Shown: piece after piece, positions 1-64,000 of the stretch
How positions within the stretch are numbered: position 1 is the stretch's first letter
How the letters are laid out: every line of letters starts with the position of its first letter
DNA from: Actinomycetales bacterium
GTDB lineage: Bacteria > Actinomycetota > Actinomycetes > S36-B12 > UBA5976
Assembly: GCA_027484085.1 (NCBI GenBank)
Contig: JAIXQF010000004.1
Location: forward strand, 1,768 to 65,767
DNA length: 64,000 nt
Direction: 5' to 3'
Position numbers and translations under genes: made by a program
Notes under the pieces: model-generated
What the model was told of the DNA's origin: nothing
Seen by the model: the letters and a program-made list of their open reading frames with translations, nothing else
Database searches by the model: none

Positions 1-770
1 ACTTTGGACAACTTCTTTATCTTGGACTGATCTGCAAGATCAGCAATAACGAATGTTCCTTCTTTGTCCGAGAACGAAGAGCGAACGTGAATTGGTAAAT
101 CAAAACGTTTTGCGTATTCGACACAACGCAAGTGAAGAACCTTTGCGCCAGCTGCAGCAAGTTCCATCATTTCGTCGTACGTAATGCGAGGAACTTGTCT
201 GGCTTTTGGCACCATGCGTGGATCAGCGGAAAAAATTCCATCTACATCTGTGTAGATTTCACATACATCTGCATAAAGTGCAGCAGCCAATGCCACGGCT
301 GTTAAGTCTGAACCGCCGCGACCCAGAGTTGTGATGTCTTTGGTGTCTTGTGAAACGCCTTGGAATCCCGCAACGATTGGAATCGCGTTTTCGCGAAGTG
401 CTTCTTGAAGTCTTCCTGGAGTCACATCAACAATGCGAGCTTTGCCATGTGTTGAGTCCGTAATCAAACCAGCTTGTGATCCGGTGTATGACCGCGCCTC
501 AAAACCAAGATCGTTAATTGCCATCGCTAAAACGGCCATCGAGATTCGTTCACCTGCAGTAAGCAGCATGTCCAGTTCGCGACCCGGAGGATTTGGTGAA
601 ACTTGTTTGGCTAGATCTATGAGATCGTCTGTGGTGTCGCCCATCGCAGAAACTACAACGACTACTTCGTTGCCGGCTCGCTTGGTGTCTACGATTCGTT
701 TGGCTACACGCAAAATTCCAGCAGCATCCGCAACGGAAGACCCACCGAATTTAGCGACAATTAAGCCCAT
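1..770 (-). CDS. lysC: Aspartate kinase, N-terminal ~256 codons (3' end lies beyond the window start)
   Basis: Absent from the ORF track because there is no stop in the window. My reverse-strand translation from ATG 770-768 reads [27 protein letters not shown]...[18 protein letters not shown]...[21 protein letters not shown] (KFGGSS and GRGGSD aspartokinase motifs). It sits downstream of dnaX-recR, as is common in Actinobacteria. Confidence 0.9.
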
Positions 771-846
771 AGGTCATAAGTCTAAAGGGAATTTCAATCC
801 TCGATATCACCGTCCAAATTGTGAAACGGCTAGCTGGGCGAAAGTC

Positions 847-1455
847 CTATGGACTGACTTGGCGTCGACCTTCAAAAGCGCGTCCCAACGTGACTTCGTC
901 GGCATATTCAAGATCGCCACCGACAGGTAGTCCCGAGGCAAGTCTGGTCACTTTGATTCCCAGTGGCGAAATCAATCTTGTTAAGTAGGTAGCAGTTGCT
1001 TCACCTTCAAGATTCGGATCTGTGGCCAGGATGATTTCGACAATTGCCCCATCAGCCAAACGGGTCATTAACTCGGTAACCCTTAAGTCGTCAGGTCCGA
1101 CGCCATCAATTGGACTAATTGCTCCACCAAGTACGTGATACCTACCTCGGAATTCCCGGGTCCGTTCAACGGCAAGCACGTCTTTAGGTTCTTCGACAAC
1201 GCAGATCGAAGTCTCATCGCGACGAGTGTCTGCACAAATCCGGCAAAGGTCATCTTGGGCAACGTTGAAACAGGTGCGGCAAAACTTGATCTTGTCTTTT
1301 ACATCAGCCAGCACCGTAGCTAGGCGTGTTACATCCGCGCTGTCAGTCGCAAGCAAATGAAATGCAATTCGGGTTGCACCCTTTGGACCAACGCCGGGAA
1401 GTTTGGCAAGTTCGTCAATTAAGTCTTGAACTATGCCTTCATACATGTTGCTCAT
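847..1455 (-). CDS. recR: Recombination protein RecR
   Basis: 202 aa. HhH N-terminus ([20 protein letters not shown]), C4 zinc finger (CRTC...CRIC) and Toprim region ([20 protein letters not shown]). ATGA start/stop overlap with dnaX. Confidence 0.95.
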
Positions 1456-3242
1456 GCTTCGCGTGGTCTTTCATCAATCACTTGGCCACCAAGCGAGCTA
1501 GTGATGATGTCAATCGATGATCGTGATGGTGTGGTCTCGTCATCTGGCGAAGCTTCACCTGCATCGGTTGCTGCTTCTTTCTTTGGTGTTGCTGGCTTGG
1601 TACGATTTGGATCCACGGTTGGATCGATTCGAACATCAACATGGAACAGATTTTGAATCACTAGTCGTAAGCGATCGTCGTGACCACTCTTAACGGCGTT
1701 GTTCATGGTGTTTGAATTCGGGAACGCAACGGCCAAAACTTTATCTTCGCCGAACGAAACCGGAGCAGTTTCAGCCATGACAATTCCAGCTACCCGGCTT
1801 TGACCACCAACTGTTTGCAAGATCGCTGGCCACGCTTCGCGAATTTGCTCGAACGAAACTGGGCCAGTGAGTGTTTCAGTTGCCGCTACAGCTTGCTCTT
1901 CAGCTTTTTGTGTTGCAGCCGCTGTAACTTGTGATGGCTTCATTGGTGCTGGGGTAGTTGAAACTTTTGGTCGTGGCGGTGGAGTCTTTGCTGACACTGG
2001 TGCGGATTCGATTGGAGCTTCAGCTTGTTGCGTTACTGGCTGTTCTGCAGCGATTCGAGCTCGAGCAGGGATCGGGGCAGAACTTGAAACCCGAGGGCCG
2101 TCTTGTTCAAGTTTCTCTACGCGAGCAATCAAGTCTTGGGTGACTTCATTTGTGACCAATCGAGCCGCGAGAAGTTCCAATTGAAGTTTTGGTGAGGCTG
2201 CACCGCGTAGCTCAGACAAACCTGAACTGACTAAGTCAGCGACTCTAACTAGTTGGGCTGAAGTGAAAAGTTTGGCTTGGCTAACAAGGTCTTCGATTTG
2301 TTCATTAGGAATGTCGAATAATCCAGAAGTTGCTGCATCCGGAACTTGAGTAACTACAACTAAATCGCGCAGGTGATCAAGTAAGTCGTTTGCAAAGCGA
2401 CGAGGTTCGTGGCCTGAAGAAACTACTTGTTCAATCAAAGTAAAGAGAGTGGCTCCATCACCATTCGCAATTGCAACAACGACTTGGCTTAAGAGAGTTT
2501 CGTCGGTGAATCCAAGTTGTGCCACGGTGTCTGCATAGGTGACGCCTTCTGGGCCAGAACCTGCAATCACTTGACCAAGGACAGATTGGGCATCGCGAAC
2601 TGAGCCCGCTCCGGCACGAGCAACCAAGGCCAGCGCGGCTGGGTCAGCGGAGATGCCTTCACGTTCACACATCAACGCCATATGTTGCGCCAAAGTTTTA
2701 GCCGAAACTAAACGGAATGGGTAGTGATGTGTGCGGGAACGAAGAGTCGGAATGATTTTGTCTGGTTCAGTTGTAGCAAAAATAAATCGTAGATGTGGCG
2801 GTGGTTCTTCAACTAGCTTAAGTAGCACGTTGAATGCGTCTCGGGTTAACTGATGAGCCTCATCGATGATGTAAACCTTGAACCGTGCTTGAACTGGAGC
2901 ATAAACCGCGCGCTCTCGTAATTCTTTAGCGTCATCAATGCCACGATAAGTTGCAGCATCAATTTCAATAACATCGATTGAGCCCGGACCGTTTGGTGCC
3001 AAGTCCACACATGATTGGCAAACGCCACACGGATTCGAAGTTGGTCCTTGTTCGCAGTTCATCGAGCGAGCCATGATGCGAGCTGATGAAGTCTTGCCAC
3101 AACCACGTGGTCCAGTGAATAGATATGCGTGATGGATTCGATCGCTATCCAAAGCTCGTGAAAGTGGGGCCGTGACGTGTTCTTGCCCGATTACGTCAGA
3201 AAACTGACCAGGTCGGTACTTTCGGTAAAGAGCCAAGGACAT
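1452..3242 (-). CDS. dnaX: DNA polymerase III subunit gamma/tau
   Basis: The track ORF starts at GTG 3266. I prefer ATG 3242 ([14 protein letters not shown], the canonical DnaX N-terminus). Walker [10 protein letters not shown], Zn module [24 protein letters not shown] box, Pro/Ala-rich tau linker and C-terminal domain. Confidence 0.93.
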
Positions 3243-3286
3243 ATGTATGAGAGTAGTCGGTAGCACTGACTGGCATTAAGGACACT

Positions 3287-3301
3287 GCGGAGGATAGGGG
3301 A
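3287..3301. repeat. 15-nt duplicate of the 3' end of tRNA-Ser(GGA) (gcggaggatagggga)
   Basis: Exact 15-mer also at 3389-3403, where it forms the T-stem/acceptor 3' end of the tRNA gene. The copies are 102 bp apart. Confidence 0.7.
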
Positions 3302-3352
3302 CTCCGTCGAGGCAAACCCTCTCCTCCTCAAATCGCAGCATCATTGCTGTAA

Positions 3353-3385
3353 AGACAAAACGCCCCTTTCGGGGCGCTTCGTTTT
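3353..3385 (-). terminator. Rho-independent terminator downstream of tRNA-Ser(GGA)
   Basis: Reverse strand reads aaaacgaag-CGCCCC-gaaa-GGGGCG-TTTTgtcttt: a 6-bp GC stem, tetraloop and T-tract. Confidence 0.5.
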
Positions 3386-3389
3386 ACAG

Positions 3390-3474
3390 CGGAGGATAGG
3401 GGATTTGAACCCCTGAGGGCTTTCACCCAACTCGCTTTCCAAGCGAGCGCCATAGGCCACTAGGCGAATCCTCC
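3390..3474 (-). tRNA. tRNA-Ser (anticodon GGA)
   Basis: Reverse complement is GGAGGATTCGCCTAGTGGCCTATGGCGCTCGCTTGGAAAGCGAGTTGGGTGAAAGCCCTCAGGGGTTCAAATCCCCTATCCTCCG. It has a 7-bp acceptor, anticodon stem CTCGC/GCGAG with loop TTGGAAA, a long variable arm and a TTCAAAT T-loop. CCA is not encoded. Confidence 0.9.
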
Positions 3475-3559
3475 GTTGTCGAGATTACCCGTAATTGATG
3501 CATCAGCGCTAATTGCTCGGTTTTGGGTAGGAAGCATTATTTGTGCGAGAGAATCAACT

Positions 3560-4345
3560 ATGAAAATTGGATTCCTTGGTGTTGGCACAGTATCGACTGC
3601 AGTAATTGAGGCCATGGCCTCTCGAGGCGGTTCCCAGGAAACCATCTACCTATCCCCTCGTGGCGAAAAGCGATCTATCGAATTGGCCGCCAAATTTGAT
3701 CACTGCATTCGACTTGATTCGAATCAAGCGGTCATCGATGCCAGCGACATGGTCGTCCTCAGCATGCTGCCTAACCAAGTTGATGAAGCTCTGGCAGATC
3801 TGAAGTTCCGCGACGACCAAATCATTGCGAGTTTTATTGCCGGAACTCCGCCAAGTGGAATTGCAAAACTGACTGCACCGGCCACCCAAGTTAGTCAACT
3901 GATTCCCTTGCCACCAATTGTTCATCACAAGGGACCACTCGTTATTTGCCCATCACATCCAGATGTAGTTCGAGAGTTTGCTGGACTTGGTGACATCGTG
4001 ATTTTGGAAGACGAATCCCAGATTCGAATTCTCAGTGTTACCTCAGCAGTTATGTCAACATACTTCACATTTCAAAACACTGTTATGAAATGGACCGAAG
4101 CGAATGGCATTGCGCACGACACCGCTTCAAAATATGTGCGTTCCTTACTTGAAGGTCTGGCTATTGAAGGTCAGGCAGCAACCGATGAAGAAGTGGCCCA
4201 CTTGCCGGTGGAACATGAAACTCCAGGTGGGCTGAATTTCCGTAACCGAACCGGCCTAGAACAAGCAGGGTGGTTTGATTCGCTTTACAACCAACTGCAA
4301 GATACATATTCAAATGCCAATTTGAAGGCGAAATCGAGCGAGTAA
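3560..4345 (+). CDS. NADP-dependent oxidoreductase, pyrroline-5-carboxylate reductase-like
   Basis: The track ORF starts at 3476 and overlaps the tRNA. ATG 3560 gives MKIGFLGVGTVSTAVIEAM (Rossmann GxGxxS/G). A C-terminal HETPGGLN resembles the P5CR SPGGTT motif. Confidence 0.6.
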   Translation: MKIGFLGVGTVSTAVIEAMASRGGSQETIYLSPRGEKRSIELAAKFDHCIRLDSNQAVIDASDMVVLSMLPNQVDEALADLKFRDDQIIASFIAGTPPSGIAKLTAPATQVSQLIPLPPIVHHKGPLVICPSHPDVVREFAGLGDIVILEDESQIRILSVTSAVMSTYFTFQNTVMKWTEANGIAHDTASKYVRSLLEGLAIEGQAATDEEVAHLPVEHETPGGLNFRNRTGLEQAGWFDSLYNQLQDTYSNANLKAKSSE

Positions 4346-4367
4346 TTATCTAACTAGAATTAAGAAC

Positions 4368-4458
4368 AGCCCCTCGCGTGGCGTAATCCTGTGAACCTCC
4401 CCAGGGCCGGAAGGCAGCAAGGATAAGCAGGCTCTTTCGGGTACGCGAGGGGTCCCTA
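4368..4458 (+). ncRNA. ffs: Signal recognition particle RNA (small bacterial 4.5S type)
   Basis: cccctcgcgt...acgcgagggg closing helix around the conserved helix-8 core cctgtgaacctccccagggCCGGAAGGcagcaagg (GGAA tetraloop). Ends are approximate. Confidence 0.8.
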
Positions 4459-4473
4459 TTTCTTACAGGCGAA

Positions 4474-5037
4474 TTATTCTCCGCCGTAAACGTGGGGCGC
4501 AAGAACTCCGACTTCACGAAGGTTGCGGTATTTCTCAGCGTAATCAAGTCCGAAGCCAACCACGAATTCGTTGGGAATATCAAAGCCAATGTATTTTGCT
4601 GGTACTTCAATCTTGATTGCATCTGGCTTACGCATCATTGTCATGACTTCAATTGATTTTGGATTGCGGGACTTTAAGTTTTTAATCAACCACGAAAGTG
4701 TTAATCCGGAGTCCAAGATATCTTCGACAATCAAAACATCGCGGCCTGCTAAATCAATGTCCAGATCTTTGATAATGCGAACTACGCCACTGGACTTTGT
4801 GCCAGAACCATATGAAGACACAGCCATGAAATCGAATTCCACCGGAATTGAAACGGCGCGAGCTAAATCAGCCATAACCATTACTGCGCCCTTGAGAACA
4901 CCAACCATTAGTACTGGCTTTTCAGCATTTGCGTAGTCATTGTCTATCTCGGCAGCAATCTCGCGAATTCTCGAATCGATTTGCTCGGTCGTCAAAACGA
5001 TGCTCGTTAATTCATTTTCAATTTGTGCTGCGTCCAC
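4474..5037 (-). CDS. hpt: Hypoxanthine-guanine phosphoribosyltransferase
   Basis: 187 aa. PRPP-binding motif VLIVEDILDSGLTL. GTG start preceded by tAGGAGcaatgc. Follows tilS, as in most Actinobacteria. Confidence 0.93.
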   Translation of the reverse strand: MDAAQIENELTSIVLTTEQIDSRIREIAAEIDNDYANAEKPVLMVGVLKGAVMVMADLARAVSIPVEFDFMAVSSYGSGTKSSGVVRIIKDLDIDLAGRDVLIVEDILDSGLTLSWLIKNLKSRNPKSIEVMTMMRKPDAIKIEVPAKYIGFDIPNEFVVGFGLDYAEKYRNLREVGVLAPHVYGGE

Positions 5038-5054
5038 GCATTGCTCCTAGATTT

Positions 5055-6002
5055 CTAAGGTCGATAGAAAGTAAGTCTTTCATGTCGCCTTTCTACGTTG
5101 ACACCGCCTGGCAAATTCAGCGCGCCTTGCCCGTGCCAGTTTGTGATTAAAGCGTCGATTGCTAAAACATGATCCCTGGTTAAGTCATTAATTGGGCAGC
5201 CATTTGTGATTGCCAATTGACGAATCACTCGGGATCTAATCGCACGTGGCAATGCGCCAATCAAATTCACATCATCACTTACTCGAGTGATTTCAAAGCG
5301 TGCCAATGCGTCAAGGGCATCAGCATCATCACGCAGCAAATCGGCACTTCGAGCCAACGCTTGAGTGACACCTGGGCCTAGTTCAGATTCCAACATCGGC
5401 AGGATTGTGTTTCGCACTCGAACGCGCGAAAACTTTGTGTCGCTGTTGTGTGGATCTTCAAAGACATCTAAGTTACTAACTTCGGCTCGAACCGTAGCGC
5501 GATCAATATTTAGAAACGGCCTTCGATAGATTCCCTCGATCGCGCGCATTCCTGAAAGCGAGCGGGCACCTGAGCCACGTGCTAAACCAAGTAAAACGGT
5601 TTCGGCTTGATCCTCCAAGGTGTGACCTAGCAACACTGCCTTGGCCTTGTGCTCGGTCACCACATTGCTAAATGCAGTACGGCGTGCATTTCGAGCAGCA
5701 GATTCCATGCCACCTGAGCCAGAACCAGTTGCCACATCTACATTGACAATCAGAACCGGGTCAGCACCAAGCTCTTTAGCCAACACGGCTGCAGCTTGTG
5801 CGGTTTTCGCCGAGTCGGCTTGAATCTGATGATCGATGACGATGGCACCGACATTGATTGTTTTTTCTTTGCCAACATGAACGGCACATTTCACAAGTGC
5901 CAAACTGTCTGCGCCACCACTACAGCCAACAAAAACCAGATCCCCCGCTTCTAAGTCCGCAAAGTTGGCAATTAGCCCTTGTCGAAGCTCCAGGTTGATC
6001 AT
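5055..6002 (-). CDS. tilS: tRNA(Ile)-lysidine synthetase
   Basis: 315 aa. PP-loop VGCSGGADSLAL near the N-terminus. tilS-hpt pairing. Confidence 0.9.
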   Translation of the reverse strand: MINLELRQGLIANFADLEAGDLVFVGCSGGADSLALVKCAVHVGKEKTINVGAIVIDHQIQADSAKTAQAAAVLAKELGADPVLIVNVDVATGSGSGGMESAARNARRTAFSNVVTEHKAKAVLLGHTLEDQAETVLLGLARGSGARSLSGMRAIEGIYRRPFLNIDRATVRAEVSNLDVFEDPHNSDTKFSRVRVRNTILPMLESELGPGVTQALARSADLLRDDADALDALARFEITRVSDDVNLIGALPRAIRSRVIRQLAITNGCPINDLTRDHVLAIDALITNWHGQGALNLPGGVNVERRHERLTFYRP

Positions 6003-6103
6003 GCTCTGACTCTACGCAATCGAGTTGGGCCTAGACTGTCAGTATCGTTATCGGCGATTAAGTCACTTACGATAAAGCGAGAATTTGGAAATGGCGGAAC
6101 AAC

Positions 6104-6595
6104 ATGACACTTGAGTTTGACGTACTAGTGGAGATACCTGGTGGCAGCCGCAATAAGTACGAAGTGGATCACGAAACAGGTCGCCTTCGCCTAGACCGCA
6201 TGCTTTTCACTGCAACCCGCTACCCCCGCGACTACGGCTATATCGAAGGCACTCTTGGCCAAGATGGCGATCCATTAGATGCTCTTGTGTTGATTGAAGA
6301 GCCAACTTTTCCAGGTGTTTTAATTCGTTGCCGCGCTATTGCAATGTTCCGTATGAGCGATGAGGCCGGCGAAGACGACAAGATCATGTGCGTTCCAGCT
6401 CATGATCCGCGCAAATTGAACTTGCAAGACATTGGTGACATGCCAGAGTTTGAGCGCCTTGAAATTCAGCACTTCTTTGAAACTTACAAAGACCTTGAAC
6501 CAGGTAAGTCTGTTGAAGGCGCTACCTGGGGCGACCGTGCCGAGGCTGAAGCTGAAGTACTCGCTTCAATCGCTCGCGCAAAGAACGCTCACTAA
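6104..6595 (+). CDS. ppa: Inorganic pyrophosphatase (family I)
   Basis: 163 aa. [13 protein letters not shown] and DGDPLDALV signature stretches. Confidence 0.95.
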
Positions 6596-6597
6596 AA

Positions 6598-8028
6598 CTA
6601 AGCGTTAGCTCCAACTGGAAGCCCAGACTTAAGTCGGTTAATCACATCAACCGCGCTCCAGCCAGTTGGGAACTCTTTCAACATTCCTTCAACATCGCTA
6701 GTTGTTGCACCCAATGTAAGTAGCGGTGCTTCCTTGTAACCATCTGGTCGCTCTTGACCTAAGCCAACTGCAGCAACTAGTCCATTACACAAACAGATAC
6801 GTGCATCAAGGTCAGCTTCGTCGCCGCCCTTTTTCAGGTAAGGACTATCTGGTTCGGCAGCACAGCGGTAACTAACTTTGCCAGCTTCGTCAATGTGGCT
6901 GGAACGTAAGTAGCCAAGATCGCAAAGGCGTGGGCGAGCTTTGTAAACCTCAGCATTGCCAACGGTGCCAGGCAGATCTACCACCTTGAATGGGAAACCA
7001 GTTGGTGATGCGCGGTGATCAGTACGTACGCGTAGATTGCCTTCACGCGCAGCCTGCAACATTTGCTCGCGGTATTCCGGCAGCAAACCTGATTCATTAC
7101 TTAGTGCAAACAGCGAACCTACTTGAACTCCTTCTGCGCCAAAGGCAACTGCTTCGGCAACTGATTCAGGAGTTGCGCGTCCTCCAGCTAGCCAGAATGG
7201 CAAGCCAACATCGGCGACCTTTGGAATGTTTGCTTCGTCCTTTGGTCCATAACCAGTTTCGGTATCTTGCAATTTGCGTGGCGGTGCGTTGTGGCCACCA
7301 GCCATGAAGTGCTCAACTACGAAACCATCTGGTCGAGTTATTTCATCGCGCGCTAAATAAGAAGCAAGAACTTCCGCCGTAACAATTGCTAAGAAAGCTG
7401 GCCGAGGTAATTCTGGAGCCTTACCAAAGGACTCAAGTGGATTGAATTCCAAAATTGGAGCAGCAACTCCTGCGGGACGGTCTGCGTCAATACTTAAGTG
7501 CCCTGACTTACCTTGCGAAAAGTCGGTCATAAGTTGTGGAATTTCGCGTGGGATTCCTGCGCCCATCAAGATTGCATCTACGCCGGCAAGCATTGCACCG
7601 TAGAGAGCAGCCGGAGTTGCGGTCTGTAGTTTTTCTAAAAAGTTGATGCCAACTTTTCCATTGCCAGATTGTTTGGCTAACCAAACTTCTACGAAGTTAG
7701 AAGCAACTGCTAATTGATCGTGCTCGGTGTGTGCTTCAAGGCTCAAGCGACGCATCGGACGAAATGGTTTTCCTTGACGTCCTTCTGGTTTGTAAAACTT
7801 TGCAAGAATGTCTTCTGCAACTTCTGGATATGGAAAGTGGGCCAGCGCCTCGCGCATGTGTCCGCCTTCATCGCCGTTTTGCAAACGACGAGTGACAACT
7901 GTTTCTAATGCAGTACCTGAGACGACACCGAGTTGTCCCTCATTTGCGACCGTGCGAGCTAAGTACCAAGACGATACGGCTGCACCCATGCCACCTTGAA
8001 TAATTGGTGGCAAGCCCAGGTTGTTCAT
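6598..8028 (-). CDS. Nitronate monooxygenase / 2-nitropropane dioxygenase-family flavoprotein (long form)
   Basis: 476 aa. N-terminal PIIQGGMGAAVS, then LAGVDAILMGAGIPREIP and AEGVQVGSLFA (TIM-barrel FMN enzyme pattern). Confidence 0.75.
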   Translation of the reverse strand: MNNLGLPPIIQGGMGAAVSSWYLARTVANEGQLGVVSGTALETVVTRRLQNGDEGGHMREALAHFPYPEVAEDILAKFYKPEGRQGKPFRPMRRLSLEAHTEHDQLAVASNFVEVWLAKQSGNGKVGINFLEKLQTATPAALYGAMLAGVDAILMGAGIPREIPQLMTDFSQGKSGHLSIDADRPAGVAAPILEFNPLESFGKAPELPRPAFLAIVTAEVLASYLARDEITRPDGFVVEHFMAGGHNAPPRKLQDTETGYGPKDEANIPKVADVGLPFWLAGGRATPESVAEAVAFGAEGVQVGSLFALSNESGLLPEYREQMLQAAREGNLRVRTDHRASPTGFPFKVVDLPGTVGNAEVYKARPRLCDLGYLRSSHIDEAGKVSYRCAAEPDSPYLKKGGDEADLDARICLCNGLVAAVGLGQERPDGYKEAPLLTLGATTSDVEGMLKEFPTGWSAVDVINRLKSGLPVGANA

Positions 8029-8061
8029 GAAGTCTCCAAAACCTCTCGTTGGCTACGAAAA

Positions 8062-8099
8062 CGTAACCTACGCTAGCGTAACCTACGCAACCGTAGGTT
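8062..8099. promoter_or_regulatory. Operator-like repeat cluster upstream of the nitronate monooxygenase gene
   Basis: cgtaacctacgc occurs at 8062-8073 and 8077-8088. A perfect 8-bp inverted repeat aacctacg-caac-cgtaggtt lies at 8080-8099, 34-67 nt upstream of ATG 8028. Confidence 0.3.
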
Positions 8100-8142
8100 T
8101 GGGCATAAACCCGTATTTAATGGGTTTTGGCATGGTAAATAC

Positions 8143-9405
8143 TTAGGAATTGAGTATTTCTGGCTGGTTTTCTGCAGATTCTAAACTTTTTCCCTCTAGG
8201 TGGCGAACCGCTGGCACAGCCAACATGGCCACTAATACTGCAACAAAAACCAAACTCATGGCTAGCAAGGTAGCCGAGGATCCAAATCTTTCAGTGATTG
8301 GTCCGGCAACTACCAAGCCAATCGGAGCTAACGCAAGTGATCCAAAGGCGTCGTAGGAAGAAACTCTGGAGAGTGAATCACGAGGAATGTTGCTTTGCAT
8401 TGCAGTTTGCCAAAGCACCATAAAGAAATCAAGAGCTATGCCAGCAAAAAATGCACTGACCATAATCAGTGGAATCCAATTTGTAGCACCCATGGTTACG
8501 ATCCATGCAACGACGCCGAGTTGTGCACTAAGGCCTATCAACAGCGGGTGTTTAGGTCGAACTTTTAACGAGACCAGAACTCCAGCAACCATTCCAGCAG
8601 ATAACGCTGCCAAAATCCAAGACCACGGTTTTGGTCCTCCAAGTTCTTGCTCGGCATGAACCGGTCCAACAACAGCAAAAACACTTTCAAAAATCATTGC
8701 AATGATCGAATATCCAGCGACAACTGCTACTACCCAGCTTCGACTTGAGAATTCTTTCCAGCCATGTACTAAGTCGTCATAGACCGACGGCGAGTGCTCT
8801 GTTTGTTCGCGAGTCTTTCCATGTTTACGCAGCGTGAAAACTAACAACCCGGCAATCAAGAAACTCACTCCGTCGGCAACCATTGCCCAGCCCGCGCCGA
8901 TTCCAGCCACAATGATTCCGCCTGCAACGGTTCCAGCTATGTTGGCGCCATTAGAGCCAAGCCCGACAACGGAATTTGCTGATTGCAAATCATCTTCTTC
9001 AACAATTTCTGGCGTCAAGCCAGCAAAGGCAGGCCACCACAGTGCATTCAATGTTCCACTAATGAAAGCGATGATTGCCAAACTTAAAACGGTAGCGGTT
9101 CCGTTTAGCAGCATGATTCCATTGGTGATTACAAATCCACTTAGTAAAACATCAGATACGCCGACCACCATTGCGCGCGGAAATCTATCTGCGAGTACTC
9201 CACCAAAGAGCATGAATAAAACCATTGGGCCCATTTGGGCTGCCATAACAATACTTAGCGATGAGGCGGTTGCATCTTCTAAACCCAACACACCAAATGC
9301 CAATGCAATCGGGCCTAGCCCATTTCCAAAATTAGAAATCACCCGCGCAATTAGCAATGTGCGAAAAGCTGGGCGCAGCCAAAGTCGCTTTAGATCAGCA
9401 AACAT
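8143..9405 (-). CDS. MFS transporter (EntS/MFS_3-like)
   Basis: 420 aa, about 12 hydrophobic helices, N-terminal FRTLLIARVISNFGNG typical of this MFS subgroup. Confidence 0.85.
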   Translation of the reverse strand: MFADLKRLWLRPAFRTLLIARVISNFGNGLGPIALAFGVLGLEDATASSLSIVMAAQMGPMVLFMLFGGVLADRFPRAMVVGVSDVLLSGFVITNGIMLLNGTATVLSLAIIAFISGTLNALWWPAFAGLTPEIVEEDDLQSANSVVGLGSNGANIAGTVAGGIIVAGIGAGWAMVADGVSFLIAGLLVFTLRKHGKTREQTEHSPSVYDDLVHGWKEFSSRSWVVAVVAGYSIIAMIFESVFAVVGPVHAEQELGGPKPWSWILAALSAGMVAGVLVSLKVRPKHPLLIGLSAQLGVVAWIVTMGATNWIPLIMVSAFFAGIALDFFMVLWQTAMQSNIPRDSLSRVSSYDAFGSLALAPIGLVVAGPITERFGSSATLLAMSLVFVAVLVAMLAVPAVRHLEGKSLESAENQPEILNS

Positions 9406-9407
9406 TG

Positions 9408-9998
9408 TTATCTCACTGATAAGTCTGTGTCGGCGTCATTAATCCAATTGATCACGCCTTGCCACGGTGTCCAGCCCTCTTCAACTGCAAAATGGCCCGC
9501 ACCTTGAATCAAGACAAAAGGTAGATCAAGTGGTGTTGCAAAGGTGGTTTCTAACCCCTTTGGAAGCCAGGGATCTAGGTCGCTTCCAACGAGCAAAGTT
9601 GATTTAGCAGCTTTGTGGGCGGCGACTTTAACTTCTGGAGCAGATAGATCTAACTGAAAGTCCGGAACTTCGCCGCATAAATCTGGATCTGCAGGGGCAA
9701 CCAACATCACACGCGATGCCTGTTCGTTGAGGATTCCACTTTGACAAATGTGAAGCCATGTCAAGCAGCCAAGCGAGTGGCCGAGCACGATTAGTTCGCC
9801 ATCGCCAACTTCTTTTAGTAGGTCAAGTTCAACTTTCAGGACAGCAAGCCACTTAGCCAAACTTGGCAATTCAGTATCTGGTAATTGTGGGTAGGCGACT
9901 GCGTGCCCGTCTTTACGAAGTGCGGTGGCCAACATTCGGTGCCAATGACCCTCTGGCCGCTCGTTACCCCAGCCATGAATAATCAATATCCGCTTCAT
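9408..9998 (-). CDS. Alpha/beta serine hydrolase (YdeN/RBBP9-like)
   Basis: The track ORF starts at 10064. ATG 9998 gives MKRILIIHGWG, nucleophile elbow GHSLGC and a C-terminal GAGHF. Confidence 0.75.
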   Translation of the reverse strand: MKRILIIHGWGNERPEGHWHRMLATALRKDGHAVAYPQLPDTELPSLAKWLAVLKVELDLLKEVGDGELIVLGHSLGCLTWLHICQSGILNEQASRVMLVAPADPDLCGEVPDFQLDLSAPEVKVAAHKAAKSTLLVGSDLDPWLPKGLETTFATPLDLPFVLIQGAGHFAVEEGWTPWQGVINWINDADTDLSVR

Positions 9999-10049
9999 GT
10001 ATGCAACATTAGCGGTCGTGCTCAAGCCTATTCGCCATAGAATAAAGAA

Positions 10050-10346
10050 ATGGCTGAGTATCAAATCACTTACTGGCGCGACTTTCCTTCAATGGTTGTT
10101 GCGCGCAGTGGTGACGAAACCGTAAAGGTATCGCTTGCGAGTCGCTTTCAAGAAGCAATTGACGAGGCAGCGATGAGATTAGATGCTGCAGATGCAGATG
10201 CGTATCTTGACGGTTGGATTCGTAGTGATTGGACTTCCATAGATGGCGAGCCCGCCGAAGTTGCAGAACGAATTAGCGCTGACTTAGAAAATTCACTTGA
10301 TGAGGCAGCACTCCAAGGAATGCTAGACAAGCTTTCCTCGCAATAA
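10050..10346 (+). CDS. Small conserved protein of the family annotated as 'virulence factor' (PF13769-like, ID recalled from memory)
   Basis: 98 aa. ITYWRDFPSMVV...RFQEAIDEAAM...DAYLDGW matches my recollection of this family, which often sits beside homocysteine S-methyltransferase genes. Confidence 0.5.
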   Translation: MAEYQITYWRDFPSMVVARSGDETVKVSLASRFQEAIDEAAMRLDAADADAYLDGWIRSDWTSIDGEPAEVAERISADLENSLDEAALQGMLDKLSSQ

Positions 10347-10381
10347 CTTCAATTCCAACTTTCCTAATACAAGGAGCAGGC

Positions 10382-11266
10382 ATGGCAAACGTTTATGAAT
10401 GGCTAGATTCAGGCAATCCACTTGTAGGAGACGGTGCTATGGGCACTGCACTTCAAGATCTTGGACTTACAGATGGTGGCGCTCCAGAGTTATGGAATGT
10501 CGAAGAGGCCGCCAAGGTTGCCTCAGTTTTGCAGGGCTATGCCGAAGCTGGTGCAAATGTCTTAACCACAAATACTTTTGGTGGCACTAAAGGCCGACTG
10601 GAAATGCATGATCTTGGTGACCGTGTTTTCGAACTAAACAAAGCCGGCTCCGAAGTCGCACGTTCTGTTGCTGACAAATTCGAAAACATGTTTGTATTTG
10701 GCGACGTCGGTCCATCTGGAGAATTAATGGAGCCAATGGGAACGCTCACTCCAGAATCTGGCCAAGCACTTTTTGCTGAACAGATAAAGGGCCTAGTGGC
10801 AGGTGGCTGCGATGCAATCTTGATCGAAACCATGAGCGACCTTGGTGAAGTTTCTGCTGCGGTAGCTGCTGCAAAAGAAGTTGCTCCTGGCATGCCAATC
10901 GTGGCAACTATGAGTTTTGATACGAACTTACGCACCATGATGGGCGTTAAGCCTGCCCAAGCGATAACTGAAATTGCGGCAATGGGTGTTCGCTTGATTG
11001 GTGCAAACTGTGGCCGCGGCACCGATGAAATGAGCATCATCGCAAGTGAACTTGCGGCAGCCAAGCCTGCGGATGTGCACGTATTCATCCAATCCAATGC
11101 TGGCTTGCCACAACTAGTCGGCGCAGATTTCGTTTACACAGGTACACCTTCTGATATGGGCGAGTTTGCCAATGAAATGAAAGCACTTGGAATCAACGCA
11201 ATTGGTTCATGCTGTGGTTCAACGCATGAACACACTGCAGCCATTGCAGGCGCACTTAAGTCCTAA
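10382..11266 (+). CDS. Homocysteine S-methyltransferase-domain protein (stand-alone MetH-N/BHMT-like)
   Basis: 294 aa. NTFGGT, zinc-ligand cysteines in GANCG and SCCGST. Confidence 0.85.
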   Translation: MANVYEWLDSGNPLVGDGAMGTALQDLGLTDGGAPELWNVEEAAKVASVLQGYAEAGANVLTTNTFGGTKGRLEMHDLGDRVFELNKAGSEVARSVADKFENMFVFGDVGPSGELMEPMGTLTPESGQALFAEQIKGLVAGGCDAILIETMSDLGEVSAAVAAAKEVAPGMPIVATMSFDTNLRTMMGVKPAQAITEIAAMGVRLIGANCGRGTDEMSIIASELAAAKPADVHVFIQSNAGLPQLVGADFVYTGTPSDMGEFANEMKALGINAIGSCCGSTHEHTAAIAGALKS

Positions 11267-11920
11267 ATGACTGAAGCACCAGATCGAGGCGAGTTAGGCC
11301 CTGGCGAGTTTTATCCAGTGGTCGGCGTAGGACCACATCCATTGCCTTGGCCCACCGATGCGCATTTTGATCCTGAGCTGTTAGAGCTTGGTGATCGCCG
11401 AAATGTGGTGGACAAATATCGCTATTGGTCAGTTGAGGCAATTGTTGCTGACCTTGATAAGTCCAGAGCCAAACTTCACATCGCAATTGAGAATTGGCAA
11501 CATGACTTAAACATTGGATCTGTAGTTCGAACTGCAAATGCATTCAACGTTTCTGCAGTTCACATTGTTGGTAAGAAGGGCTGGAATCGACGCGGCGCCA
11601 TGGTCACCGATCGATACCTACATCTAATGCATCACCCAACTGTTGCGGAATTCATTCAGTGGTCCGAGGAAAAAAACGTTCCGATCATTGGCATCGACAA
11701 TGTGCCCGGTTGCGGAAACATTGAGAACTCGGTCTTGCCTGAATCCTGTGTTCTTTACTTTGGGCAGGAAGGTCCTGGACTCTCGCCTGAAGGAATCGCT
11801 GCATGTTCCCAAATTCTTGGAATCACCCAAAGTGGTTCAACCAGATCTATGAATGCATCAGCAGCTGGTGCAATTGCGATGTATGCCTGGGCCATGCAAA
11901 ATGTTCACGCACAAAACTAA
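11267..11920 (+). CDS. TrmH/SpoU-family RNA 2'-O-methyltransferase
   Basis: 217 aa. SVVRTANAF, FGQEGPGLS and SMNASAAGAIAMY motifs. The start abuts the previous stop. Confidence 0.85.
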   Translation: MTEAPDRGELGPGEFYPVVGVGPHPLPWPTDAHFDPELLELGDRRNVVDKYRYWSVEAIVADLDKSRAKLHIAIENWQHDLNIGSVVRTANAFNVSAVHIVGKKGWNRRGAMVTDRYLHLMHHPTVAEFIQWSEEKNVPIIGIDNVPGCGNIENSVLPESCVLYFGQEGPGLSPEGIAACSQILGITQSGSTRSMNASAAGAIAMYAWAMQNVHAQN

Positions 11921-13947
11921 CTAACTTTTGTTTTTACCGAATTGGATTTGGTTGAGTACAACCCTGATTGGGAATAAGTCACAACTCGAAAAATGTATTC
12001 ACGCTTTGAGTTCAGTCGGATTGAAAATGAAGCCTTACCAAATGCATTCGTGTACTTCGACTGCTTTGTAACCCACTTGCCTCGATACAGCATTTGAAGC
12101 GCTAGTTTTTGTCCAGAAACATTTGTGCCATTGACGGCCTTCATGGTGGAAGACATCACGAGTGATCGACCTTGCTTAGTCGTTGCCGGGACTTTTGCAA
12201 TCACAATTGTCGAGCTCGTAAATCCTTGAGCAATTAGTGCCCTTTGCACAGATTTACAGGAAGTTGCTGTAAATCCAGGAACTCTTGCATTCACTAACGT
12301 GAAGCAAGCGTTATTCATTGCTCTACCGAATTCAAAATAGTTAGCTGTTGGCGTTAAATTACTTACGGTTGCAAAAACCAGTTTGGACATTCGAACCGTG
12401 CCCTGGCATTCGCTTACAACATCGCATAGATCATTGTTTGTAACTGAGTTTGCATTTGATCCAAGTGCCGATATGTTTGCCGTGCCGACGGTTCCGCCGT
12501 TGGCGAGTAAAAAGGCAAGTCGATTAACGGGTCCGCTGTTATCGTGACTATCTCCAACTCTCCAGGCCCGATCTATTTTCAACACTGATGGTTGTCGGAG
12601 ATTTCGAATTCCATTGACTTGATAATCTTCGGCTATCTTCCAGGCAGGATCCGCGACTTCACCGGGCGCAACACTTAATTGATCCATAGCTTCACCGAAG
12701 ATGTCAGAAATTGCCTCACTCAATGCTGCTGTTTCAGAACTATCTGGCATTGCAGTATTAAAGGCCAGCGCAAAGGAAACACCATGTGCAAGTTCGTGCG
12801 CAATCACATCATCGCTGTGATCGTAATCTCTGCCAAGAAAGATTCCACTACATGCACCGGAACGGCAATCTGAAGAACTCCACGGGACCCAAAATGCATT
12901 TCCATACGGGCATGATCCATAAGTACCATCAGTTGCACAAACATCAATGAATGCACTGATGCGGGGAGTTAAGTCGCCGTTTACAGATTGGGAAATGTTT
13001 CCTAAGTATTGTTCTTCGTTGATGTCTATGCCGAGGACAGAATCGAAATAGTTCCAAGTTCTGATTATGTTTTGCTTTGCAGTATCAGTCGATGGCACAC
13101 CGAGGCCAGAAGTGTTTACTCCGCAAAGCGGTAGACCTTGTGAGGCAAGAGATACATTTACATATCTATTCCTATTGATATCTGCCGTTACGCCTGTCGG
13201 CAGCGCGTAACCTGGCGTTGACATATCAACCTGCAGGTCACATACAAATGGATCAGCCGTTATACCGCGGACAAACGGCAGCGATGACAAAACCTGCATT
13301 CCATCTTGCGATAGATATGTCATTGAAATTGATGCAGCGTTATTCATTTCTGAAGTAGATGCTCGCCAAGCCAAATACTTTCCACTTGGAACATCATCCA
13401 CTAATGCGCTATCCACTATTACTAGATCCAAGTCAGAAACTATGACCTGATGACTAGAGATGCCTTGGTGTTGCGCAAGTTTTAATTTCAGCAAGCTTGT
13501 TGCTTCTGCTGCGCTTAGTTCCGGTTGGGTATTTCCAAAATAATCGGAAATTGATTTTGTGTAAGACAGCAGAGATCCATCTGCGTTTACCGTAACTGCC
13601 AGAAGGGAGTTAGCTACTTCGATGTCATTAATCGTCTGCCCAAATCTCACCACGGTAATTCCAGCAATTCCATCAATAGATATCGTTGGTTGGAATTGAT
13701 TTGGATCAATACCCCAGTTGGCAGCATTAGCAATTAAATGTGCCCGGGCAGCTTTAACCGCATCACGCTCAATACGTCCAGGTGATTCAGGGCTCGACAC
13801 AACGCCGGATTCAATCAACGCAGTTGTGGTTGGTGAGGGATTCGGCCCTGAAATTGCATTTGCGGGCTGGGTTGTCATGCCTCCAGCAAGTAGCGCAAAG
13901 CTGAGCAGGTAAAGACCGCATCTTTTTGCACTGAGGAAGTTGCTCAC
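11917..13947 (-). CDS. Secreted M4 (thermolysin-like) zinc metalloprotease
   Basis: 676 aa. Signal peptide ending PANA, HELAHG zinc motif followed by ALSEAISDIFGE (third ligand Glu), propeptide-like N-terminal region, Lys-rich beta-type C-terminal domain. GTG start. Confidence 0.8.
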   Translation of the reverse strand: MSNFLSAKRCGLYLLSFALLAGGMTTQPANAISGPNPSPTTTALIESGVVSSPESPGRIERDAVKAARAHLIANAANWGIDPNQFQPTISIDGIAGITVVRFGQTINDIEVANSLLAVTVNADGSLLSYTKSISDYFGNTQPELSAAEATSLLKLKLAQHQGISSHQVIVSDLDLVIVDSALVDDVPSGKYLAWRASTSEMNNAASISMTYLSQDGMQVLSSLPFVRGITADPFVCDLQVDMSTPGYALPTGVTADINRNRYVNVSLASQGLPLCGVNTSGLGVPSTDTAKQNIIRTWNYFDSVLGIDINEEQYLGNISQSVNGDLTPRISAFIDVCATDGTYGSCPYGNAFWVPWSSSDCRSGACSGIFLGRDYDHSDDVIAHELAHGVSFALAFNTAMPDSSETAALSEAISDIFGEAMDQLSVAPGEVADPAWKIAEDYQVNGIRNLRQPSVLKIDRAWRVGDSHDNSGPVNRLAFLLANGGTVGTANISALGSNANSVTNNDLCDVVSECQGTVRMSKLVFATVSNLTPTANYFEFGRAMNNACFTLVNARVPGFTATSCKSVQRALIAQGFTSSTIVIAKVPATTKQGRSLVMSSTMKAVNGTNVSGQKLALQMLYRGKWVTKQSKYTNAFGKASFSIRLNSKREYIFRVVTYSQSGLYSTKSNSVKTKVS

Positions 13948-14081
13948 ACATCCAATCTACGTCAGATGCTGAAAAATGCTGACCCACCTAAATCCAAGAA
14001 CCGCCCAAGAATGCAGGGTGCGGTAGTCTGCAATTACCCACAAATAAGGCCCACATTGGGTGTTTACGAAGGCGATCAAAT

Positions 14082-16277
14082 ATGAGCGATTCAATGACCT
14101 TGCGACTAGTAGTAGGTCTGGCCATCACGATAGTGCTTTCTGCACTTGCCTTGAAGCGTTTGTGGTTCTTGAATCAATTGGTTCGAAGCGGTGAACCTGC
14201 TGTGGATCGCACAGCGCAAAAACGAGTTCGCGCAAAAGCTGAGGTCACCGAGGTTTTTGGTCAGAAGAAGCTTTTAGCTTGGACTGTTCCTGGCATCGCT
14301 CACGTTTTGGCGTTCTGGGGATTCATAGTTTTGTCCTTAACTATTGTCGAGGCTTTCGGCGCATTGTTTGACTCGGAATTTGCAATTCCAGTTATTGGCC
14401 GTTCCCCAATTGTGGGTTTCGCTGAAGACTTGTTTTCAATTTTTGTACTAATTGGTATTGCGATGTTTGCAATCATCCGGCTATTTAGAAATCCAGTAAA
14501 GCTAGGCCGTGAATCACGTTTCTACGGATCACATACGGGCGCCGCTTGGTTTGTACTTTTCATGATCTTCAATGTGGTTTGGACTCTGCTGTTATATCGT
14601 GGCGCGCAATACAACGTAAGTGCTGAATTAGGTACCAATAACTTCCCATTCATGGCGGGTGGCGCATTCGCTTCCGAAGCAACCGCTGCACTATTGCAGC
14701 CACTTGGTCTACATACGAATGAGTGGCTGGAAATGATTGGCCTTTGGCTAAACATTGGGGTAATCCTTGGCTTCTTAGTTTTGGCGCTTCATAGCAAGCA
14801 CTTGCACATTGGCGCTGCGCCATTAAACGTTTTGTTTAGTCGCCGACCAAATGCACTTGGACCACTGCTTCCGATTTATACCGGCAAAGAAGTTTTGAAC
14901 TTTGAGGATCCAGCCGATGATGCAATTTTTGGTCGCGGAAAAATTGAGGACTTTACGTGGAAAGGTAACTTAGACCTTTTAAGTTGCACCGAGTGTGGTC
15001 GCTGTCAAGATCAATGCCCAGCGTGGAATACCGGAAAACCACTAAGTCCAAAACTCATGATCATGGATCTTCGCGATCATCTATTTGCAAAAGCTCCTTA
15101 CATTCTTGCTGGCAGTGACGACTCAAAACTTGAAGGTATGAGCGCTGCAGTTCAAGCTGAAGTAGCCCGACCTATGGTTGGCTCTCGCTCCGATGATCCA
15201 AACGCATTAACTGATGGTTACGACGCTACTGGTCACCGCTCGAGTGAGGGTGCTGTCATTGATTACGATGCACTTTGGTCCTGCACATCTTGTGGTGCCT
15301 GTGTTCAGCAATGCCCAGTCGACATTGAACATGTGGATCACTTCATGGATCTTCGTCGTCATCAAGTTCTCGTGGAATCTGAATTTCCTGCCGAACTAAA
15401 CGGACTATTCAAGAACCTGGAAACCAAGGGAAATCCATGGGGAATGAACACCAGTGGACGTTTGACCTGGATTGAAGAGGTGGAATTCCCAGTTCGGGTA
15501 TTTGGCATGGATGGTGAAGACAAGATTCCTGCTGATGTTGAGTACCTATTCTGGGTTGGCTGCGCCGGTGCGTATGACGATCGTGCCAAGCGCACAACAA
15601 AAGCAGTGGCTGAATTACTTCATACTGCGGGAATTGAATTCATGGTTCTCGGTGAAGGTGAGACCTGTACTGGAGATCCTGCCCGTCGCGCTGGTAACGA
15701 ATTCCTGTATCAAATGCAGGCCGCCCAAAACGTTGAGGTACTTAATGAAATTGGTGCAAAGCGAATTGTTGTCACCTGCCCGCATTGCTTGAACACAATT
15801 GCCCGCGAGTACCCACAACTTGGTGGTGACTACGAAGTTGTGCACCACACGGTTTTGCTAAATCAGCTCGTCTCTGAGAATCGTCTGACTATGTTGACTC
15901 CTGAAGATGAAACAGTTACCTACCACGATCCGTGTTACCTAGGTCGTCACAACAAGATCTACATGCCACCTCGCGAATTGATTACAAACATGCCAGGCAT
16001 CAACTTGGTTGAAATGGATCGCAACAAAGAAAAGTCATTCTGTTGTGGTGCTGGTGGCGGCCGAATGTGGATGGAAGAAACTATCGGAACTCGCGTAAAC
16101 ATGAATCGTGGCGATGAAGCACTTTCCACTGGCGCAACCAAGATTGCCGTTGCATGCCCGTTCTGTTCTGTGATGCTAAATGATGCTGTAACTGTTCGCG
16201 GTCAGGAAGCTGGTGGCGATCCGGCTGCTGAAGTTGTTGACGTTGCAACTTTGCTTTTGGATCGAGTCAAGCGCTAG
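14082..16277 (+). CDS. Membrane-anchored Fe-S oxidoreductase (HdrD/GlpC/DsrK-like, Rv0338c-like)
   Basis: 731 aa. N-terminal polytopic membrane domain, two CxxCxxCxxxCP ferredoxin motifs ([24 protein letters not shown]), two CCG-type Cys-rich domains (CPHC, DPCYLG, CCGAGGG, CPFC). Confidence 0.85.
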
Positions 16278-16852
16278 GAAATTATTGTCCTATGAAAGTT
16301 TGCATGTGAACGGCTTGGTGTTGGGCCACGCTGACCTTGGTATCTTGAGCCGTAAACGCTAGAGCCATATGGGTGTTCCGCTTCGGAACTCATTTGGAAG
16401 AAGCAAACCTGACCGATTTTCATTCCTGGGTAAAGAAGAATTGGCAAGGTTGCAACATTTGCGAGTTCTAAAGTTACGTGCCCTGAAAAACCAGGATCAA
16501 TAAATCCTGCAGTTGAGTGTGTGAGCAGACCGAGTCGTCCCAAACTTGATTTACCTTCAAGTCGCGCTGCAATGTTGGTTGGCAATGTGACGACTTCGTA
16601 AGTGCTACCAAGAACAAATTCGCCCGGGTGCAAAACAAATGGTTCTTCGCCGTTAGCTTCAACTTCGCGCGTTAAGTCTGTTTGCTCGACCGAAGGATCT
16701 ATGTGTGGGTAGCGATGATTTTCAAACACTCGGAAGAATTTGTCCAGGCGCACATCAATGCTGGAGGGCTGAACCATCGCTGGTTCGTATGGGTCAATTC
16801 CAACCCGGCCCGACTCAATTTCGGTCTTTATGTCTTTGTCAGATAACAACAC
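16274..16852 (-). CDS. dcd: dCTP deaminase
   Basis: The track ORF extends to 16969. GTG 16852 gives the canonical VLLSDKDI N-terminus. PSSIDVRLD and [14 protein letters not shown] motifs. Confidence 0.9.
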
Positions 16853-17005
16853 GTGATCAAGATTACTCAACGAGTGCCCAAGCCGTGCTGACAGGTCGAA
16901 ATAGTGAAAAAACTCAATGTGGGCGGGGGAAATATCCCAGCCAAGCGGCTTTTCAAGGCCGCCAAGCAATTCGATTACTGATACTTGCTCGCGTAATCTT
17001 AAGAC

Positions 17006-17587
17006 ATGACTTCACTTTCGAAATTAACCCGAATCCTTGGCTCGGTTCTATTGGTAGGCCTAGGAACACTGCTTCCTATGACGGCAGCAAACGCCCATAC
17101 CGATTTAGTGAACACCACACCTGTTGCTGACTCTGACGTTCTAGCTTCCGAACCCATTATTTCCCTTACGTTTGCCGAGCCAGTTTTAGTTGATGGCGCC
17201 GCGATTGTTGTGTTGAATTCAGCCGGTGACACACTGAATACTCCAACCCCAACGCTTGAGGGTGCAACTATCTCAATTCCTTGGCCAGTTGATCTAACGC
17301 CTGGTCAAGTTACGGTTCAATGGCGAGCTACCGGCCAAGATGGTCACGTGCTGACTGGTGAATTTGGTTTCAATTACACCGCAGCAGCCGAAGGTGGCAT
17401 GGCACCGAATCCAACAAATAGTGCAGTACCAACTGAGTCAGAAGCTACTGCCACACCTGAAACAGTTGCGATGCCACTTGGAGCCGAAGATTCAGCTGCT
17501 GGAAGTAACAACCTTGTAATCGGAATTGCGATCGTGTCCTTAGTAGGACTTGTGGCAGCAGGTATGTTCCTTCGACGTAGTAAGTAA
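17006..17587 (+). CDS. CopC-domain copper-binding protein, exported with C-terminal membrane anchor
   Basis: 193 aa. Signal peptide ending ANA followed by HTDLVNTTP (mature N-terminal His, typical of CopC/YobA) and a C-terminal TM helix. Confidence 0.8.
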
Positions 17588-17594
17588 GGCTTCT

Positions 17595-19544
17595 ATGAAG
17601 AGTGTTATTGCAAGACTAGGAATCTTCCTGCTTGCAATATCCTCTTTCTCTGCTGTTCTTATCTATGGCGGCGCTGCTTGGGCTCCACTTCCGGACGGCA
17701 TTCCTGATTCAGGTCAGGCCACAAGTTGGACTTTGCAACTCGCAGTCCTGGCGCATGTGGTGCTCGGGCTTCGAGTTTTTGGATTGCTTGTGACCTGGAC
17801 CTTTATCGCACCAACTTCCAGTGAAACAATCTCGCGTGAAGGTCGTTCGGCAATCTTGTACGCAAGTGCGATCGCTGGACTATGGTCGTTCTCTGCGATT
17901 GTTGCTGGCTTAGCAACGATGGCAAATGTCTTGGGTGTTCCATTAAAGGAAGTCTTTCGCCAAGGATTTATTGCAACGTACTTGATGTCTCTTCCACCTT
18001 CTCGAAGTTACATAATCACAGCGCTCATAGCATTGGCGATTGCAGCAGCTGGTATTTTCTTAGTTTCCCTTAACTCAATTGCACTCTTAGCTGCTTTGGC
18101 TGGTGCTGGTATCGCATCGCCACTTTTGAATAGTCATGCCGCATCACTTGGAAGTCACTCCTTAGCAATAACTACATCAGTTGCACATGGCTTGGCAATG
18201 AGTGCCTGGGTGGGCTGCCTGTGGGCTGTTTCGAGTTTTGTAAAAGGTAAGGATCTTAAGGTTGTGGCTCGCTTTTCGGCACTTGCTGCAACCAGCGTTG
18301 GCGTGCTTGCTATTTCAGGAGTTGCCGCTGCATATGCGCGACTCGATTCAATCAGCGATCTTTGGCTTAGTCGCTACGGACAAATCACTGTTTTGAAGGT
18401 TGTATTCTTCGCGATCCTAATGATCCTGGCTATTCAAATCCGAGCCCGACTAACTTCAACAGGCAGTCTGAAAAAGTTCTTGTCACTGGAAATCTCAATT
18501 ATGGCTATCGCTATCGGTGTTGGCGTAGCCCTTCATTCCACCCCAATGAGCCGCGAATCAGCGCCATTTAATTCCGCTGGTGAGGAAATCCTTGGTTTTG
18601 CATATCCGCCACCGCCAACCATTTCTACAGTCATCCTTGGTTGGAATCCGGAATGGTTTATGTTGACCGCAAGTTTGGTTGCCGCATCTCTTTACTCATT
18701 TGGTTTGATTCGTCTCAATCAAAATCAAATCAAGTGGAGCGCGTTGCGCACAATTTCCTTCATGGTCGGAATTGGTTTAGTTATTTGGACTACTAATGCT
18801 GGAATCAGCATGTATTCAAAGGTGTCTTTTGAGTACCACATGATTCAGCACATGACTCTTTCCATGATTGCTCCCATTTTCATTACCCTGGGAACACCGA
18901 TAACTTTGGCACTTCGCGCTCTCCCAGCTCAGAAAACTTCTGAACATAGAAGTATTCGGGAATGGATTTTAGCTTTGCTCCACAGTGGTTATTCAAACCT
19001 AATAACTCATCCACTAATGGTTTTGGCAATCTTTACATTTGGTTTGTATGGCATGTACTTCACTCCGCTGTTTGCCACATTAATGGGGAGTCACACTGGA
19101 CACATCTTTATGGAGCTTCACTTCTTGATTTCGGGTCTGTTGTTCTCGTACGTTGTAATTGGCGCAGATCCAAGTCCTCGCAAAGTTCCGTATTGGGCCA
19201 GGCTCATGATCGTGTTGGTAGGACTTTCGCTTCATGCCTTCTTTGCAATTGCAATCATGCAGTCGAGTGAACCAATCGGTGTTGACTGGTACATCCAAGT
19301 GCAGCCACCCTGGATTACAGATCTGATTGCAGATACAACAGCTGGTGGCAGCATTGCCTGGGCACTAGGTGAGATTCCGACTTTCTTACTTCTAGTGATT
19401 GTGGCTGTGATGTGGTCGCGTAGCGATACCCGATTGGCCAAACAGCTAGATCGCGCTGCGGATCGTGATGGGGATGCGGAACTAAAGGCGTATAACGCAC
19501 AGCTAAGTGAATTGAACAGCAGAGACAATTCGACTAACGAATAA
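17595..19544 (+). CDS. CopD / cytochrome-c-oxidase-assembly CtaG-like fusion membrane protein
   Basis: ATG 17595 is preferred over the track start 17550, which overlaps copC. About 650 aa polytopic protein. The N-terminal half is CopD-like, the C-terminal half caa3-CtaG-like (HMIQHMTLSMIAP). Confidence 0.78.
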   Translation: MKSVIARLGIFLLAISSFSAVLIYGGAAWAPLPDGIPDSGQATSWTLQLAVLAHVVLGLRVFGLLVTWTFIAPTSSETISREGRSAILYASAIAGLWSFSAIVAGLATMANVLGVPLKEVFRQGFIATYLMSLPPSRSYIITALIALAIAAAGIFLVSLNSIALLAALAGAGIASPLLNSHAASLGSHSLAITTSVAHGLAMSAWVGCLWAVSSFVKGKDLKVVARFSALAATSVGVLAISGVAAAYARLDSISDLWLSRYGQITVLKVVFFAILMILAIQIRARLTSTGSLKKFLSLEISIMAIAIGVGVALHSTPMSRESAPFNSAGEEILGFAYPPPPTISTVILGWNPEWFMLTASLVAASLYSFGLIRLNQNQIKWSALRTISFMVGIGLVIWTTNAGISMYSKVSFEYHMIQHMTLSMIAPIFITLGTPITLALRALPAQKTSEHRSIREWILALLHSGYSNLITHPLMVLAIFTFGLYGMYFTPLFATLMGSHTGHIFMELHFLISGLLFSYVVIGADPSPRKVPYWARLMIVLVGLSLHAFFAIAIMQSSEPIGVDWYIQVQPPWITDLIADTTAGGSIAWALGEIPTFLLLVIVAVMWSRSDTRLAKQLDRAADRDGDAELKAYNAQLSELNSRDNSTNE

Positions 19545-20319
19545 ACCGGTCTTTTTGAAATGGGTGTTCGTTTCTAAAGTCAGCAACCTGCGATAGATCA
19601 ATTTCTGCGTAAAGGACTTCTTCTTTCTCGCCAGCCTCGGCAATGATTTCGCCACGCGGATTTACGACCATTGAATGTCCGCCCAACATTATGTCACCAT
19701 TAGGGCCAACTTCATTACAAGCAATAACCCAAGCTTGGTTTTCAATAGCCCTAGCTTGGTTCAAAACTCGCCAATGATTAATGCGAGGCGTTGGCCAGCC
19801 CGAAGTAATAAGAATTGTTTCTACGCCTTGATCATTCATCCCTCGGAACAATTCAGGGAATCGTAAGTCATAACAAATTGCCAACCCGACGTGACCGACT
19901 GGACTATTGGTGACAGTAACGATTTCGGTTCCACGGTTTAGCAAAATTGCTTCACCATGATCGAAGCCATAAAGATGGATTTTGCGGTAGAACTCGACAA
20001 TATCACCGGACGGATTAATCAAGACTGCAGTGTTTGCCATTCCGCCATCTTGGAGTCTCTCTACGAACGAGCCGCCATGAAGCCAAAAGTTTCCGGTCTT
20101 AGCTCGTTCTTGAAGCGCAGTAACTAACTCACCATCGCGCGGTTGAGCATAAGTTTCGAGAGCGCCTGAGTTGAACGCACCGATATTCCAAAGTTCAGGA
20201 AGCACAACTAGTTCGCATTTACCCTTTTGCTGGTCAACTAAATCTAAAACTCGAGGAACTCTTACTTCCGGAGTCTCGGAATCACTGACATCAACCTGCA
20301 GAAGAGCTACCCGATTCAT
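19534..20319 (-). CDS. Carbon-nitrogen hydrolase (nitrilase superfamily, omega-amidase-like)
   Basis: 261 aa. Catalytic Glu (VLPELW), Lys (YRKIHLY) and Cys (LAICYDLRFPE). Confidence 0.85.
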   Translation of the reverse strand: MNRVALLQVDVSDSETPEVRVPRVLDLVDQQKGKCELVVLPELWNIGAFNSGALETYAQPRDGELVTALQERAKTGNFWLHGGSFVERLQDGGMANTAVLINPSGDIVEFYRKIHLYGFDHGEAILLNRGTEIVTVTNSPVGHVGLAICYDLRFPELFRGMNDQGVETILITSGWPTPRINHWRVLNQARAIENQAWVIACNEVGPNGDIMLGGHSMVVNPRGEIIAEAGEKEEVLYAEIDLSQVADFRNEHPFQKDRFIR

Positions 20320-20360
20320 GGCATCAGTCTAATGAAGAGATTTTGGTGAAACACGTAGAT

Positions 20361-21887
20361 CTAGATATCTAGAACTAACGTTGATCCAGTGCCACGCGAA
20401 ACGCATGGGTACATGACACCAATTGCATCCTTATCCTCGTCACTCATGACGGAATCGAGATGCACGGGCTGTCCTTTGAGAACCCGAACTTCGCAGGTGC
20501 CGCAAACTCCTTCACCACACGAGGAAATCAAGGCGCCACCGTTTTCATTCAGAGCTTCAAGTAAGGACTGATCCTTTCCAACTGAGACGGTTACATTAGA
20601 GCGGGAAAGCGTAACGTCAAACGCTTCCACGATTGCATTATCACTTCGATCAACTGCGCTGAACCGCTCATAGTGAAGGCGCTCTGCTGGCACTCTTGAG
20701 ATCAAAGCATCAAGTAGTGGCTCAGGTCCACAAACATAAACATGTCCATTGAACCCAACAAGTAATGCATCTAGATCTGCGCGGCCACCCTGCTCATCGT
20801 CGGCATGAATGATCACTCGATCGCCAAACATTTCTCGAAGTTCATTCGTGTAAGCCATCGTGGCGCGAGACCGACCTGCATAAAGTAGTCGCCATTGCCG
20901 TCGACTTGGTAATGATTCAATCATTGCCTTGATTGGCGTAATCCCAATTCCACCAGCAATAAATAGGTATTCACTGGAAGCTTCGAGTTCAAAGTGATTG
21001 TGCGGTCCCGAGACATCAATTGTCATTCCGGCTTTCAGGTTGTTATGAACATAGCGACTTCCACCTCGAGACTCAGGTGATTCCAAAACTGCGATTGAGT
21101 ATTGGGAGCGATCGGCTGGATCCCCACACAAGGAATACTGTCGCTTCATGCCATCAGGTAAATGTAAAGTTACGTGAGCTCCCGGCACCCAAGGATCCAA
21201 ATTGGATCGGTCTGGAAGGACAAAATTAAAACCTAGAATTCCTTCGGCCAACGGAGTAACGGTATCCACTACAACGCTGTGCAAATTCTCTGAGTTTTGA
21301 TTCGCCCTACGACCCTCAACTGTGGCCGATAACGTTTTTGCAGATTTAGGGAAGAGAATTCTTACAATCAAAGCAACGGTTGTCAGAGTAATCAGAGTGA
21401 GTGCGGTGATCCGATAAGCCCAGGCCCGAACATCAGTGCCCGACCATCCCGCATGGAATGAAACTAGTAACACCAATGCGTAACTTGAATAGTGAATTGC
21501 CTTCCAATATTTTCGAGGCAGCTTTTTCATCATCAATGACGTAGTCTGCACTGCGATCAAAATGTATGTGCAAATAACACCAAGTGCAATTGGCCAGCCA
21601 CCTAGCCAGGCAATCTTTTGGTATTGCGAATGAAACGGAATGAACAAGTCTTGCAAAGTAAACGCCGCGTACTCGTCAATGAAAAGCGAAACCATGTGAA
21701 TTCCGACAAACACAACTGATAATCCCGAAAGCCATCTGTGTAGATCCAGTAGCCAACTTGGGTTGTCTTTTGGTTTCATCACACGAGTTGCTAGCAGAAT
21801 TCCCCAAGTCACACTAATGACCATCAAGGCCCAAGCAATGATTGCGCTAGCTCGTGTTACGTACCACCAAATTGCTGGATCTAACAT
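20361..21887 (-). CDS. Fusion of a ferric-reductase/MsrQ-like haem-b TM domain, a PDR-type flavin/NAD reductase and a plant-type 2Fe-2S ferredoxin
   Basis: The N-terminal ~180 aa form 6 TM helices with paired His (HRWLSG, GIHM, HYSSY, SFHAG). Then RQYSL flavin motif, GGIGITP NAD motif and C-terminal CGEGVCGTCE...C. The track start TTG 21902 is possible, but I prefer ATG 21887 (MLDPAIWWYV), which aligns with the paralog at 25938. Confidence 0.8.
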   Translation of the reverse strand: MLDPAIWWYVTRASAIIAWALMVISVTWGILLATRVMKPKDNPSWLLDLHRWLSGLSVVFVGIHMVSLFIDEYAAFTLQDLFIPFHSQYQKIAWLGGWPIALGVICTYILIAVQTTSLMMKKLPRKYWKAIHYSSYALVLLVSFHAGWSGTDVRAWAYRITALTLITLTTVALIVRILFPKSAKTLSATVEGRRANQNSENLHSVVVDTVTPLAEGILGFNFVLPDRSNLDPWVPGAHVTLHLPDGMKRQYSLCGDPADRSQYSIAVLESPESRGGSRYVHNNLKAGMTIDVSGPHNHFELEASSEYLFIAGGIGITPIKAMIESLPSRRQWRLLYAGRSRATMAYTNELREMFGDRVIIHADDEQGGRADLDALLVGFNGHVYVCGPEPLLDALISRVPAERLHYERFSAVDRSDNAIVEAFDVTLSRSNVTVSVGKDQSLLEALNENGGALISSCGEGVCGTCEVRVLKGQPVHLDSVMSDEDKDAIGVMYPCVSRGTGSTLVLDI

Positions 21888-22750
21888 GAATATCTTTCCC
21901 AATTCTTTGAAGTGTGAACTTGATTCGTACTGTCAACAATTAGGGCAGCAACTCCTAAGGAATCAATCCGCGTAATTCCCTCGTGTGCTCCCAAGATAAC
22001 GCACATTTTTGCTAGAACTTCCGCCTGAGCAGCATTCTGAGAAATTACTGTCGCCTGTAGAACATCTGATTCTGAACTTCTATGTGTTCGAGGATCAATA
22101 ATGTGATGCGCGCTACCGCTTTTCCATCCCATTGGACTAGAGGTGGCTAATCCGCCGCGGCTTAATGAAACAGAACTAATGAATCTGTCAGCATCCGCTG
22201 GATCAGAGATGTTTACTTTCCATCCCGCAGCACCAGATGCCATACCCTTTACCGCCACGTCTCCACCTGCAAATACAGCAACGCCCATAGCTCCGAGTTG
22301 CATTGCGTAATCGCTCATTAAATCTGCTGCAAGGCCTTTCCCAATTCCGCCGGCATCAAGTGCAACGCCGCGTGGGACGCGAACTGACTTTGCATCTAGA
22401 TCAATCTCGACATCAGATAAGTTTGCGGACGTTTTTGCTTTTGTAGTCCAGTTAGTTACATTTTCTGCATTAGAACGACTTCTTGCAAAGCCCAAATCAA
22501 TCATCTCGCCAAGGATGTTGCCACTGTAAAGACCTTGAGTCAGTTCAAATCCCAACTTCATCTCACTGACAAGTCGAAGTGTCGCATCACTGACTTGGTG
22601 CAATGAGTCAGGGTTGTTGTTTAGTCGCATAACTTCTGAATCAGGAATAAATCGAGACCATTTACTCTCGAGCTCAATCGCAAGAGCATAGATGGCATCA
22701 CAGATGGATTTGTCAGCTTCAACTAACAAGCAAAAGAAACTTGTTCCCAT
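21881..22750 (-). CDS. apbE: FAD:protein FMN transferase (ApbE family), no signal peptide
   Basis: 289 aa. AMGT-type N-terminus, SRFIPDSEVMRLN, LDAGGIGKGLAAD, FAGGDV, GLATSS, HHIIDPRT, AAQAEVLAK. The in-frame stretch between the upstream TAA and ATG 22750 has no ATG/GTG/TTG/CTG, so no longer form with a signal peptide is possible. Confidence 0.88.
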   Translation of the reverse strand: MGTSFFCLLVEADKSICDAIYALAIELESKWSRFIPDSEVMRLNNNPDSLHQVSDATLRLVSEMKLGFELTQGLYSGNILGEMIDLGFARSRSNAENVTNWTTKAKTSANLSDVEIDLDAKSVRVPRGVALDAGGIGKGLAADLMSDYAMQLGAMGVAVFAGGDVAVKGMASGAAGWKVNISDPADADRFISSVSLSRGGLATSSPMGWKSGSAHHIIDPRTHRSSESDVLQATVISQNAAQAEVLAKMCVILGAHEGITRIDSLGVAALIVDSTNQVHTSKNWERYSC

Positions 22751-22815
22751 CGCATCGAAATCAATGCGTTGAGTTACTCCTGTCGCCGAACTCCCGATGG
22801 TAATTATGTTCTCGA

Positions 22816-23292
22816 CTAAACCTGGGTAAGTACGTATCCGTACTTAGCATTTTTACATTGACCAGTTGCGGTTGGGTTCTCGGTCTTGCCACCCGGAGAC
22901 ATACAGGTGTAAACAACCGAAGCAGTTGGTGCTGAAGGTGCTGCTGCAGGAGTTTTCGTAGCTGTTGGTGCTACCGGTGTAGCAGGTGCCACAGTCGCAG
23001 CCGTGGGACTGCCCGGTTTCGTAGGAGCGGCTTGAGTAGTCGGAGCAATTGTTGCCGATGGTGTTACTTGCGTTACCGAACTACTTGGCATAGTGGTAAC
23101 CGGTACTAGATTTCCATTTGCATCTGTGCTTGTTGGTTGGATTGGCACGCCGCTTGAATCAACTACATTTGCAACTAGCTCGGCTTGATGCGTGTTCCAA
23201 GCAAAGCTGGTGACCACGCTAACAAATGCAGTAGTGGAGATCCCAAGCGTTGCAATTCTTGCGCGGCGGGCTGGGTGAGGATTTCGTTTCAT
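22816..23292 (-). CDS. Membrane-tethered mini-protein A: RR-containing signal anchor, Pro/Thr/Ala-rich linker and conserved C-terminal CX15C motif
   Basis: 158 aa. MKRNPHPARRARIATLGISTTAFVSVVTSF, about 90 aa low-complexity linker, then VVYTCMSPGGKTENPTATGQCKNAKYGYVLTQV. Paralog at 26510..27034. TAAtcATG coupling to the upstream gene. Confidence 0.6.
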   Translation of the reverse strand: MKRNPHPARRARIATLGISTTAFVSVVTSFAWNTHQAELVANVVDSSGVPIQPTSTDANGNLVPVTTMPSSSVTQVTPSATIAPTTQAAPTKPGSPTAATVAPATPVAPTATKTPAAAPSAPTASVVYTCMSPGGKTENPTATGQCKNAKYGYVLTQV

Positions 23293-23294
23293 GA

Positions 23295-23717
23295 TTAATC
23301 ATCATCCTCATCTTCATACTCATCGTCTTCATCATCGTCTTCATCAGCGTCTTCATCATCGTCTTCATCGTCGTCTTCATCCTCTTCACCATTGGAGGGA
23401 TTCGGGTTGTCATAAACCACGTTTGGATTGGCAGGATCGACGATTGTGCCGACAGCTGGGGTGTTCGGATCTACTGCCGGTTGTGTAGCAGCCGTTCCAT
23501 CACTGGAAATCGGAGTTTCAGCAGTCCCTGGCACAACAGCATCAGACTGTGGTGTCTCCACAGCCACCATGTCGGTGGGAGGCAGCAAACTTGTGGTTGC
23601 GGTTCCAACTGTAGATTTTGTCGGTGTAATGAGCGCCTGGGTATTAATGGCAGCAGCTGCGGTGCCAGTAAGCAAAACAGCGGATAGTGCGAGGCTGGTG
23701 CTAAATTTTGATTTCAT
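23295..23717 (-). CDS. Exported protein with a 30-residue poly-Asp/Glu C-terminal tail
   Basis: 140 aa. Signal peptide MKSKFSTSLALSAVLLTGTAAAA, Pro/Thr/Ala-rich middle, tail GEEDEDDDEDDDEDADEDDDEDDEYEDEDDD. Confidence 0.62.
   Translation of the reverse strand: MKSKFSTSLALSAVLLTGTAAAAINTQALITPTKSTVGTATTSLLPPTDMVAVETPQSDAVVPGTAETPISSDGTAATQPAVDPNTPAVGTIVDPANPNVVYDNPNPSNGEEDEDDDEDDDEDADEDDDEDDEYEDEDDD
23321..23380. repeat. Five tandem 12-bp units (consensus catcgtcttcat) encoding the acidic tail
   Basis: catcgtcttcat / catcgtcttcat / cagcgtcttcat / catcgtcttcat / cgtcgtcttcat read directly. In frame, one unit is 4 codons. Confidence 0.85.
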
Positions 23718-23762
23718 GTCTCAAAACTAGCTATTGGATTCCCTAGTTTGAGTCGGTGTTTA

Positions 23763-23781
23763 TCCAAGAAATAGCCAAGAA
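23763..23781. promoter_or_regulatory. Candidate OmpR-family response-regulator box (direct repeat ccaagaaa, 11-bp period)
   Basis: ccaagaaa at 23763-23770 and 23774-23781, in the 111-bp divergent region between the acidic-tail operon and the response regulator gene. A degenerate look-alike ccaataaa/ccaaaaga lies at 27134-27151, upstream of the second module. Confidence 0.25.
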
Positions 23782-23828
23782 AGGCTTTGCGGTAGGAATC
23801 GGCCCAAAAACCCGAGAAAATAGACATT

Positions 23829-24506
23829 ATGCGTATTCTGCTGGTTGAAGACGACCCTTCCGTGGCTGCCAGTGTTATTGATGGATTGGTAAATGCCAAC
23901 TTAGAAGTTGAACATGTATCAACGGGCAGTGATGCGATTTCGAAAGCGCTGGCCCAAGACTTCGACCTGATACTTCTTGATCTTGGGCTTCCAGATATGG
24001 ATGGACAAGATGTTTGTCGTTCCGTGCGCGAAACCTCAACAACGCCGATCATAGTTTTGTCTGCGCGAAGTGAAGAGATAGACCGAGTTCTGGCTTTGGA
24101 ATTTGGAGCGGACGATTACATGGTTAAGCCATTTGGGATGCGTGAACTTGTCGCGCGCATCCGAGCCGTTGCCAGACGAGTAAGTCCTACCGAATCGGGT
24201 CCAGTTGCTGCAACTCAGAATATCGGCGCGTTAAGTATCGATCGACGTTCTCAGAAAGTCTTCATTAATGGCGAGGATGTTTATCTCACTCCTAAAGAAT
24301 TCGATTTGCTCGCATATTTAGCAACAGATCCTGGTGCGGTTTACCGACGCAATGACATCATGAATGAAGTTTGGGATACCAATTGGTACGGGACTACAAA
24401 AACTGTTGATGCACATGTGGCAGCCCTCCGAAAAAAACTTGGTAACCAGGACTGGATCGAAGCAGTAAGAGGCGTTGGATTCAGGTTGGGAGATCCCAAC
24501 TCGTGA
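23829..24506 (+). CDS. OmpR/PhoB-family response regulator
   Basis: 225 aa. MRILLVEDD, phospho-acceptor LILLDLGLPDMDG, winged-helix C-terminus (LTPKEFDLLAYL...VRGVGFRL). Confidence 0.93.
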   Translation: MRILLVEDDPSVAASVIDGLVNANLEVEHVSTGSDAISKALAQDFDLILLDLGLPDMDGQDVCRSVRETSTTPIIVLSARSEEIDRVLALEFGADDYMVKPFGMRELVARIRAVARRVSPTESGPVAATQNIGALSIDRRSQKVFINGEDVYLTPKEFDLLAYLATDPGAVYRRNDIMNEVWDTNWYGTTKTVDAHVAALRKKLGNQDWIEAVRGVGFRLGDPNS

Positions 24507-25888
24507 AATGGAGATTGGTAGCAGCGCTGCTTTCTCTGACAATTGTTGTTTTGGCTGTGCAGGATATTCCGTTAGTTCAGTACTTGCGCACGGTAGAGAC
24601 AGATCGCATCACCACAGCTCTAGAGCGAGATAGTTTTGTTATTGCAGGTCGTGCAGAGGAAACTCTTGAATCCCCGACCCCGGCAGGAATTGATTTTGTT
24701 CAAACTGCAATCACGAAATACAGCGGTGAAAGCGGCGCTCGTGTTGTTGTCGTGGACATTAACGGAGTCGCCATTGCGGACTCGGATTCTCAGGACGCAA
24801 TTGGGACCTCGTTCTTTAGTAGACCTGAAGTCGCAGAAGCACTTAACGGTTCAGTCTCGATAGGTAGACGATTTTCTACTACCGCGAACCAAGAGCTTCT
24901 ATTTGTAGCCGTTCCGATTCTGAATGGCCCTAATACCCTTGGCGCAGTAAGAATCACATTTCCAGCATCTGTAGTGGATGAGGCTGTAAATCAAAGAATT
25001 CGTGGCATCAGTTCGGTTGCTGGTATCGCATTGATCGTTTCGGTACTTGTTGCACTGGTACTCGCGCTTGGAATTACTCGGCGTTTGTCAGATCTAAAAA
25101 ATGTGACGGATGAATTCACCGAGGGTAACTACAAAGTACGTGCAGAAATTGACAGTGGCGCTCCGGAGATTCGTTCGCTGGCCAATAGCTTTAACGGCAT
25201 GGCTCAAAAGCTGGATAAATTGATCACGCAACAGAAAGCTTTTGCTGGCGATGCATCACATCAACTTCGAACCCCTTTAACGGCATTGCAACTTCGACTA
25301 GAGCGTGCAGCAGAACTTCTGGAAACAGATCCTGCGGGAGCTGCTGAGCGAATTGAAGCAGCGATAGCAGAAGCTGATCGCCTCCAGAGATTAGTTGAAG
25401 GACTACTTGCGCTTAGTAGATCTGAAAATGCAGACTCAATCGCGCGAATCAAATGCGATGCTGCACAGATTGCTAGGGAAAGATTTCAAAGCTGGGAAGC
25501 ACTTGCCGATGAGCAGGATGTTGAACTTGTCCTTAATGTCCCCGAAGCAGCAATGATCTTGGCTATTCCTGGAACCTTGGAGCAAATCATAGATAACTAT
25601 GTCGATAACGCATTGGCTGTTGTTCCTGCTAACTCAAAAATCTGCATTGAAGTTACAGCCGGGGTTGAGTTAACCAAAATTTCCGTGCTCGATGAAGGCC
25701 CCGGTATTCCAGAATCTGACCTTGCTAAAGCCTTCAATCGATTTTGGAGAGCGCGTAGCGACTCCGATGGTTCAGGTTTAGGTCTGGCAATTGTTGATCA
25801 GTTAGCAACGTCGAGTGGCGGTAGGGCTGAAGTCGTGAATCGGACTCCTCATGGCCTAAGCGCAGACGCATACTTCCCTACTGCTTAA
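24503..25888 (+). CDS. Sensor histidine kinase (2 TM, ~150-aa extracytoplasmic sensor, HAMP, HisKA, HATPase)
   Basis: 461 aa. GTGA overlap with the regulator. H-box FAGDASHQLRTPL, N-box DNYVDNAL, G-boxes LDEGPGI and GSGLGLAIV. Confidence 0.9.
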   Translation: MKWRLVAALLSLTIVVLAVQDIPLVQYLRTVETDRITTALERDSFVIAGRAEETLESPTPAGIDFVQTAITKYSGESGARVVVVDINGVAIADSDSQDAIGTSFFSRPEVAEALNGSVSIGRRFSTTANQELLFVAVPILNGPNTLGAVRITFPASVVDEAVNQRIRGISSVAGIALIVSVLVALVLALGITRRLSDLKNVTDEFTEGNYKVRAEIDSGAPEIRSLANSFNGMAQKLDKLITQQKAFAGDASHQLRTPLTALQLRLERAAELLETDPAGAAERIEAAIAEADRLQRLVEGLLALSRSENADSIARIKCDAAQIARERFQSWEALADEQDVELVLNVPEAAMILAIPGTLEQIIDNYVDNALAVVPANSKICIEVTAGVELTKISVLDEGPGIPESDLAKAFNRFWRARSDSDGSGLGLAIVDQLATSSGGRAEVVNRTPHGLSADAYFPTA

Positions 25889-25937
25889 CGCGATTTCCGC
25901 ACTATAACTTCTTTCCTGCTTGAGGAATTGAAAAAGG

Positions 25938-26507
25938 TCAGCGCTTTTTGACTCTAGTAGCCCTTAATCGGACGATAACGGCAACGATTGTTAACAGAAT
26001 TAGTGAAATTCCAATCGCTCTATATATCCAATTGCTTGCATCCGTACCAGTCCAGCCCGCATGAGCAGAAACCAGAAGTACCAGCAGATAACTTGAGTAG
26101 TGAACTGCTTTCCACGCTCTGGTTGTCATCTTCTGGCGGAATAAGGAAGTTAGTTGCACTGCAAAAAGGATGTGAAGCGACAAGACACCAAACGCTATTG
26201 GAAATCGACCTAGTGACGGATTCTTTACATAATCCGAGTGAAATGGCACAGCGATATCCAGAACAGTAAACGTTACAAAGCTATCTAACATCAAAGAAGT
26301 AATGTGGGTTACTGCAAAGACAAATGTTAAGCCAGACAACCAATTATGAAAATGAAACAACCAACTTGGACTATCGTTTGGCTTTAAGACTCGAGTCGAA
26401 AGCAAGATTCCAATTACAACTGCGACCACAAGTAAACTCCACGCAACAATTCCACTAGCGCGACTTACAAACCACCAGATGGCAGGCGTATCTAGTTGCA
26501 AGTTCAT
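25938..26507 (-). CDS. Ferric-reductase/MsrQ-like haem-b membrane protein (TM domain only)
   Basis: Aligns along its length with the N-terminal domain of 20361..21887 (LDTPAIWWFVSRASGIVAW / HNWLSGL / HYSSYLLVLLVSAHAGWTGTD). ATG 26507 follows the upstream stop as TAGtcATG. The track start 26537 is also possible. Confidence 0.8.
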   Translation of the reverse strand: MNLQLDTPAIWWFVSRASGIVAWSLLVVAVVIGILLSTRVLKPNDSPSWLFHFHNWLSGLTFVFAVTHITSLMLDSFVTFTVLDIAVPFHSDYVKNPSLGRFPIAFGVLSLHILFAVQLTSLFRQKMTTRAWKAVHYSSYLLVLLVSAHAGWTGTDASNWIYRAIGISLILLTIVAVIVRLRATRVKKR

Positions 26508-26509
26508 GA

Positions 26510-27034
26510 CTAAACCAAGGTGAGGACGTATCCCCATTTAGTTGGACAGCTCGGTGTGCCGCCTGGCTCTCGAGTATTTCCCCCAGGGGACATACAGGTG
26601 TAAACAAGCACAGGTTCTTCTGGCGCAACATTTTCAACATCTGGCGAAACGGGTATCGACGGGCTTGCCGGTTGTACTCCACTGGTCAACGTTGGTGAAG
26701 GGTTGACAACAGGCGCTGCTGATTTTGTTGGGCTTGCACTTGGTTGAGTATTGGTGGCTAGAGAAGCATCATCATCAACAGATGGAGCAGAGGAAGGAGA
26801 AGAACCCAAAGTTGGCAATTGTGCCACTGGGGATTCGGTAACAGAAATCGGGTTTTGGGTGACTAGAACTTCTGGGGCCAGAGGCAGGTTTTCCCCTGCG
26901 AATTTCACACTCTTATCTGGTGAAAGATCTTGTGATTCCGAAATGAATCCGGAGACCATTGTCACGAAGGCTGCAGCGCTCACACCGGTTGCCACCAGAC
27001 GGCTTCGCAATGCGGGCTTGAATCGCAACTTCAC
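26510..27034 (-). CDS. Membrane-tethered mini-protein B (paralog of 22816..23292)
   Basis: GTG 27034 is preceded by GGAG at 8-nt spacing and gives MKLRFKPALRSRLVATGVSAAAFVTMVSGF, parallel to MKRNPHPARRARIATLGISTTAF of A. Ser/Pro-rich linker, C-terminus VLVYTCMSPGGNTREPGGTPSCPTKWGYVLTLV. Confidence 0.6.
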   Translation of the reverse strand: MKLRFKPALRSRLVATGVSAAAFVTMVSGFISESQDLSPDKSVKFAGENLPLAPEVLVTQNPISVTESPVAQLPTLGSSPSSAPSVDDDASLATNTQPSASPTKSAAPVVNPSPTLTSGVQPASPSIPVSPDVENVAPEEPVLVYTCMSPGGNTREPGGTPSCPTKWGYVLTLV

Positions 27035-27195
27035 AGTCAAAACTCCAGATGATGCACGCGAGGGTATCTGCGTGGGTAACTAAATTCTAAATGAGCAAAT
27101 AGTCCGCGCAATTGCTGGTAATCCTTTGTTATTCCAATAAACGCCAAAAGAAGTGAATATTTAGCGTAACTATTTAATGTTTAACAAAAGTTCAT

Positions 27196-27678
27196 TTACG
27201 CAACATCATTGTTGCGGCGATCGCCATTGCTTGGTGGTTCTTTAACACGACATATGCGCTCCAGCCAGAGTGCAACCACTGCCGTCAACAAGCTTGCGAT
27301 TGCAGTGGCAGCGGAGATTCGAATTCGATCGGTACCTGCACTGGAATAGTCTGCAGCAATGTTGGCAAGAAGAACACCAACGTAGAAACCGAACGCTAAC
27401 GAACCAACGCGCGATGCAGCCATTGCTAAAGCCGCCGAACGCGCCGCGACGATTGGATGCAGGCGATTTAGAGTTGTACCTGGCTTAAGCCGCGCCCTTG
27501 CCATAACGGTCCACAACAGAAGTGTTACAAAAACCAGGATCATCGCAAATGCAGAGCCAAGTGACACCGGCATTCCTTGCCCAAAGAATGTTGGCCAGAG
27601 ATTAGCTATGGACCAGCCCACTGCAGCCGAAAGAACTGCTAGCAAACTCAGGTTGCCAATTTTTGTCTGCTGAATCAT
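27196..27678 (-). CDS. DUF3180-type integral membrane protein
   Basis: 160 aa, 4 predicted TM helices. Immediately downstream of folK with an ATGA overlap, the conserved actinobacterial position of DUF3180. Confidence 0.7.
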   Translation of the reverse strand: MIQQTKIGNLSLLAVLSAAVGWSIANLWPTFFGQGMPVSLGSAFAMILVFVTLLLWTVMARARLKPGTTLNRLHPIVAARSAALAMAASRVGSLAFGFYVGVLLANIAADYSSAGTDRIRISAATAIASLLTAVVALWLERICRVKEPPSNGDRRNNDVA

Positions 27679-28175
27679 GCGTGGGCAACTAACTCAAGAT
27701 CGTTTCGGAACCGAACGCCTGTGACTTCAACACTTTCAAGTAGTTGGGCAACTGAGGCTTTTCCGGGAATAACAAAGTCTGGATCTAGTAAAGACCAAGG
27801 TAGTAGTACGAAAGCTCGTTCGTGTGCCCGAGGATGCGGTAATTCCAATTCAGAGGTGGATCTAACTTCGTTATCCATCGCTAAAAGATCTATGTCCAGA
27901 GTTCTAGGTCCCCAGCGTTCATTGCGCTCACGATTTTGTTCAAGTTCTATCTGTTGGGTAACTGCCAGAAACTGCTCGGGGGACAAAATCGTCTTAACAA
28001 CTGCAACGGCATTCAAATACTGTCCTTGGTCTGGACCACCAACTGGATCCGTCTCAAAAACGGGTGAAACAGAATGCACCTGCGTTCCAGTAACGGCATT
28101 CAAAGAATCTAGTGCGTTCTGGAGATATTGAAATCTGTCACCCAGATTCGATCCCAGACTAATTGTGGCTTTCAT
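27675..28175 (-). CDS. folK: 2-amino-4-hydroxy-6-hydroxymethyldihydropteridine diphosphokinase
   Basis: 166 aa. SLGSNLGDR, WGPRTLDIDLL, LPHPRAHERAFVL. Confidence 0.92.
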   Translation of the reverse strand: MKATISLGSNLGDRFQYLQNALDSLNAVTGTQVHSVSPVFETDPVGGPDQGQYLNAVAVVKTILSPEQFLAVTQQIELEQNRERNERWGPRTLDIDLLAMDNEVRSTSELELPHPRAHERAFVLLPWSLLDPDFVIPGKASVAQLLESVEVTGVRFRNDLELVAHA

Positions 28176-28531
28176 TACGGCAGCGTCCGTGACACCGAAA
28201 CATTTTCAAACGGTACTTCAATTGGTGCGTTTGGTTTATGTACCGTGACCGTGGCTGATGTAACTCCAGCAATGTCTAAACATTCGCGAGCAATTAAGTC
28301 AGCTAGTTTCTCGATCAAATCAAATGGTTCACCGGTTATTGCTGCATGCGCAATGTTGGCTAGATCTGCATAATTTACAGTGTCACGCACATCATCTGAT
28401 TTAACTGCTGCTGAAAAATCCGTAGTGACTTCAATGTCTACTCGAAAGATTTGACCTTCACGCTTCTCTTGCTCAAAAACGCCGTGATAGCCGGTACCAG
28501 AAACACCTGTTAAAGAAATTTTGTCAGTCAT
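28175..28531 (-). CDS. folB: Dihydroneopterin aldolase
   Basis: 118 aa. GYHGVFEQEKREGQ and TVNYADL motifs. Located between folP and folK. Confidence 0.9.
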   Translation of the reverse strand: MTDKISLTGVSGTGYHGVFEQEKREGQIFRVDIEVTTDFSAAVKSDDVRDTVNYADLANIAHAAITGEPFDLIEKLADLIARECLDIAGVTSATVTVHKPNAPIEVPFENVSVSRTLP

Positions 28532-29379
28532 GATGTCTTTGCAATCCGATCTACTACAACTATTGCATCACTTGAAGACTTAACGTCGTGCACTCGAACT
28601 GCCCATAGACCTCGCGCTGCCATAAGTGTCGATATGGCTGTAGTTGCACTCTCGCGCTCGTCTGAATCTCGCGCGATACCGTCTTTGGCTAACAACTCAC
28701 CGAGAAACTTCTTGCGAGATGCTCCCATAAGGATTGGAAGCCCAAGGCCCTCAAGGACATCGAGATGCTTAAGAATTGGCCAGTTTTGATCAACTGTTTT
28801 TGCAAAACCAATTCCTGGATCGATTACAATCCGATCACGAGCGATTCCTGCGGCCACAGCAACTTCTACCTGCTGATTAATTTCTGATGCAACGTCTGCA
28901 ACGACATCTTGGTAATCAGTAAGAGTGTTCATGATGTTTGATGGACCTCGCCAATGCATCAAAATGTACGGTGTCTCTAGAGTTGCGACGAAGTCCAACA
29001 TTCCAGGATCCGCTTTTCCGCCACTAACATCATTGATCATGCAAGCACCAGCGGCGACTCCTGCGCGCGCAACTTCAACGCGCATGGTGTCAATGCTGAT
29101 AGCAACACCGGTGCCTGACAAAGCTGATATAACTGGCAAGACCCGATCTAGTTCTTCTTCGACTGAAATCCGATCAGAGCCAGGGCGAGTAGATTCACCA
29201 CCAATGTCAATGATGTCGGCGCCATCTTCGATCATTTGCAATGCGTGATTGGTTGCAATCACTTGATCATTAAATCGACCACCGTCGCTAAACGAGTCCG
29301 GCGTAACATTCAGCACACCCATAACCAGAGTGCGATCTATCTTGAGAAGATTTTCTGGCAAACCGCTTGGGTGCAACAT
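28528..29379 (-). CDS. folP: Dihydropteroate synthase
   Basis: 283 aa. GVLNVTPDSFSDGG, DIGGESTRPG, IDPGIGFAK. Confidence 0.93.
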   Translation of the reverse strand: MLHPSGLPENLLKIDRTLVMGVLNVTPDSFSDGGRFNDQVIATNHALQMIEDGADIIDIGGESTRPGSDRISVEEELDRVLPVISALSGTGVAISIDTMRVEVARAGVAAGACMINDVSGGKADPGMLDFVATLETPYILMHWRGPSNIMNTLTDYQDVVADVASEINQQVEVAVAAGIARDRIVIDPGIGFAKTVDQNWPILKHLDVLEGLGLPILMGASRKKFLGELLAKDGIARDSDERESATTAISTLMAARGLWAVRVHDVKSSSDAIVVVDRIAKTS

Positions 29380-29384
29380 GGAAA

Positions 29385-29996
29385 TTACTTTCCGTTAATT
29401 AGTGACATCGCTTCAACTCGAGTTGAAGGGTCACGAAGTTGGCCACGAACAACGGAAGTAAGTGTGGTCGAGCCAGGTTTGCGAATTCCACGCATCGACA
29501 TACATAAGTGCTCACATTCGATTACGACGATTACTCCCCGTGCACCCAAGATGTCTGTCATAGCATCTGCAATTTGAGTTGTTAGGCGTTCCTGAACTTG
29601 TGGTCGACGTGAATACATATCGACTAAGCGAGCGATCTTAGAAAGTCCGGTGATCTTTCCGTCTTCACCTGGGATGTATCCAACATGTCCTACGCCATGA
29701 AATGGCAATAAGTGATGTTCACAAGTGGAATAAATTGGAATGTCACGAACGACAACTAACTCGTCATGGCCAAGCGAGAATGTAGTTGTTAATACATCGC
29801 TTGCAGTTTGATGAAGGCCGCCAAATATCTCTGCAAATGACTTTGCTACTCGAGCGGGAGTTTGTGATAGCCCTTCACGGTCTGGGTTTTCTCCGATGCC
29901 AATTAGCAGTTCTCGGATTGCAGCTTCGACTTTTGCTGAATCGAATGGCCGCATAGCTGGCGGCTCACTCAATTGTTCAATTGGATCAATGCTCAC
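29385..29996 (-). CDS. folE: GTP cyclohydrolase I
   Basis: 203 aa. [13 protein letters not shown] and [10 protein letters not shown] motifs. Confidence 0.95.
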
Positions 29997-31981
29997 GCGT
30001 CAGCCTGCGGTGTTTCGGTCGCCTCGGCATCAGACTTAGGCGAATCTGTCGTTGGCTTTGGTCCAAATGCATTGGTTAAAGCGAGTGGTGGAACGTCAAC
30101 TGGAGGTCGATCGCTCGGGCTTCTACGGGCTGACCCGGTCCAAGCCGGACGACCTGGACGACGCTTTAGCGGTTCGAAGATTCGGGCAATTTCTTCCCGG
30201 TTGAGAGTTTCCTTCTCAAGTAGTTCAACAACAAGTGCATCTAATACATCACGGTTTTCTGCAAGAATTTCATAGGCTTCGTGATGAGCTACGTCAATAA
30301 AGGCGCGAACTTCTTCGTCAATTGCGGATGCAACCTCTTCAGAATATTCACGACCATGACCCATGTCGCGTCCCATGAAGACTTCGCCAGATTCAGTACC
30401 GTACTTGATTGCACCCAAACGTTCCGTCATGCCGAACTGCATAACCATCTTGCGAGCTACCGAAGTTGCCTTTTCGATGTCGTTGCTTGCGCCCGTAGTT
30501 GGATCGTGGAAAACCATTTCTTCAGCAGCACGACCACCAAGCATGTAAGCAAGTTGGTCTTGCATTTCACTTCTGGTTGTTGAGTACTTGTCGTTTTCTG
30601 GCAAAACCATGGTGTAACCAAGTGCGCGACCACGAGGAAGAATTGTCACTTTGTGAACTGGATCAGTATTTGGCAGGGCTGCAGCAACCAATGCGTGACC
30701 ACCTTCGTGATACGCGGTAATCAATCGTTCATGTTCGCCCATAACGCGAGTTCGCTTTTGCGGACCACCGATTACGCGGTCAATAGCTTCGTCAAGGGTT
30801 GCGTTTGTGATGAGTTTTTGATCGGTACGAGCAGTAAGTAGTGCAGCTTCATTCAAGACGTTTGCAAGGTCTGCGCCGGAGAAGCCTGGAGTGCGTCGTG
30901 CAACAGCCATCAGATCTACATCTTCTGCGATTGGCTTACCTTTAGCATGCACTGCCAATACATCTCGGCGACCAACTAAGTCTGGAACGTCAACAGAAAT
31001 CTGACGATCAAAACGACCAGGACGAAGTAACGCTGGATCCAAAATACGTGGACGGTTAGTTGCAGCAATCAGAATCACTCCGGTGTTGCCATCGAAGCCA
31101 TCCATTTCAACAAGCATCTGATTAAGAGTTTGTTCACGTTCATCATGTCCGCCACCCATACCGGCACCACGATGACGCCCTACTGCATCGATTTCATCGA
31201 TGAAGATAATGGCTGGGGCATTTGCCTTTGCTTGTTCAAAAAGATCACGAACGCGGCTGGCACCAACACCAACAAACATTTCTACAAAGTCAGAACCTGA
31301 GATTGAGAAGAACGGTGCACCTGCTTCGCCAGCAACTGCGCGAGCAAGAAGTGTCTTTCCAGTTCCTGGTGCTCCGTAAAGCAGAACGCCCTTTGGAATC
31401 TTCGCGCCAAGAGCTTGGAACTTTGCTGGCTCTTGTAAGAACTCTTTGATTTCCTCTAGTTCTTGTACGGCTTCATCTGCACCAGCCACATCAGCAAAAG
31501 TTGTTTGTGGCATATCTTTGGTGATCATCTTGGCTTTTGATTTACCAAACTGCATGACTTTGCCGCCGCCTTGCATCTGGCCCATGAAGTAAAACAGCAA
31601 GCCAAGAATCAAAATGATTGGCAGAACTGATGCCAGCAAGCTAACAATGAACGATTGCTTTGGAACGACAATGTTGTATCCGTCTGGCAGATTTCCTTTA
31701 GTCTTTTCAGACTTAAGTAGGTCTACTAGGTCAGTTCCTTGGCCGGCTATGTAATTGGCCGTGAGTTTCGTGTCATCGGTCAAGGTCACATTAATCAGTT
31801 GATCTTTGTCGACCAAAGTTACTGACTTCGCTCTACCTTGTTGAATATCGTCAACGATCTTCCAAGTGTCTACTTTTTCTGTGGATGAGTTTCCGGTGAT
31901 CGTGCTACTGCCGATCAACAGCGCCATTACGGCAAGGATTATCCAAGTTAGTGGGGATCGAAAAAGTGACTTTATCTTCAT
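29993..31981 (-). CDS. ftsH: ATP-dependent zinc metalloprotease FtsH
   Basis: 662 aa. 2 TM helices, Walker [12 protein letters not shown], Walker [19 protein letters not shown] zinc motif, Pro/Arg-rich C-terminal tail. Confidence 0.97.
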
Positions 31982-32154
31982 GCTCTGGAAACCAACGCCC
32001 TTAAAATTCGCGTATTTAATTGAATCTTTACGGTACTACCCAATGGCCCTGACCGCTAAACTCAGAGGCCATTATGTGAACACTGTTCGCTGTTGGCGAC
32101 ATTCCAATTTGACCAAATACCCATACTTAGCAGGGTTTTGCCTATTGTTTAACT

Positions 32155-32454
32155 GTGATCTTTAAGTCGGTGCTAAATGAGCGACCATATCCGGAACTGA
32201 CAACTGCCAGTGAGGAATGGGCAGCTTTGGCGCCACGCCAAATCAAGTTGGCTGACTTGTCTACGATTCGTAGCACTTTGGACCTAAATGCCCTTCTTGC
32301 GAGTGACTCCACATTCTTTGGCGATCTCTTTGCACACGTGGTGCGCTGGAATGGCCAACTCTATTTAGAGGACGGGTTGCACCGCGCTGTAAGAGCTGCA
32401 CTTCAAGGTCGCACATCATTACATGCCCGCGTAATTGATCACCCTGGCGCTTAA
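32155..32454 (+). CDS. Small ParB/Srx-fold-like protein (hypothetical)
   Basis: 99 aa, GTG start. LEDGLHRAVRAAL resembles the DGxHR motif of ParB N-terminal/sulfiredoxin-fold domains. Its stop overlaps the convergent ABC ATPase stop. Confidence 0.4.
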   Translation: MIFKSVLNERPYPELTTASEEWAALAPRQIKLADLSTIRSTLDLNALLASDSTFFGDLFAHVVRWNGQLYLEDGLHRAVRAALQGRTSLHARVIDHPGA

Positions 32455-33194
32455 AGTCGTCCCGCTTCGTGCACTCGACGTAGGAAATCTTTAGTCTCAT
32501 CTTGTTGCGGCGCTGAGATAACTTGCGAGGCTGGTCCGCGTTCGATGATGTTGCCATCCTTTAGGAAACAAACTTCATCTGCGACTTGAGTTGCAAATCC
32601 CATTTCGTGAGTTGCTAAGACCATTGCCATACCATCAGCCTTGAGATCGCGAACGATTGATAAAACTTCATTTACCAAAACTGGATCAAGCGCTGAAGTG
32701 ACTTCATCGAGTAACAGGAGGCGGGGTTTGACGGCAATTGATCGGATGATTGCAACGCGCTGTTGTTGACCACCACTTAATCGATCTGGATATTGATCTG
32801 CTTTGTCTGCTAGATCAAAACGTCGAAGTAATGTCATGGCCTGATCACGGGCTTGCGCCTTCGAAATTTTATGCACGCGGATTGGCGACAACGTGATGTT
32901 TTCTAAAACACTCATGTGTGGAAACAGATTAAATGACTGGAACACCATTCCCAGATTTCTCCTGACTTCATCAACATTGATTTCTGGATCTGAGATTTCT
33001 TTGCCATCTAAATAGATTGAGCCATCGTCAATCGTGTCCAGTAGATTGATGCATCGCAAAAGAGTTGATTTGCCCGAACCAGATGCCCCGATAAGAACTG
33101 TGGCAGTGTGATCAGGAACAGTAAGTGACAGGTCATTCAAAACCAAATTGTCTTCAAAGGTTTTGCGTAAGTTCTTAACTTCTAACACGTTCAT
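32451..33194 (-). CDS. Polar amino-acid ABC transporter, ATP-binding protein
   Basis: 247 aa. Walker A GASGSGKST, signature LSGGQQQRV, Walker B LLLLDE. Confidence 0.93.
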   Translation of the reverse strand: MNVLEVKNLRKTFEDNLVLNDLSLTVPDHTATVLIGASGSGKSTLLRCINLLDTIDDGSIYLDGKEISDPEINVDEVRRNLGMVFQSFNLFPHMSVLENITLSPIRVHKISKAQARDQAMTLLRRFDLADKADQYPDRLSGGQQQRVAIIRSIAVKPRLLLLDEVTSALDPVLVNEVLSIVRDLKADGMAMVLATHEMGFATQVADEVCFLKDGNIIERGPASQVISAPQQDETKDFLRRVHEAGRL

Positions 33195-34081
33195 GCTGCG
33201 CCCTGCGCATTCTGACGGTCAATCGATTTAGCTAACACTCGATCGGTGTATCGAGTCAAAGGAATCGTAATTAGCAGGAACAAAATGGCGGCAGTTACAT
33301 ATGGTGTGTAGTTGAAAGTGCGCGAACTTGCAATCTGCGCGGCACGCACCGCATCAGTAACACCAAGAATTGAAACTAAGCCAGTGTCTTTTAGCAGCGC
33401 TACTAGATCATTAAGCAGTGGTGGGACTACGCGCTTTAGGGCTTGTGGCAGAACTACGTGTCGCATAGTTTGTGGCCCACTGAGCCCAAGCGACCGAGCG
33501 GCGGCGCGCTGACTTGGGTGAATTGAAAGAATTCCGCTTCGAATAACTTCAGCAACATAAGCGGAATATGTAAGGACAACTGCTGTGGTGCCGAGAATCA
33601 AAACGCTATTGGTTAAGCCTTCGATGCGCAGCGCTGGAACACCAAATCCAATTAGCAGGATGACCAAAAGCAATGGCACGCCACGGAAAATGTCGACATA
33701 AGCGGTTGCCATAAATCTAAATGGTGTCAATGCTGCAGAACGAGATGTGCGAAGCAATGCCAGAACCATGGCAAAGATGCCAATCAATATCGCCGCAATG
33801 ATCGTTAGTCGAATGTTTACGACTAACCCTTTAGCAACAACTCCGAGTACATCGCTGCCATATGAAACATCGAAGAAGGTTTCTTTAACAGATTTCCAAC
33901 CAGGTGAAGTAATGACTAAGCGAACAAGTGACCCGATAACAAGAACTGATGAAACTGTTGCGATAAGTGCCTTCTTGCGACTAATCGCTTTGCGTGATGC
34001 TTGGCGCTCAAGTTCTCGCTCACTTGGCACCCACGACAAAGCCCGACCCGAGTTGTCTCGGGCCGGGCTGTCGTTACTCAT
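33191..34081 (-). CDS. Polar amino-acid ABC transporter, permease (HisM/GlnP type)
   Basis: 296 aa. EAA-loop-like AARSLGLSGPQTMRHVVLPQAL, 5-6 TM helices. Confidence 0.9.
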   Translation of the reverse strand: MSNDSPARDNSGRALSWVPSERELERQASRKAISRKKALIATVSSVLVIGSLVRLVITSPGWKSVKETFFDVSYGSDVLGVVAKGLVVNIRLTIIAAILIGIFAMVLALLRTSRSAALTPFRFMATAYVDIFRGVPLLLVILLIGFGVPALRIEGLTNSVLILGTTAVVLTYSAYVAEVIRSGILSIHPSQRAAARSLGLSGPQTMRHVVLPQALKRVVPPLLNDLVALLKDTGLVSILGVTDAVRAAQIASSRTFNYTPYVTAAILFLLITIPLTRYTDRVLAKSIDRQNAQGAA

Positions 34082-34099
34082 GATTTAACTAAACCAGAA

Positions 34100-34969
34100 C
34101 TATTTAAGAACTGGTGCTCCAGCTTCAGTTGAAAGCCACTTTGCAGTGATTTCATCTAGTTCGCCACTGGAGCGGATAGCGTCAACAGCCTGTGAAACAC
34201 AGGATGTGATTGGGCTGTCCTTAGCTAGCAACAAACCGAAGTTGTCGCCGTCGCCTGTTGATGGAAGCTGACCTACGATGATGCCACCTTCTACTTCAAC
34301 GCCTGATAGGTAGAACGCTGTTGGAAGGTCTACGACGATACCGTCGATCTGACCATTCTTAAGCGCAGCTACTGCAGCAGCGTTGTCATTGAATGCCTGT
34401 GGCTCTGAACCAAATACGGTTGAGATTGCATCTAGTGATGTTGTTCCAACACCAGCGCCAAGCTTTGCACCCTTTAGTTCTTCGATGGTTGTCTTACCTT
34501 CGATTGGGCTACCTGCGTAAGAAACGATTGCCTGTGGTGCTGAGTAGTAAGGGCTTGAGAAATCCACAGCTGCCTTGCGTTCTTCAGTAATTGAGAACTG
34601 CTGCAAGTTGAAGTCGAATTCCTTTGCACCTGGAGTGATTGCGCCATCAAATGTGGTGCGTACCCAAGATACGTCTTCAGCTGCGAAGCCAAGTTCAGTA
34701 GCAACTGCGTAGGCAACTGCTGCTTCAAAGCCTGCGCCTGATTCAGGGGCATCATCGATAACCCATGGGTAGTAAGCAGGTTCACCTGTCGCGATAACAA
34801 GCTTGCCGGTAGTTAGTGTCTGCAAAGTTTCTGCAGAGCACTCGGTAGCTGCTGGTGCTGTTGGTGATGCTGATTCTGCGGTTTCAGATGACGATGAGCA
34901 TGCGGATAGAAGCAGCGCTGATGCTGCAGCTAGGGCAATGCCAAATCGACGTGTTGATGCGTTTTTCAC
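34100..34969 (-). CDS. Polar amino-acid ABC transporter, substrate-binding lipoprotein (family 3 SBP)
   Basis: 289 aa. GTG start behind AAGGAG. Lipobox LLSAC. Family-3 SBP pattern (FDFNLQQFSITEERK, DGIVVDLP). Confidence 0.88.
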   Translation of the reverse strand: MKNASTRRFGIALAAASALLLSACSSSSETAESASPTAPAATECSAETLQTLTTGKLVIATGEPAYYPWVIDDAPESGAGFEAAVAYAVATELGFAAEDVSWVRTTFDGAITPGAKEFDFNLQQFSITEERKAAVDFSSPYYSAPQAIVSYAGSPIEGKTTIEELKGAKLGAGVGTTSLDAISTVFGSEPQAFNDNAAAVAALKNGQIDGIVVDLPTAFYLSGVEVEGGIIVGQLPSTGDGDNFGLLLAKDSPITSCVSQAVDAIRSSGELDEITAKWLSTEAGAPVLK

Positions 34970-35035
34970 GCTTGTCTCCTTGATATTTCAGGTGGCATGG
35001 GTCAACGGTTGTTCACCCATGTTGGGCCCTGTTAT

Positions 35036-35146
35036 GGACCCGCGCTTGCCACTTGCGTGGCCAGGTCCTCATCCGGAGGCACCCCATCGCGGTCTGCAAG
35101 GGTTGTCGGATAGCTAGCCGGGACTTATCGCTATCACTCTTGACCT
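35036..35146 (-). promoter_or_regulatory. SAM-IV-type S-adenosylmethionine riboswitch aptamer
   Basis: The reverse strand AGGUCAAGAGUGAUAGCGAUAAGUCCCGGCUAGCUAUCCGACAACCCUUGCAGACCGCGAUGGGGUGCCUCCGGAUGAGGACCUGGCCACGCAAGUGGCAAGCGCGGGUCC folds as follows. P1 is GGUC/GACC and P2 is GAUAGC/GCUAUC with a CCGG loop. The CGACAACCC...GGGGUGCC core follows, then a GCCAC-GCAA-GUGGC hairpin. The 3' tail CGCGGGUC is complementary to the P3 loop GACCGCG, which is the SAM-IV pseudoknot layout as I recall it. Confidence 0.7.
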
Positions 35147-35210
35147 GTTTAAACCATAGCAACGATTCACTGTTGTGAAAAGTCGAGAGCAATGGTGAAA
35201 CAATGAACCC

Positions 35211-35669
35211 ATGCCAACACTTGTATTTAATGATGTGATGAAGCAAGCACTTGAACTTGCTGCGAAAGCTTCGCAACAAGGAGATGTTCCTGTTGGCGCA
35301 ATTGTTTTGAATTCGCAAGGTGAGATTGTTGGCCAAGGATTCAACACTCGGGAAATTGATAATGATCCGATGAATCATGCTGAAGTTGTAGCGCTTCGCG
35401 AAGCAGCAAGCGCGTTTGGTTCTTGGCGCTTAGATGATCACACTTTGGTTGTTACGTTAGAGCCGTGCACGATGTGTGCCGGAGCTGCAGTTCAAGCTCG
35501 AATCGGTCGAATAGTTTTCGGAGCCTTCGATGAAAAGGCTGGCGCAGTTGGATCGCTCTGGGATGTGGTGCGCGATCGTAGATTGCCACATCGACCAGAG
35601 GTGATTTCAGGCGTTTTAGCTGACGAGTGTGGTGCGATCTTGAGTGAGTTTTTTAAAAGTCACCGATAA
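35211..35669 (+). CDS. tadA: tRNA-specific adenosine(34) deaminase
   Basis: 152 aa. HAEVVALREA and PCTMCAGA zinc motifs. Adjacent tRNA-Ser, as is usual in Actinobacteria. Confidence 0.92.
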   Translation: MPTLVFNDVMKQALELAAKASQQGDVPVGAIVLNSQGEIVGQGFNTREIDNDPMNHAEVVALREAASAFGSWRLDDHTLVVTLEPCTMCAGAAVQARIGRIVFGAFDEKAGAVGSLWDVVRDRRLPHRPEVISGVLADECGAILSEFFKSHR

Positions 35670-35714
35670 CTGAACGATTTCTGTTGCGTCAAATAACCAA
35701 GTAATCTTGGTCTC

Positions 35715-35804
35715 GGTATCGTGTCCGAGCGGCCGAAGGTGCAACTCTCGAAAAGTTGTGTGCGTGCAAGCGCACCGTGGGTTCAAATCCCACCGATACC
35801 GCCA
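35715..35804 (+). tRNA. tRNA-Ser (anticodon CGA), CCA encoded
   Basis: GGTATCG...CGATACC acceptor, anticodon stem CAACT/AGTTG with loop CTCGAAA, long variable arm, GGTTCAAATCC T-loop, GCCA 3' end. Confidence 0.92.
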
Positions 35805-35840
35805 CACAAAATCTGCCTAGGTTTGGGCAGATTTTTGTGT
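35805..35840. terminator. Bidirectional hairpin terminator between tRNA-Ser(CGA) and pntB
   Basis: acaaaatctgcc-taggtttg-ggcagatttttgt: a 12-bp stem flanked by A/T runs on both strands. Overlaps the pntB stop codon. Confidence 0.55.
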
Positions 35841-37270
35841 TACAGGGTTTTCAGCGAATTAACTACCTTGGTCAAGGAATCCTTGGCATCACCGAATAGC
35901 AAAGAAGTCTTTGGATCAAAGAGCACTTCGTTTTCAATACCTGCGAAGCCTGGACGCATCGAGCGCTTTAGGAATACAACCTGCTGAGCCTGATCGACGT
36001 TCAAGATTGGCATGCCATAGATCGGCGCAGTCTTGTCATCACGAGCAGCTGGGTTCACTACGTCATTTGCGCCAACAACTAACGCAACATCTGTAGCTGG
36101 GAACTCTGGATTGATTTCATCCATTTCCTTTAGCTGCTCGTAAGGAACATTCGCCTCAGCAAGTAACACGTTCATGTGACCTGGCATACGACCAGCTACT
36201 GGGTGAATTGCGTAGTCAACTTCAATTCCCTTGGCAACTAGTAACTCAACGAGTTCACGAATTGTATTTTGTGCTTGTGCAACGGCTAAGCCATAGCCCG
36301 GAACGATGATTACTTTACGGGCGTAACCCAACATGATTGCAACATCTTCTGGAGACGCCGACTTAACTGGACGATCTTCAGCTGATGCAGTTGAGGCTGA
36401 AGCCTTTGCGGTGAATGCACCGAACAAAGTATTTGTTAGTGGTCGACCCATTGCTTTTGCCATCATACGAGTCAGCAAAGTACCAGACGCTCCAACAAGT
36501 GTTCCGGCGACAATTAGAAGGACGTTTCCTAATACGTAACCTGATGCTGCAACTGACAATCCAGTGAAAGCGTTAAGCAGTGAAATCACAATTGGAACGT
36601 CAGCGCCGCCAACTGGAAGCACGAGCAAGATACCGAGCACTAAGGAAAGACCAAGTAGTAACCAAAGCAATGAATTAACTGGGTTAATGATTAGTAGCAC
36701 TGCGGTTGCAATTGTTCCGACAGCAACACCGATAGTTATGAATCTGCCAAGTGGAATTACAACTGGGCGTGAAGTCATTAACTCTTGAAGCTTCGCGTAG
36801 GTCAACAATGAGCCAGTGAACGAAACAGATCCAACAACAACAGTGAAAATTGTTGCCGTCAGAATTGGAATACTTTCGGAGTGAACCGATAAGAATTCAA
36901 TTACTGAAATAACGGCAGCAGCTCCACCACCAACACCATTGAATAGTGCAACCATCTGTGGCATCTGAGTCATTTGAACTCGACGAGCAGCTACCCAACC
37001 AATAATCGATCCAATAGCGATGGCAACCAAGATTTGTGGCAAGTGCTTAACTGGCCCACCGTAATACTGTTGGCCATAGAAAAACACGACTGCTGTTGCA
37101 GTTGCGGCACCAGCTGCACCAAGAAGGTTTCCACGACGTGCGGTCTTTGGAGAAGACAAACCCTTAAGAGCAAGGATGAATAGAACTGCGGCAAGCAGTT
37201 CAGCAACCCGAACCCAGGTAGGTGTAATTACAGCGGTTTGCTCAGCTAAGCGAGTCAAAGTAGGTGTCAT
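35840..37270 (-). CDS. pntB: NAD(P) transhydrogenase subunit beta
   Basis: 476 aa. Polytopic N-terminal part and dIII NADP(H) domain (PGYGLAVAQAQ, AIHPVAGRMPGHMNVLLAEA). Confidence 0.95.
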   Translation of the reverse strand: MTPTLTRLAEQTAVITPTWVRVAELLAAVLFILALKGLSSPKTARRGNLLGAAGAATATAVVFFYGQQYYGGPVKHLPQILVAIAIGSIIGWVAARRVQMTQMPQMVALFNGVGGGAAAVISVIEFLSVHSESIPILTATIFTVVVGSVSFTGSLLTYAKLQELMTSRPVVIPLGRFITIGVAVGTIATAVLLIINPVNSLLWLLLGLSLVLGILLVLPVGGADVPIVISLLNAFTGLSVAASGYVLGNVLLIVAGTLVGASGTLLTRMMAKAMGRPLTNTLFGAFTAKASASTASAEDRPVKSASPEDVAIMLGYARKVIIVPGYGLAVAQAQNTIRELVELLVAKGIEVDYAIHPVAGRMPGHMNVLLAEANVPYEQLKEMDEINPEFPATDVALVVGANDVVNPAARDDKTAPIYGMPILNVDQAQQVVFLKRSMRPGFAGIENEVLFDPKTSLLFGDAKDSLTKVVNSLKTL

Positions 37271-37569
37271 TTCGCTACCTCTTCCTTCTCAGCCTTCTTG
37301 GGTTTAAACATTTCCAACATTCGGTCGGTCACGACAAAGCCGCCAACCATGTTGATTGTGGCAAGCACAATTGCTACTAAGCCAAGGTAAAGCTGGACAT
37401 TATCTGTCGCTTTTCCGGTAACCAGGATTGCGCCAACCAAAACAACGCCGTGGATCGCGTTAGCGCCTGACATCAAAGGGGTATGAAGGATTGCTGAGAC
37501 TTTCGAAACAACTTCAATACCAACGAAAATGCTAAGTATGAAAATAGTTAAAAGTGCAATTGCATCCAT
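37267..37569 (-). CDS. pntA: NAD(P) transhydrogenase subunit alpha, part 2 (membrane)
   Basis: 100 aa, 3 TM helices. HTPLMSGANAIHG motif. Overlaps pntB by 4 nt. Confidence 0.9.
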   Translation of the reverse strand: MDAIALLTIFILSIFVGIEVVSKVSAILHTPLMSGANAIHGVVLVGAILVTGKATDNVQLYLGLVAIVLATINMVGGFVVTDRMLEMFKPKKAEKEEVAK

Positions 37570-37571
37570 GA

Positions 37572-38735
37572 CTATTCACCCTCTCCAGTTGCTAGTGCAG
37601 GTAAGTTAAGGGCTTCACGAGCCATCGCATTACGAACTTCGCCATTGAATACAACAGCAGAACCTTGAACTACTTCATCTTCTTCATCAGGTGTAACTAC
37701 GCCTTCTGCAGTCATGAGAGTTAGCAGTGAAACAACGTTTTGTGAGTAAAGCTTGCTGGCATGAACTGCAAGCTGGCTAGCAAGATCTTTACAGCCAATC
37801 AAAGTTACAGATCCACCTGGAACATTCAATACAACATCTTCGCCAGCAATGGTGCCTTCTACGTTTCCACCGGATTCAGCGGCCAGATCAACAATGATTG
37901 CGCCGGGCTTCATTGAACTCATCATGTCGCTTGTGATTAAAGTTGGAGCCTTGCGACCAGGAACGGCTGCAGTTGTAATCACAACGTCAGATTCCGAAAT
38001 GAATTTCTTCAAAGCATCCTGTTGGGCCTTTGCGCGCTCTGGTGTCATTTCGCGTGCGTAACCGCCAGCGCCTTCAACTTCATCAAGACCAAGATCCAAG
38101 AAAGTTGCGCCCATTGACTTAACTTCATCCGCACTTGAGGCGCGAACGTCGTAAGCACTAACAATTGCACCAAGTCGACGAGCGGTTGCCATTGCTTGCA
38201 AGCCTGCAACGCCAGCGCCTAGGACTAGGACTTTTGCGGCCGGAATAGTTCCAGCTGCCGTCATTAACATTGGGAAAAACTTTGGTGCGCGTTCCGCGGC
38301 AATAAGTACTGTGCGATAACCGGCGCAAAGTGCTTGTGAGGTTAAGGCATCCATTGATTGGGCACGCGAGATGCGTGGCAGTACGTCAAAAGAAAGTGAA
38401 GTCACTTTCTTATCAGCCAAAGCCTTTACGGTTTGAGCATCGTTAGTTGGTGACAAAAATGAAATAGTGACCGCGCCAGACTTTAATTGGGAGATTGCGT
38501 CATTTTCTAAGGGACGAACAGAAGCCACAACGTCAGCGGTGCCAAGCGCAGAAGCACCTGCGACAGTTGTTGCGCCAGCGGATTTGTACTCGTCGTCGTG
38601 ATATCCCGAAGCTTGTCCAGCACCTTCTTGGATAGAAACAGTTAGCCCAAGCTTTATCAGCTTTTGGGCACCTTCCGGAGTTAAACCAACGCGACGTTCG
38701 CCCGCTCTGGTTTCCGCTGGGATAAATACCAACAT
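37572..38735 (-). CDS. pntA: NAD(P) transhydrogenase subunit alpha, part 1 (dI, NAD-binding)
   Basis: 387 aa. Alanine-dehydrogenase/PNT fold with VLVLGAGVAGLQA Rossmann motif. Confidence 0.93.
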   Translation of the reverse strand: MLVFIPAETRAGERRVGLTPEGAQKLIKLGLTVSIQEGAGQASGYHDDEYKSAGATTVAGASALGTADVVASVRPLENDAISQLKSGAVTISFLSPTNDAQTVKALADKKVTSLSFDVLPRISRAQSMDALTSQALCAGYRTVLIAAERAPKFFPMLMTAAGTIPAAKVLVLGAGVAGLQAMATARRLGAIVSAYDVRASSADEVKSMGATFLDLGLDEVEGAGGYAREMTPERAKAQQDALKKFISESDVVITTAAVPGRKAPTLITSDMMSSMKPGAIIVDLAAESGGNVEGTIAGEDVVLNVPGGSVTLIGCKDLASQLAVHASKLYSQNVVSLLTLMTAEGVVTPDEEDEVVQGSAVVFNGEVRNAMAREALNLPALATGEGE

Positions 38736-38781
38736 CAGTGTTTCCGCCTTAGATCAATTAGGTACGAGCCTAGGGTGATCC

Positions 38782-39570
38782 TTAATGTACCGCAGAACCA
38801 CGCTTGATTCTTTGGACCTGTTGGGTCGCAATAGTGATCAAAATGGCGGAAAACATGATCAAAGCAGCCCGTTGTGGAACCTTTTGACTCAGATAAACCC
38901 CAAGGAAAGTAGCCGGAACACCTGCTAGCCCGGTTAGTAGGGCGAATGCCTTATCTATGTTGCCTTTACGCAGATTTGAAATGGTTCCCGAAATTGCCGA
39001 ACCAACAATTACTGCCAAGCTGGTGCCTCGCGCAGTCAAGGAATCGATGCCGGAGGCGATGATCAAGGCTGGGACCATAACGATGCCACCACCAACGCCA
39101 AATAGTCCTGACATAACTCCTGCAAAAAATCCAACAACTACTAAGAAGAGAATTGCTGCGGTCCCCTCAAGTATCTGGTGAGGGTTTGATGACCAGATCA
39201 AACGTATCGCTGACAAATAAAGCAATGTTGCAAAACCTAGTTGCAAGAATTTGAGTGACACCTGCCCCAAGAGTCTTACGCCATAAAGCGCACCAAAGAC
39301 TGAACCAACTAAGAGTGCGGCTGTTGCTTTCCAGTCAACGTAGTCCGATGCTGCATATCCAATTGCACCAGCAGCAGCGATAGGCAACACTGCAGCAAGA
39401 GAAGTCGCGTGCGATCTACGTTGATCAAGTCTCATCCACAAGACGTAGAGCGGAACCATTAGGAAACCGCCACCTACGCCAAACATCCCAGCCAGAATGC
39501 CAGCAAGAATTCCAACAACTAAAGATTGTTGAACTTGGGTACGAGTGATGTTGGAAAAAATGTTATGCAT
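38782..39570 (-). CDS. TauE/SafE-family anion (sulfite) exporter
   Basis: Two repeats of MFGVGGGFLMVP / LFGVGGGIVMVP. ATG 39570 overlaps the upstream stop (ATGCATAA). The track start 39597 is also possible. Confidence 0.8.
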   Translation of the reverse strand: MHNIFSNITRTQVQQSLVVGILAGILAGMFGVGGGFLMVPLYVLWMRLDQRRSHATSLAAVLPIAAAGAIGYAASDYVDWKATAALLVGSVFGALYGVRLLGQVSLKFLQLGFATLLYLSAIRLIWSSNPHQILEGTAAILFLVVVGFFAGVMSGLFGVGGGIVMVPALIIASGIDSLTARGTSLAVIVGSAISGTISNLRKGNIDKAFALLTGLAGVPATFLGVYLSQKVPQRAALIMFSAILITIATQQVQRIKRGSAVH

Positions 39571-40312
39571 CCCGTTTGAAGAACATGGTTGCACCAATTA
39601 GATAGGCGCCAACCACCCAAGCTGCAAAAATCAATCCTGCATTTGGACTTTCCGCCACATTTGTTAACCATGCGCTTCCATTTGCGAACGGCAAGGCATC
39701 GACGATCCAATCCATTTTGCCATTTGCAAGCTGGGCGAACAATGAGATCAAACCTTCAATGACTGAAAAGGTCAGAAGCGGGAGCACAATTCCAAGTGCT
39801 AGGTTTCGAGTGATCATAGTAAGGCTCATTGCAATTAAGCAGTAGGCAAATCCAAAAACTAATACTTGCCAAAGTTCAGATGGTTCGCCACCGTTAATGC
39901 TTATGCCGGGACCTTCAGTTCCAATCGAACCCTCTGGTGCGATCGAGCCAATTACTCCAAGTACAGCCCAGCCCAAGAACGTTGCAATCGTTACGTAGAC
40001 AGCTAGAACTAAAGTCTTTGCCAGCACAACCCGTTCCCGCTTTGGAAATTCGGTAAGTGTCAGGCGAATAGTTCCGTAGCGATACTCGTGTCCAAAGAAC
40101 TGAGATGCAACAACGGAGATCATTACTAAACATAAAAAGTTTGCATTAGTACTGTACAAACCTTTCCAGGTTTGACCGTTGGAAATTTCTTCACCTAAAA
40201 ACAACGGCCCAGCACCGAGTAACCCAGTGATAACTAAATACACGAAAGTCATAATCCAAGTTGCGCGCACAGACCATAGGCGTCGCCATTCGTAAACCAA
40301 GTTTGCAATCAT
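39563..40312 (-). CDS. ABC-2-type transporter permease
   Basis: 249 aa, 6 TM helices. 4-nt overlap with the upstream ABC ATPase. Confidence 0.75.
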   Translation of the reverse strand: MIANLVYEWRRLWSVRATWIMTFVYLVITGLLGAGPLFLGEEISNGQTWKGLYSTNANFLCLVMISVVASQFFGHEYRYGTIRLTLTEFPKRERVVLAKTLVLAVYVTIATFLGWAVLGVIGSIAPEGSIGTEGPGISINGGEPSELWQVLVFGFAYCLIAMSLTMITRNLALGIVLPLLTFSVIEGLISLFAQLANGKMDWIVDALPFANGSAWLTNVAESPNAGLIFAAWVVGAYLIGATMFFKRDA

Positions 40313-41220
40313 GATGTTTCTCCTAGTCTGTATTCTTGACCAGATTCGGTGAGTTCAAGAAAAACTTGTTCCAAGCTCGCTGTGCGTGGTGATAATTCAG
40401 ATAGGGCGATTCCGTTTGTGAAAGCAATCTCACCAATGCGATCTGTGGTTTGCCCTGGGATCACGATAGTTCTCGCGCCATCTGTAGTAGAAGAAATTCC
40501 TTGCGCGCTCAATACCTCTGCAAGTTTTTCGCTTTCAGGGCTTCGCACGACAACCGCAGAACCAGTTGCGCGTGACAAGAATGCCGGCATTGATTCAGCT
40601 GCGATCAAATTTCCACGAGCTATTACAACTACATCGTCAGCCAGTAATTCCATTTCACTTAATAAATGGCTGCTAACCAAAACTGATTTACCAGTTGATG
40701 CGTAATTCTTTAGGAAATCCCGGAGCCATTGAATTGATTGTGGGTCTAGGCCATTTGCCGGCTCATCCAGCATCAGCACCTGTGGATCCGCAAGTATCGC
40801 GCCAGCCAGGCCAAGGCGTTGACCCATGCCAAGCGAGAAGCCGCCGGGGCGTTTCTTGGCAACCGACTCAAGACCAACAAGCTTTAGAACTTCGTGAACT
40901 CGAGCCTTGCTAATACCAGCTTCAGCACCCAACATTCGAAGATGCGCATAAGCACTGCGCTTCGGGTGAAAGAACTTTGCATCGAGATGAGCTCCGATTG
41001 TGCGAGTTACCGGTAAATGACTTGCAAGTTTTTTACCGTCATAAAGAGTTTCGCCGCCGCCATTGTCTAAGCCCAGCATCAATCTCATGGTGGTGGATTT
41101 GCCAGAACCATTAGGCCCTAAGAATCCAGTAACACGGCCAGGCTCAACTGTGAAGGAAAGGTTCTTAACTGCATGAACGCTACGAAAGTGCTTATCTAAA
41201 TTGATTGCTTCAATGCGCAT
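40309..41220 (-). CDS. ABC transporter ATP-binding protein (ABC-2/DrrA-like)
   Basis: 303 aa. Walker A GPNGSGKST, signature-like FSLGMGQR, Walker B LMLDEP. Confidence 0.9.
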   Translation of the reverse strand: MRIEAINLDKHFRSVHAVKNLSFTVEPGRVTGFLGPNGSGKSTTMRLMLGLDNGGGETLYDGKKLASHLPVTRTIGAHLDAKFFHPKRSAYAHLRMLGAEAGISKARVHEVLKLVGLESVAKKRPGGFSLGMGQRLGLAGAILADPQVLMLDEPANGLDPQSIQWLRDFLKNYASTGKSVLVSSHLLSEMELLADDVVVIARGNLIAAESMPAFLSRATGSAVVVRSPESEKLAEVLSAQGISSTTDGARTIVIPGQTTDRIGEIAFTNGIALSELSPRTASLEQVFLELTESGQEYRLGETS

Positions 41221-41263
41221 ATTTTGAGTCTAACGGACTTGCTTTGAACAACTGACGAATTGA

Positions 41264-42427
41264 CTAGCTGTCTTCGTCCTTTTGTTCTTCATTGAGTTCT
41301 AACGGTAATTCAGCAAATGTGTTTGAGATCATGATGCGACCACTCGCAAAACGATTCAATAATTCTTCTACTGAATCTTCAGATTCTTTAAGGTGCTGTT
41401 GTGCCGAATCAAACCAAAGCTTTCGTAATTCATTGATTCGATTCTTTAGTTCAATAAAGATCTCGTTGTTCGCATCTAGTGAGGAAATCACATTGTTGCG
41501 ATATGCAGCCGCAGCATTACGAAGTGTCGCGGCCTCTGCTTGAGACTTTGCTAAGGCATCGCGCATAATCTCATCGGCCTTGGTCTGCGCTTGCGAAACG
41601 ATTTCTTCGGCCTTGGTTTCCGCCTGTTGCAATTTAGCCTGCGCGTCAGCCAGTGCCGAAGCATGAGTGTTGCTTGCCGCTTCCGCCAATGCGCGAGCGT
41701 CAGCACTTGCCTTCTCAATCATTGATTGCGCTGCATTGGTCGCTTCGGTTTGAAGTCGCTTTGCTTCGGTTTGTGCTTCTAGCAATTGGGCACTTGTGAT
41801 CTTTTCAGTTTCACTGCGAAGTTTGCTGGACTCCAATTCGATAGCAGTGCGCTGAGCCTCGATTTCTTTGTCGAGCTTTTGCTTAAGTGCTTCTGATTCG
41901 CTAACAACTTCATTGGCACGACGGGTTGCGTCTTCAAGAAGTTTTGCGATGACTCTTTGGTTCTCTGAAGCCTGGGAATCCGCATCGTTTTGGGTTGCTT
42001 CGAGTAATTGCGCAGCTTGGTCGCGAGCAGTCTCAATAGTTGCGGTTGCTTCGGCGCGAATCTTGCGCGCATCCACATTTGCTGCTTCACGAGTTTGGCG
42101 AGCGTCAAGTTCACAACTTGCGCGAATTTGTTCGCGCTCAGATTCTGCTTGCTGCAAAGTGTCAGTGGCTTGCTCGATTAACTTTCCAGCACGGAGGCGA
42201 GCCGCACGGATAATTACGGCAGCATCTTCGGCAGCAATTTGAGTTAACGCATCTTCGTCCATATCAATGAAACTTGGACGGCCAACGGCGCCTTCAAGTT
42301 CTGCGATACGACTTTGCAGGGCGCTTATGGTTGCGTTTGCACTTGAAAGATCCCGCACAGCATTTGAACCAGCATTGCCAGATTCATCACTTTTGAAAAA
42401 GCGACCTAAACCCTTGCTATCACTCAT
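41264..42427 (-). CDS. Long coiled-coil protein (function unknown)
   Basis: 387 aa dominated by Ala/Glu/Gln/Lys/Arg heptad-like repeats (AEATATIETARDQAAQLLEATQ...). No enzymatic motif seen. Confidence 0.55.
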   Translation of the reverse strand: MSDSKGLGRFFKSDESGNAGSNAVRDLSSANATISALQSRIAELEGAVGRPSFIDMDEDALTQIAAEDAAVIIRAARLRAGKLIEQATDTLQQAESEREQIRASCELDARQTREAANVDARKIRAEATATIETARDQAAQLLEATQNDADSQASENQRVIAKLLEDATRRANEVVSESEALKQKLDKEIEAQRTAIELESSKLRSETEKITSAQLLEAQTEAKRLQTEATNAAQSMIEKASADARALAEAASNTHASALADAQAKLQQAETKAEEIVSQAQTKADEIMRDALAKSQAEAATLRNAAAAYRNNVISSLDANNEIFIELKNRINELRKLWFDSAQQHLKESEDSVEELLNRFASGRIMISNTFAELPLELNEEQKDEDS

Positions 42428-42511
42428 GAGAATCCTTCAATTAACCCGTAGGAACAGGATAAGGGCAGTAGGGCTAACTTGAAAATCCCTTTTGTCCGAA
42501 TCTAGGTCGCG

Positions 42512-44422
42512 CTAGCGAGAACGGGATCCGCCACGAGATCCGCCAGATCGACCTTGTGGTCGTCCGCCGCCGGAACGGCTAGGCCCACCTGGTCGACGAC
42601 CGCGAGCTGGTGGTTCTGCAGGCGGTTTCCAAGCAATTCCCGTTGGCTCTTTGGCCCCAGTAATTGCAACTAATTCCTTGGACATTGGCTTAACTTTGAC
42701 CACTTCTGGATCTACTCCAGCGCGAGAAGTCATTGCAGTTACTGCCTTTTGCTGACGTGGGCCGATCATGGTGACAACGGCGCCAGTCTCGCCCGCGCGA
42801 GCGGTGCGGCCAGCTCGGTGCAGGTAGTCCTTGTGGTCATTCGGTGGATCGATGTGAACTACCAAGCTGACACCATCAACGTGAATACCACGAGCTGCAA
42901 CGTCAGTTGCAACTAGAACATCGGTGATTCCTTCTTTGAATGCATTCAAAGTGCGAGTACGGACTGCCTGAGTTTTGCCACCATGCAGTGCGCCAGCTGG
43001 CACACCCTTATTGGCAAGGTCCTTGGCAATGCGATCTACGCCAGCTTGAGTACGAGCAAAGAACATGGTCTTGCCCTTGCGGGAACCAATCTCAGCCAAG
43101 ATCGCTGGCTTGTCTTCACTATATGTAATGAATAAGTAGTGCGTCATTGTCTTAACTGACGCTTTGCCCGAGTTAGTTGCATGCTCGACTGGATCATGCA
43201 AATACTTACGAACGATCTTGTCGACATCAGCATCAAGGGTTGCACTAAATAGTAAGCGCTGGGAATTTGGCTTTGTCATATCCAAAACTTCAACAATCTG
43301 TGGCATGAATCCCATGTCACACATTTGATCAGCTTCATCAAGAATTGTGATCTCGATTTTGCTTAAGTTGATATGACCTTGCTCTACCAAGTCATTTAAG
43401 CGACCCGGTGTTGCAACCACGATTGGGACACCACGCTTGAGCGCATCAATTTGCTTTGCGTATGGCATACCGCCAGCAATCAATCGAATATCTAGATTGA
43501 CTGCTTGGGCGTATGGCATCAATGCGTCAGTTACCTGCATGGCAAGTTCCCGGGTTGGTACCAAAACAATTCCAAGTGGATGCTTCGCAGTTGCCTTGCG
43601 ATGCGCTAGGCGGGTAATCATTGCAAGACCGAAAGCCAAAGTTTTACCAGAACCAGTTTGCCCGCGACCTAAAACGTCACGACCGCTGATTGCATCTGGC
43701 AAAGTCTTTGCCTGGATTGGGAATGGAGAGTCAATACCTTGACGCTTTAGCGTGCTCAGCAAATCAGTTGAAACACCTAACTCGGCCCAGCTGCTTGATG
43801 CCGTATCTAATGCAACCTCTGAAGTGTCTTCTGACATCGCGCTCTTGCTGCTTACGCGCTCAGTCGTTGCCTTCTCGCGTGGCAATCGAGACTTTGGTGC
43901 ATAAACTTCGTCACGCTTTGTTCGTGGTGCGCGAGCTGGAGCTTCGTCTCTATATGAACGTGGTGCCCGAGTCGGCGCATCATCACGACGACCACGACTT
44001 GGTGAAGCATCATCACGACGGGCGCGTGGTGCGCGGGTTGGTGCTTCGTCGTTGTATTTGCGTGGAGAGCGAGCTGGACGGTCGTCTTCGTAGCGACCAC
44101 GAGTTCCGGCTGGCTTTTCGCCACCCTTACGCTGCGGTTTTCCGGAAGGATTCCAAACATCATTACTGCGCTTAGCTCCACGAACTTCGGCGCGCGGGGA
44201 TTCAGCGCGGCTACGAGCATCGGGATCGCGTGGCTCGCGAGGTGCGCGAGATTCGGCCTTTGCTGCCTTGGAGTTTGGCTTTGCGCGCTTCTTCGCAGCA
44301 GTAGTTTTAGCCGCGGCATGACGAGCCGAACCAGCTTTTGGCTTGGATTCGGTTTCGCGGGAGCGGTCCCGTTCGAGCTTTCGGGCGCGCGGCTTTTTCT
44401 TAGGACTTGATGGAGTGGACAT
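42512..44422 (-). CDS. DEAD-box RNA helicase with Arg-rich disordered N- and C-terminal extensions
   Basis: ATG 44422 (MSTPSSPKKKPR, behind GAAGG) is preferred to the track start 44515. Q-motif, GRGQTGSGKT, DEAD (ILDEADQM), SAT, HRAGRTARAG. C-terminal RGG-type tail. Confidence 0.9.
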   Translation of the reverse strand: MSTPSSPKKKPRARKLERDRSRETESKPKAGSARHAAAKTTAAKKRAKPNSKAAKAESRAPREPRDPDARSRAESPRAEVRGAKRSNDVWNPSGKPQRKGGEKPAGTRGRYEDDRPARSPRKYNDEAPTRAPRARRDDASPSRGRRDDAPTRAPRSYRDEAPARAPRTKRDEVYAPKSRLPREKATTERVSSKSAMSEDTSEVALDTASSSWAELGVSTDLLSTLKRQGIDSPFPIQAKTLPDAISGRDVLGRGQTGSGKTLAFGLAMITRLAHRKATAKHPLGIVLVPTRELAMQVTDALMPYAQAVNLDIRLIAGGMPYAKQIDALKRGVPIVVATPGRLNDLVEQGHINLSKIEITILDEADQMCDMGFMPQIVEVLDMTKPNSQRLLFSATLDADVDKIVRKYLHDPVEHATNSGKASVKTMTHYLFITYSEDKPAILAEIGSRKGKTMFFARTQAGVDRIAKDLANKGVPAGALHGGKTQAVRTRTLNAFKEGITDVLVATDVAARGIHVDGVSLVVHIDPPNDHKDYLHRAGRTARAGETGAVVTMIGPRQQKAVTAMTSRAGVDPEVVKVKPMSKELVAITGAKEPTGIAWKPPAEPPARGRRPGGPSRSGGGRPQGRSGGSRGGSRSR

Positions 44423-44530
44423 TAAAACCTTCTTTGGGGAATGTTCTAACGGTAGGCGAGAAACGGCACAAAACCTAATCGCCATGGCGGTTTTAAAGGT
44501 TTTGTCACTGCCCAATGGGAGACTTACCTT

Positions 44531-45751
44531 ATGGACGCCACCTCACTTATTGTCATTGTCTTAGTCACCGCAGTAACTACTGCTGCAATTGTCGGACTCG
44601 TGGTGAGTCGTGCAATGAAAAATCAAGGTGGTTTGTCAGCACAAGACATTCGCCAGCAAGTCGCTGATGCTGCACGTGAACAGTATTTAACAACAGCCCA
44701 GATGCTCGAAACATCTACTGAAGCTCGGTTGCAAACAACGACTACGTCTGTTGCCGAACAAAGTCGTGCGGCTTCTGCTTCAATTCAAGAAATCATCAAA
44801 CCACTTGGCGAAAGTCTTAAGGCTCTCGATGAAAAAGTTGGAGTACTCGAAAAAAATCGTGCTGAAGCATACGGAAAGTTAAACGAGCAGGTTACAAACA
44901 CCACTGGCTTGTTGGACTCACTTCGCGCTGAGACCACAAACCTTTCTAGCGCCCTGCGTCGAAATGATGCACGTGGCCGCTGGGGCGAACTTCAATTGCG
45001 TCGCATTATTGAAATGATCGGTTTGTCTGAACATGTTTCATTCGATGAACAAAAGCAGCAAGTAGGTTCCGGTTCCGGTCGTCCTGACATCACAATTCAT
45101 CTTCCAAATCATCGAGTACTTTATGTCGACAGTAAAGCTCCAATGAATTCATACTTCGATGCCGTTGAAGAAGTAGATGCTACTCGACGAAAAACTTTGA
45201 TCGAGGCACATGCAACAGCACTCAAAGGACACATCAAGTCACTTGCCAATCGCAATTACATTGACGATAAAGAATCGCTCAACTACGTGATCATGTTTGT
45301 GCCAACTGAATCTTCATTAGCTGCCGCCTTTGAGGTTTACCCGAACTTAATCGAAGAAGCAGCGCAAGTGAAAGTAATTCTAACTTCGCCTACTTCACTT
45401 GTAATTGCACTAAATACCATCGCGATGCTTTGGCAAGAAGATACTCAAGTTCGTAACGCACAAGAAATGATTAAGGAATCAAGCGACCTTCATAGCAGAT
45501 TGATTACTTTCATTAATCACTTCACTAAAGTTGGCGACAACTTAAAGCGATCCATTGATTCTTATAACGGTGCCGTTGGATCATTCGATGGCTCAGTGAT
45601 TCCAAAGGCAAAGGCCGTAGAAAAGCTTGGACGTTTCACAGATGAATTGCCGACTGCAGAAAAAGTAGAAGTTGATTTGCGAGAGTCAAAGTATGCAACT
45701 CATGAAACCCAACTGGGACTGGTTTCTGATTCAGACGAGGAATCTGCATAA
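44531..45751 (+). CDS. rmuC: DNA recombination protein RmuC
   Basis: 406 aa. N-terminal TM helix, coiled-coil, then RmuC nuclease-like core (GRWGELQLRRIIE...RPDITIHLP...VDSKAP...MFVPTES). Confidence 0.9.
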   Translation: MDATSLIVIVLVTAVTTAAIVGLVVSRAMKNQGGLSAQDIRQQVADAAREQYLTTAQMLETSTEARLQTTTTSVAEQSRAASASIQEIIKPLGESLKALDEKVGVLEKNRAEAYGKLNEQVTNTTGLLDSLRAETTNLSSALRRNDARGRWGELQLRRIIEMIGLSEHVSFDEQKQQVGSGSGRPDITIHLPNHRVLYVDSKAPMNSYFDAVEEVDATRRKTLIEAHATALKGHIKSLANRNYIDDKESLNYVIMFVPTESSLAAAFEVYPNLIEEAAQVKVILTSPTSLVIALNTIAMLWQEDTQVRNAQEMIKESSDLHSRLITFINHFTKVGDNLKRSIDSYNGAVGSFDGSVIPKAKAVEKLGRFTDELPTAEKVEVDLRESKYATHETQLGLVSDSDEESA

Positions 45752-45844
45752 CCTTCTGTTATTCATTAACTCCAGCACGGTCGAGTAATCCTATAAAGCA
45801 GTCAGCATCCATAGCCTGGCCAGATATTGCCGTACGGTTACACC

Positions 45845-46543
45845 ATGATCACATCTGTTGAAGAAGTAGCGAATGCAGAAGCACTAGTCGCCCAATTTGT
45901 TGAAGGCCTTAGTGATGAAGAGGTTGCTGCGAATTCCCTGTTGCCCGATTGGTCACGCGGCCATGTGCTATCTCACTTAGCTAACAATGCTCGTGGTCTT
46001 TCAAACCTAATTGAATGGGCCCTTACCGGCACTCAAAAAGATATGTATGTTTCTGTTGAGCAGCGTGGATTAGATATTGAAAATGGCGCCAAGCGACCTG
46101 GGAAAGAAATCGTTGCAGACTTTCTGGAACAGTCCAAAGTATTTGCAGAAAACCTAGAGCGGTTGATGACTGGTCCGTTGCTAGCAGATGAAGTTGTGCT
46201 GGGTAATGGATCCCATGTTCATCCACATGAGATAACAACATTGCGCGAACGCGAATTGCTAGTTCATCTTGTGGATTTGGGACTTGAATATAAAGCAAAC
46301 GACTGGACATTTGATTTCTCAATAAAGACTTTAAAGAGTGTCAGTGCTGGGAAACGAAAAGAGCGAGTGAATTTCAGACTCTTGATTGCTGGTGATCACA
46401 CCTGGACGGGCGACCAAAATGGCATGGTTGACATATTTGGCACACCACAAAGTTTGGCTGCTTGGTTGATGGGTCGTGAGCCCGATGACAAACTTGTAAC
46501 TTCTGATGGTTCACCACTTGGCAAACCGCCAGTGTGGCTTTAA
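45845..46543 (+). CDS. Mycothiol-dependent maleylpyruvate-isomerase-family (DinB-fold) protein
   Basis: LLPDWSRGHVLSHLANNARGL is the DinB/MDMPI N-terminal metal-site pattern. The track start is TTG 45827, but I prefer ATG 45845. Confidence 0.72.
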   Translation: MITSVEEVANAEALVAQFVEGLSDEEVAANSLLPDWSRGHVLSHLANNARGLSNLIEWALTGTQKDMYVSVEQRGLDIENGAKRPGKEIVADFLEQSKVFAENLERLMTGPLLADEVVLGNGSHVHPHEITTLRERELLVHLVDLGLEYKANDWTFDFSIKTLKSVSAGKRKERVNFRLLIAGDHTWTGDQNGMVDIFGTPQSLAAWLMGREPDDKLVTSDGSPLGKPPVWL

Positions 46544-46575
46544 AGTCGAATTAACCTCAAGGGAGATGGGTCTTT

Positions 46576-46788
46576 ATGTCTGAGCAGAAACCAACTATCA
46601 CCGTCCGACCAAATGGATCATTGCGAGTTAATGGCGCCACATTGATCGGTGCAGATGGAAATGTAATTACTGACAAGGAAACTTTTTCACTTTGTCGTTG
46701 TGGTCATTCAAAAGATAAACCATTTTGTGACGGCGCTCATCGCGAAGCTGGCTTCGAAGACTCGGGCGAACACGCTCCCGTTGAATAA
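46576..46788 (+). CDS. CDGSH-type iron-sulfur domain protein
   Basis: 70 aa. CRCGHSKDKPFCDGAH is the CDGSH [2Fe-2S] signature. Confidence 0.85.
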   Translation: MSEQKPTITVRPNGSLRVNGATLIGADGNVITDKETFSLCRCGHSKDKPFCDGAHREAGFEDSGEHAPVE

Positions 46789-47048
46789 TGGAGCTTTCAG
46801 ACCTTAAGAAACGTTGGAACGAAGTTCTTGACGAGTTAGAGGCAACCAACAGAATTGCTTGGTTGGTGTTTTTTGACGCTCGATTGGCAAATTTAGTTGA
46901 TGGCAAATTGACTCTAGATTTTTCAGATGCCAACAAGTTTCCTGATGGGCACGATCTAAAGAGCGCGGTTTCTTCCACGCTTTCAGAATCTTTAATTGAA
47001 ACCATCAAGAACGTGACCGGATTAACGGTCACTTTGGAATACAAATAG
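46788..47048 (+). CDS. Small protein resembling the C-terminal domain of DnaX (DnaA-N-like pattern)
   Basis: 86 aa, TAATG coupling to the CDGSH gene. KKRWNEVLDELEATNRIAWLVFFDARLANLVDGKLTLDF aligns by eye with [41 protein letters not shown] of the dnaX product in this window. Confidence 0.5.
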   Translation: MELSDLKKRWNEVLDELEATNRIAWLVFFDARLANLVDGKLTLDFSDANKFPDGHDLKSAVSSTLSESLIETIKNVTGLTVTLEYK

Positions 47049-47061
47049 TCAAGGATTTTAG

Positions 47062-48234
47062 ATGCGGTCATTGAACAGAATCGGTCTCGTGGTTCTTGCG
47101 ATTTTGGTGGTTGCAATCGTTGGCTTTTGGATTACCAACAAAGATGGAGCGAAGACGCCGCAGGCAAATACCTCAGTTATGGCCTCGCCTAGTGCGAGCC
47201 CAACACCAAAACTTCGCACTATCTCTATCGTTTCTAGTGGCGACATTCTGTTGCACGAGCGCCTCTGGGCACAGGCTAAAGCTGATGGAACAAACGGAAA
47301 CTGGGATTTCTTTCCCCAGTTTGCTCCGTTGGAGCCGGTGATAAGTGCAGCCGACTTAGCGCTGTGTCACCTAGAGACACCGCTCGCCAAACTAAATGTC
47401 GGTTACGAAGGTTATCCAACCTTTAATGCGCCACCGCAAATCACCGATGCAATAACAAAACTTGGTTTTGACATGTGTGGCACCGCTTCTAATCACAGTT
47501 TGGATCAAGGATTTTCTGGACTTGTTAGAACGATTGAGATTTTGGATGCAGCCGGCATTCCACACACAGGTACTGCAGTTTCGCAAGCAGCGGCAAGTAA
47601 GCCGTTGATTATGGATGTGGAAACTGAAAATGGTTTAGTTAAAGTTGGAATTCTTTCTTACACATATGGCTTTAATGGTTTTGAACGGGATTCTGACAAA
47701 CTTTGGAGCGCAAACTTAATTGATGCTGAAGCAATAATCGCTGAGGCAAAGTTGGCTAGATCGCAAGGTGCCGAGCTGGTGATTGCCAAATTGCATTGGG
47801 GAAATGAATACACCAACAAGGCAAATGAATATCAAACTTCACTTGCTCAGCAACTAGCTGATTCTGGTCAGATTGATTTACTAGATGGTTCACATAGTCA
47901 TTCGGTTCAGCCAATCACGCAGATTAAAGACACTTACATTGCATACAGCCATGGAAACTTTGTGGCTGCGCATCGCGAACCAACAACCATTAAGTCTGAG
48001 GGTTTAGTTACTCGCTGGGAATTCGTTGAAGATACTCAAGGAAAGTTTTTATTATCCTGCGTACAAGATGTGCCAACACTTATTCGGGATGATCGTCCAG
48101 TACGTGTTATCGATGTAAACAAGGCTCTTGAGACCGGCGAGTATTACGGAGAAACCAAAAAGCGCTTGGAGCAAGCGAAAGCCAGATCGGATGAAACCGT
48201 TCGAGCTCTTGGCTTTACAAAGTTCTGTAACTAA
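47062..48234 (+). CDS. CapA-family (PGA_cap metallophosphatase-like) exported protein
   Basis: 390 aa. N-terminal TM/signal. SSGDILLHERLW, HWGNEY, GSHSHSVQP motifs. Confidence 0.85.
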   Translation: MRSLNRIGLVVLAILVVAIVGFWITNKDGAKTPQANTSVMASPSASPTPKLRTISIVSSGDILLHERLWAQAKADGTNGNWDFFPQFAPLEPVISAADLALCHLETPLAKLNVGYEGYPTFNAPPQITDAITKLGFDMCGTASNHSLDQGFSGLVRTIEILDAAGIPHTGTAVSQAAASKPLIMDVETENGLVKVGILSYTYGFNGFERDSDKLWSANLIDAEAIIAEAKLARSQGAELVIAKLHWGNEYTNKANEYQTSLAQQLADSGQIDLLDGSHSHSVQPITQIKDTYIAYSHGNFVAAHREPTTIKSEGLVTRWEFVEDTQGKFLLSCVQDVPTLIRDDRPVRVIDVNKALETGEYYGETKKRLEQAKARSDETVRALGFTKFCN

Positions 48235-48244
48235 CGGATTGGTT

Positions 48245-48508
48245 TTAGTTACTTATCTTCTTTGCTAATGACACTAGGAGGATAACTAGTCCCACAATGA
48301 ACATAAGTGCGCCAGCAGGAATTGTGAAGAACATAAACCACGGCAACGCTGCAGGACCGCAGTTTCCTTCATTTGCATCAGGACCACAAAAAACAAGTGA
48401 AAGAAATGCACCGGCAATAAATGGGGATACTGCAAAAAGTGGTGCAATGAGCATCATGCTCAATCCAGTTTTAAATCGAAAGGTCTTTCGCTTTTCGTTG
48501 TTTTCCAT
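48245..48508 (-). CDS. Small 2-TM membrane protein (hypothetical)
   Basis: 87 aa, two clear hydrophobic helices. No recognisable motif. Confidence 0.45.
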   Translation of the reverse strand: MENNEKRKTFRFKTGLSMMLIAPLFAVSPFIAGAFLSLVFCGPDANEGNCGPAALPWFMFFTIPAGALMFIVGLVILLVSLAKKISN

Positions 48509-48561
48509 TTGGTCCCCTTCGGAAAACTCAACTTATAAACAGTGGGAGTGATCTCTGATTC

Positions 48562-51402
48562 TTAACTTACCTTGGCTGAACTTGCGGTCAAGTAAGTAGT
48601 TGGCGTGGTGCCGGCACTAGTTCCGGTAACTTTCACGGCAAGGTACTTACCTTTATAGGCAGTGACCACAGCTAGCGAGGTCTTGGTCTGCTTGGCAATT
48701 GCCTTACAGGACTTGGGAATGGTTGAAGTCATGGCTTTTACCTGAGCAGTGCATAGGTACCACTGATATGTGAACGTTGGGGACGGGATTCCAGTCCAGA
48801 CACCAGGCTTGAGAGTTAACTTGTTAGATCCTGCTTTAGTGGATGCCGCTTTGCCTGAAACTGTCGGTTTGGATGCTGTAACGGACGCCTTCTTATTCCA
48901 TTTTGCATGAAGTGTCTTATCTACGTATCCACTTGATGTGAATGGAAAACTAATCACCGAACCAGTTGGCGCTGTAGACCATCCAGCAAAGACATACCCT
49001 GAGCGAGTCGGTGAAGTTGGCGCGCTCGTTAGCTGCTGGCCATATGACAAGGTTCGACTTGCTACAGCAGAGCCACCCTGTGAATTGAAACTGATTTCAT
49101 ATGTATTGAGACTCCAGATCGCATACAAGGTGACGTCTGAATTTACTTCTGGATCAAATGGAAAATCTATGAGCGAGCCGTCTTCGCTAGTGGACCAGCC
49201 CAAGAGTGTGTGACCTGTCCGAGTTGATACCGGTGCTTCTTGAATCAAACCATCTGCGGTCACCAAATCCGAATCAACGGAAGTTCCACCTGTTGAGTTG
49301 TAACTCACGGAGTAACGAACTTCTTCTGCTGCTCTTTCAATCACCAATCCATTCCAAGTCTCGCCATGCTCAGCAAAACCTGTTGCCTCATGTTTGACGT
49401 AAGCCTTTGCTTCAGGGGCAACATTCACAAATGCATTGTTGCCAATACTTGGTGCATTTCCAAGAAACTCAAAATTGTTCAGAGATGTTGCCCCATAGAA
49501 CGCATATGCGCTGATCGAAGTGGTTGTTGCTGGCAGTGCAATTGATGAAAGCGCAGTTGCGCCATAGAAAGCACCATGTCCGATAGACGAAAGTTGAGAG
49601 CCGTCTGCAATCGTGACGCTAGCCAAAGATGTCGAATAAGCAAATGCATCATCACCAAGTGAAAGTACGCCTGAAGGAATTGTGATTTCACTTAGTCGCG
49701 ACTTTAGGAAAGCAACTACTCCGATTGAGCTGACACTAGCCGGAATTGTATATGTAGTTGCATTTAGTCCCGATGGATACTGAAGCAAGGTACTTTCTGC
49801 TTTGTTAAATAGGACCCCACTTTTTGATGTGTAAAAACCATTCGCTGCATCAACTTCAATTGACGTCAGAGCGGGTGTGTTGTAAAAAGCATAATCACCA
49901 ATTGAAGTGACGCTTGCGGGAATTGCTACTGAGGTAAGACTTATCGTGTTGGCAAAAGCTTCCGTGCCGATTGACACAACTGTGGCTGGGATTGTTACTG
50001 ACGCTAATGAAGAGGTGTGAGCAAAAGCTCCATAACCTATTGTTATAACTCCGTGCGGAATGTCGATTGAAGTTAGGGCAGTTGCACTGTAGAACGCATA
50101 TCTCCCAATCGATCCAAGCTGACTGTTAGGCGAAAACGTAACGCTTTGGAGTGCAGAGGCAGAATCAAACGAACTTACTCCAATGGTCGTAACACTCGCT
50201 GGTATGGAAACCGACGAAAGCGACGTTGCCCGGTAAAAAGCGTAGTCAGCAATTGAAGTGACACCGGAAGGGATTGTGTAGGAGTTCGCAACTGATCCCA
50301 TCGGGTATTGAATTAGTAATGTTCCAGCTTTGTTTAGAAGCGTGCCATCGACTGACATGTAGTTTGCGTTACCAGAATCGACATCTATCGAGGTGAGATT
50401 TCGGCAATTCAAAAACGCATCGTTTCCTATCGATGTAACAGTGTTAGGAATATAAATTGTGGAAAGTGACGTTGCACCGCTAAATGCCATATCGCTAATG
50501 CTCGTAACACCGCTCGGAATCACAACAGCACCAACACAATCCTCTCCGGCAGAAAGGACGCCGCCGGTAATTGTGTAGGTGGGACTGGTGTCATCTCCAA
50601 CCAAAGGCACTCCAGTAGAACACTTAAACTCACCATTGTTAAGTTGCCATCTTGCGTAAAGCGTAAAGTCGGCATTCGCTGCAGGGCTGTATGGGAATTC
50701 GATCACCGATCCGTTTTCACTTGTTGACCAACCCAGAAATGTGTAGCCAGAACGAGTTGACGAAGGCTCATTTTGAATTGAGCCGCCAGCTGAAAACGAA
50801 CCGATATCGACTGAAGATCCTCCCCTGGAGTCATAGGAAACCGAAAAGCTTTCCTCTTCGACGATTAATCCATTCCAAGTTTGGCCTATGCTCGCAAAGC
50901 CTGTTGCGCCTGGCTTAATGATTGCTTTAGCACCATTTGCAACAGAACTAAATGCATCAAATCCGACACTCGGTGCGTTTCCTAATAGGAAGACACTACT
51001 TAGGGATGTCGCGCTCTCAAATGCATAATCATCAATTGTTGTGACATTTGCTGGGATCACAACACTTGCTAATGATTCTGCAAATGAAAATGCATAACTT
51101 CCAATTCGAGTCAATTGACTGTTTGATTGGAAGGTCACCGCTTGAACAGCTGGTGCATACTCAAATGCCGAATCGGCAATACTCGTTACTGCGGCTGGGA
51201 TCTCTACTGAACCCGAACAGTTGGAATGCGTTGTTACGGAGTTACTCGTAATTGTGATGCTGCCTGAAATGCTGCAATCAATTGTTCCGCTTGTGCCGTT
51301 GTAAGTAGAGGCACTAGCCGGCGTAGATGTTCCAAGACTTGCTGCAACAATCAAAAGGCAAGCAAGTGAATAAATAGGTCTTGCGAATACTCGTTTTGTC
51401 AC
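48562..51402 (-). CDS. Secreted BspA-type leucine-rich-repeat (LRR_5) protein with Listeria-Bacteroides repeats and a Lys-rich C-terminal module
   Basis: 946 aa, GTG start, signal peptide ending ASA. Two LRR blocks of ~23-aa units (ATSL.S..IP..VT.IG..AF). Three YTF/LLGWSTSE..S.I.FP...D.TLYA.W repeats. C-terminal TYQWYLC...C module shared with 57456..60830. Confidence 0.85.
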   Translation of the reverse strand: MTKRVFARPIYSLACLLIVAASLGTSTPASASTYNGTSGTIDCSISGSITITSNSVTTHSNCSGSVEIPAAVTSIADSAFEYAPAVQAVTFQSNSQLTRIGSYAFSFAESLASVVIPANVTTIDDYAFESATSLSSVFLLGNAPSVGFDAFSSVANGAKAIIKPGATGFASIGQTWNGLIVEEESFSVSYDSRGGSSVDIGSFSAGGSIQNEPSSTRSGYTFLGWSTSENGSVIEFPYSPAANADFTLYARWQLNNGEFKCSTGVPLVGDDTSPTYTITGGVLSAGEDCVGAVVIPSGVTSISDMAFSGATSLSTIYIPNTVTSIGNDAFLNCRNLTSIDVDSGNANYMSVDGTLLNKAGTLLIQYPMGSVANSYTIPSGVTSIADYAFYRATSLSSVSIPASVTTIGVSSFDSASALQSVTFSPNSQLGSIGRYAFYSATALTSIDIPHGVITIGYGAFAHTSSLASVTIPATVVSIGTEAFANTISLTSVAIPASVTSIGDYAFYNTPALTSIEVDAANGFYTSKSGVLFNKAESTLLQYPSGLNATTYTIPASVSSIGVVAFLKSRLSEITIPSGVLSLGDDAFAYSTSLASVTIADGSQLSSIGHGAFYGATALSSIALPATTTSISAYAFYGATSLNNFEFLGNAPSIGNNAFVNVAPEAKAYVKHEATGFAEHGETWNGLVIERAAEEVRYSVSYNSTGGTSVDSDLVTADGLIQEAPVSTRTGHTLLGWSTSEDGSLIDFPFDPEVNSDVTLYAIWSLNTYEISFNSQGGSAVASRTLSYGQQLTSAPTSPTRSGYVFAGWSTAPTGSVISFPFTSSGYVDKTLHAKWNKKASVTASKPTVSGKAASTKAGSNKLTLKPGVWTGIPSPTFTYQWYLCTAQVKAMTSTIPKSCKAIAKQTKTSLAVVTAYKGKYLAVKVTGTSAGTTPTTYLTASSAKVS

Positions 51403-51630
51403 ATCGTCCCCGCAACATCTCGAACTTTTTAGTCACTAGAGGGTTAGCCGATGTGACTAATTGCCACCAGAATAGGGGGATCATTTTGCTGTCCGCAATA
51501 GATATTTGAAGGAATTCTTTCTCCAATTTCTGGGCCATTTGGAGCCTTTGTAACTTGTCGTGATCGGCCCTCGACGAGACGCTTGCCAAGAAAGGCTGAT
51601 TTACCTGAAGTTAGATAGCCTTATCGTCTT

Positions 51631-52818
51631 ATGAATCGCCCGCTTTCAATCGATGAGCCCACTCTCGAAGTTATTGAAAAACACTTTGCTGGCCTCTACT
51701 CAGGTGAACTTGGACTTAGCTCAATCAAGGGTGGACAAACTGCTGCAAATCAGGCACTAGCCCAATTGGATATCACCGGCTACGCAGCAAATCGTTCCGA
51801 GGTATTACCGATAACCAAGCGCGGTGCAACTGTGCTTTCTCCCTACATCAGACATAATCTCTTGACGCTCGACCAGGTTTACAAGTCTGTTAAATCAGCT
51901 CCTTATAAAGATCGTGAAAAGTTTAGAGACGAACTTTATTGGCAGGAGTACGCTCGACACCTTTATGCCCGAATTGGCACTCGGCTGTTTGAGAATTTAC
52001 GTTTTGAGGCAAATGTTCATGACCAGGGTGACGGCTGGAATCGTGACATGAGTTGTGTGAATAAAGTCGTTACAGAATTAGAAACTGATGGCTGGCTTGT
52101 CAATCAAACTCGCATGTGGCTCGCTTCGCATTGGACAGTGAGAAACAACTTCAGTTGGCAGCTCGGCCAAGAACGTATGTATCGGGAATTGATTGATGGA
52201 TCACGAGCTGCAAACCTGCTTGGTTGGCAGTGGACAGTTGGCGCAGGAACTGGAAAGCCTTATGGCTTTGCTCGTTGGCAAGTAGAGAAGCGAGCACCAG
52301 GATTATGCAATGGGTGTGCGCTAAACAAATCTTGTCCGATTCAAGAGTTTCCGGAAGAAGTAGATTTAAGCCGACTCGAAGTTGACTCACTTCTGGAATT
52401 CGATACTGATCCCGAAAAAACTTCAGGACCCACTACTGTCGTGAAGCTTACAAATCCAGATTATGTTCTCTTAACAGTTGACTCATTGGGTGATGAAGAC
52501 CCTGCACTAAAAGCTCATCCTGAACTTCCTGTCGTATTTGTGTTTAACGAAACGGCACTACAAAAACTTCAATTGAGTTCAAGGCGAATTGGCTTTTACA
52601 TCGAGACACTGCAAGATCTGGCTCAACGACGCGACTTACATGTCTACCTGGGCAGCCCGTACGAATTTGCTAAAGACAATCAAGTCGCAGTGACGTTTGC
52701 GCCCGTGCCATCATTCAAGAAATTCGATTCACTCGCCGAAATACATCCTTACCCGTGGCTACAAAAACCACATGCTGGATCTGTTAAAAGCTTTTCTTCT
52801 TGGCGCAAGTCAAAATAG
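51631..52818 (+). CDS. Cryptochrome/photolyase-family FAD-binding protein with atypical domain order and a four-Cys cluster pattern
   Basis: 395 aa. Photolyase helical-domain motifs lie at the N-terminus (GGQTAANQAL, LSPYIRHNLL, ELYWQEYARH, GWLVNQTRMWLASHW, LIDGSRAANLLGWQWTVG). Cys142, Cys226, Cys229 and Cys235 are present. The C-terminal ~130 aa resemble a photolyase alpha/beta domain. Confidence 0.72.
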   Translation: MNRPLSIDEPTLEVIEKHFAGLYSGELGLSSIKGGQTAANQALAQLDITGYAANRSEVLPITKRGATVLSPYIRHNLLTLDQVYKSVKSAPYKDREKFRDELYWQEYARHLYARIGTRLFENLRFEANVHDQGDGWNRDMSCVNKVVTELETDGWLVNQTRMWLASHWTVRNNFSWQLGQERMYRELIDGSRAANLLGWQWTVGAGTGKPYGFARWQVEKRAPGLCNGCALNKSCPIQEFPEEVDLSRLEVDSLLEFDTDPEKTSGPTTVVKLTNPDYVLLTVDSLGDEDPALKAHPELPVVFVFNETALQKLQLSSRRIGFYIETLQDLAQRRDLHVYLGSPYEFAKDNQVAVTFAPVPSFKKFDSLAEIHPYPWLQKPHAGSVKSFSSWRKSK

Positions 52819-52964
52819 TTGGACTTGATCAACCAATTATAGGTCTGGTGTTCCTGCGCCTTCATACGCAAAAGGCCTACAACGTAGACAGATTCAAAAT
52901 ACTCAAATCAAACAATAAGTCTCATTACGTTGTTGCCATGTAATTATGGGACTAACTTGAATAC

Positions 52965-54731
52965 ATGAAGTTAACTTATCGTTTGATTGTTTCTACCTTT
53001 GCGATGATTTTGCTTCTTGCTGGTCAAAGTACTGTCTCCTACGCGCAAGACATGGAGCGAATTGAAGAGTTCGTAATTGATGTCGACGTAAGAGCCAACG
53101 GTGATGTGCAGATTGTTGAAACGATTACATATGACTTCGGCGATCTTGAGAGACATGGAATCTTCCGCGAGTTACCAATCAGAGACAAACTAGATTCTGG
53201 TGATTTCTGGGCGCACCCAATTGAAGTTAATTCGGTAACTCGCAATAGCGATGCTGAAATGTATTCTGAAAATCAAGATGGCTATTGGACATCATTAATG
53301 ATTGGTGACCCAAATGTATTTGTCTCTGGACTTCAAATCTACAAAATCAATTACACAGTAAGTGGTGCTCTTTTCCCGCTTGCCGAGAAAGACATCACTA
53401 AATATCCCAATTTGAAAGCAGGGGACGTCAGCTTTTATTGGGATGTAATTGGCAACAGCTGGCAAGTTCCAATCGAACGCGTGATTGTCAGCGTTAACTT
53501 GCCCTCAACGAACAGCTCATTAGTATTGGCCGAAAACTGCACATTTGGCATCCCAGGTAGCGATTCACAATGCTCGTCACTTAGCTCCCGTCGAGCCTGG
53601 GCATCTAATAGGGCACTGCAGCCCGGTGAATCGATGACTATTTCGATGCAGATGAGTCCAGCATTGTTTGAAGTAGAAATTCTCCAAGTCATTGATCAAG
53701 GCCCCATAGAAGTTTTTTCAGGTGCGTGGATTGCAGCGGCAAAACTGTACCTGCTTCTCGGTTGCGTATTTGGAGTAGCAATTTTTGGCACCATTATTTT
53801 GTTTTGGCGCAGGCGACTTAGCCGATTGAACAACAACAGGGTTCTCGAGGTGGTGCGCTTTGACCCACCTTCAGGTCATGTGGCTGAGATATCCGCGGCT
53901 TGGAAGGGATCGGTTGATGCCAGAGCAATCACAGCCACTTTGGTTGATCTGGCGGCTCGTGGCGTAGTCGAAATTCAAGTAAACGAGGAAAACAACTTAG
54001 TGGTCAAACAAAAAGAATTTGAACTAGACCTTAAAAACTACGAACAAGATCTCCTAAAGACTTTGTTCAGAAGTTCTAGTCAGGTCACAATCGAGGGCTA
54101 CGATGCAGAACTTTCAGGTGTTGCTGAAACAATTTCGAAAAACCTAGTAAAGATTGCAGAAGACTCTGGAGTTCGCAATGTTTCTGGATCTCGTTCACGA
54201 AATTCATTTGTTATCGGTTTACTACTGAGCGCCTTCTTCCTCGCATTCAGTGTTGTCACCCTTGGATCGCCAAAAATATTTGGCTTGTTATTTCCGATTG
54301 CGCTTGCAATGTTTATTGGATTCTTGCTAGCAACAGTCAGAACACCACGAGTTGAGACTGCTGAATCTGCTGAGTTCTTGTCGCATTTACTTGGATTTAG
54401 GAAAGCCATGGATACAGAAGCGGGTGCTTTGCGCAGAAAGTTTGCTCAGGAATCTGGATTAGCTCCAGGAAACATCTTTGCCACGTTGCTACCTCTAGCA
54501 ATTATTCTCGAGCTAGAAGATTCCTGGCTAGCAAATTTTGTTGACCTGACCCTTAATGAGATCTCGTCCACAGGGATTCAAGTAAGTTCGATTTCCAGTT
54601 TGCAACATTCAATTCGCCAAAGCCAACAGGTCTTATTGGACGCCATGACTTCTCCAACCTCGTCCGGTTCTGGAGCTAGTGGTGGAAGTTCTGGTGGTGG
54701 AGGCGGAGGTGGTGGAGGTCGAAGTTGGTAG
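52965..54731 (+). CDS. DUF2207-family membrane protein
   Basis: 588 aa. Signal peptide, ~230-aa extracytoplasmic beta-rich domain, TM helices, cytoplasmic loop, characteristic Gly-rich tail SGSGASGGSSGGGGGGGGGRSW. Confidence 0.75.
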   Translation: MKLTYRLIVSTFAMILLLAGQSTVSYAQDMERIEEFVIDVDVRANGDVQIVETITYDFGDLERHGIFRELPIRDKLDSGDFWAHPIEVNSVTRNSDAEMYSENQDGYWTSLMIGDPNVFVSGLQIYKINYTVSGALFPLAEKDITKYPNLKAGDVSFYWDVIGNSWQVPIERVIVSVNLPSTNSSLVLAENCTFGIPGSDSQCSSLSSRRAWASNRALQPGESMTISMQMSPALFEVEILQVIDQGPIEVFSGAWIAAAKLYLLLGCVFGVAIFGTIILFWRRRLSRLNNNRVLEVVRFDPPSGHVAEISAAWKGSVDARAITATLVDLAARGVVEIQVNEENNLVVKQKEFELDLKNYEQDLLKTLFRSSSQVTIEGYDAELSGVAETISKNLVKIAEDSGVRNVSGSRSRNSFVIGLLLSAFFLAFSVVTLGSPKIFGLLFPIALAMFIGFLLATVRTPRVETAESAEFLSHLLGFRKAMDTEAGALRRKFAQESGLAPGNIFATLLPLAIILELEDSWLANFVDLTLNEISSTGIQVSSISSLQHSIRQSQQVLLDAMTSPTSSGSGASGGSSGGGGGGGGGRSW

Positions 54732-54773
54732 GACCTTAAATGTTGTTTTGCCTTTGATTTACAGAGCCTGAAT

Positions 54774-57302
54774 TCAGCGAATTGCTATGACCTTGGTCGT
54801 TTTTATGGCTTTTGGCGTCTTACCCGTTTTGAGCTTTGGTTCCTGAACAGTAAACGTCACAATGCATTTACCTGCTTTTATCGTTTTAAGTTTGGATTTA
54901 TAAACAGTGCAGACGTTCTTAGACAATTTTGATACTGAAATTGTTACGGTTGCTCGTGAGGAAATTACTTTGACACTGTAGCGCTTGGCTAATGTTTTCG
55001 AATCGTAAAACTTTTTAGCAGCAACGGCATTAGCTAGAGAACCAGAGGCGGGAAGCTTTACAGACGTTGGTGGTGGTGTAACAACCGTGGTGACAGGAGG
55101 AACCTGCGAGATTCTCTGTGGAACCGTTGCTCGCAAACCGACCGATGTTTCACCATATTGAGAGCCGTAAGTTTCTCTCTCAATTGCAGTTACCCAATAG
55201 GTGAAGCTTTTCCCTTGATCGGATTCCGAGTAGACGTCTTCTACAACTGGATCTGCATTTCCAGTTATCCAATTCTTGCCATCTGAGCGATACACCGCGT
55301 AACTACTTGCACCAACCGGTGCGGCAAATGAAATTCGTAATCGATCTGATGTGATTTCCTGAGTCTGCAGTTCAGTTGGGGCGGCAAGTGGTGCAGAGAA
55401 TGCTAGAAACCAATACGTTGGCGAATGTCGACCAGTTGCGCGACATGATTCGTCACTTGCGAAGACGGAAAAAGTTTGCGGGAGCCCTGGAAGCACCCCA
55501 TTAATCACTGCGCTTGTTTGCGAAGTAGGTGTCCATTGTCCTTGGCCTGCGTCGTAATAACAATATGTTGTTGCTGAACTGATGGGATCCCAAGAAGCAG
55601 CAATTTGGGTTCTGCTTGTAACCATAACTTCAACATTGAGCGGTGCGGGTAAGTATGAAGTTGACCACGTAATTGGACTGGATACGTCACCGAGATTTCC
55701 AAGTTCATCGACAAACCTAAATTGTCCGGTAACTGAATTTGTTTTCATAATGTAGTCACAAGTTATGAAAGTACTTCCGCTTGTTTGCGAGCAAGGTGCG
55801 CGATCACCATTCTCAAAACTAATAACGCCTTTAGCTGTTGGCGCCTTGTGCCGGGTGTAAAAGTGAAGAGTGCTTGCGCTAGTCCAAAACTGATACGCAT
55901 CAGGTGCGTCAAAAGAAATGGGCGTGACAGGTGTCGCTAAAACTGGTTCTGTTTTAACTTGCTCTTTGCTAACGACCTGAATCGAATACTGGGTATCGTT
56001 CGTTAACTCAATGATGGTGAATTCGGAGGATTCCGATTCAGCTACTTTCTTTCCATCAAGATAAATACTGTATGGCGCTGTTCCAATTGCTGCGTTTTCC
56101 CAATTAACCAATAGAGCTGAATTCAAAGCGGTAACGGTTAATCCCGGCTCTAAAGAGTTAGCGGAGAATGATCGAGCCATCTGAACCGCACTAAGAGCGT
56201 CAACCACTCCTGCTCCGGTGTAGAAACGCGTCGGCCACCTTGCAGGCGAGAGTCCCGAGCACTCCCAAACATTGTCAACGCGAGAACAGCTTTCCCAAAG
56301 ATCTGGAATAGAGATAACAGGTGAAGTTGTTGATGCCTGCAAAATAGCTTGAATTTGAGAAGGGGTTAGGTTTGGTGACGCCTGTTTAATCAAGGCTACG
56401 ATTCCAGCAACCATTGGAGTTGCTGCGGAAGTGCCACCAAAATATGCGTTTGGTCCCCATGGATAAAGTGTTGCGACATCGGTTCCAGGTGCAACCACAT
56501 CAACAAATGATCCAAAATTTGAATAGCTATTTCTGGTGAGATCTCGCCCAATAGCTCCAACCGTAATCATGCCTGGAATTGAAAGTGAGCCAGGGAAACT
56601 TCTTGGCATGGTTGTTTGGGTGCAGTTGCGATTCGAAATTTGGTTTCCGTTTGAAAATGTTGCGGCGCAAGCTTGATTGCCAGCCGCAGTAACTACCGAG
56701 ATGCCCTGCGCAACTGCGTCATTGATTAGCTGAGTGACCGCAGGATCAATTCCTGATCCTGCCAAACTCATACTGATCACATCTGCATCGTTATCGATAG
56801 CCCACTTCAAGCCATCAACAAGCCATTCGTTTCGGCATTGGGTATTTAGGCAAACTCTCACATCAAGAATCGAAGCCCCTGGTGCAACGCCACCGATTCC
56901 TGCCTCTGGCATTGGGTCAGCTGCGATAATGCTGGAAGTTCCGGTTCCATGGTCATACTGACCCGAAACCGAATGCGTTGCATCGAAGCGAGCAATCACT
57001 TTGCTAGCAATCCTGCTATCTCTGGTGTCAATCCCGTTATCAAGCAGCGCGATTCGAATTCCCGATCCAGTTACTCCTGATGCATTAACTTGATCCGAGT
57101 TGATCAAGTCATATGCCCAACGATTATTTGTCGGGGACATTGGGATTGAAAGTGAGGCGACTTCGCTATCGCCATCACCAAAATCTGTACTACTGATTTG
57201 AGCGGAATTTGCAGGGCCCGCGATCCACCCAAATGTGATTGCAAATATGAATTGATAAATCGTAAATCTGCGGATAGCCCGTGACCTAAAGACATTCCGC
57301 AT
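54774..57302 (-). CDS. Secreted S8 (subtilisin-family) serine protease with three FN3-like domains and a Lys-rich C-terminal domain
   Basis: 842 aa. Catalytic Asp (ALLDNGID), His (HGTGTSSI), Ser (GGTSAATPMVAG). The FN3-like segments start at PGLTVTALNS, PAPLNVEVMV and PTELQTQEIT. Confidence 0.9.
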   Translation of the reverse strand: MRNVFRSRAIRRFTIYQFIFAITFGWIAGPANSAQISSTDFGDGDSEVASLSIPMSPTNNRWAYDLINSDQVNASGVTGSGIRIALLDNGIDTRDSRIASKVIARFDATHSVSGQYDHGTGTSSIIAADPMPEAGIGGVAPGASILDVRVCLNTQCRNEWLVDGLKWAIDNDADVISMSLAGSGIDPAVTQLINDAVAQGISVVTAAGNQACAATFSNGNQISNRNCTQTTMPRSFPGSLSIPGMITVGAIGRDLTRNSYSNFGSFVDVVAPGTDVATLYPWGPNAYFGGTSAATPMVAGIVALIKQASPNLTPSQIQAILQASTTSPVISIPDLWESCSRVDNVWECSGLSPARWPTRFYTGAGVVDALSAVQMARSFSANSLEPGLTVTALNSALLVNWENAAIGTAPYSIYLDGKKVAESESSEFTIIELTNDTQYSIQVVSKEQVKTEPVLATPVTPISFDAPDAYQFWTSASTLHFYTRHKAPTAKGVISFENGDRAPCSQTSGSTFITCDYIMKTNSVTGQFRFVDELGNLGDVSSPITWSTSYLPAPLNVEVMVTSRTQIAASWDPISSATTYCYYDAGQGQWTPTSQTSAVINGVLPGLPQTFSVFASDESCRATGRHSPTYWFLAFSAPLAAPTELQTQEITSDRLRISFAAPVGASSYAVYRSDGKNWITGNADPVVEDVYSESDQGKSFTYWVTAIERETYGSQYGETSVGLRATVPQRISQVPPVTTVVTPPPTSVKLPASGSLANAVAAKKFYDSKTLAKRYSVKVISSRATVTISVSKLSKNVCTVYKSKLKTIKAGKCIVTFTVQEPKLKTGKTPKAIKTTKVIAIR

Positions 57303-57400
57303 TTTGATGTTTCCGATTCAATCGAAGCATGATCTTGAAGGCTCTACCTCTAGTCATCATGCTAACGGAGTATCAAGATGTATACGGAAAACGTTTGGAA

Positions 57401-57420
57401 CTGGCGCGCTCGAAGGGATT
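57401..57420. repeat. 20-nt duplicate of the 3' end of tRNA-Arg(ACG) (ctggcgcgctcgaagggatt)
   Basis: Identical 20-mer at 60962-60981, where it is the T-arm/acceptor/CCA end of the tRNA gene. Direct orientation, 3561 bp apart. Confidence 0.85.
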
Positions 57421-57455
57421 TCAGCCATTAAACCTTTAACGCAACAGGAAACTCG

Positions 57456-60400
57456 TTAGTTAACTTTTGCGGTACTTTTTGAGAGCCATTTGGTTGCTGA
57501 AGTTCCACTTGCTTTTCCGGTTACTGCAACTGCAAGGTATTTTCCTTTGTAAGTCTTAGTCACAGCAAACGTTGACTTAGTTGCCTTAGAAATAGCCTTG
57601 CAATTTTTCGGAATAGTAGCTGTGACACTCTTTACCTGAGTGCTGCAGGAGTACCACTGGTAACTAATTGCCGGAGTTGGAGATCCGGTCCAAGTACCTT
57701 TCTTGGCAGTTAGCTTGTTGGTGCCTTTTACTGTTGAAGTTGCTTTTCCAGTTACTGATGGCTTCACAGAGGCCACTGCTTTAGTTGGATTTTTTGTCCA
57801 TTTGGCGTGAAGGGTTAAATCGCCGCTGGATGTTGGAGTGTATGGGAAAGTTAGTAAAGAGCCACCAGTCGTTGCTGACCAACCTGCAAATGTGTAGCCC
57901 GTGCGCGTTGGCGGAACTGGCTCAGAGATACTTCTACCAAATGCCTGAGAGGCAACAGCAGAACCACCGTTTGTATTGTAGGCAACAGTGTAAACACCAA
58001 CTGCAATTACGAGGCCATTCCAGTCAGCACCAACATCTGCAAAGTCAGATGTGTCAGATCTGATGAAGGCCTTTGCGCCACTTGCCACTAAGTCAAATGC
58101 GGAATCACCAATAGTTGGTGCATTTCCTAAAAAGTAGACACTGGTAAGTGAAGTGGCGTTACGAAACGCTTGGTTACCAATACTTGTGACACCTGCTGGG
58201 ATGGTGATGGAGGGAAGTGAAGTTGCGTTACTAAATGCGGAGCTACCGATGCTTGTGACACTCTCAGGGATGGTGATAAAGGTTAGTGAGGTTGCGTTAC
58301 GAAACGCGCTGGATGGAATTCTTGCGAGTTGACTACCGGATGCGAATGTGACTCTGGTAACTGAAGTTGCACCTTCAAACGCGCCATCGCCAATGCTTGT
58401 GACGCTAGCTGGGATGGTGACGGAGGTTAGTGAGGTTGCGTTACGAAACGCGCCATCGCCAATGCTTGTGACGCTAGCTGGGATGGTGACGGAGGTTAGA
58501 TAAGTTGCGTCACTAAATGTGAAACGACCGATGCTTGTGACACTTGATGGGATAACGATGGAGTTAAGTGCAACTGCTGTAAAGAACGCACTATCACCAA
58601 TGCTTGTGACGCTTGTTGGGATTGCATAAAACGTATTATTTTTCCCCGCTGGATAGGCAATTAGCGTTGTCGAGTTCTTGTTAAACAGCACTCCCGAAGT
58701 CGAACTGTAACTTGGATTAGCCTCATCGACGGTAATGCTGACGAGTGCTGTTGTATTACGAAACGCTTGGTTACCAATGCTTGTGACGCTTGCTGGGATT
58801 GTGATGGAGGTAAGTGAGGTTGCGTTACTAAATGCGAAGCTACCGATGCTTGTGACACCTTCTGGAATGTTGATGGAGGTTAGCGAGGTTGCGCTACCAA
58901 ACGCACTGGCCTCGATACTCGTTAGCTGGCTACCAGGAGCGAATGTGACGCTGGTAAGTGAAGTTGCACTATTAAATGCAAGGCTACCGATGCTTGTGAC
59001 ACTCCCTGGGATCGTGATGGAGGTAAGTGAAGTTGCGGTATAAAACGCGCTACCACCAATGCTTGTTGCACCTGCTGGAATTACTACTGCGCCGGTACAG
59101 TTACTTCCGTCTGCTACAACACCACTATTGATTGTGTATGTCGTGCCCACGTCTGAGAGTCTTCCCGTAGTGCAGAGGTAAGTTCCATCTTTGGGCGAGA
59201 TTGAGACAACTAAACCCTGCCAGGTATCTCCTTCATTTCCAAAATCAATGGCTTCATCTTTGATAATCACTTGGGCGCCACTTGCCACTGAACCAAATGC
59301 GGAATAACCAATAGTTGGTGCATTACCAAAAAAGTAGACACTGGTAAGTGAGGCTGCGCCTGCAAATGCGAAGCTACCGATGCTTGTGACACTTGCTGGG
59401 ATGGTGATGGAGTTAAGTGAAGTTGCGCCAAAGAACGCGCTTTCACCAATGCTTGTGACGCTAGGTGGGATTATATAAAAGGTATTATTTTTTGCCGATG
59501 GATAGGCAATTATTGTTGTCGAGTTCTTGTCAAATAGCACTCCCGAATTCGAACTGTAGCTTGGATTAGCGCCATCGACGGTAACGCTGACAAGTGCTGC
59601 TGTATTTTGAAACGCTCCGCTGCCGATGCTTGTGACACTTGCTGGGATGGTGATGGAGGTAAGTGAAGTTGCATCATAAAATGCGGAATCACCAATGCTT
59701 GTGACGCCTGCTGGGATGGTGATGGAGGCTAGCGAGGTTGCGTTACGAAACGCTTGGCTACCGATACTTGTTAGCTGGCTACCAGGAGCGAATGTGACAC
59801 TGGTGAGTGAAGTTGCGTTACTAAATGCGGAGCTACCGATGCTTGTGACACCTGCTGGGATGGTGATGGAGGTAAGTGAAGTTGCGTAAAGGAACGCGCC
59901 GGATGGAATTCTTGCGAGTTGACTACCAGATGCGAATATGACACTGGTAAGTGAAGTTGCGCGTTCGAACGCGTCAATACCAATGCTTGTGACACTTGCT
60001 GGGATGGTGATGGAGGTAAGTGAAGTTGCGTTATAAAACGCGTCACTACCAATGCTTGTGACACTTGCTGGGATGGTGATGGAGGTAAGTGAAGTTGCGT
60101 TAACGAACGCGTTATCTCCAATGATTGTGACGCTAGGTGGGATTTCATAAAAGGTATTATTTTTTCCCAATGGATAGGCAATTAGCGTTGTCGAGTTCTT
60201 GTTAAACAGCACTCCCGAAGTCGAACTGTAGCTTGGATTTGCACTATCGACAGTAATGCTGACGAGTGCTGTTGTATTGCGAAACGCTTGGTTACCAATG
60301 CTTGTGACACTTGCTGGGATTGTGATTGAGGTAAGTGAAGTTGCGCTATTAAATGCGAAAACACCAATGCTTGTGACACTTGCTGGGATCGTGATGGAGG

Positions 60401-60830
60401 TAAGTGAAGTTGCTCTATTAAACGCACTATCGCCAATACTAAGTAGCTGGCTACCAGGAGCGAATGTGACACTGGTAAGTGAAGTTGTACCTTCAAATGC
60501 TGAGCTACCAATACTTGTGACGCCTGCTGGGATCGTGATGGAGGTAAGTGAAGTTGCGCCTGCAAATGCGAAGCTACCGATGCTTGTGACACTTGCTGGG
60601 ATTGTGATGGAGGTAAGTGAAGTTGCGTTATAAAATGCGCTATCACCAATGCTTGTAACGCCTGCTGGGATTACTAATGCGTTAGAACAGTTACTTCCGT
60701 CCGTGACAACACCACTGTCGATTGTGATAGTTCCTCCGATACAACTGACGGTTTCGGCACTGGCAGGACTTAAGGCCAATCCAGAGAGAGCCAGAGCAAA
60801 AGTGGTAACCAGTGTGGCTAATCTGCGCAT
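57456..60830 (-). CDS. Giant secreted BspA-type LRR (LRR_5) protein, internally duplicated, with one Listeria-Bacteroides repeat and a Lys-rich C-terminal module
   Basis: ATG 60830 (MRRLATLVTTFALALSGLALSPASA) is preferred to the track TTG 60860. Dozens of ATSLTSITIPASVTSIGxxAFxN units form two ~480-aa super-repeats, each ending in YF(F/L)GNAPTIG. The C-terminus is SYQWYSC...C, like 48562..51402. Confidence 0.85.
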   Translation of the reverse strand: MRRLATLVTTFALALSGLALSPASAETVSCIGGTITIDSGVVTDGSNCSNALVIPAGVTSIGDSAFYNATSLTSITIPASVTSIGSFAFAGATSLTSITIPAGVTSIGSSAFEGTTSLTSVTFAPGSQLLSIGDSAFNRATSLTSITIPASVTSIGVFAFNSATSLTSITIPASVTSIGNQAFRNTTALVSITVDSANPSYSSTSGVLFNKNSTTLIAYPLGKNNTFYEIPPSVTIIGDNAFVNATSLTSITIPASVTSIGSDAFYNATSLTSITIPASVTSIGIDAFERATSLTSVIFASGSQLARIPSGAFLYATSLTSITIPAGVTSIGSSAFSNATSLTSVTFAPGSQLTSIGSQAFRNATSLASITIPAGVTSIGDSAFYDATSLTSITIPASVTSIGSGAFQNTAALVSVTVDGANPSYSSNSGVLFDKNSTTIIAYPSAKNNTFYIIPPSVTSIGESAFFGATSLNSITIPASVTSIGSFAFAGAASLTSVYFFGNAPTIGYSAFGSVASGAQVIIKDEAIDFGNEGDTWQGLVVSISPKDGTYLCTTGRLSDVGTTYTINSGVVADGSNCTGAVVIPAGATSIGGSAFYTATSLTSITIPGSVTSIGSLAFNSATSLTSVTFAPGSQLTSIEASAFGSATSLTSINIPEGVTSIGSFAFSNATSLTSITIPASVTSIGNQAFRNTTALVSITVDEANPSYSSTSGVLFNKNSTTLIAYPAGKNNTFYAIPTSVTSIGDSAFFTAVALNSIVIPSSVTSIGRFTFSDATYLTSVTIPASVTSIGDGAFRNATSLTSVTIPASVTSIGDGAFEGATSVTRVTFASGSQLARIPSSAFRNATSLTFITIPESVTSIGSSAFSNATSLPSITIPAGVTSIGNQAFRNATSLTSVYFLGNAPTIGDSAFDLVASGAKAFIRSDTSDFADVGADWNGLVIAVGVYTVAYNTNGGSAVASQAFGRSISEPVPPTRTGYTFAGWSATTGGSLLTFPYTPTSSGDLTLHAKWTKNPTKAVASVKPSVTGKATSTVKGTNKLTAKKGTWTGSPTPAISYQWYSCSTQVKSVTATIPKNCKAISKATKSTFAVTKTYKGKYLAVAVTGKASGTSATKWLSKSTAKVN
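58381..58518. repeat. Tandem 69-bp (23-codon) repeat inside the LRR gene, first 50 nt identical
   Basis: gcgccatcgccaatgcttgtgacgctagctgggatggtgacggaggttag occurs at 58381-58430 and again at 58450-58499. Confidence 0.85.
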
Positions 60831-60962
60831 AAAATTTCCATCCGATTCTTTTGCTGACAAGTTGCATAAGCTAAGTTGTTGCTAATCCTGATTTAAGTCT
60901 AACAATGGAAAATGATGCTCAGCAGACAGATTTTTCAGGATGTGGAATAAGAAATTTTTCTC

Positions 60963-61038
60963 TGGCGCGCTCGAAGGGATTCGAACCCCTAACCTTTTGA
61001 TCCGTAGTCAAATGCTCTATCCGTTGAGCTACGAGCGC
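60963..61038 (-). tRNA. tRNA-Arg (anticodon ACG), CCA encoded
   Basis: Reverse complement is GCGCTCGTAGCTCAACGGATAGAGCATTTGACTACGGATCAAAAGGTTAGGGGTTCGAATCCCTTCGAGCGCGCCA. Anticodon stem TTTGA/TCAAA, loop CTACGGA. Confidence 0.93.
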
Positions 61039-61111
61039 GTGCGCACCTAAATGCGCTCCGCCAGTCTAGCCCAATAGCGGGGTCTGCTAAAAATCGCAGA
61101 TTATGAGGAGT

Positions 61112-61432
61112 TTAGATGTCTTGAATTGATGCATGAATTGGAATTACTTGATCAAGGCCAGTGATCCCGAAGACCTTTAGAACGCGCTCATTAGTAATGA
61201 CTAGGTCTAAATCATTCTCTGCTTCTCGGCAGCGCTTCAAAGCTCGGACGATTACACCCAAGCCTGAAGAATCCATAAACGAAACATCCGTCAGGTCAAT
61301 TACAACCGACGAAATTCCGGAGTCAATTGCAGCGATAACTGCTGTGTCTAGATCAGGTGACGTAGCTAAATCCACTTCGCCAGAAACCGTTATCAAGTAA
61401 CGATCTGATCCTGGGGTCGTTGCGATTTGCAT
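61112..61432 (-). CDS. STAS-domain anti-sigma-factor antagonist (SpoIIAA-like)
   Basis: DLTDVSFMDSSGLGVIV phosphorylatable-Ser motif. ATG 61432 (MQIATTPG) with AAAGGA 7 nt upstream is preferred to the track TTG 61447. Confidence 0.85.
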   Translation of the reverse strand: MQIATTPGSDRYLITVSGEVDLATSPDLDTAVIAAIDSGISSVVIDLTDVSFMDSSGLGVIVRALKRCREAENDLDLVITNERVLKVFGITGLDQVIPIHASIQDI

Positions 61433-61456
61433 AATCATTCCTTTCAAGAACTATCT

Positions 61457-61843
61457 CTAATCTACGCTATCTATCGAATTCTCCGCCACAATTCCTGCTC
61501 TAGAACTGGCGTATATAGAGGAGAAGAAAATGCGCAAAAGTGGATTTGGGTTTGGCTCTGAAACCAAAACATGAATGCTCAGTGGCTGCGATATGCAGTC
61601 GGCATCTAGTCCATAGTTTGTGATACCGAACTCTCGCGCAACATCACATGCTTGCAAATAGTTGAATTCAAGTTCTTGAGCACCGGCCAACGCAATCGAC
61701 TCTGAAGTTGTGTTGAGTCGTTGTTGCGCTAGGACGACTTGACCGACTGTACCAATTAGACAAGTCCCAGCCAACAATGAAGTAGCGATAGCTAAAACTA
61801 AAATTGAAATCTGCCCTGACTCATTTTCTGTGCAGCGAAACAT
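61457..61843 (-). CDS. TadE-like pseudopilin (Rv3654c-family)
   Basis: 128 aa. N-terminal ESGQISILVLAIATSLLAG hydrophobic segment. Last gene of the Flp/Tad operon. Confidence 0.65.
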   Translation of the reverse strand: MFRCTENESGQISILVLAIATSLLAGTCLIGTVGQVVLAQQRLNTTSESIALAGAQELEFNYLQACDVAREFGITNYGLDADCISQPLSIHVLVSEPNPNPLLRIFFSSIYASSRAGIVAENSIDSVD

Positions 61844-61845
61844 CG

Positions 61846-62241
61846 TTAACCAAATTCTTCAAAGACTGGTTCGAGGCGAGCGCGAGTGCTAGCCGTTAGT
61901 TCAACTGGGTAAGTAAGTATTGCCAGACTAAAGTTCATTTTTGTCTTTAACGTAAATTCAACAACTTCATTTTGCGGGTTAACGATTATCTCGGTACCTT
62001 CGGGAAGCGCGTTGCGAAATGAATCAGGGATTGGATCCCCACGTCCTACTATTCGAGCGCCGAGTGCTGCGGCACTTTCCAATTTGATTTGAGTGACGGT
62101 GAGACCAATTAGTGAAACCGACATAGCAACAACCATCAGGAGTGCCGGAATAACCATTGCAAACTCTGCAACTGCATACCCGTGAGTGCGTTGGACTAGA
62201 TGCTTGCCCTCATCTAGTCCAACCGCTTGTTCACTACTCAT
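61846..62241 (-). CDS. TadE-family minor pilin (Rv3655c-like)
   Basis: ATG 62241 lies 2 nt after the flp stop. GYAVAEFAMVIPALLMVVAMSV is the TadE N-terminal motif. Confidence 0.7.
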   Translation of the reverse strand: MSSEQAVGLDEGKHLVQRTHGYAVAEFAMVIPALLMVVAMSVSLIGLTVTQIKLESAAALGARIVGRGDPIPDSFRNALPEGTEIIVNPQNEVVEFTLKTKMNFSLAILTYPVELTASTRARLEPVFEEFG

Positions 62242-62243
62242 CT

Positions 62244-62429
62244 TTAGTTGAAGAAGAGGAAGTTGAATGCCTGCTGAATGATTTTCCAAATTAGATCTTG
62301 AACATCTGCACTTGTCAGCATCTTTAATAGAAGGCCACCTAGACCAGCTGCTGCCATTGTTCCAACTGCATATTCTGCAGTCGTCATTCCTTCTTCATTT
62401 GTTAGCAATTCTTGAAATTTTGAAACCAC
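62244..62429 (-). CDS. flp: Flp-type pilin (actinobacterial DUF4244 / Rv3656c-like)
   Basis: 61 aa, GTG start. Leader MVSKFQELLTNEEG followed by MTTAEYAVGTMAAAGLGGLLL (G/xxxxEY prepilin processing motif). Confidence 0.75.
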   Translation of the reverse strand: MVSKFQELLTNEEGMTTAEYAVGTMAAAGLGGLLLKMLTSADVQDLIWKIIQQAFNFLFFN

Positions 62430-62539
62430 TTGTTTCCCCGTTTCTGCTTTGGCGCGATTGCGCAGTTGAAGTCTGTTGAAACATGACTCGTTACAAAAGT
62501 GGCGCGGTGAAATTGTTCACTTTCTGAGCGTGTGGATTA

Positions 62540-63118
62540 CTAAATGAAGCCACGAAGTAATCCTGCAATGACTGGAATCACAGCTAGCAATATGAACGCT
62601 GGCAGGAAACATAATCCAAGGGGTAGGACGCTCTTTACTGCGACGGACTTAATCCGCTTCAACTTTTCGGTATCCATGGAGCTTTGCAAAATGAATGCCA
62701 CTTCAGATAACTGATCCGATACCGTGCTGCCAGAACTTAGTGAAGTAATCAGGGTGTCAGATATTGATCGCCAGCCAGGATTAGCAATGGCAATCTTTTC
62801 TAGGCCGTGAGCTAGTGGCATACCAAGCCGAAACTGATTCAATATTTGATCTAGTTCGTGAGCTGCGGCATGCGATGAATGTTTCTTCGAGTACTCAAGC
62901 GCGTCACTAATCGTCATTCCTGAACCCAGACCTAACTGAATTATTTCTAAGATATGGAGGATTTCAGACCTTGATGCAGCATCAAAGCCAGATGGGTCTG
63001 ATTCTGTTTCTGACTCACTTGTCTCTTCGACAACGTCAGGCTCAGTAGGAATTTGTCGCGGGAGTGGAAACCACAAATACACTGCAAGGCAAATGCAAAG
63101 GATTGCAAAAATTTTCAT
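62540..63118 (-). CDS. tadC: Type II secretion F-domain protein (TadC-like)
   Basis: 192 aa. N-terminal TM helix, cytoplasmic helical domain, C-terminal TM pair (VLPLGLCFLPAFILLAVIPVIAGLL). Confidence 0.75.
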   Translation of the reverse strand: MKIFAILCICLAVYLWFPLPRQIPTEPDVVEETSESETESDPSGFDAASRSEILHILEIIQLGLGSGMTISDALEYSKKHSSHAAAHELDQILNQFRLGMPLAHGLEKIAIANPGWRSISDTLITSLSSGSTVSDQLSEVAFILQSSMDTEKLKRIKSVAVKSVLPLGLCFLPAFILLAVIPVIAGLLRGFI

Positions 63119-63783
63119 GTGACGTCAGCCAATGCGCGATTCAGCAATCGCCTAATCCAGAGCGAGCCAACTAGTTCAAGTGCGAGTCCTAAAAGCAAGC
63201 AGACTCTGCCGGCACCGGTGCCAAGTAGCCAAGAGATGGAATCTGTGCCCAGAATAGATCCCATTGCGAAACCCATGAATGGTAAGCCGGCAAGCACGAA
63301 AACTGTAGCCTTCGTGCTTGCTAGTTCCGCAGAAATTAGCTGTTCATGCTTCCTGTGGTTAATCAATGACTGAGCTATCTGGGATAACGGAGCATTGATG
63401 CTGCTTCCGGAAGTCAGTCCGAGTTCTAGCAAATTGGCGCAATTGATTAGATCAGGAAAACTGTTTTGGATTGAGTCGCGATGTAGAGCCGAAAGCACGC
63501 TTACATGTAAAGCTATAGCCTCTTTAGTCTTTTCGAATGCGAACTCTGGCGCTCGGCTAACTGCAAACTTAAGGGCATCTACTTGGTTAACGCCAGCATT
63601 CAACTGGCTCCTTAAGTTGAAGATGAATTGAAGCTGATCTTCGAAACACATTTTGGTCTTTTCCCTGCGCTTCAAGAAATGGTTTGGAATTCGAACCCGA
63701 TTACTAATTGCAAAACTTGGCAATGGCCTGGTCCAAATCGCAGCAGCTATTGAAAAGCACAACGCCACTATTACCAACTTCAT
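63115..63783 (-). CDS. tadB: Type II secretion F-domain protein (TadB-like)
   Basis: 222 aa with the same T2SSF topology. 4-nt overlaps with both neighbours. Confidence 0.75.
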   Translation of the reverse strand: MKLVIVALCFSIAAAIWTRPLPSFAISNRVRIPNHFLKRREKTKMCFEDQLQFIFNLRSQLNAGVNQVDALKFAVSRAPEFAFEKTKEAIALHVSVLSALHRDSIQNSFPDLINCANLLELGLTSGSSINAPLSQIAQSLINHRKHEQLISAELASTKATVFVLAGLPFMGFAMGSILGTDSISWLLGTGAGRVCLLLGLALELVGSLWIRRLLNRALADVT

Positions 63784-64000
63784 GCCACCTTCTTCAGTGA
63801 CATCATGCTGCCAAAAGGTTCAGTTGTAACCGACCCATCGGACGCTCTCACAAATCGAGCAATTTCGGCGATTCCGCGGTTTCCGTTCCTGGCATCCTCC
63901 ATCTGAATCACAACATCGAAAGCTGAATACATTTGGGCATGGATCGCTTCACGAGGTAAGCCAGCCAATAGTCCGAGCGCCTCTATGCGAGTTGGCACGC
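63780..64000 (-). CDS. tadA: TadA/CpaF-family secretion ATPase, C-terminal end only (5' part beyond the window)
   Basis: The open frame runs to the window edge. ...RIEALGLLAGLPREAIHAQMYSAFDVVIQMEDARNGNRGIAEIARFV matches the CpaF/VirB11-like C-terminal domain. Operon context supports it. Confidence 0.8.
   Translation of the reverse strand, partial: VPTRIEALGLLAGLPREAIHAQMYSAFDVVIQMEDARNGNRGIAEIARFVRASDGSVTTEPFGSMMSLKKVA

Follow-up and report, generated by a model that had tools for sequence, protein, structure and literature searches.

Genes and control elements of the cluster

The cluster lies within a 64,000-nt stretch of DNA (the window) from an Actinomycetales bacterium (GTDB lineage Bacteria; Actinomycetota; Actinomycetes; S36-B12; UBA5976), corresponding to positions 1,768-65,767 on the forward strand of contig JAIXQF010000004.1, assembly GCA_027484085.1. 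The source is described as a small freshwater actinobacterium. The gene order read in the initial annotation matches the map of open reading frames (ORFs), and its domain assignments were borne out by profile searches of Pfam and NCBIfam. The features, numbered by position in the window, are these:

19534-20319, minus strand: C-N hydrolase (Pfam CN_hydrolase, 1.5e-54)
20361-21902 as an ORF, 20361-21887 with the corrected start, minus strand: FRD-FAD-NAD-Fer2 fusion, carrying a ferric-reductase domain (FRD) (Pfam)
21881-22750 as the ORF from the first ATG, minus strand: ApbE (Pfam ApbE, 2e-41)
22816-23292, minus strand: mini-protein A (ORF map)
23295-23717, minus strand: acidic-tail exported protein (ORF map)
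23759-23781, minus strand: putative response-regulator operator, a direct repeat with 11-bp spacing, TTCTTGGCTAT TTCTTGGATAAA (fixed position, conservation)
23829-24506, plus strand: OmpR/PhoB-type response regulator (Pfam Response_reg, 3.9e-26; Trans_reg_C, 2.2e-23)
24503-25888, plus strand: sensor histidine kinase (Pfam HAMP, HisKA, HATPase_c)
25938-26537 as an ORF, 25938-26507 with the corrected start, minus strand: FRD-B (Pfam Ferric_reduct, 1.3e-7)
26510-27040 as an ORF, 26510-27034 with the corrected start, minus strand: mini-protein B (ORF map, paralogy to A)
27084-27111, minus strand: promoter-like element of module B, TTGCGC, 16 nt, TAGAAT (conservation; putative promoter function)

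The tight junctions reported between genes, TAAtcATG between the acidic-protein gene and mini-protein A and TAGtcATG between mini-protein B and FRD-B, are present in the sequence, as is the 41-nt gap between the fusion gene and the C-N hydrolase gene. The TTG at 21902 was rejected as the start of the fusion; the predicted start is the ATG at 21887 (MLDPAIWW), which overlaps the ApbE stop codon (ATGtTAG) and yields a protein of 508 aa. Starts were likewise corrected for FRD-B (26507) and mini-protein B (a GTG at 27034). The Pfam profile of ApbE begins at its first Met; translation probably starts ∼18 codons before this ATG (22750), at an ATT or ATC near 22804-22796, judging from the QRIDFDA sequence that is conserved in frame 5′ of the ATG, where there is no canonical start codon.

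The response-regulator gene is divergent from module A, and its stop codon is overlapped by 4 nt by the start of the kinase gene. The best NCBIfam matches of the regulator are CreB, CseB and PhoB, and it also scores against HprR, all under cut-off. The kinase has an extracytoplasmic Cache-like loop followed by HAMP, HisKA and HATPase_c domains (Pfam and NCBIfam). The putative operator, 42-64 nt 5′ of the ATG of the acidic protein, keeps the same spacing to the start codon across 17 distinct loci, with an invariant second half-site. In the window there are 2 matches at ≤3 mismatches, compared to 0.02 expected. The conserved 11-bp direct repeat before module A fits control by the response regulator, which would bind it. 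The sole other operator-like site in the window lies upstream of a secreted M4 protease gene, and this second site fits envelope or nutrient stress no less well than metal limitation. At module B, an element of the form TTG(C/T)(G/A)(C/T), 16 nt, TA(G/C)AAT is kept 5′ of mini-protein B in 6 loci; it scores under the threshold of a consensus scan and has no TTCTTGG repeat.

Ferric-reductase domains and their exported partners

The fusion protein combines a five-helix, four-His FRD with FAD/FMN-binding and NAD-binding domains and a C-terminal plant-type 2Fe-2S ferredoxin, based on Pfam matches to Ferric_reduct, FAD_binding_6, NAD_binding_1 and Fer2, on PaaE/Hcr-like NCBIfam matches under cut-off, and on the motifs RQYSL, GGIGITP, YVCGP and CGEGVCGTC..C. 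The parts said to be needed for a path from NAD(P)H through flavin and 2Fe-2S to two haems b are all encoded, with their sequence motifs. FRD-B is transmembrane-only, with five helices and His54, His68, His136 and His149. The two FRDs are indeed duplicates, with 57% identity over 174 residues (E 2e-68), far above chance.

The four His are invariant in 18 sequences, outgroups included, and their 14/13 spacing is that seen in NOX-type di-haem domains; outgroup FRDs do not retain the outer-loop His of PFHS, and there is no metal-binding motif common to all family members. An AlphaFold2 model of FRD-B (pLDDT 80-93) has STEAP1, S. pneumoniae NOX (SpNOX) and NOX5 as its best Foldseek matches (probability 0.96-0.99), and in a weak profile alignment of the FRD to SpNOX both His pairs fall on SpNOX His residues. 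The FRD lacks the first helix of its six-helix relatives. The FRDs had been called MsrQ-like haem-b proteins; the FRD assignment stands, but with five helices and four invariant His they count as di-haem domains of the NOX/FRE-like kind, not as strictly MsrQ-like. In E. coli, MsrQ is a six-helix protein with one haem plus FMN at the cytoplasmic face (PMC12525009), while the five helices and four conserved His of the present FRDs suggest two haems.

Each FRD is accompanied by a mini-protein. Mini-protein A consists of an HPAxxxR anchor, one transmembrane helix, a Pro/Thr/Ala-rich linker of ∼100 residues and a C-terminal CX15C knob, VVYTCMSPGGKTENPTATGQCKNAKYGYVLTQV; mini-protein B runs from a KPALRSR anchor through one transmembrane helix and a linker to the knob LVYTCMSPGGNTREPGGTPSCPTKWGYVLTLV. 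The two are homologous, as had been proposed (33% identity, E 3e-18, far above chance). The CX15C spacing holds for most members, but some B members have CX14C. Profile searches of Pfam and NCBIfam returned no meaningful family match for either mini-protein, and the 30-residue Cys knob at the C-terminus is unmatched in both, consistent with the earlier description of the mini-proteins as uncharacterised. A search of 1.84 billion representative proteins placed the knob only in ∼11 clusters from one freshwater Nanopelagicales-like clade. Its Cys pair is invariant and its Met mostly conserved, although Lys replaces the Met of TCMSPGG in two clusters. AlphaFold2 modelling of mini-protein B from 16 sequences gave a pLDDT of 78-85 over residues 141-176, with strands at 145-150 and 170-175, whereas mini-protein and FRD modelled together had no confident placement (pLDDT <56 for the mini-protein part).

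The widely conserved portion of the mini-protein is the N-terminal anchor, [H/K]PAxx[S/A]R-x4-G-x-S, with one helix; the anchor Ala, Arg and Ser are kept in 31-32 of 32 sequences. The knob is a clade-specific addition. The acidic protein, for which neither Pfam nor NCBIfam gave a meaningful match, carries a Sec signal peptide (..AAA|INTQ) and continues through a conserved TxGTAxTxLLP segment, a Pro/Thr-rich linker and VVYxNPNPSNG to a tail of poly-Asp/Glu. Orthologues are present in 21 loci.

Conservation of the gene set and comparison with known systems

All 33 related loci have a mini-protein gene adjoining an ApbE and/or FRD gene. These loci fall into four arrangements (module A alone, module A with a transmembrane-only FRD, module B with ApbE, and both modules), and ApbE is kept in every one, including those with only a transmembrane FRD; mini-protein, ApbE and FRD thus form a constant set. 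With this co-occurrence, and with a knob that has no family assignment, the pairing first proposed stands.

The conserved unit is nevertheless larger than a mini-protein and an FRD. In five outgroup loci from distant high-GC Actinomycetota, an operon encodes an acidic-tail protein, a single-pass protein without the Cys knob, a signal-less ApbE and a five-helix, four-His FRD, and a divergent two-component system adjoins the operon in four of the five. In three outgroups, the ORF singled out by an HMM of the mini-protein N-terminus is exactly the one upstream of ApbE (E 5e-8 to 9e-7, among 466 ORFs), and the operon of outgroup L037 opens with a homologue of the acidic-protein gene (E 4e-10). The unit comprises a cytoplasmic ApbE and an FRD together with the acidic-tail and single-pass proteins, in most cases alongside a two-component system. 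In all clade loci that extend far enough, the C-N hydrolase (Nit/omega-amidase-like) lies downstream of the cluster, regardless of which gene ends the cluster, and it is absent beside all five outgroup operons; it is probably co-transcribed with the cluster, but its membership of the system is doubtful.

The claim that the system is undescribed is true only in part: actinobacterial clusters with FRD and ApbE are already catalogued, and what is new is a subtype with undescribed partners. The catalogued clusters are the ‘MsrQ-like’ flavinylation-associated transmembrane electron-transfer systems (Meheust et al. 2021, PMC8238504; Huang et al. 2024, PMC11334425), and the present cluster is a subtype of these that had not been described. 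Like the present cluster, those systems are mostly actinobacterial, with a proposed outward electron flow from NAD(P)H and, in some, a link to iron uptake. They typically have a secreted FMN_bind substrate, however, and the selection behind them required a signal peptide on either ApbE or its substrate; the present subtype was excluded by the earlier filter (PMC8238504) because it lacks both. It has acidic-tail and HPAxxxR single-pass proteins in the partner positions, a cytoplasmic ApbE, a five-helix FRD and a reductase with a 2Fe-2S domain.

NOX/FRE proteins (S. pneumoniae NOX 8qt6, NOX5, yeast FRE) and STEAP have the same fold, with two His pairs at a 13-14 residue spacing, and module A resembles NOX/FRE in the C-terminal fusion of a cytoplasmic flavin/NAD(P)H dehydrogenase. 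NOX and FRE differ in having six helices and no ferredoxin domain, and they have no ApbE, no such separate single-pass subunit and no acidic-tail partner. The domain order FAD_binding_6, NAD_binding_1 and C-terminal plant-type 2Fe-2S, here joined to an FRD, is shared with long FRD forms containing Fer2 (architecture M8, Zhang et al. 2013, PMC3591440) and with PDR/PaaE/Hcr-type reductases; M8 was catalogued alone, without operon context, partners or an ApbE link.

Proposed electron export and alternative readings

We propose that the cluster encodes a transmembrane electron exporter of the ferric-reductase-domain (NOX/FRE/STEAP/MsrQ) superfamily in two paralogous modules, acting as a metal reductase with single-pass partners and a cytoplasmic ApbE; as a whole, this has in our judgement slightly less than an even chance of being correct. 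The adjacent OmpR-type two-component system would switch on module A through the TTCTTGG direct repeat, and electrons from cytoplasmic NAD(P)H would pass through the flavin domain and 2Fe-2S to two bis-His haems b and across the membrane. Module B, with its own putative promoter and only the di-haem membrane domain, would have to receive electrons from another source, for instance menaquinol or a soluble reductase. Each five-helix FRD may be partnered by its dedicated single-pass protein, with the juxtamembrane motif and helix as the essential part; in the freshwater clade, the tail would span the cell wall and end in a small disulfide-stapled beta knob. The acceptor would most likely be a metal ion, Fe(III) or possibly Cu(II), caught at the outer face by the secreted poly-Asp/Glu-tailed protein, and ApbE may install or supply FMN for the complex at a non-canonical site. 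Haem and flavin loading, the direction of electron flow, mini-protein-FRD contact, the acceptor, the ApbE target, the role of the knob and two-component regulation are all inferred. MsrQ-like, ApbE-linked actinobacterial clusters have been proposed to be assimilatory iron reductases (PMC8238504), and, under iron chelation, growth of a Bifidobacterium breve apbE mutant is poor (PMC5449479). Among the genes annotated on either side of the cluster, and beside the outgroup operons, no metal transporter (VIT1, FTR1, EfeU, FeoB) was identified.

The unusual point is that a cytoplasmic flavin-attaching enzyme is paired with small undescribed partners instead of the usual flavin-binding partner. Indeed, as first noted, the cluster encodes no FMN_bind, MsrP or PepSY protein, and it also lacks DUF2271, DUF3570 and the canonical substrate motif (DxxSGAT; D-x-x-[S/T]-G-A-[S/T]). 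ApbE has neither a signal peptide nor a hydrophobic N-terminus in 31 orthologues, nor a signal peptide in the outgroups, and is thus predicted to be cytoplasmic. An alternative, which we consider unlikely, is that it attaches FMN covalently at a non-canonical site and that this tethered flavin, rather than a metal, is the point of electron entry or exit. There are three candidate sites: in the single-pass protein, the Ser seven residues past the conserved Arg; in the FRD, the Thr of L-[A/S]-T-[R/K], where the first helix ends on the cytoplasmic side; and in the knob (TCMSPGG), a Thr or Ser that would be modified prior to Sec export. The Ser is kept in 31 of 32 sequences and Gly(+5) in 28 of 32, in a local sequence of TGVS or LGIS, or TGAS in outgroup L038; the FRD residue, Thr38, is invariant in 18 sequences. 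However, none of the candidate sites has the strictly conserved Asp of the motif, the Ser is usually preceded by Val or Ile and not by Ala, with Gly at that position in one outgroup, and helix starts commonly carry small residues for packing. The enzyme itself, retained in all four arrangements, keeps its catalytic His and Ser in alignment to V. cholerae and T. maritima ApbE, but ADxLST reads AEVLAK, and the Mg-site substitutions of this clade (Thr to Lys, Asp to Glu) could alter activity. There is precedent for flavin on the cytoplasmic face in E. coli MsrQ and STEAP (PMC12525009) and for cytoplasmic ApbEs, including that of Klebsiella pneumoniae and ApbE-fumarate reductase fusions (PMC12052999), although these signal-less enzymes flavinylate a soluble reductase with FMN_bind and the canonical motif, a target the cluster lacks. 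Moreover, ∼4% of ApbE-encoding genomes have no known substrate (PMC8238504), but the real substrate could also be encoded elsewhere in the genome.

The initial annotation had also suggested a thiol-repair relay, for which we found no support. A related reading by analogy, which we judge improbable, is a response to oxidative damage in the envelope, in which the exporter would re-reduce oxidised Met or Cys, with the knob as carrier or sacrificial target and the two-component system sensing oxidants or misfolded exported proteins. In E. coli, the hprRS two-component genes are divergent from the msrPQ operon, so that an FRD-family membrane protein delivering electrons to the envelope likewise lies beside an OmpR-type system; the HprR score, the Cys pair and Met of the knob, and the operator-like site before the M4 protease, as expected of a protein-quality regulon, point the same way. 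Against this, the cluster has no MsrP-type molybdoenzyme, thioredoxin-like protein or DsbD/CcdA, and the knob, whose Met is Lys in some members, is missing from the outgroup operons and so cannot be the core function. We know of no precedent for transfer from haem b to a disulfide.

A little less probable still is a dedicated cupric reductase that would feed Cu(I) to CopC/CopD-CtaG for cytochrome oxidase assembly, with the Cys/Met knob as the hand-off site. FRD enzymes such as STEAP and FRE reduce both Cu(II) and Fe(III), and direct domain searches confirmed CopC and CopD+Caa3_CtaG beside the cluster, where they adjoin it in every clade locus that reaches that far. These loci are all close relatives, with flanking genes 85-97% identical, so the adjacency carries little weight; with CopC/CopD near none of the five outgroup operons, the copper role suggested earlier lacks independent support. 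Furthermore, the cop genes are on the opposite strand, beyond the hydrolase gene, and have no operator copy upstream. Finally, a bacterial NADPH-oxidase-like enzyme reducing O2 to superoxide outside the cell is very improbable: structural comparison places S. pneumoniae NOX and NOX5 among the best matches and the order of FRD, flavin and NAD domains resembles NOX, but the 2Fe-2S domain, the transmembrane-only variants, the constant ApbE and the two exported proteins have no NOX counterpart and are not needed for O2 reduction.

Two related modules and a two-component system

An ORF map and profile searches reproduced the gene order of the initial annotation, in which module A and module B, each containing a mini-protein (an N-terminal anchor with one helix, a linker and a C-terminal Cys knob, CX15C) and a ferric-reductase domain (FRD), accompany a regulator and a sensor kinase.

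Features of the cluster, in window coordinates, with the source of each call
23295-23717, minus strand: exported protein with a poly-Asp/Glu tail, module A (ORF map)
22816-23292, minus strand: mini-protein A, module A (ORF map)
21881-22750 from the first ATG, minus strand: ApbE, module A (Pfam, 2e-41)
20361-21887/21902, minus strand: Ferric_reduct, FAD_binding_6, NAD_binding_1 and Fer2 fusion, module A (Pfam)
41 nt beyond the FRD fusion, minus strand: C-N hydrolase (ORF map and profile searches)
23829-25888, divergent from module A: OmpR-type regulator and HAMP/HisKA kinase (profile searches)
26510-27034, convergent on the kinase: mini-protein B, module B (ORF map)
25938-26507, convergent on the kinase: FRD-B, transmembrane-only, module B (Pfam Ferric_reduct)

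Both gene junctions that had been proposed, TAAtcATG and TAGtcATG, are real, and the ATG of the fusion overlaps the ApbE stop codon (ATGtTAG). The proposed duplication is also borne out, as the two FRDs are 57% identical (E 2e-68) and the two mini-proteins are 33% identical (E 3e-18), a similarity that, judged from the alignments, is not due to chance. The GC content is uniform across the region (46–49%), with no sign of horizontal transfer in the base composition, and an Rfam scan of 16–29 kb found nothing credible.

The CopC and CopD/CtaG neighbours that had been reported were recovered by profile searches past the hydrolase on the opposite strand (17006-19544, plus strand). CopC has 193 aa, and the gene after it encodes a 664-aa protein in which CopD is joined to CtaG, an assembly factor of caa3 oxidase; the pair points to delivery of copper to cytochrome oxidase. 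The longest ORF of CopD-CtaG, which begins at the first TTG, shares 38 nt with the CopC gene; its orthologues begin ~15 codons further on, past the CopC stop.

The mini-proteins and the conserved gene set

The mini-proteins begin with the signature [H/K]-P-A-x-x-[S/A]-R-x4-G-[VIAL]-S, followed by one hydrophobic helix; among 32 distinct sequences the Ala and Arg of this signature are invariant, while the Ser is found in 31 and the Gly in 28. Because basic residues lie ahead of the helix, the N-terminus should be inside and the remainder of the protein outside. The linker, of ~100 residues, is rich in Pro, Thr, Ala and Ser and variable in both sequence and length, and the knob occupies the extreme C-terminus, with the consensus (V/I)(Y/F)TC(M/K)SPGG-x-T-x-x-P-x3-G-x-C-x2-5-G(Y/F)-x-(L/I)-T-x-(I/V). 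An AlphaFold2 model of the knob from a 16-sequence alignment (pLDDT 78–85) has two paired strands, at 145–150 and 170–175, with the Cys-flanked loop between them.

An exhaustive search of 1.84 billion representatives with a knob profile returned ~11 true clusters, all with the mini-protein architecture and, apart from a few short fragments, 109–196 residues in length; the knob is thus a new domain, and a very narrowly distributed one. The description of the mini-proteins as uncharacterised stands, since the whole proteins have no Pfam or NCBIfam match; none was obtained for the acidic protein either, nor for the knob alone against Pfam at E values up to 10. Two other interpretations were rejected. 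The knob is not a truncated FMN_bind domain, as there is no profile signal and the end residue is the same in both paralogues and all orthologues. Similarly, Tat export, which would have provided for cytoplasmic cofactor loading, is not supported because the twin Arg is not conserved (RR, RG, HR, LR, FR and LG are all seen).

A homologue search with mini-protein B yielded only 26 clusters, all derived from metagenomes or MAGs. Pattern scans with the invariant motif [YF]TCMSPGG found 4 loci among 185,579 species genomes, all of them in Nanopelagicales or Actinomycetota MAGs of lake origin, and 27 loci in JGI metagenomes. We annotated all 33 related loci, most of which come from freshwater metagenomes and MAGs, by comparison with the proteins of the window. 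The co-occurrence of mini-protein and FRD, put forward earlier as a check, holds throughout: in 33 of 33 loci, every mini-protein gene adjoins an ApbE gene, an FRD gene or both. The genes occur in four arrangements:

Arrangement 1: mini-protein B, FRD-B, ApbE
Arrangement 2, the commonest: two-component system, then acidic protein, mini-protein A, ApbE, FRD fusion
Arrangement 3: arrangements 1 and 2 combined, as in the window
Arrangement 4: two-component system, then acidic protein, mini-protein A, a divergent ApbE (49% identity), transmembrane-only FRD

Comparison of the four arrangements leaves mini-protein, ApbE and FRD as the constant set; some genomes can do without the NAD(P)H/2Fe-2S module and the acidic protein. 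One sub-lineage (L016, 3284-4791) has, behind mini-protein A, an ApbE that is 49% identical and a transmembrane-only FRD that is 66% identical to those of the window, next to a hydrolase flank that is 90% identical, so the redox genes change by evolution or exchange faster than the genes around them. Many related loci also carry a gene between the regulator and acidic-protein genes that has no counterpart in the window (L004 6012-6494 and L005 4535-5026; similar in L009, L012, L016, L017 and L025). Its product is exported and paralogous to the acidic protein; the two share the N-terminal TxGTAG segment, but this paralogue has a Pro-rich tail and no poly-acidic end.

At least 120 clusters of close ApbE relatives (at least 75% identity) were found in the protein collection among the matches listed, and no outgroup was among them. 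The outgroups came from the FRD-B search, which gave relatives at 34–42% identity; five of their contigs were examined (L034–L038, from high-GC Actinomycetota; GC 56–73%). The same operon is present in all five, encoding an exported acidic-tail protein homologous to that of the window (E 4e-10), a single-pass protein, a signal-less ApbE (33% identity, E 2e-50) and a five-helix FRD, and a divergent two-component system accompanies it in four. The FRD of L037 is fused to a PDR-type reductase. BLASTP between mini-protein A and the outgroup single-pass protein was not significant. An HMM of the first 41 mini-protein residues, searched against 466 six-frame outgroup ORFs, picked out exactly the ORF upstream of ApbE in three loci (E 5e-8 to 9e-7). 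The tails of the outgroup proteins are of low complexity (AP-, PT- or GS-rich) and the Cys knob is absent from them. Thus, the conserved unit is an acidic-tail protein, an anchor protein, a cytoplasmic ApbE and an FRD, usually with a two-component system, and the knob is a late addition in the freshwater clade.

The ferric-reductase domains and an orphan ApbE

Both FRDs have five membrane helices, based on hydropathy profiles and AlphaFold2 helices, with the Pfam Ferric_reduct domain starting at the first of the five. They lack the six-helix core of NOX/FRE proteins, as the helix that precedes the Pfam domain in six-helix relatives is absent. His54/His68 and His136/His149 (FRD-B numbering) do not vary among 18 sequences, which include the outgroups, and are spaced at 14 and 13 residues on two transmembrane helices, which is the NOX-type di-haem spacing. 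The FRDs have the two His pairs of the di-haem type (NOX/FRE), and haem binding is predicted. When mini-protein and FRD were concatenated and modelled with AlphaFold2, using window concatenation plus FRD-only rows, the FRD part was modelled with a pLDDT of 80–93 and the mini-protein part poorly. The best Foldseek matches of the FRD model are STEAP1, S. pneumoniae NOX (SpNOX) and NOX5, and in a weak profile match to SpNOX (E 0.5), both His pairs fall on SpNOX His residues.

In its cytoplasmic part, the fusion is similar to reductases of the PaaE, Hcr and PDR types. Its sequence contains RQYSL, GGIGITP, YVCGP and CX4CX2C...C (CGEGVCGTC..C), and thus the RxYS of FAD_binding_6, the GGxGxxP of NAD_binding_1 and the C-terminal Fer2 of a PDR/PaaE/Hcr-type module. 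We claim no specific orthology, since every NCBIfam equivalog model scored below its cut-off. Long forms joining FRD and Fer2 have been catalogued previously (PMC3591440).

The ApbE sequence aligns in register with 1vrm, 6nxi and 5mgy at GGIGKG, the Ser of ATSS and the catalytic His of HHIIDP. The FAD-pocket GGI(A/G)KG, the catalytic His (V. cholerae His257) and the Ser are kept in all orthologues. The A-D-x-L-(S/A)-T segment holds the Mg2+ site and the third triad residue. Here the entire clade has A-E-V-L-A-K, and the outgroup sequences read AEALTK, AEVFTK or AEAYAT; at the sequence level the change of Asp to Glu is conservative, and a change of Thr to Lys is also present. Neither a signal peptide nor a lipobox was found in 31 orthologues and the outgroup ApbEs, in which 0 to ~25 polar residues (no more than ~22 in the 31 orthologues) and no hydrophobic segment lie ahead of the conserved QRIDFxAMGT.

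In the window and in five related loci (L005, L010, L025, L027 and L029), QRIDF(D/Q)A is encoded in frame 5′ of the first ApbE ATG, with no ATG, GTG or TTG available as a start. Translation of ApbE likely begins at an ATT or ATC ~18 codons upstream of the first ATG (22751-22804, minus strand), a position at which other orthologues have ATG. A non-canonical start may keep ApbE translation low.

The canonical ApbE substrate motif, D-x-x-[S/T]-G-A-[S/T] (PMC12052999), is absent from every protein of the cluster. The core [S/T]GA[S/T] does not occur in the mini-proteins, FRD-B or ApbE, and is found in only 1–2 orthologues of mini-protein A and the acidic protein; even the looser [S/T]G[A/S][S/T] is missing from the window's mini-proteins, FRD-B, ApbE and acidic protein. 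The only recurrent loose match in the cluster is in the last loop of the ferredoxin, at the C-terminus of the fusion (SRGTGSTLVLDI). We rejected this site as a general ApbE target because it has no Asp, lies in a variable loop (GVGTAL) and is missing from the transmembrane-only variants that keep ApbE. With no canonical substrate in the cluster, ApbE is an orphan within its operon, as far as the 64-kb window of this genome extends.

The closest described system is the flavinylation-associated ‘MsrQ-like’ class, which combines PF01794, ApbE and a secreted FMN_bind protein, often with an NAD-binding domain, and is mostly actinobacterial (PMC8238504, PMC11334425). As in that class, a PF01794 gene lies within five genes of ApbE, and the two are adjacent in all related loci. 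The class is further defined by an FMN_bind, DUF2271 or DUF3570 substrate with [S/T]GA[S/T] and by a signal peptide or lipobox on ApbE or the substrate, and neither is found here. The suggestion of an undescribed system holds with respect to the missing known substrate and ApbE signal peptide, but not the FRD–ApbE pairing, which had already been described. By sequence features, the operon is best placed as a variant of the MsrQ-like class, outside its strict membership. The pipeline of PMC8238504 required a signal peptide, so this operon type would have been dropped there; the available part of its supplement text contains no Nanopelagicales entries.

Regulation, function and neighbouring genes

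A direct repeat with 11-bp spacing, TTCTTGGCTAT TTCTTGGATAAA, precedes the ATG of the acidic-protein gene by 42 to 64 nt. Its distance from the ATG is unchanged in 17 distinct loci, its second half-site is invariant, and the distance holds even where another gene lies between the regulator and acidic genes. The repeat looks like an OmpR/PhoB-type operator to which the regulator may bind: the regulator has receiver and winged-helix domains, the kinase is of the HisKA type and the half-sites are about one helical turn apart. Module B has no such repeat upstream, and has instead a conserved element, TTG(C/T)(G/A)(C/T), 16 nt, TA(G/C)AAT; the two modules are probably differently expressed. In a generic promoter and terminator scan, matches were no more numerous than in shuffled sequence.

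We tentatively favour a regulated exporter of reducing equivalents, with an extracytoplasmic metal ion as the likely acceptor, a reading that we give a little less than an even chance. In module A, electrons would pass from NAD(P)H through flavin, 2Fe-2S and the inner haem to the outer haem, while module B would be fed by a separate donor. The anchor protein would be an obligate small subunit of the five-helix FRD, and the acidic tail would hold the accepting metal ion at the outer face. In this scheme the haem and flavin content, the topology, the expression and the binding by the regulator are all predictions from sequence. That the metal might be iron is suggested by proposals made for MsrQ-like clusters (PMC8238504), by the phenotype that iron chelation brings out in a Bifidobacterium apbE mutant (PMC5449479) and by the chemistry of a poly-carboxylate tail; against iron, neither a metal transporter nor a metal ligand conserved in all members was found.

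The main rival, which we consider rather unlikely, is that ApbE flavinylates a non-canonical site and thus defines a new substrate class. Candidate sites are the nearly invariant Ser of the anchor (part of TGAS in L038), Thr38 of the FRD, and the knob before its export. An elaborated form of this idea, unlikely as a whole, is that a cytoplasmic ApbE modifies a site in the membrane complex, producing a flavo-di-haem exporter that takes its sixth helix and flavin from the mini-subunit. The most plausible site would then be the anchor Ser of [H/K]PAxx[S/A]R-x4-G-x-S or, on the FRD, the invariant Thr at the first helix's inner end, and the freshwater-clade mini-subunit would also have gained a 30-residue disulfide-stapled extracellular domain.

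An envelope repair response like that of HprSR/MsrPQ is distinctly improbable. The FRDs had been called MsrQ-like haem-b proteins; they match Pfam Ferric_reduct, and FRD-B scores only 20.8 bits against the NCBIfam MsrQ model (cut-off 130). MsrPQ systems encode the periplasmic molybdoenzyme MsrP with MsrQ; no MsrP-type domain was detected by Pfam or NCBIfam in any protein of the cluster, in agreement with the initial annotation. E. coli MsrQ has one haem and FMN (PMC12525009), in contrast to the four-His di-haem-type pattern of the FRDs. Still less probable is a copper-specific reductase serving CopCD-CtaG. The folate genes, hydrolase and copCD flank the related loci, at 85–97% identity, and their synteny therefore says little about function; neither copCD nor the hydrolase is near any of the five outgroup operons. 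Superoxide production as by NOX is very improbable. The proteins fall outside the NOX enzymes in helix number and in the extra ferredoxin.

ApbE-dependent flavinylation is thought to account for most extracytosolic electron transfer by flavoproteins. Some ApbE-encoding genomes remain ‘orphan’, without a known substrate (PMC8238504), and the cluster is a compact, widely sampled case of this kind, with a cytoplasmic ApbE, no canonical substrate, and two undescribed small proteins that always accompany a putative di-haem membrane cytochrome. Solving this system would show either that ApbE follows broader substrate rules or that the enzyme has another role. Freshwater actinobacteria are genome-streamlined and very abundant in lakes, and a solution would also indicate how they bring reducing power to the surface, as they might to acquire iron or copper. 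The gain would be modest if the system proves to be an ordinary metal reductase whose anchors are accessory.

Several further observations concern the neighbourhood. The kinase stop codon and the 50-nt gap to the convergent FRD-B gene are covered by a 15-nt imperfect direct repeat, ACTTCCCTACTGCTT / ACTTCTTTCCTGCTT (25872-25921), and no terminator hairpin was found in this gap. Elsewhere in the 64 kb only one site resembles the operator, TTCTTGGGCGGTTCTTGGATTTA (13989-14011, minus strand; 3 mismatches). It precedes, by 42–64 nt, the GTG start codon of a gene for a secreted, thermolysin-like M4 metalloprotease with Peptidase_M4_C, an FTP propeptide and a HELAH motif (11917-13947, minus strand). 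This distance is the same as for the acidic-protein gene, and thus the protease may belong to its regulon. A further membrane redox protein near the cluster, syntenic in locus L001, is encoded at 14082-16277 (plus strand); its 731 residues include a multi-helix domain at the N-terminus, together with two 4Fe-4S motifs and a pair of CCG domains (HdrD/GlpC-like). Finally, genes for TadB/TadC-like and TadE/TadG-like small membrane proteins at 61457-63783 (minus strand), noticed during the flavinylation-motif screen, are probably a Flp/Tad pilus assembly locus.

Follow-up and report, generated by a model that had tools for sequence, protein, structure and literature searches.

What do two small anchored proteins of an actinobacterial genome, A and B, do with the folded Cys-pair unit at their C-termini, and is flavin part of the answer? 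In the window, i.e. the whole 64,000-nucleotide stretch of DNA that was analysed, a six-frame scan detects exactly two copies of the motif YTCMSPGG-x-T-x2-P-x5-C-x4/5-GYVLT, one in each protein (Table 1). The chains end in …GYVLTQV (A) and …GYVLTLV (B), and 20 of the 34 C-terminal positions are identical, the differences between the two knobs lying mainly in the loop. A longer ORF for B (26510-27040, minus strand) opens with TTG; the GTG at 27034 is the likelier start, given the homologs and a GGAG that precedes it by 8 nt.

Table 1. Features of the two knob modules and their surroundings (positions in the window)
Feature	Position	Strand	Description
513-aa fusion	20361-21902	-	MsrQ/ferric-reductase-like di-haem membrane domain, PDR-type flavin/NAD(P)H reductase, C-terminal 2Fe-2S ferredoxin
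ApbE-family FAD:protein FMN transferase	21881-22750	-	289 aa; PF02424, E 2e-41; without signal peptide or lipobox
Protein A	22816-23292	-	158 aa; basic N-terminus H-P-A-R-R-x-R, single TM helix, ~90-residue Pro/Thr/Ala/Ser tether, C-terminal knob
Knob of A	22819-22920	-	Residues 125-158: VVYTCMSPGGKTENPTATGQCKNAKYGYVLTQV
Gene 1 of operon	23295-23717	-	140 aa; Sec-type signal peptide, Pro/Thr spacer, conserved VVY(D/G)NPNP(S/T)NG, ~30-residue Asp/Glu tail
Direct repeat	23760-23780	-	TCTTGGCTATT/TCTTGGATAA; upstream of gene 1, read from sequence
OmpR-family response regulator	23829-24506	+	Divergent from operon, between A and B modules
HAMP histidine kinase	24503-25888	+	Divergent from operon, between A and B modules
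PF01794-only di-haem membrane protein	25938-26537	-	199 aa; adjoins B
Protein B	26510-27034	-	174 aa; paralog of A; K-P-A-L-R-S-R anchor, ~110-residue tether, knob
Knob of B	26513-26611	-	LVYTCMSPGGNTREPGGTPSCPTKWGYVLTLV
Look-alike repeat	27129-27150		CTTTTGGCGTT/TATTGGAATAA; upstream of B, read from sequence

Conservation and structure of the knob

The earlier note had left the reality of this family to a search for homologs with conserved cysteines, and such homologs are numerous: with clustering at 90% identity, A-type knobs are present in 134 clusters and B-type knobs in five, both Cys being among the invariant residues (Y, T, C, S, P, G, G, P, C, G, Y, T). The motif is restricted to a few Nanopelagicales-like freshwater lineages. 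The fixed Cys spacing claimed in that note holds for A and B, which both read C-x15-C (Cys 16 positions apart), but one B-type representative reads C-x14-C, and the spacing is thus nearly, not strictly, invariant. The Met that follows the first Cys is replaced by Lys, Ile or Trp in some lineages, and no His is found. Among 113 full-length A-type homologs, mean column conservation reaches 0.91 in the knob and 0.85 in the N-terminal anchor versus 0.62 in the linker, in line with the proposed layout of anchored paralogs with a divergent Pro/Thr/Ser/Ala tether and a conserved terminal unit.

Modelling also agrees with a small folded unit. AlphaFold2 predicts two short strands and one helical turn for the isolated knob with a pLDDT of 88.7 (a 36-residue peptide modelled from a shallow alignment); in full-length A, pLDDT is 77-85 for the anchor helix, 45-60 for the linker and 87-91 for the knob. 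As previously suspected, the knob matches no named domain: Pfam (hmmscan against Pfam-A, E up to 1) and NCBIfam provide no family, an exhaustive profile search recovers only the knob's own family, and Foldseek/PDB searches return no structure or fold match.

A and B appear to be transcribed: freshwater metatranscriptome contigs cover parts of the operon, among them the end of A that encodes the knob and the junction between gene 1 and A, at a low depth for which DNA carry-over is a possible source. The lack of a database family might suggest non-functional or mis-called ORFs whose similarity stems from a recent duplication. This explanation retains practically no probability and is refuted by the conservation data: because more than 130 clusters (134 A-type and 5 B-type) share invariant residues, with strong purifying selection on anchor and knob and not on the linker, A and B are confirmed as real proteins, neither chance ORFs nor recent dead duplicates. 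Conserved synteny and the transcripts also contradict it.

Genomic context of the two modules

Gene 1, A, ApbE and the 513-aa fusion are separated by gaps of 2, 65 and ~0 nt, the fusion gene overlapping or abutting the ApbE stop. The same order is kept in 12 of 12 related low-GC loci (L001-L006, L010-L013, L025, L039), which substantiates the consistent PF01794 neighbourhood that the earlier note had raised, and ApbE lies directly upstream in every full-length fusion homolog for which upstream sequence is available. The fusion combines PF01794, PF00970, PF00175 and PF00111, and its membrane domain contains four invariant His in the alignment (positions 55, 69, 137 and 150). The PF01794-only protein next to B is 54% identical to this domain and retains all four haem His; its gene and B share 28 nt, unless M11 is the start, in which case it begins 2 nt past the B stop. 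This pair is also found in L005 and L007, and the B module has no ApbE of its own. Because the partner of B is that similar, keeps its haem ligands and is matched to a knob differing from that of A mainly in the loop, the arrangement argues for a direct pairing of knob and cytochrome.

The ApbE of the window retains the catalytic HHIIDP, and the canonical Mg-site A-D-x-L-x-T reads A-E-V-L-A-K; since Glu and Lys replace the Mg-binding Asp and Thr, the chemistry of this subfamily may differ. Some orthologs have longer ORFs with a hydrophilic N-extension (MNTNTDSVTPAQRIDFQAMGT…). Judged by eye, ApbE N-termini are hydrophilic and leave no room for a signal in the window and in L003, L005, L008, L009, L011, L013, L015-L035, L090 and L091. 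Over 100 clusters of this streamlined lineage encode the protein at full length and with 75-92% conservation, which means that it still has a substrate. The gene-1 protein, which has no Pfam family, has orthologs at the same position in L003-L006, L010-L013 and L039. Its tails are Asp/Glu/His-rich in high-GC relatives and Met-rich in Streptomyces-type loci. In some relatives it carries canonical flavinylation motifs (three VDATSGAS-type repeats in L029, VDATSSGS in L031); ApbE can therefore have substrates beyond the anchored protein.

A divergent two-component pair also flanks the operon in Nanopelagicales loci and in Mycolicibacterium, Streptomyces, Mycobacterium and Rhodococcus plasmids, and the repeats upstream of gene 1 and of B are candidate response-regulator sites. 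CopC and CopD-CtaG adjoin the operon of the window. The Streptomyces copy is flanked by a heavy-metal ATPase, a MerR-type regulator and an HMA protein, and the Mycobacterium copy has VIT1 alongside.

Kinship with proteins ending in a flavin motif

The anchors of A and B align with those of small proteins from high-GC Actinobacteria over 43 columns (hhalign probability 97.1%, E 6.8e-11). These relatives, observed in L008, L009, L015-L035, L090 and L091, have no knob and end immediately before the stop codon in …STGASGG, …TTGGSGG or …RSGGS; further endings are …SSGASSGASSSTASNGTSSGSK in L030, …HARSAGS in a Rhodococcus plasmid and …TISHGS in a Mycobacterium plasmid. Such an ending, [ST][GSA][GA]S(G[GH])?, is found in 11 of the 14 high-GC positional homologs and in none of the 995 other ORFs of at least 80 aa at the same loci. 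TGAS and SGAS correspond to the published [S/T]GA[S/T] ApbE motif (PMC8238504). By anchor similarity, A and B thus belong, as Nanopelagicales-type members, to a wider family of small bitopic proteins (HPA-anchor, C-terminal flavin-tag tail) that is undescribed in the literature searched. The family layout comprises a basic H/K-P-A…R N-terminus (HPAAGAR or HPAESSRK, for example), followed by a single TM helix and an extended disordered tether; the genes adjoin those of a signal-less ApbE and of an MsrQ-like di-haem membrane protein. A and B share the anchor and the TM helix and lack the terminal motif; A lies directly upstream of the signal-less apbE followed by the MsrQ-like gene, while B precedes a PF01794 gene with no apbE of its own.

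The knob is thus located where its relatives carry a natural flavin-tag. A regex scan confirmed that [ST]GA[ST] and close variants of it are absent from A and B and from the remaining operon proteins of the window. The earlier note had used this absence to set the knob apart from flavin biology, an exclusion which does not stand: the position is that of a flavinylation-type motif in relatives, beside a signal-less ApbE, and the flavin link becomes the main lead instead. The only Ser/Thr pattern common to all knob variants, T-C-x-[ST]-P, aligns with T-G-A-S-G of the tail forms.

A putative electron exporter and its alternatives

We favour, with slightly better than even confidence, a model in which the knob of these tail-related proteins accepts electrons outside the cytoplasm, as the head of an MsrQ-like electron-transfer system that spans the membrane and is probably a metal reductase. 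In this lineage, a 33-residue knob, probably stapled by a disulfide, would have taken the place of the flavin-motif tail or evolved from it. The positive-inside rule, the PT-rich tether and the paired Cys suggest that the knob is outside. The cytoplasmic PDR-type module of the fusion would oxidise NAD(P)H, the B module being fed by menaquinol or a separate reductase, and electrons would pass from the 2Fe-2S centre through the two b-haems to the outer face. There, the cognate small protein would dock on the cytochrome with its tethered knob, accept an electron and hand it to an extracytoplasmic acceptor. Neighbouring genes and low-complexity tails point to a metal ion, Fe3+ or Cu2+, as the most likely acceptor, which the secreted product of gene 1 would bind through its acidic tail. 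Both modules would be controlled by the divergent two-component system.

A rather unlikely alternative is that flavin was lost and that the two Cys do the work of the knob. They could bind Cu(I) or another metal, making the knob a tethered metallochaperone that delivers metal to the reductase and the CopC/CopD system or receives it from them, or they could form a redox-active dithiol/disulfide. The substrate of ApbE would then be a different one, for instance the gene-1 protein or a product of a gene in another part of the genome. The missing flavinylation motif, the invariance of both Cys and the copper/heavy-metal gene context are consistent with this, as are the canonical motifs of the L029 and L031 gene-1 proteins, although the gene-1 protein of the window lacks such a motif as well. 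However, the residue beside the first Cys varies, His is absent, and a Cys pair that faces an aerobic environment outside the cytoplasm is expected to form a structural disulfide. Haems, being one-electron donors, are also ill suited to disulfide reduction. A and B also have no Pfam match to known copper modules (HMA MxCxxC, CusF, CopC, PCuAC), no CxxC and no conserved His/Met.

Co-duplication and translational coupling of each knob protein with its own PF01794 protein, and a structured mini-domain without a recognisable cofactor motif, would also suit a cofactor-less docking or plug subunit that serves assembly, stability or gating on the outer face of the MsrQ-like partner and carries no electrons. 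We consider this improbable, as a fixed subunit needs no flexible tether of 90-110 residues, homologs elsewhere have only a flavinylation-type tail and nothing plug-like, and the retention of ApbE would be left unexplained. Still less credible, and very improbable, is export of the knob through Tat, with a pre-loaded cofactor or redox activity and no link to flavinylation. Modification by a cytoplasmic ApbE before export suits the logic of Tat, and the Tat-like signal proposed earlier draws on the R-R of A-type N-termini, but this pair is followed by S/A-R-I rather than by a hydrophobic pair as in the S/T-R-R-x-F-L-K type of consensus, B reads L-R-S-R, and wider-family anchors are devoid of RR.

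Does the knob carry flavin?

Within the electron-exporter model, flavinylation of the knob itself is possible and somewhat doubtful. Gly and Ala, which vary least in the motif, would correspond to Cys and Met in the knob. Furthermore, ApbE lacks an export signal in every lineage, though the proteins presumed to be its substrates have a predicted location outside; modification would therefore be required before Sec export, a sequence of events for which no experimental precedent was found in the literature searched. ApbE is known to flavinylate a 12-residue tag at a protein terminus, also in the E. coli cytoplasm (PMC9400968). We tentatively envisage, as an idea with less than even prospects, that the knob is a 33-residue disulfide-stapled mini-flavodomain. 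The signal-less Glu/Lys-site ApbE would esterify FMN to the Ser of the non-canonical T-C-x-S-P while the chain is still cytoplasmic, and the modified unfolded tail would be threaded through Sec. The disulfide would form outside, and the conserved Tyr/Trp would stack on the flavin. If true, the knob would rank as the smallest covalent flavin carrier in nature, a flavin 'fishing rod' that collects electrons at the outer haem and delivers them to metal ions caught by the acidic-tail protein.

Comparison with described systems

MsrQ-like flavinylation-associated clusters have been proposed to drive NAD(P)H-dependent electron export, possibly for iron reduction (PMC8238504; bioRxiv 10.1101/2024.03.13.584918). 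The locus resembles those of Actinobacteria (Méheust et al. 2021; Huang et al. 2024) in its PF01794 di-haem protein, often fused to an NAD-binding domain, its apbE and its small anchored extracytosolic partner, and the PF01794 and PF02424 genes of Table 1 agree with the operational definition of Méheust 2021. It differs in that the partner ends in a 33-residue Cys knob with neither an FMN_bind domain (no PF04205 in A or B by hmmscan against Pfam-A, E up to 1, or NCBIfam) nor [S/T]GA[S/T], the reductase is PDR-type with a C-terminal 2Fe-2S, and a second knob and PF01794 module lacks ApbE. ApbE is also without a signal peptide, and the extracytosolic filter of the same study (signal peptide or lipobox on ApbE or on an FMN_bind protein) would not retain the locus, ApbE N-termini being judged by eye.

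The loci of tail-type partners in high-GC Actinobacteria share the homologous anchor, the disordered tether, the position directly upstream of apbE, the divergent two-component system and the secreted acidic/His-rich gene-1 protein; their partners end in [ST][GSA][GA]S(G[GH]) with no folded unit, whereas the C-termini of A and B consist of a folded Cys-pair knob that lacks this motif. The engineered Flavin-tag (GVDGLSGATLTS, PMC9400968) indicates that a short terminal peptide suffices for ApbE, even in the cytoplasm, but it is artificial and has a canonical motif where the knob reads T-C-M-S-P-G-G-K-T. Neither the extracellular electron transfer of Listeria (FmnB/PplA) nor E. coli MsrPQ with HprSR has a knob or tail-type partner: PplA has FMN_bind domains and works with a secreted lipoprotein ApbE, and E. 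coli MsrQ feeds a molybdoenzyme. Both nevertheless feed a tethered or periplasmic acceptor across the membrane, and in E. coli a two-component system also lies divergently beside the MsrQ-type operon.

A narrow family of knob proteins

The two paralogous small anchored proteins of the window, A and B, share 20 of 34 aligned positions at their C-termini, and a six-frame scan of the 64 kb detected only these two copies of the knob, their C-terminal 33-residue two-Cys unit. The earlier note had placed the two cysteines 15 residues apart, and this spacing holds in both proteins. The extent it gave for B is also sound, as homologs start with the residue that GTG 27034 encodes, 8 nt downstream of a GGAG. 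By contrast, the Tat-like signal it proposed is unsupported, RR being absent from B and from the anchors of the wider family.

A search with the last 44 residues of A yielded 134 clusters (at 90% identity). Every one of them comes from a freshwater metagenome or an actinobacterial MAG, and no Pfam domain occurs among them; the equivalent search for B yielded five. Both cysteines are kept in 65 distinct knob sequences, and the residues invariant among them are Y-T-C-x-S-P-G-G…P…C…G-Y-x-L-T. Among 113 full-length A-type proteins (131-193 aa, with tethers of variable length), column conservation is highest in the knob (0.91), followed by the N-terminal anchor (0.85) and the tether (0.62). The knob was previously said to match no named domain, and we reached the same result: A and B produced low-complexity noise only when scanned against Pfam and NCBIfam, and Foldseek found no match to the knob model in the PDB below E = 5. 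An exhaustive search of 1.84 billion representatives with a knob HMM returned 13 matches (11 family members and two marginal repeat proteins), which rules out that the knob is a disguised piece of a larger known domain. In a scan of 185,579 species, with one genome each, five knob loci turned up. They belong to four species, listed as Candidatus Nanopelagicales or Actinomycetota MAGs. The knob proteins are a real and selected, but narrow, family.

AlphaFold2 predicts the isolated knob at pLDDT 88.7, with strands at YTCM and VLTQ and one helical turn. In full-length A, the same knob (87-91) follows a long N-terminal helix and a tether predicted with low confidence (pLDDT 45-60). Freshwater metatranscriptome contigs match pieces of the operon at 90-100% identity. 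They cover 22811-23042, where A encodes its knob, and one contig of 408 nt spans the junction between A and gene 1 (the secreted acidic-tail protein). This is weak but positive evidence that the operon, including A, is transcribed.

Operon organization

On the minus strand, gene 1, A, ApbE and the fusion follow each other with gaps of 2 nt, 65 nt and about 0 (see table). The PF01794-only protein next to B shares 54% identity with the fusion's membrane domain and has retained all four invariant His, which would ligate two b-haems. That B has its own cytochrome paralog shows duplication of small protein and haem domain as a unit. Related contigs show a recurrent order: folK, DUF3180, optionally B with its PF01794 protein, histidine kinase and response regulator, followed by gene 1, A, ApbE, fusion and CN hydrolase, then CopD/CtaG and CopC. 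The CopC/CopD arrangement was observed in all related loci that are long enough (L001-L005). Typing of the two-component system gave generic OmpR/CreBC/CseBC/heavy-metal-like assignments, none of which reached a curated cut-off. The direct repeats upstream of gene 1 and of B are similar (TTGG-N6/7-TTGG) and both adjoin the divergent OmpR-type regulator gene; they may be sites of this regulator, which would then co-regulate both modules.

Coordinates of the features discussed, in the window unless a related locus is named
Feature	Position	Strand	Characteristics
A	22816-23292	-	158 aa (ORF listing)
B	26510-27034	-	174 aa from GTG at 27034; 26510-27040 in ORF listing
Gene 1	23295-23717	-	Sec-type signal, P/T spacer, ~30-residue Asp/Glu tail
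ApbE	21881-22750	-	PF02424, E 2e-41; metal site A-E-[VA]-L-A-K
Fusion	20361-21902	-	513 aa; PF01794 ferric-reductase/MsrQ-like, FAD_binding_6, NAD_binding_1, 2Fe-2S ferredoxin
PF01794-only protein	25938-26537		Overlaps or abuts B
OmpR-type response regulator and HAMP histidine kinase	between A and B modules		Divergent from gene 1
CopC (PF04234) and CopD-Caa3_CtaG fusion	17006-19544		Convergent to operon; CN hydrolase gene alone intervenes
Direct repeat upstream of gene 1	23760-23780		TCTTGGCTATT/TCTTGGATAA
Direct repeat upstream of B	27129-27150		CTTTTGGCGTT/TATTGGAATAA
588-aa membrane protein	52965-54731		Ser/Gly-rich C-terminal tail, …SGSGASGGSSGGGGGGGGGRSW
L008 (Mycolicibacterium) ApbE	4111-5019		Metal site A-E-[VA]-L-A-K
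L009 (Streptomyces sp. NBC_00637 plasmid) ApbE	4141-5064		Metal site A-E-[VA]-L-A-K
L009 gene-1 equivalents	2496-3781		Met-rich (MGMDGM, MGMDGMNM repeats)
L009 anchored ORF	3771-4115		114 aa, ends …MTRSGGS
L091 (Rhodococcus qingshengii plasmid) anchored ORF	3106-3381		91 aa, ends …HARSAGS
L031 gene 1	2161-2607		PVDATSSGS, also in anchored partner
L029 gene 1	1948-2667		Three VDATSGAS-type repeats
L015 gene 1	2190-2660		VHGTSGGSGS; partner ends VNGTTAGSGG
L030 gene 1	2196-2660		Flavinylation-type motif, matches anchored partner

A relationship with flavinylation-type tails

A word-indexed search for ApbE homologs gave, among the matches listed, close relatives only (75% identity or more), and sister lineages were reached through plasmid tblastn and a metagenome scan. 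Tblastn of the fusion against plasmids identified two full-length homologs, in Mycolicibacterium aubagnense (from a mine) and in Streptomyces, both with the same operon and the same divergent two-component system; scanning metagenomes with a fusion alignment gave 80 loci. ApbE lies directly upstream in every full-length fusion homolog for which upstream sequence is available. In the part of the high-GC loci that was surveyed, there is no conserved neighbor beyond this core and the two-component system. The Streptomyces operon is flanked by a heavy-metal P-type ATPase on one side and MerR-type/HMA genes on the other, which, together with its Met-rich gene-1 equivalents, links the system to copper.

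High-GC loci, with fusions of 36-53% identity, have immediately upstream of ApbE an ORF for 100-140 aa: a basic N-terminus with H-P-A…R, one TM helix, an Ala/Pro tether and a short terminal motif. These proteins end in …NGTTAGSGG, …SGTTGGSGG, …NGTSGGSGG, …TGSTGGSGH, …AGSTGASGH, …VASTGASGG, …DATSSGS, …DGHTSAS, …TRSGGS, …TRSSGS, …VSKASGG or …SSGASSGASSSTASNGTSSGSK. A terminal [ST][GSA][GA]S(G[GH])? is present in 11 of 14 high-GC positional homologs and in none of 995 other ORFs (at least 80 aa) from the same loci. TGAS and SGAS correspond to the published [S/T]GA[S/T] ApbE motif (PMC8238504). Plasmids of Mycobacterium sp. JS623 (L090) and Rhodococcus qingshengii carry NuoF-type MsrQ-like clusters (ApbE, PF01794, NuoF-like protein and ferredoxin) with DUF2231 as a neighbor in both and VIT1 in the former only. 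Here, too, ApbE is signal-less, a two-component system is divergently encoded, and the anchored protein is of the tail type, ending in …TISHGS and …HARSAGS, respectively. The plasmid gene tables omit the small anchored ORFs directly upstream of apbE in L009 and L091.

The profiles of the knob family and of the high-GC tail family match over 43 N-terminal columns (Prob 97.1%, E 6.8e-11). This establishes homology of the anchors and makes A and B the low-GC branch of the tail family. Two intermediate low-GC lineages have other Cys-pair ends (L025, …AYTCISPTSGYHKKPKGQTCPSGYVLTQK; L021, …SKTCWTPNHHKTKKC). All knob forms share T-C-x-[ST]-P and a second Cys, the former with the [ST]-x-x-[ST] spacing of T-G-A-S-G.

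Some high-GC gene-1 proteins hold motifs matching the anchored partner of their own locus (see table). In these relatives both small proteins may be ApbE substrates, one enzyme serving two. Nanopelagicales gene 1 (…VVYGNPNP[ST]NG-acidic) and A (…VVYTCMSPGG…) have only VVY-x4-P in common, a resemblance that is suggestive at best.

An ApbE without a signal

Across all lineages examined, no more than a few nt separate the start of the ApbE ORF from the preceding stop, and neither a signal peptide nor a lipobox was found; the N-terminus, judged by eye, is hydrophilic. The enzyme keeps the catalytic HHIIDP histidine. The canonical Mg-binding site is A-D-x-L-x-T (ADALST in TM1553, ADGLAT in V. cholerae), and the A-E-[VA]-L-A-K of this signal-less subfamily may indicate a changed metal requirement or chemistry. 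An outside location is predicted for the substrates, from the positive-inside rule in the case of the anchored proteins and from the Sec signal in that of gene 1. With the enzyme inside, any modification would therefore need to happen before export. For a short motif on a disordered tail this is plausible: cytoplasmic ApbEs are known, and a terminal tag of 12 residues is modified by ApbE in the cytoplasm of E. coli (PMC9400968).

Role of the knob

Since A has the position and architecture of the small anchored partner in MsrQ-like clusters and is, by profile comparison, homologous to tail-type partners, and since B duplicates together with a cytochrome, the knob would be the extracytoplasmic acceptor head of an electron-transfer system. 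Its likely function would be an inducible metal reduction, with the metal bound by the gene-1 tail (acidic here, His- or Met-rich elsewhere), as suggested by the copper and iron genes in the neighborhood.

That this head carries FMN is a possibility we rate somewhat below an even chance. ApbE has been retained in more than 100 clusters of this streamlined knob lineage, the position of the knob is homologous to flavinylation-type tails and the T-C-x-S-P spacing fits; however, the canonical motif occurs in no operon protein. A Cys-based metal or dithiol head without flavin is an unlikely alternative to FMN, and a docking unit without any cofactor appears more improbable still. The [ST]GA[ST] match in the 588-aa membrane protein is irrelevant, as this SGAS occurs by chance in the tail of an unrelated protein with no link to the operon.

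ApbE flavinylation is currently tied to a secreted enzyme and to folded acceptors (FMN_bind, NqrB/RnfD, DUF2271, DUF3570, Flavodoxin_4, FMN_red). The window and its relatives point to another design, in which a signal-less ApbE would be paired with small anchored proteins whose sole conserved functional element is a terminal tag, or, in Nanopelagicales, a tiny Cys-stapled knob instead. Our literature search found no paper on tail-type ApbE substrates or on the knob. The contribution of the window is a lineage that has, in place of the tag, a folded Cys-pair knob, duplicated along with its cytochrome. If confirmed, this would widen the substrate range and the cell biology of flavinylation to modification before export, account for a group of "orphan" apbE genes and reveal that the abundant freshwater Nanopelagicales, among the most numerous lake bacteria, have an inducible system for electron export or metal reduction. 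The knob would also be of interest as a natural minimal scaffold for protein labelling.

Finally, several A-type tethers (P0083, P0126 and that of L025) contain Lys-rich runs such as KKKKKAKAA. It is conceivable that Lys-rich tethers pair electrostatically with the poly-acidic tail of the co-encoded gene 1.
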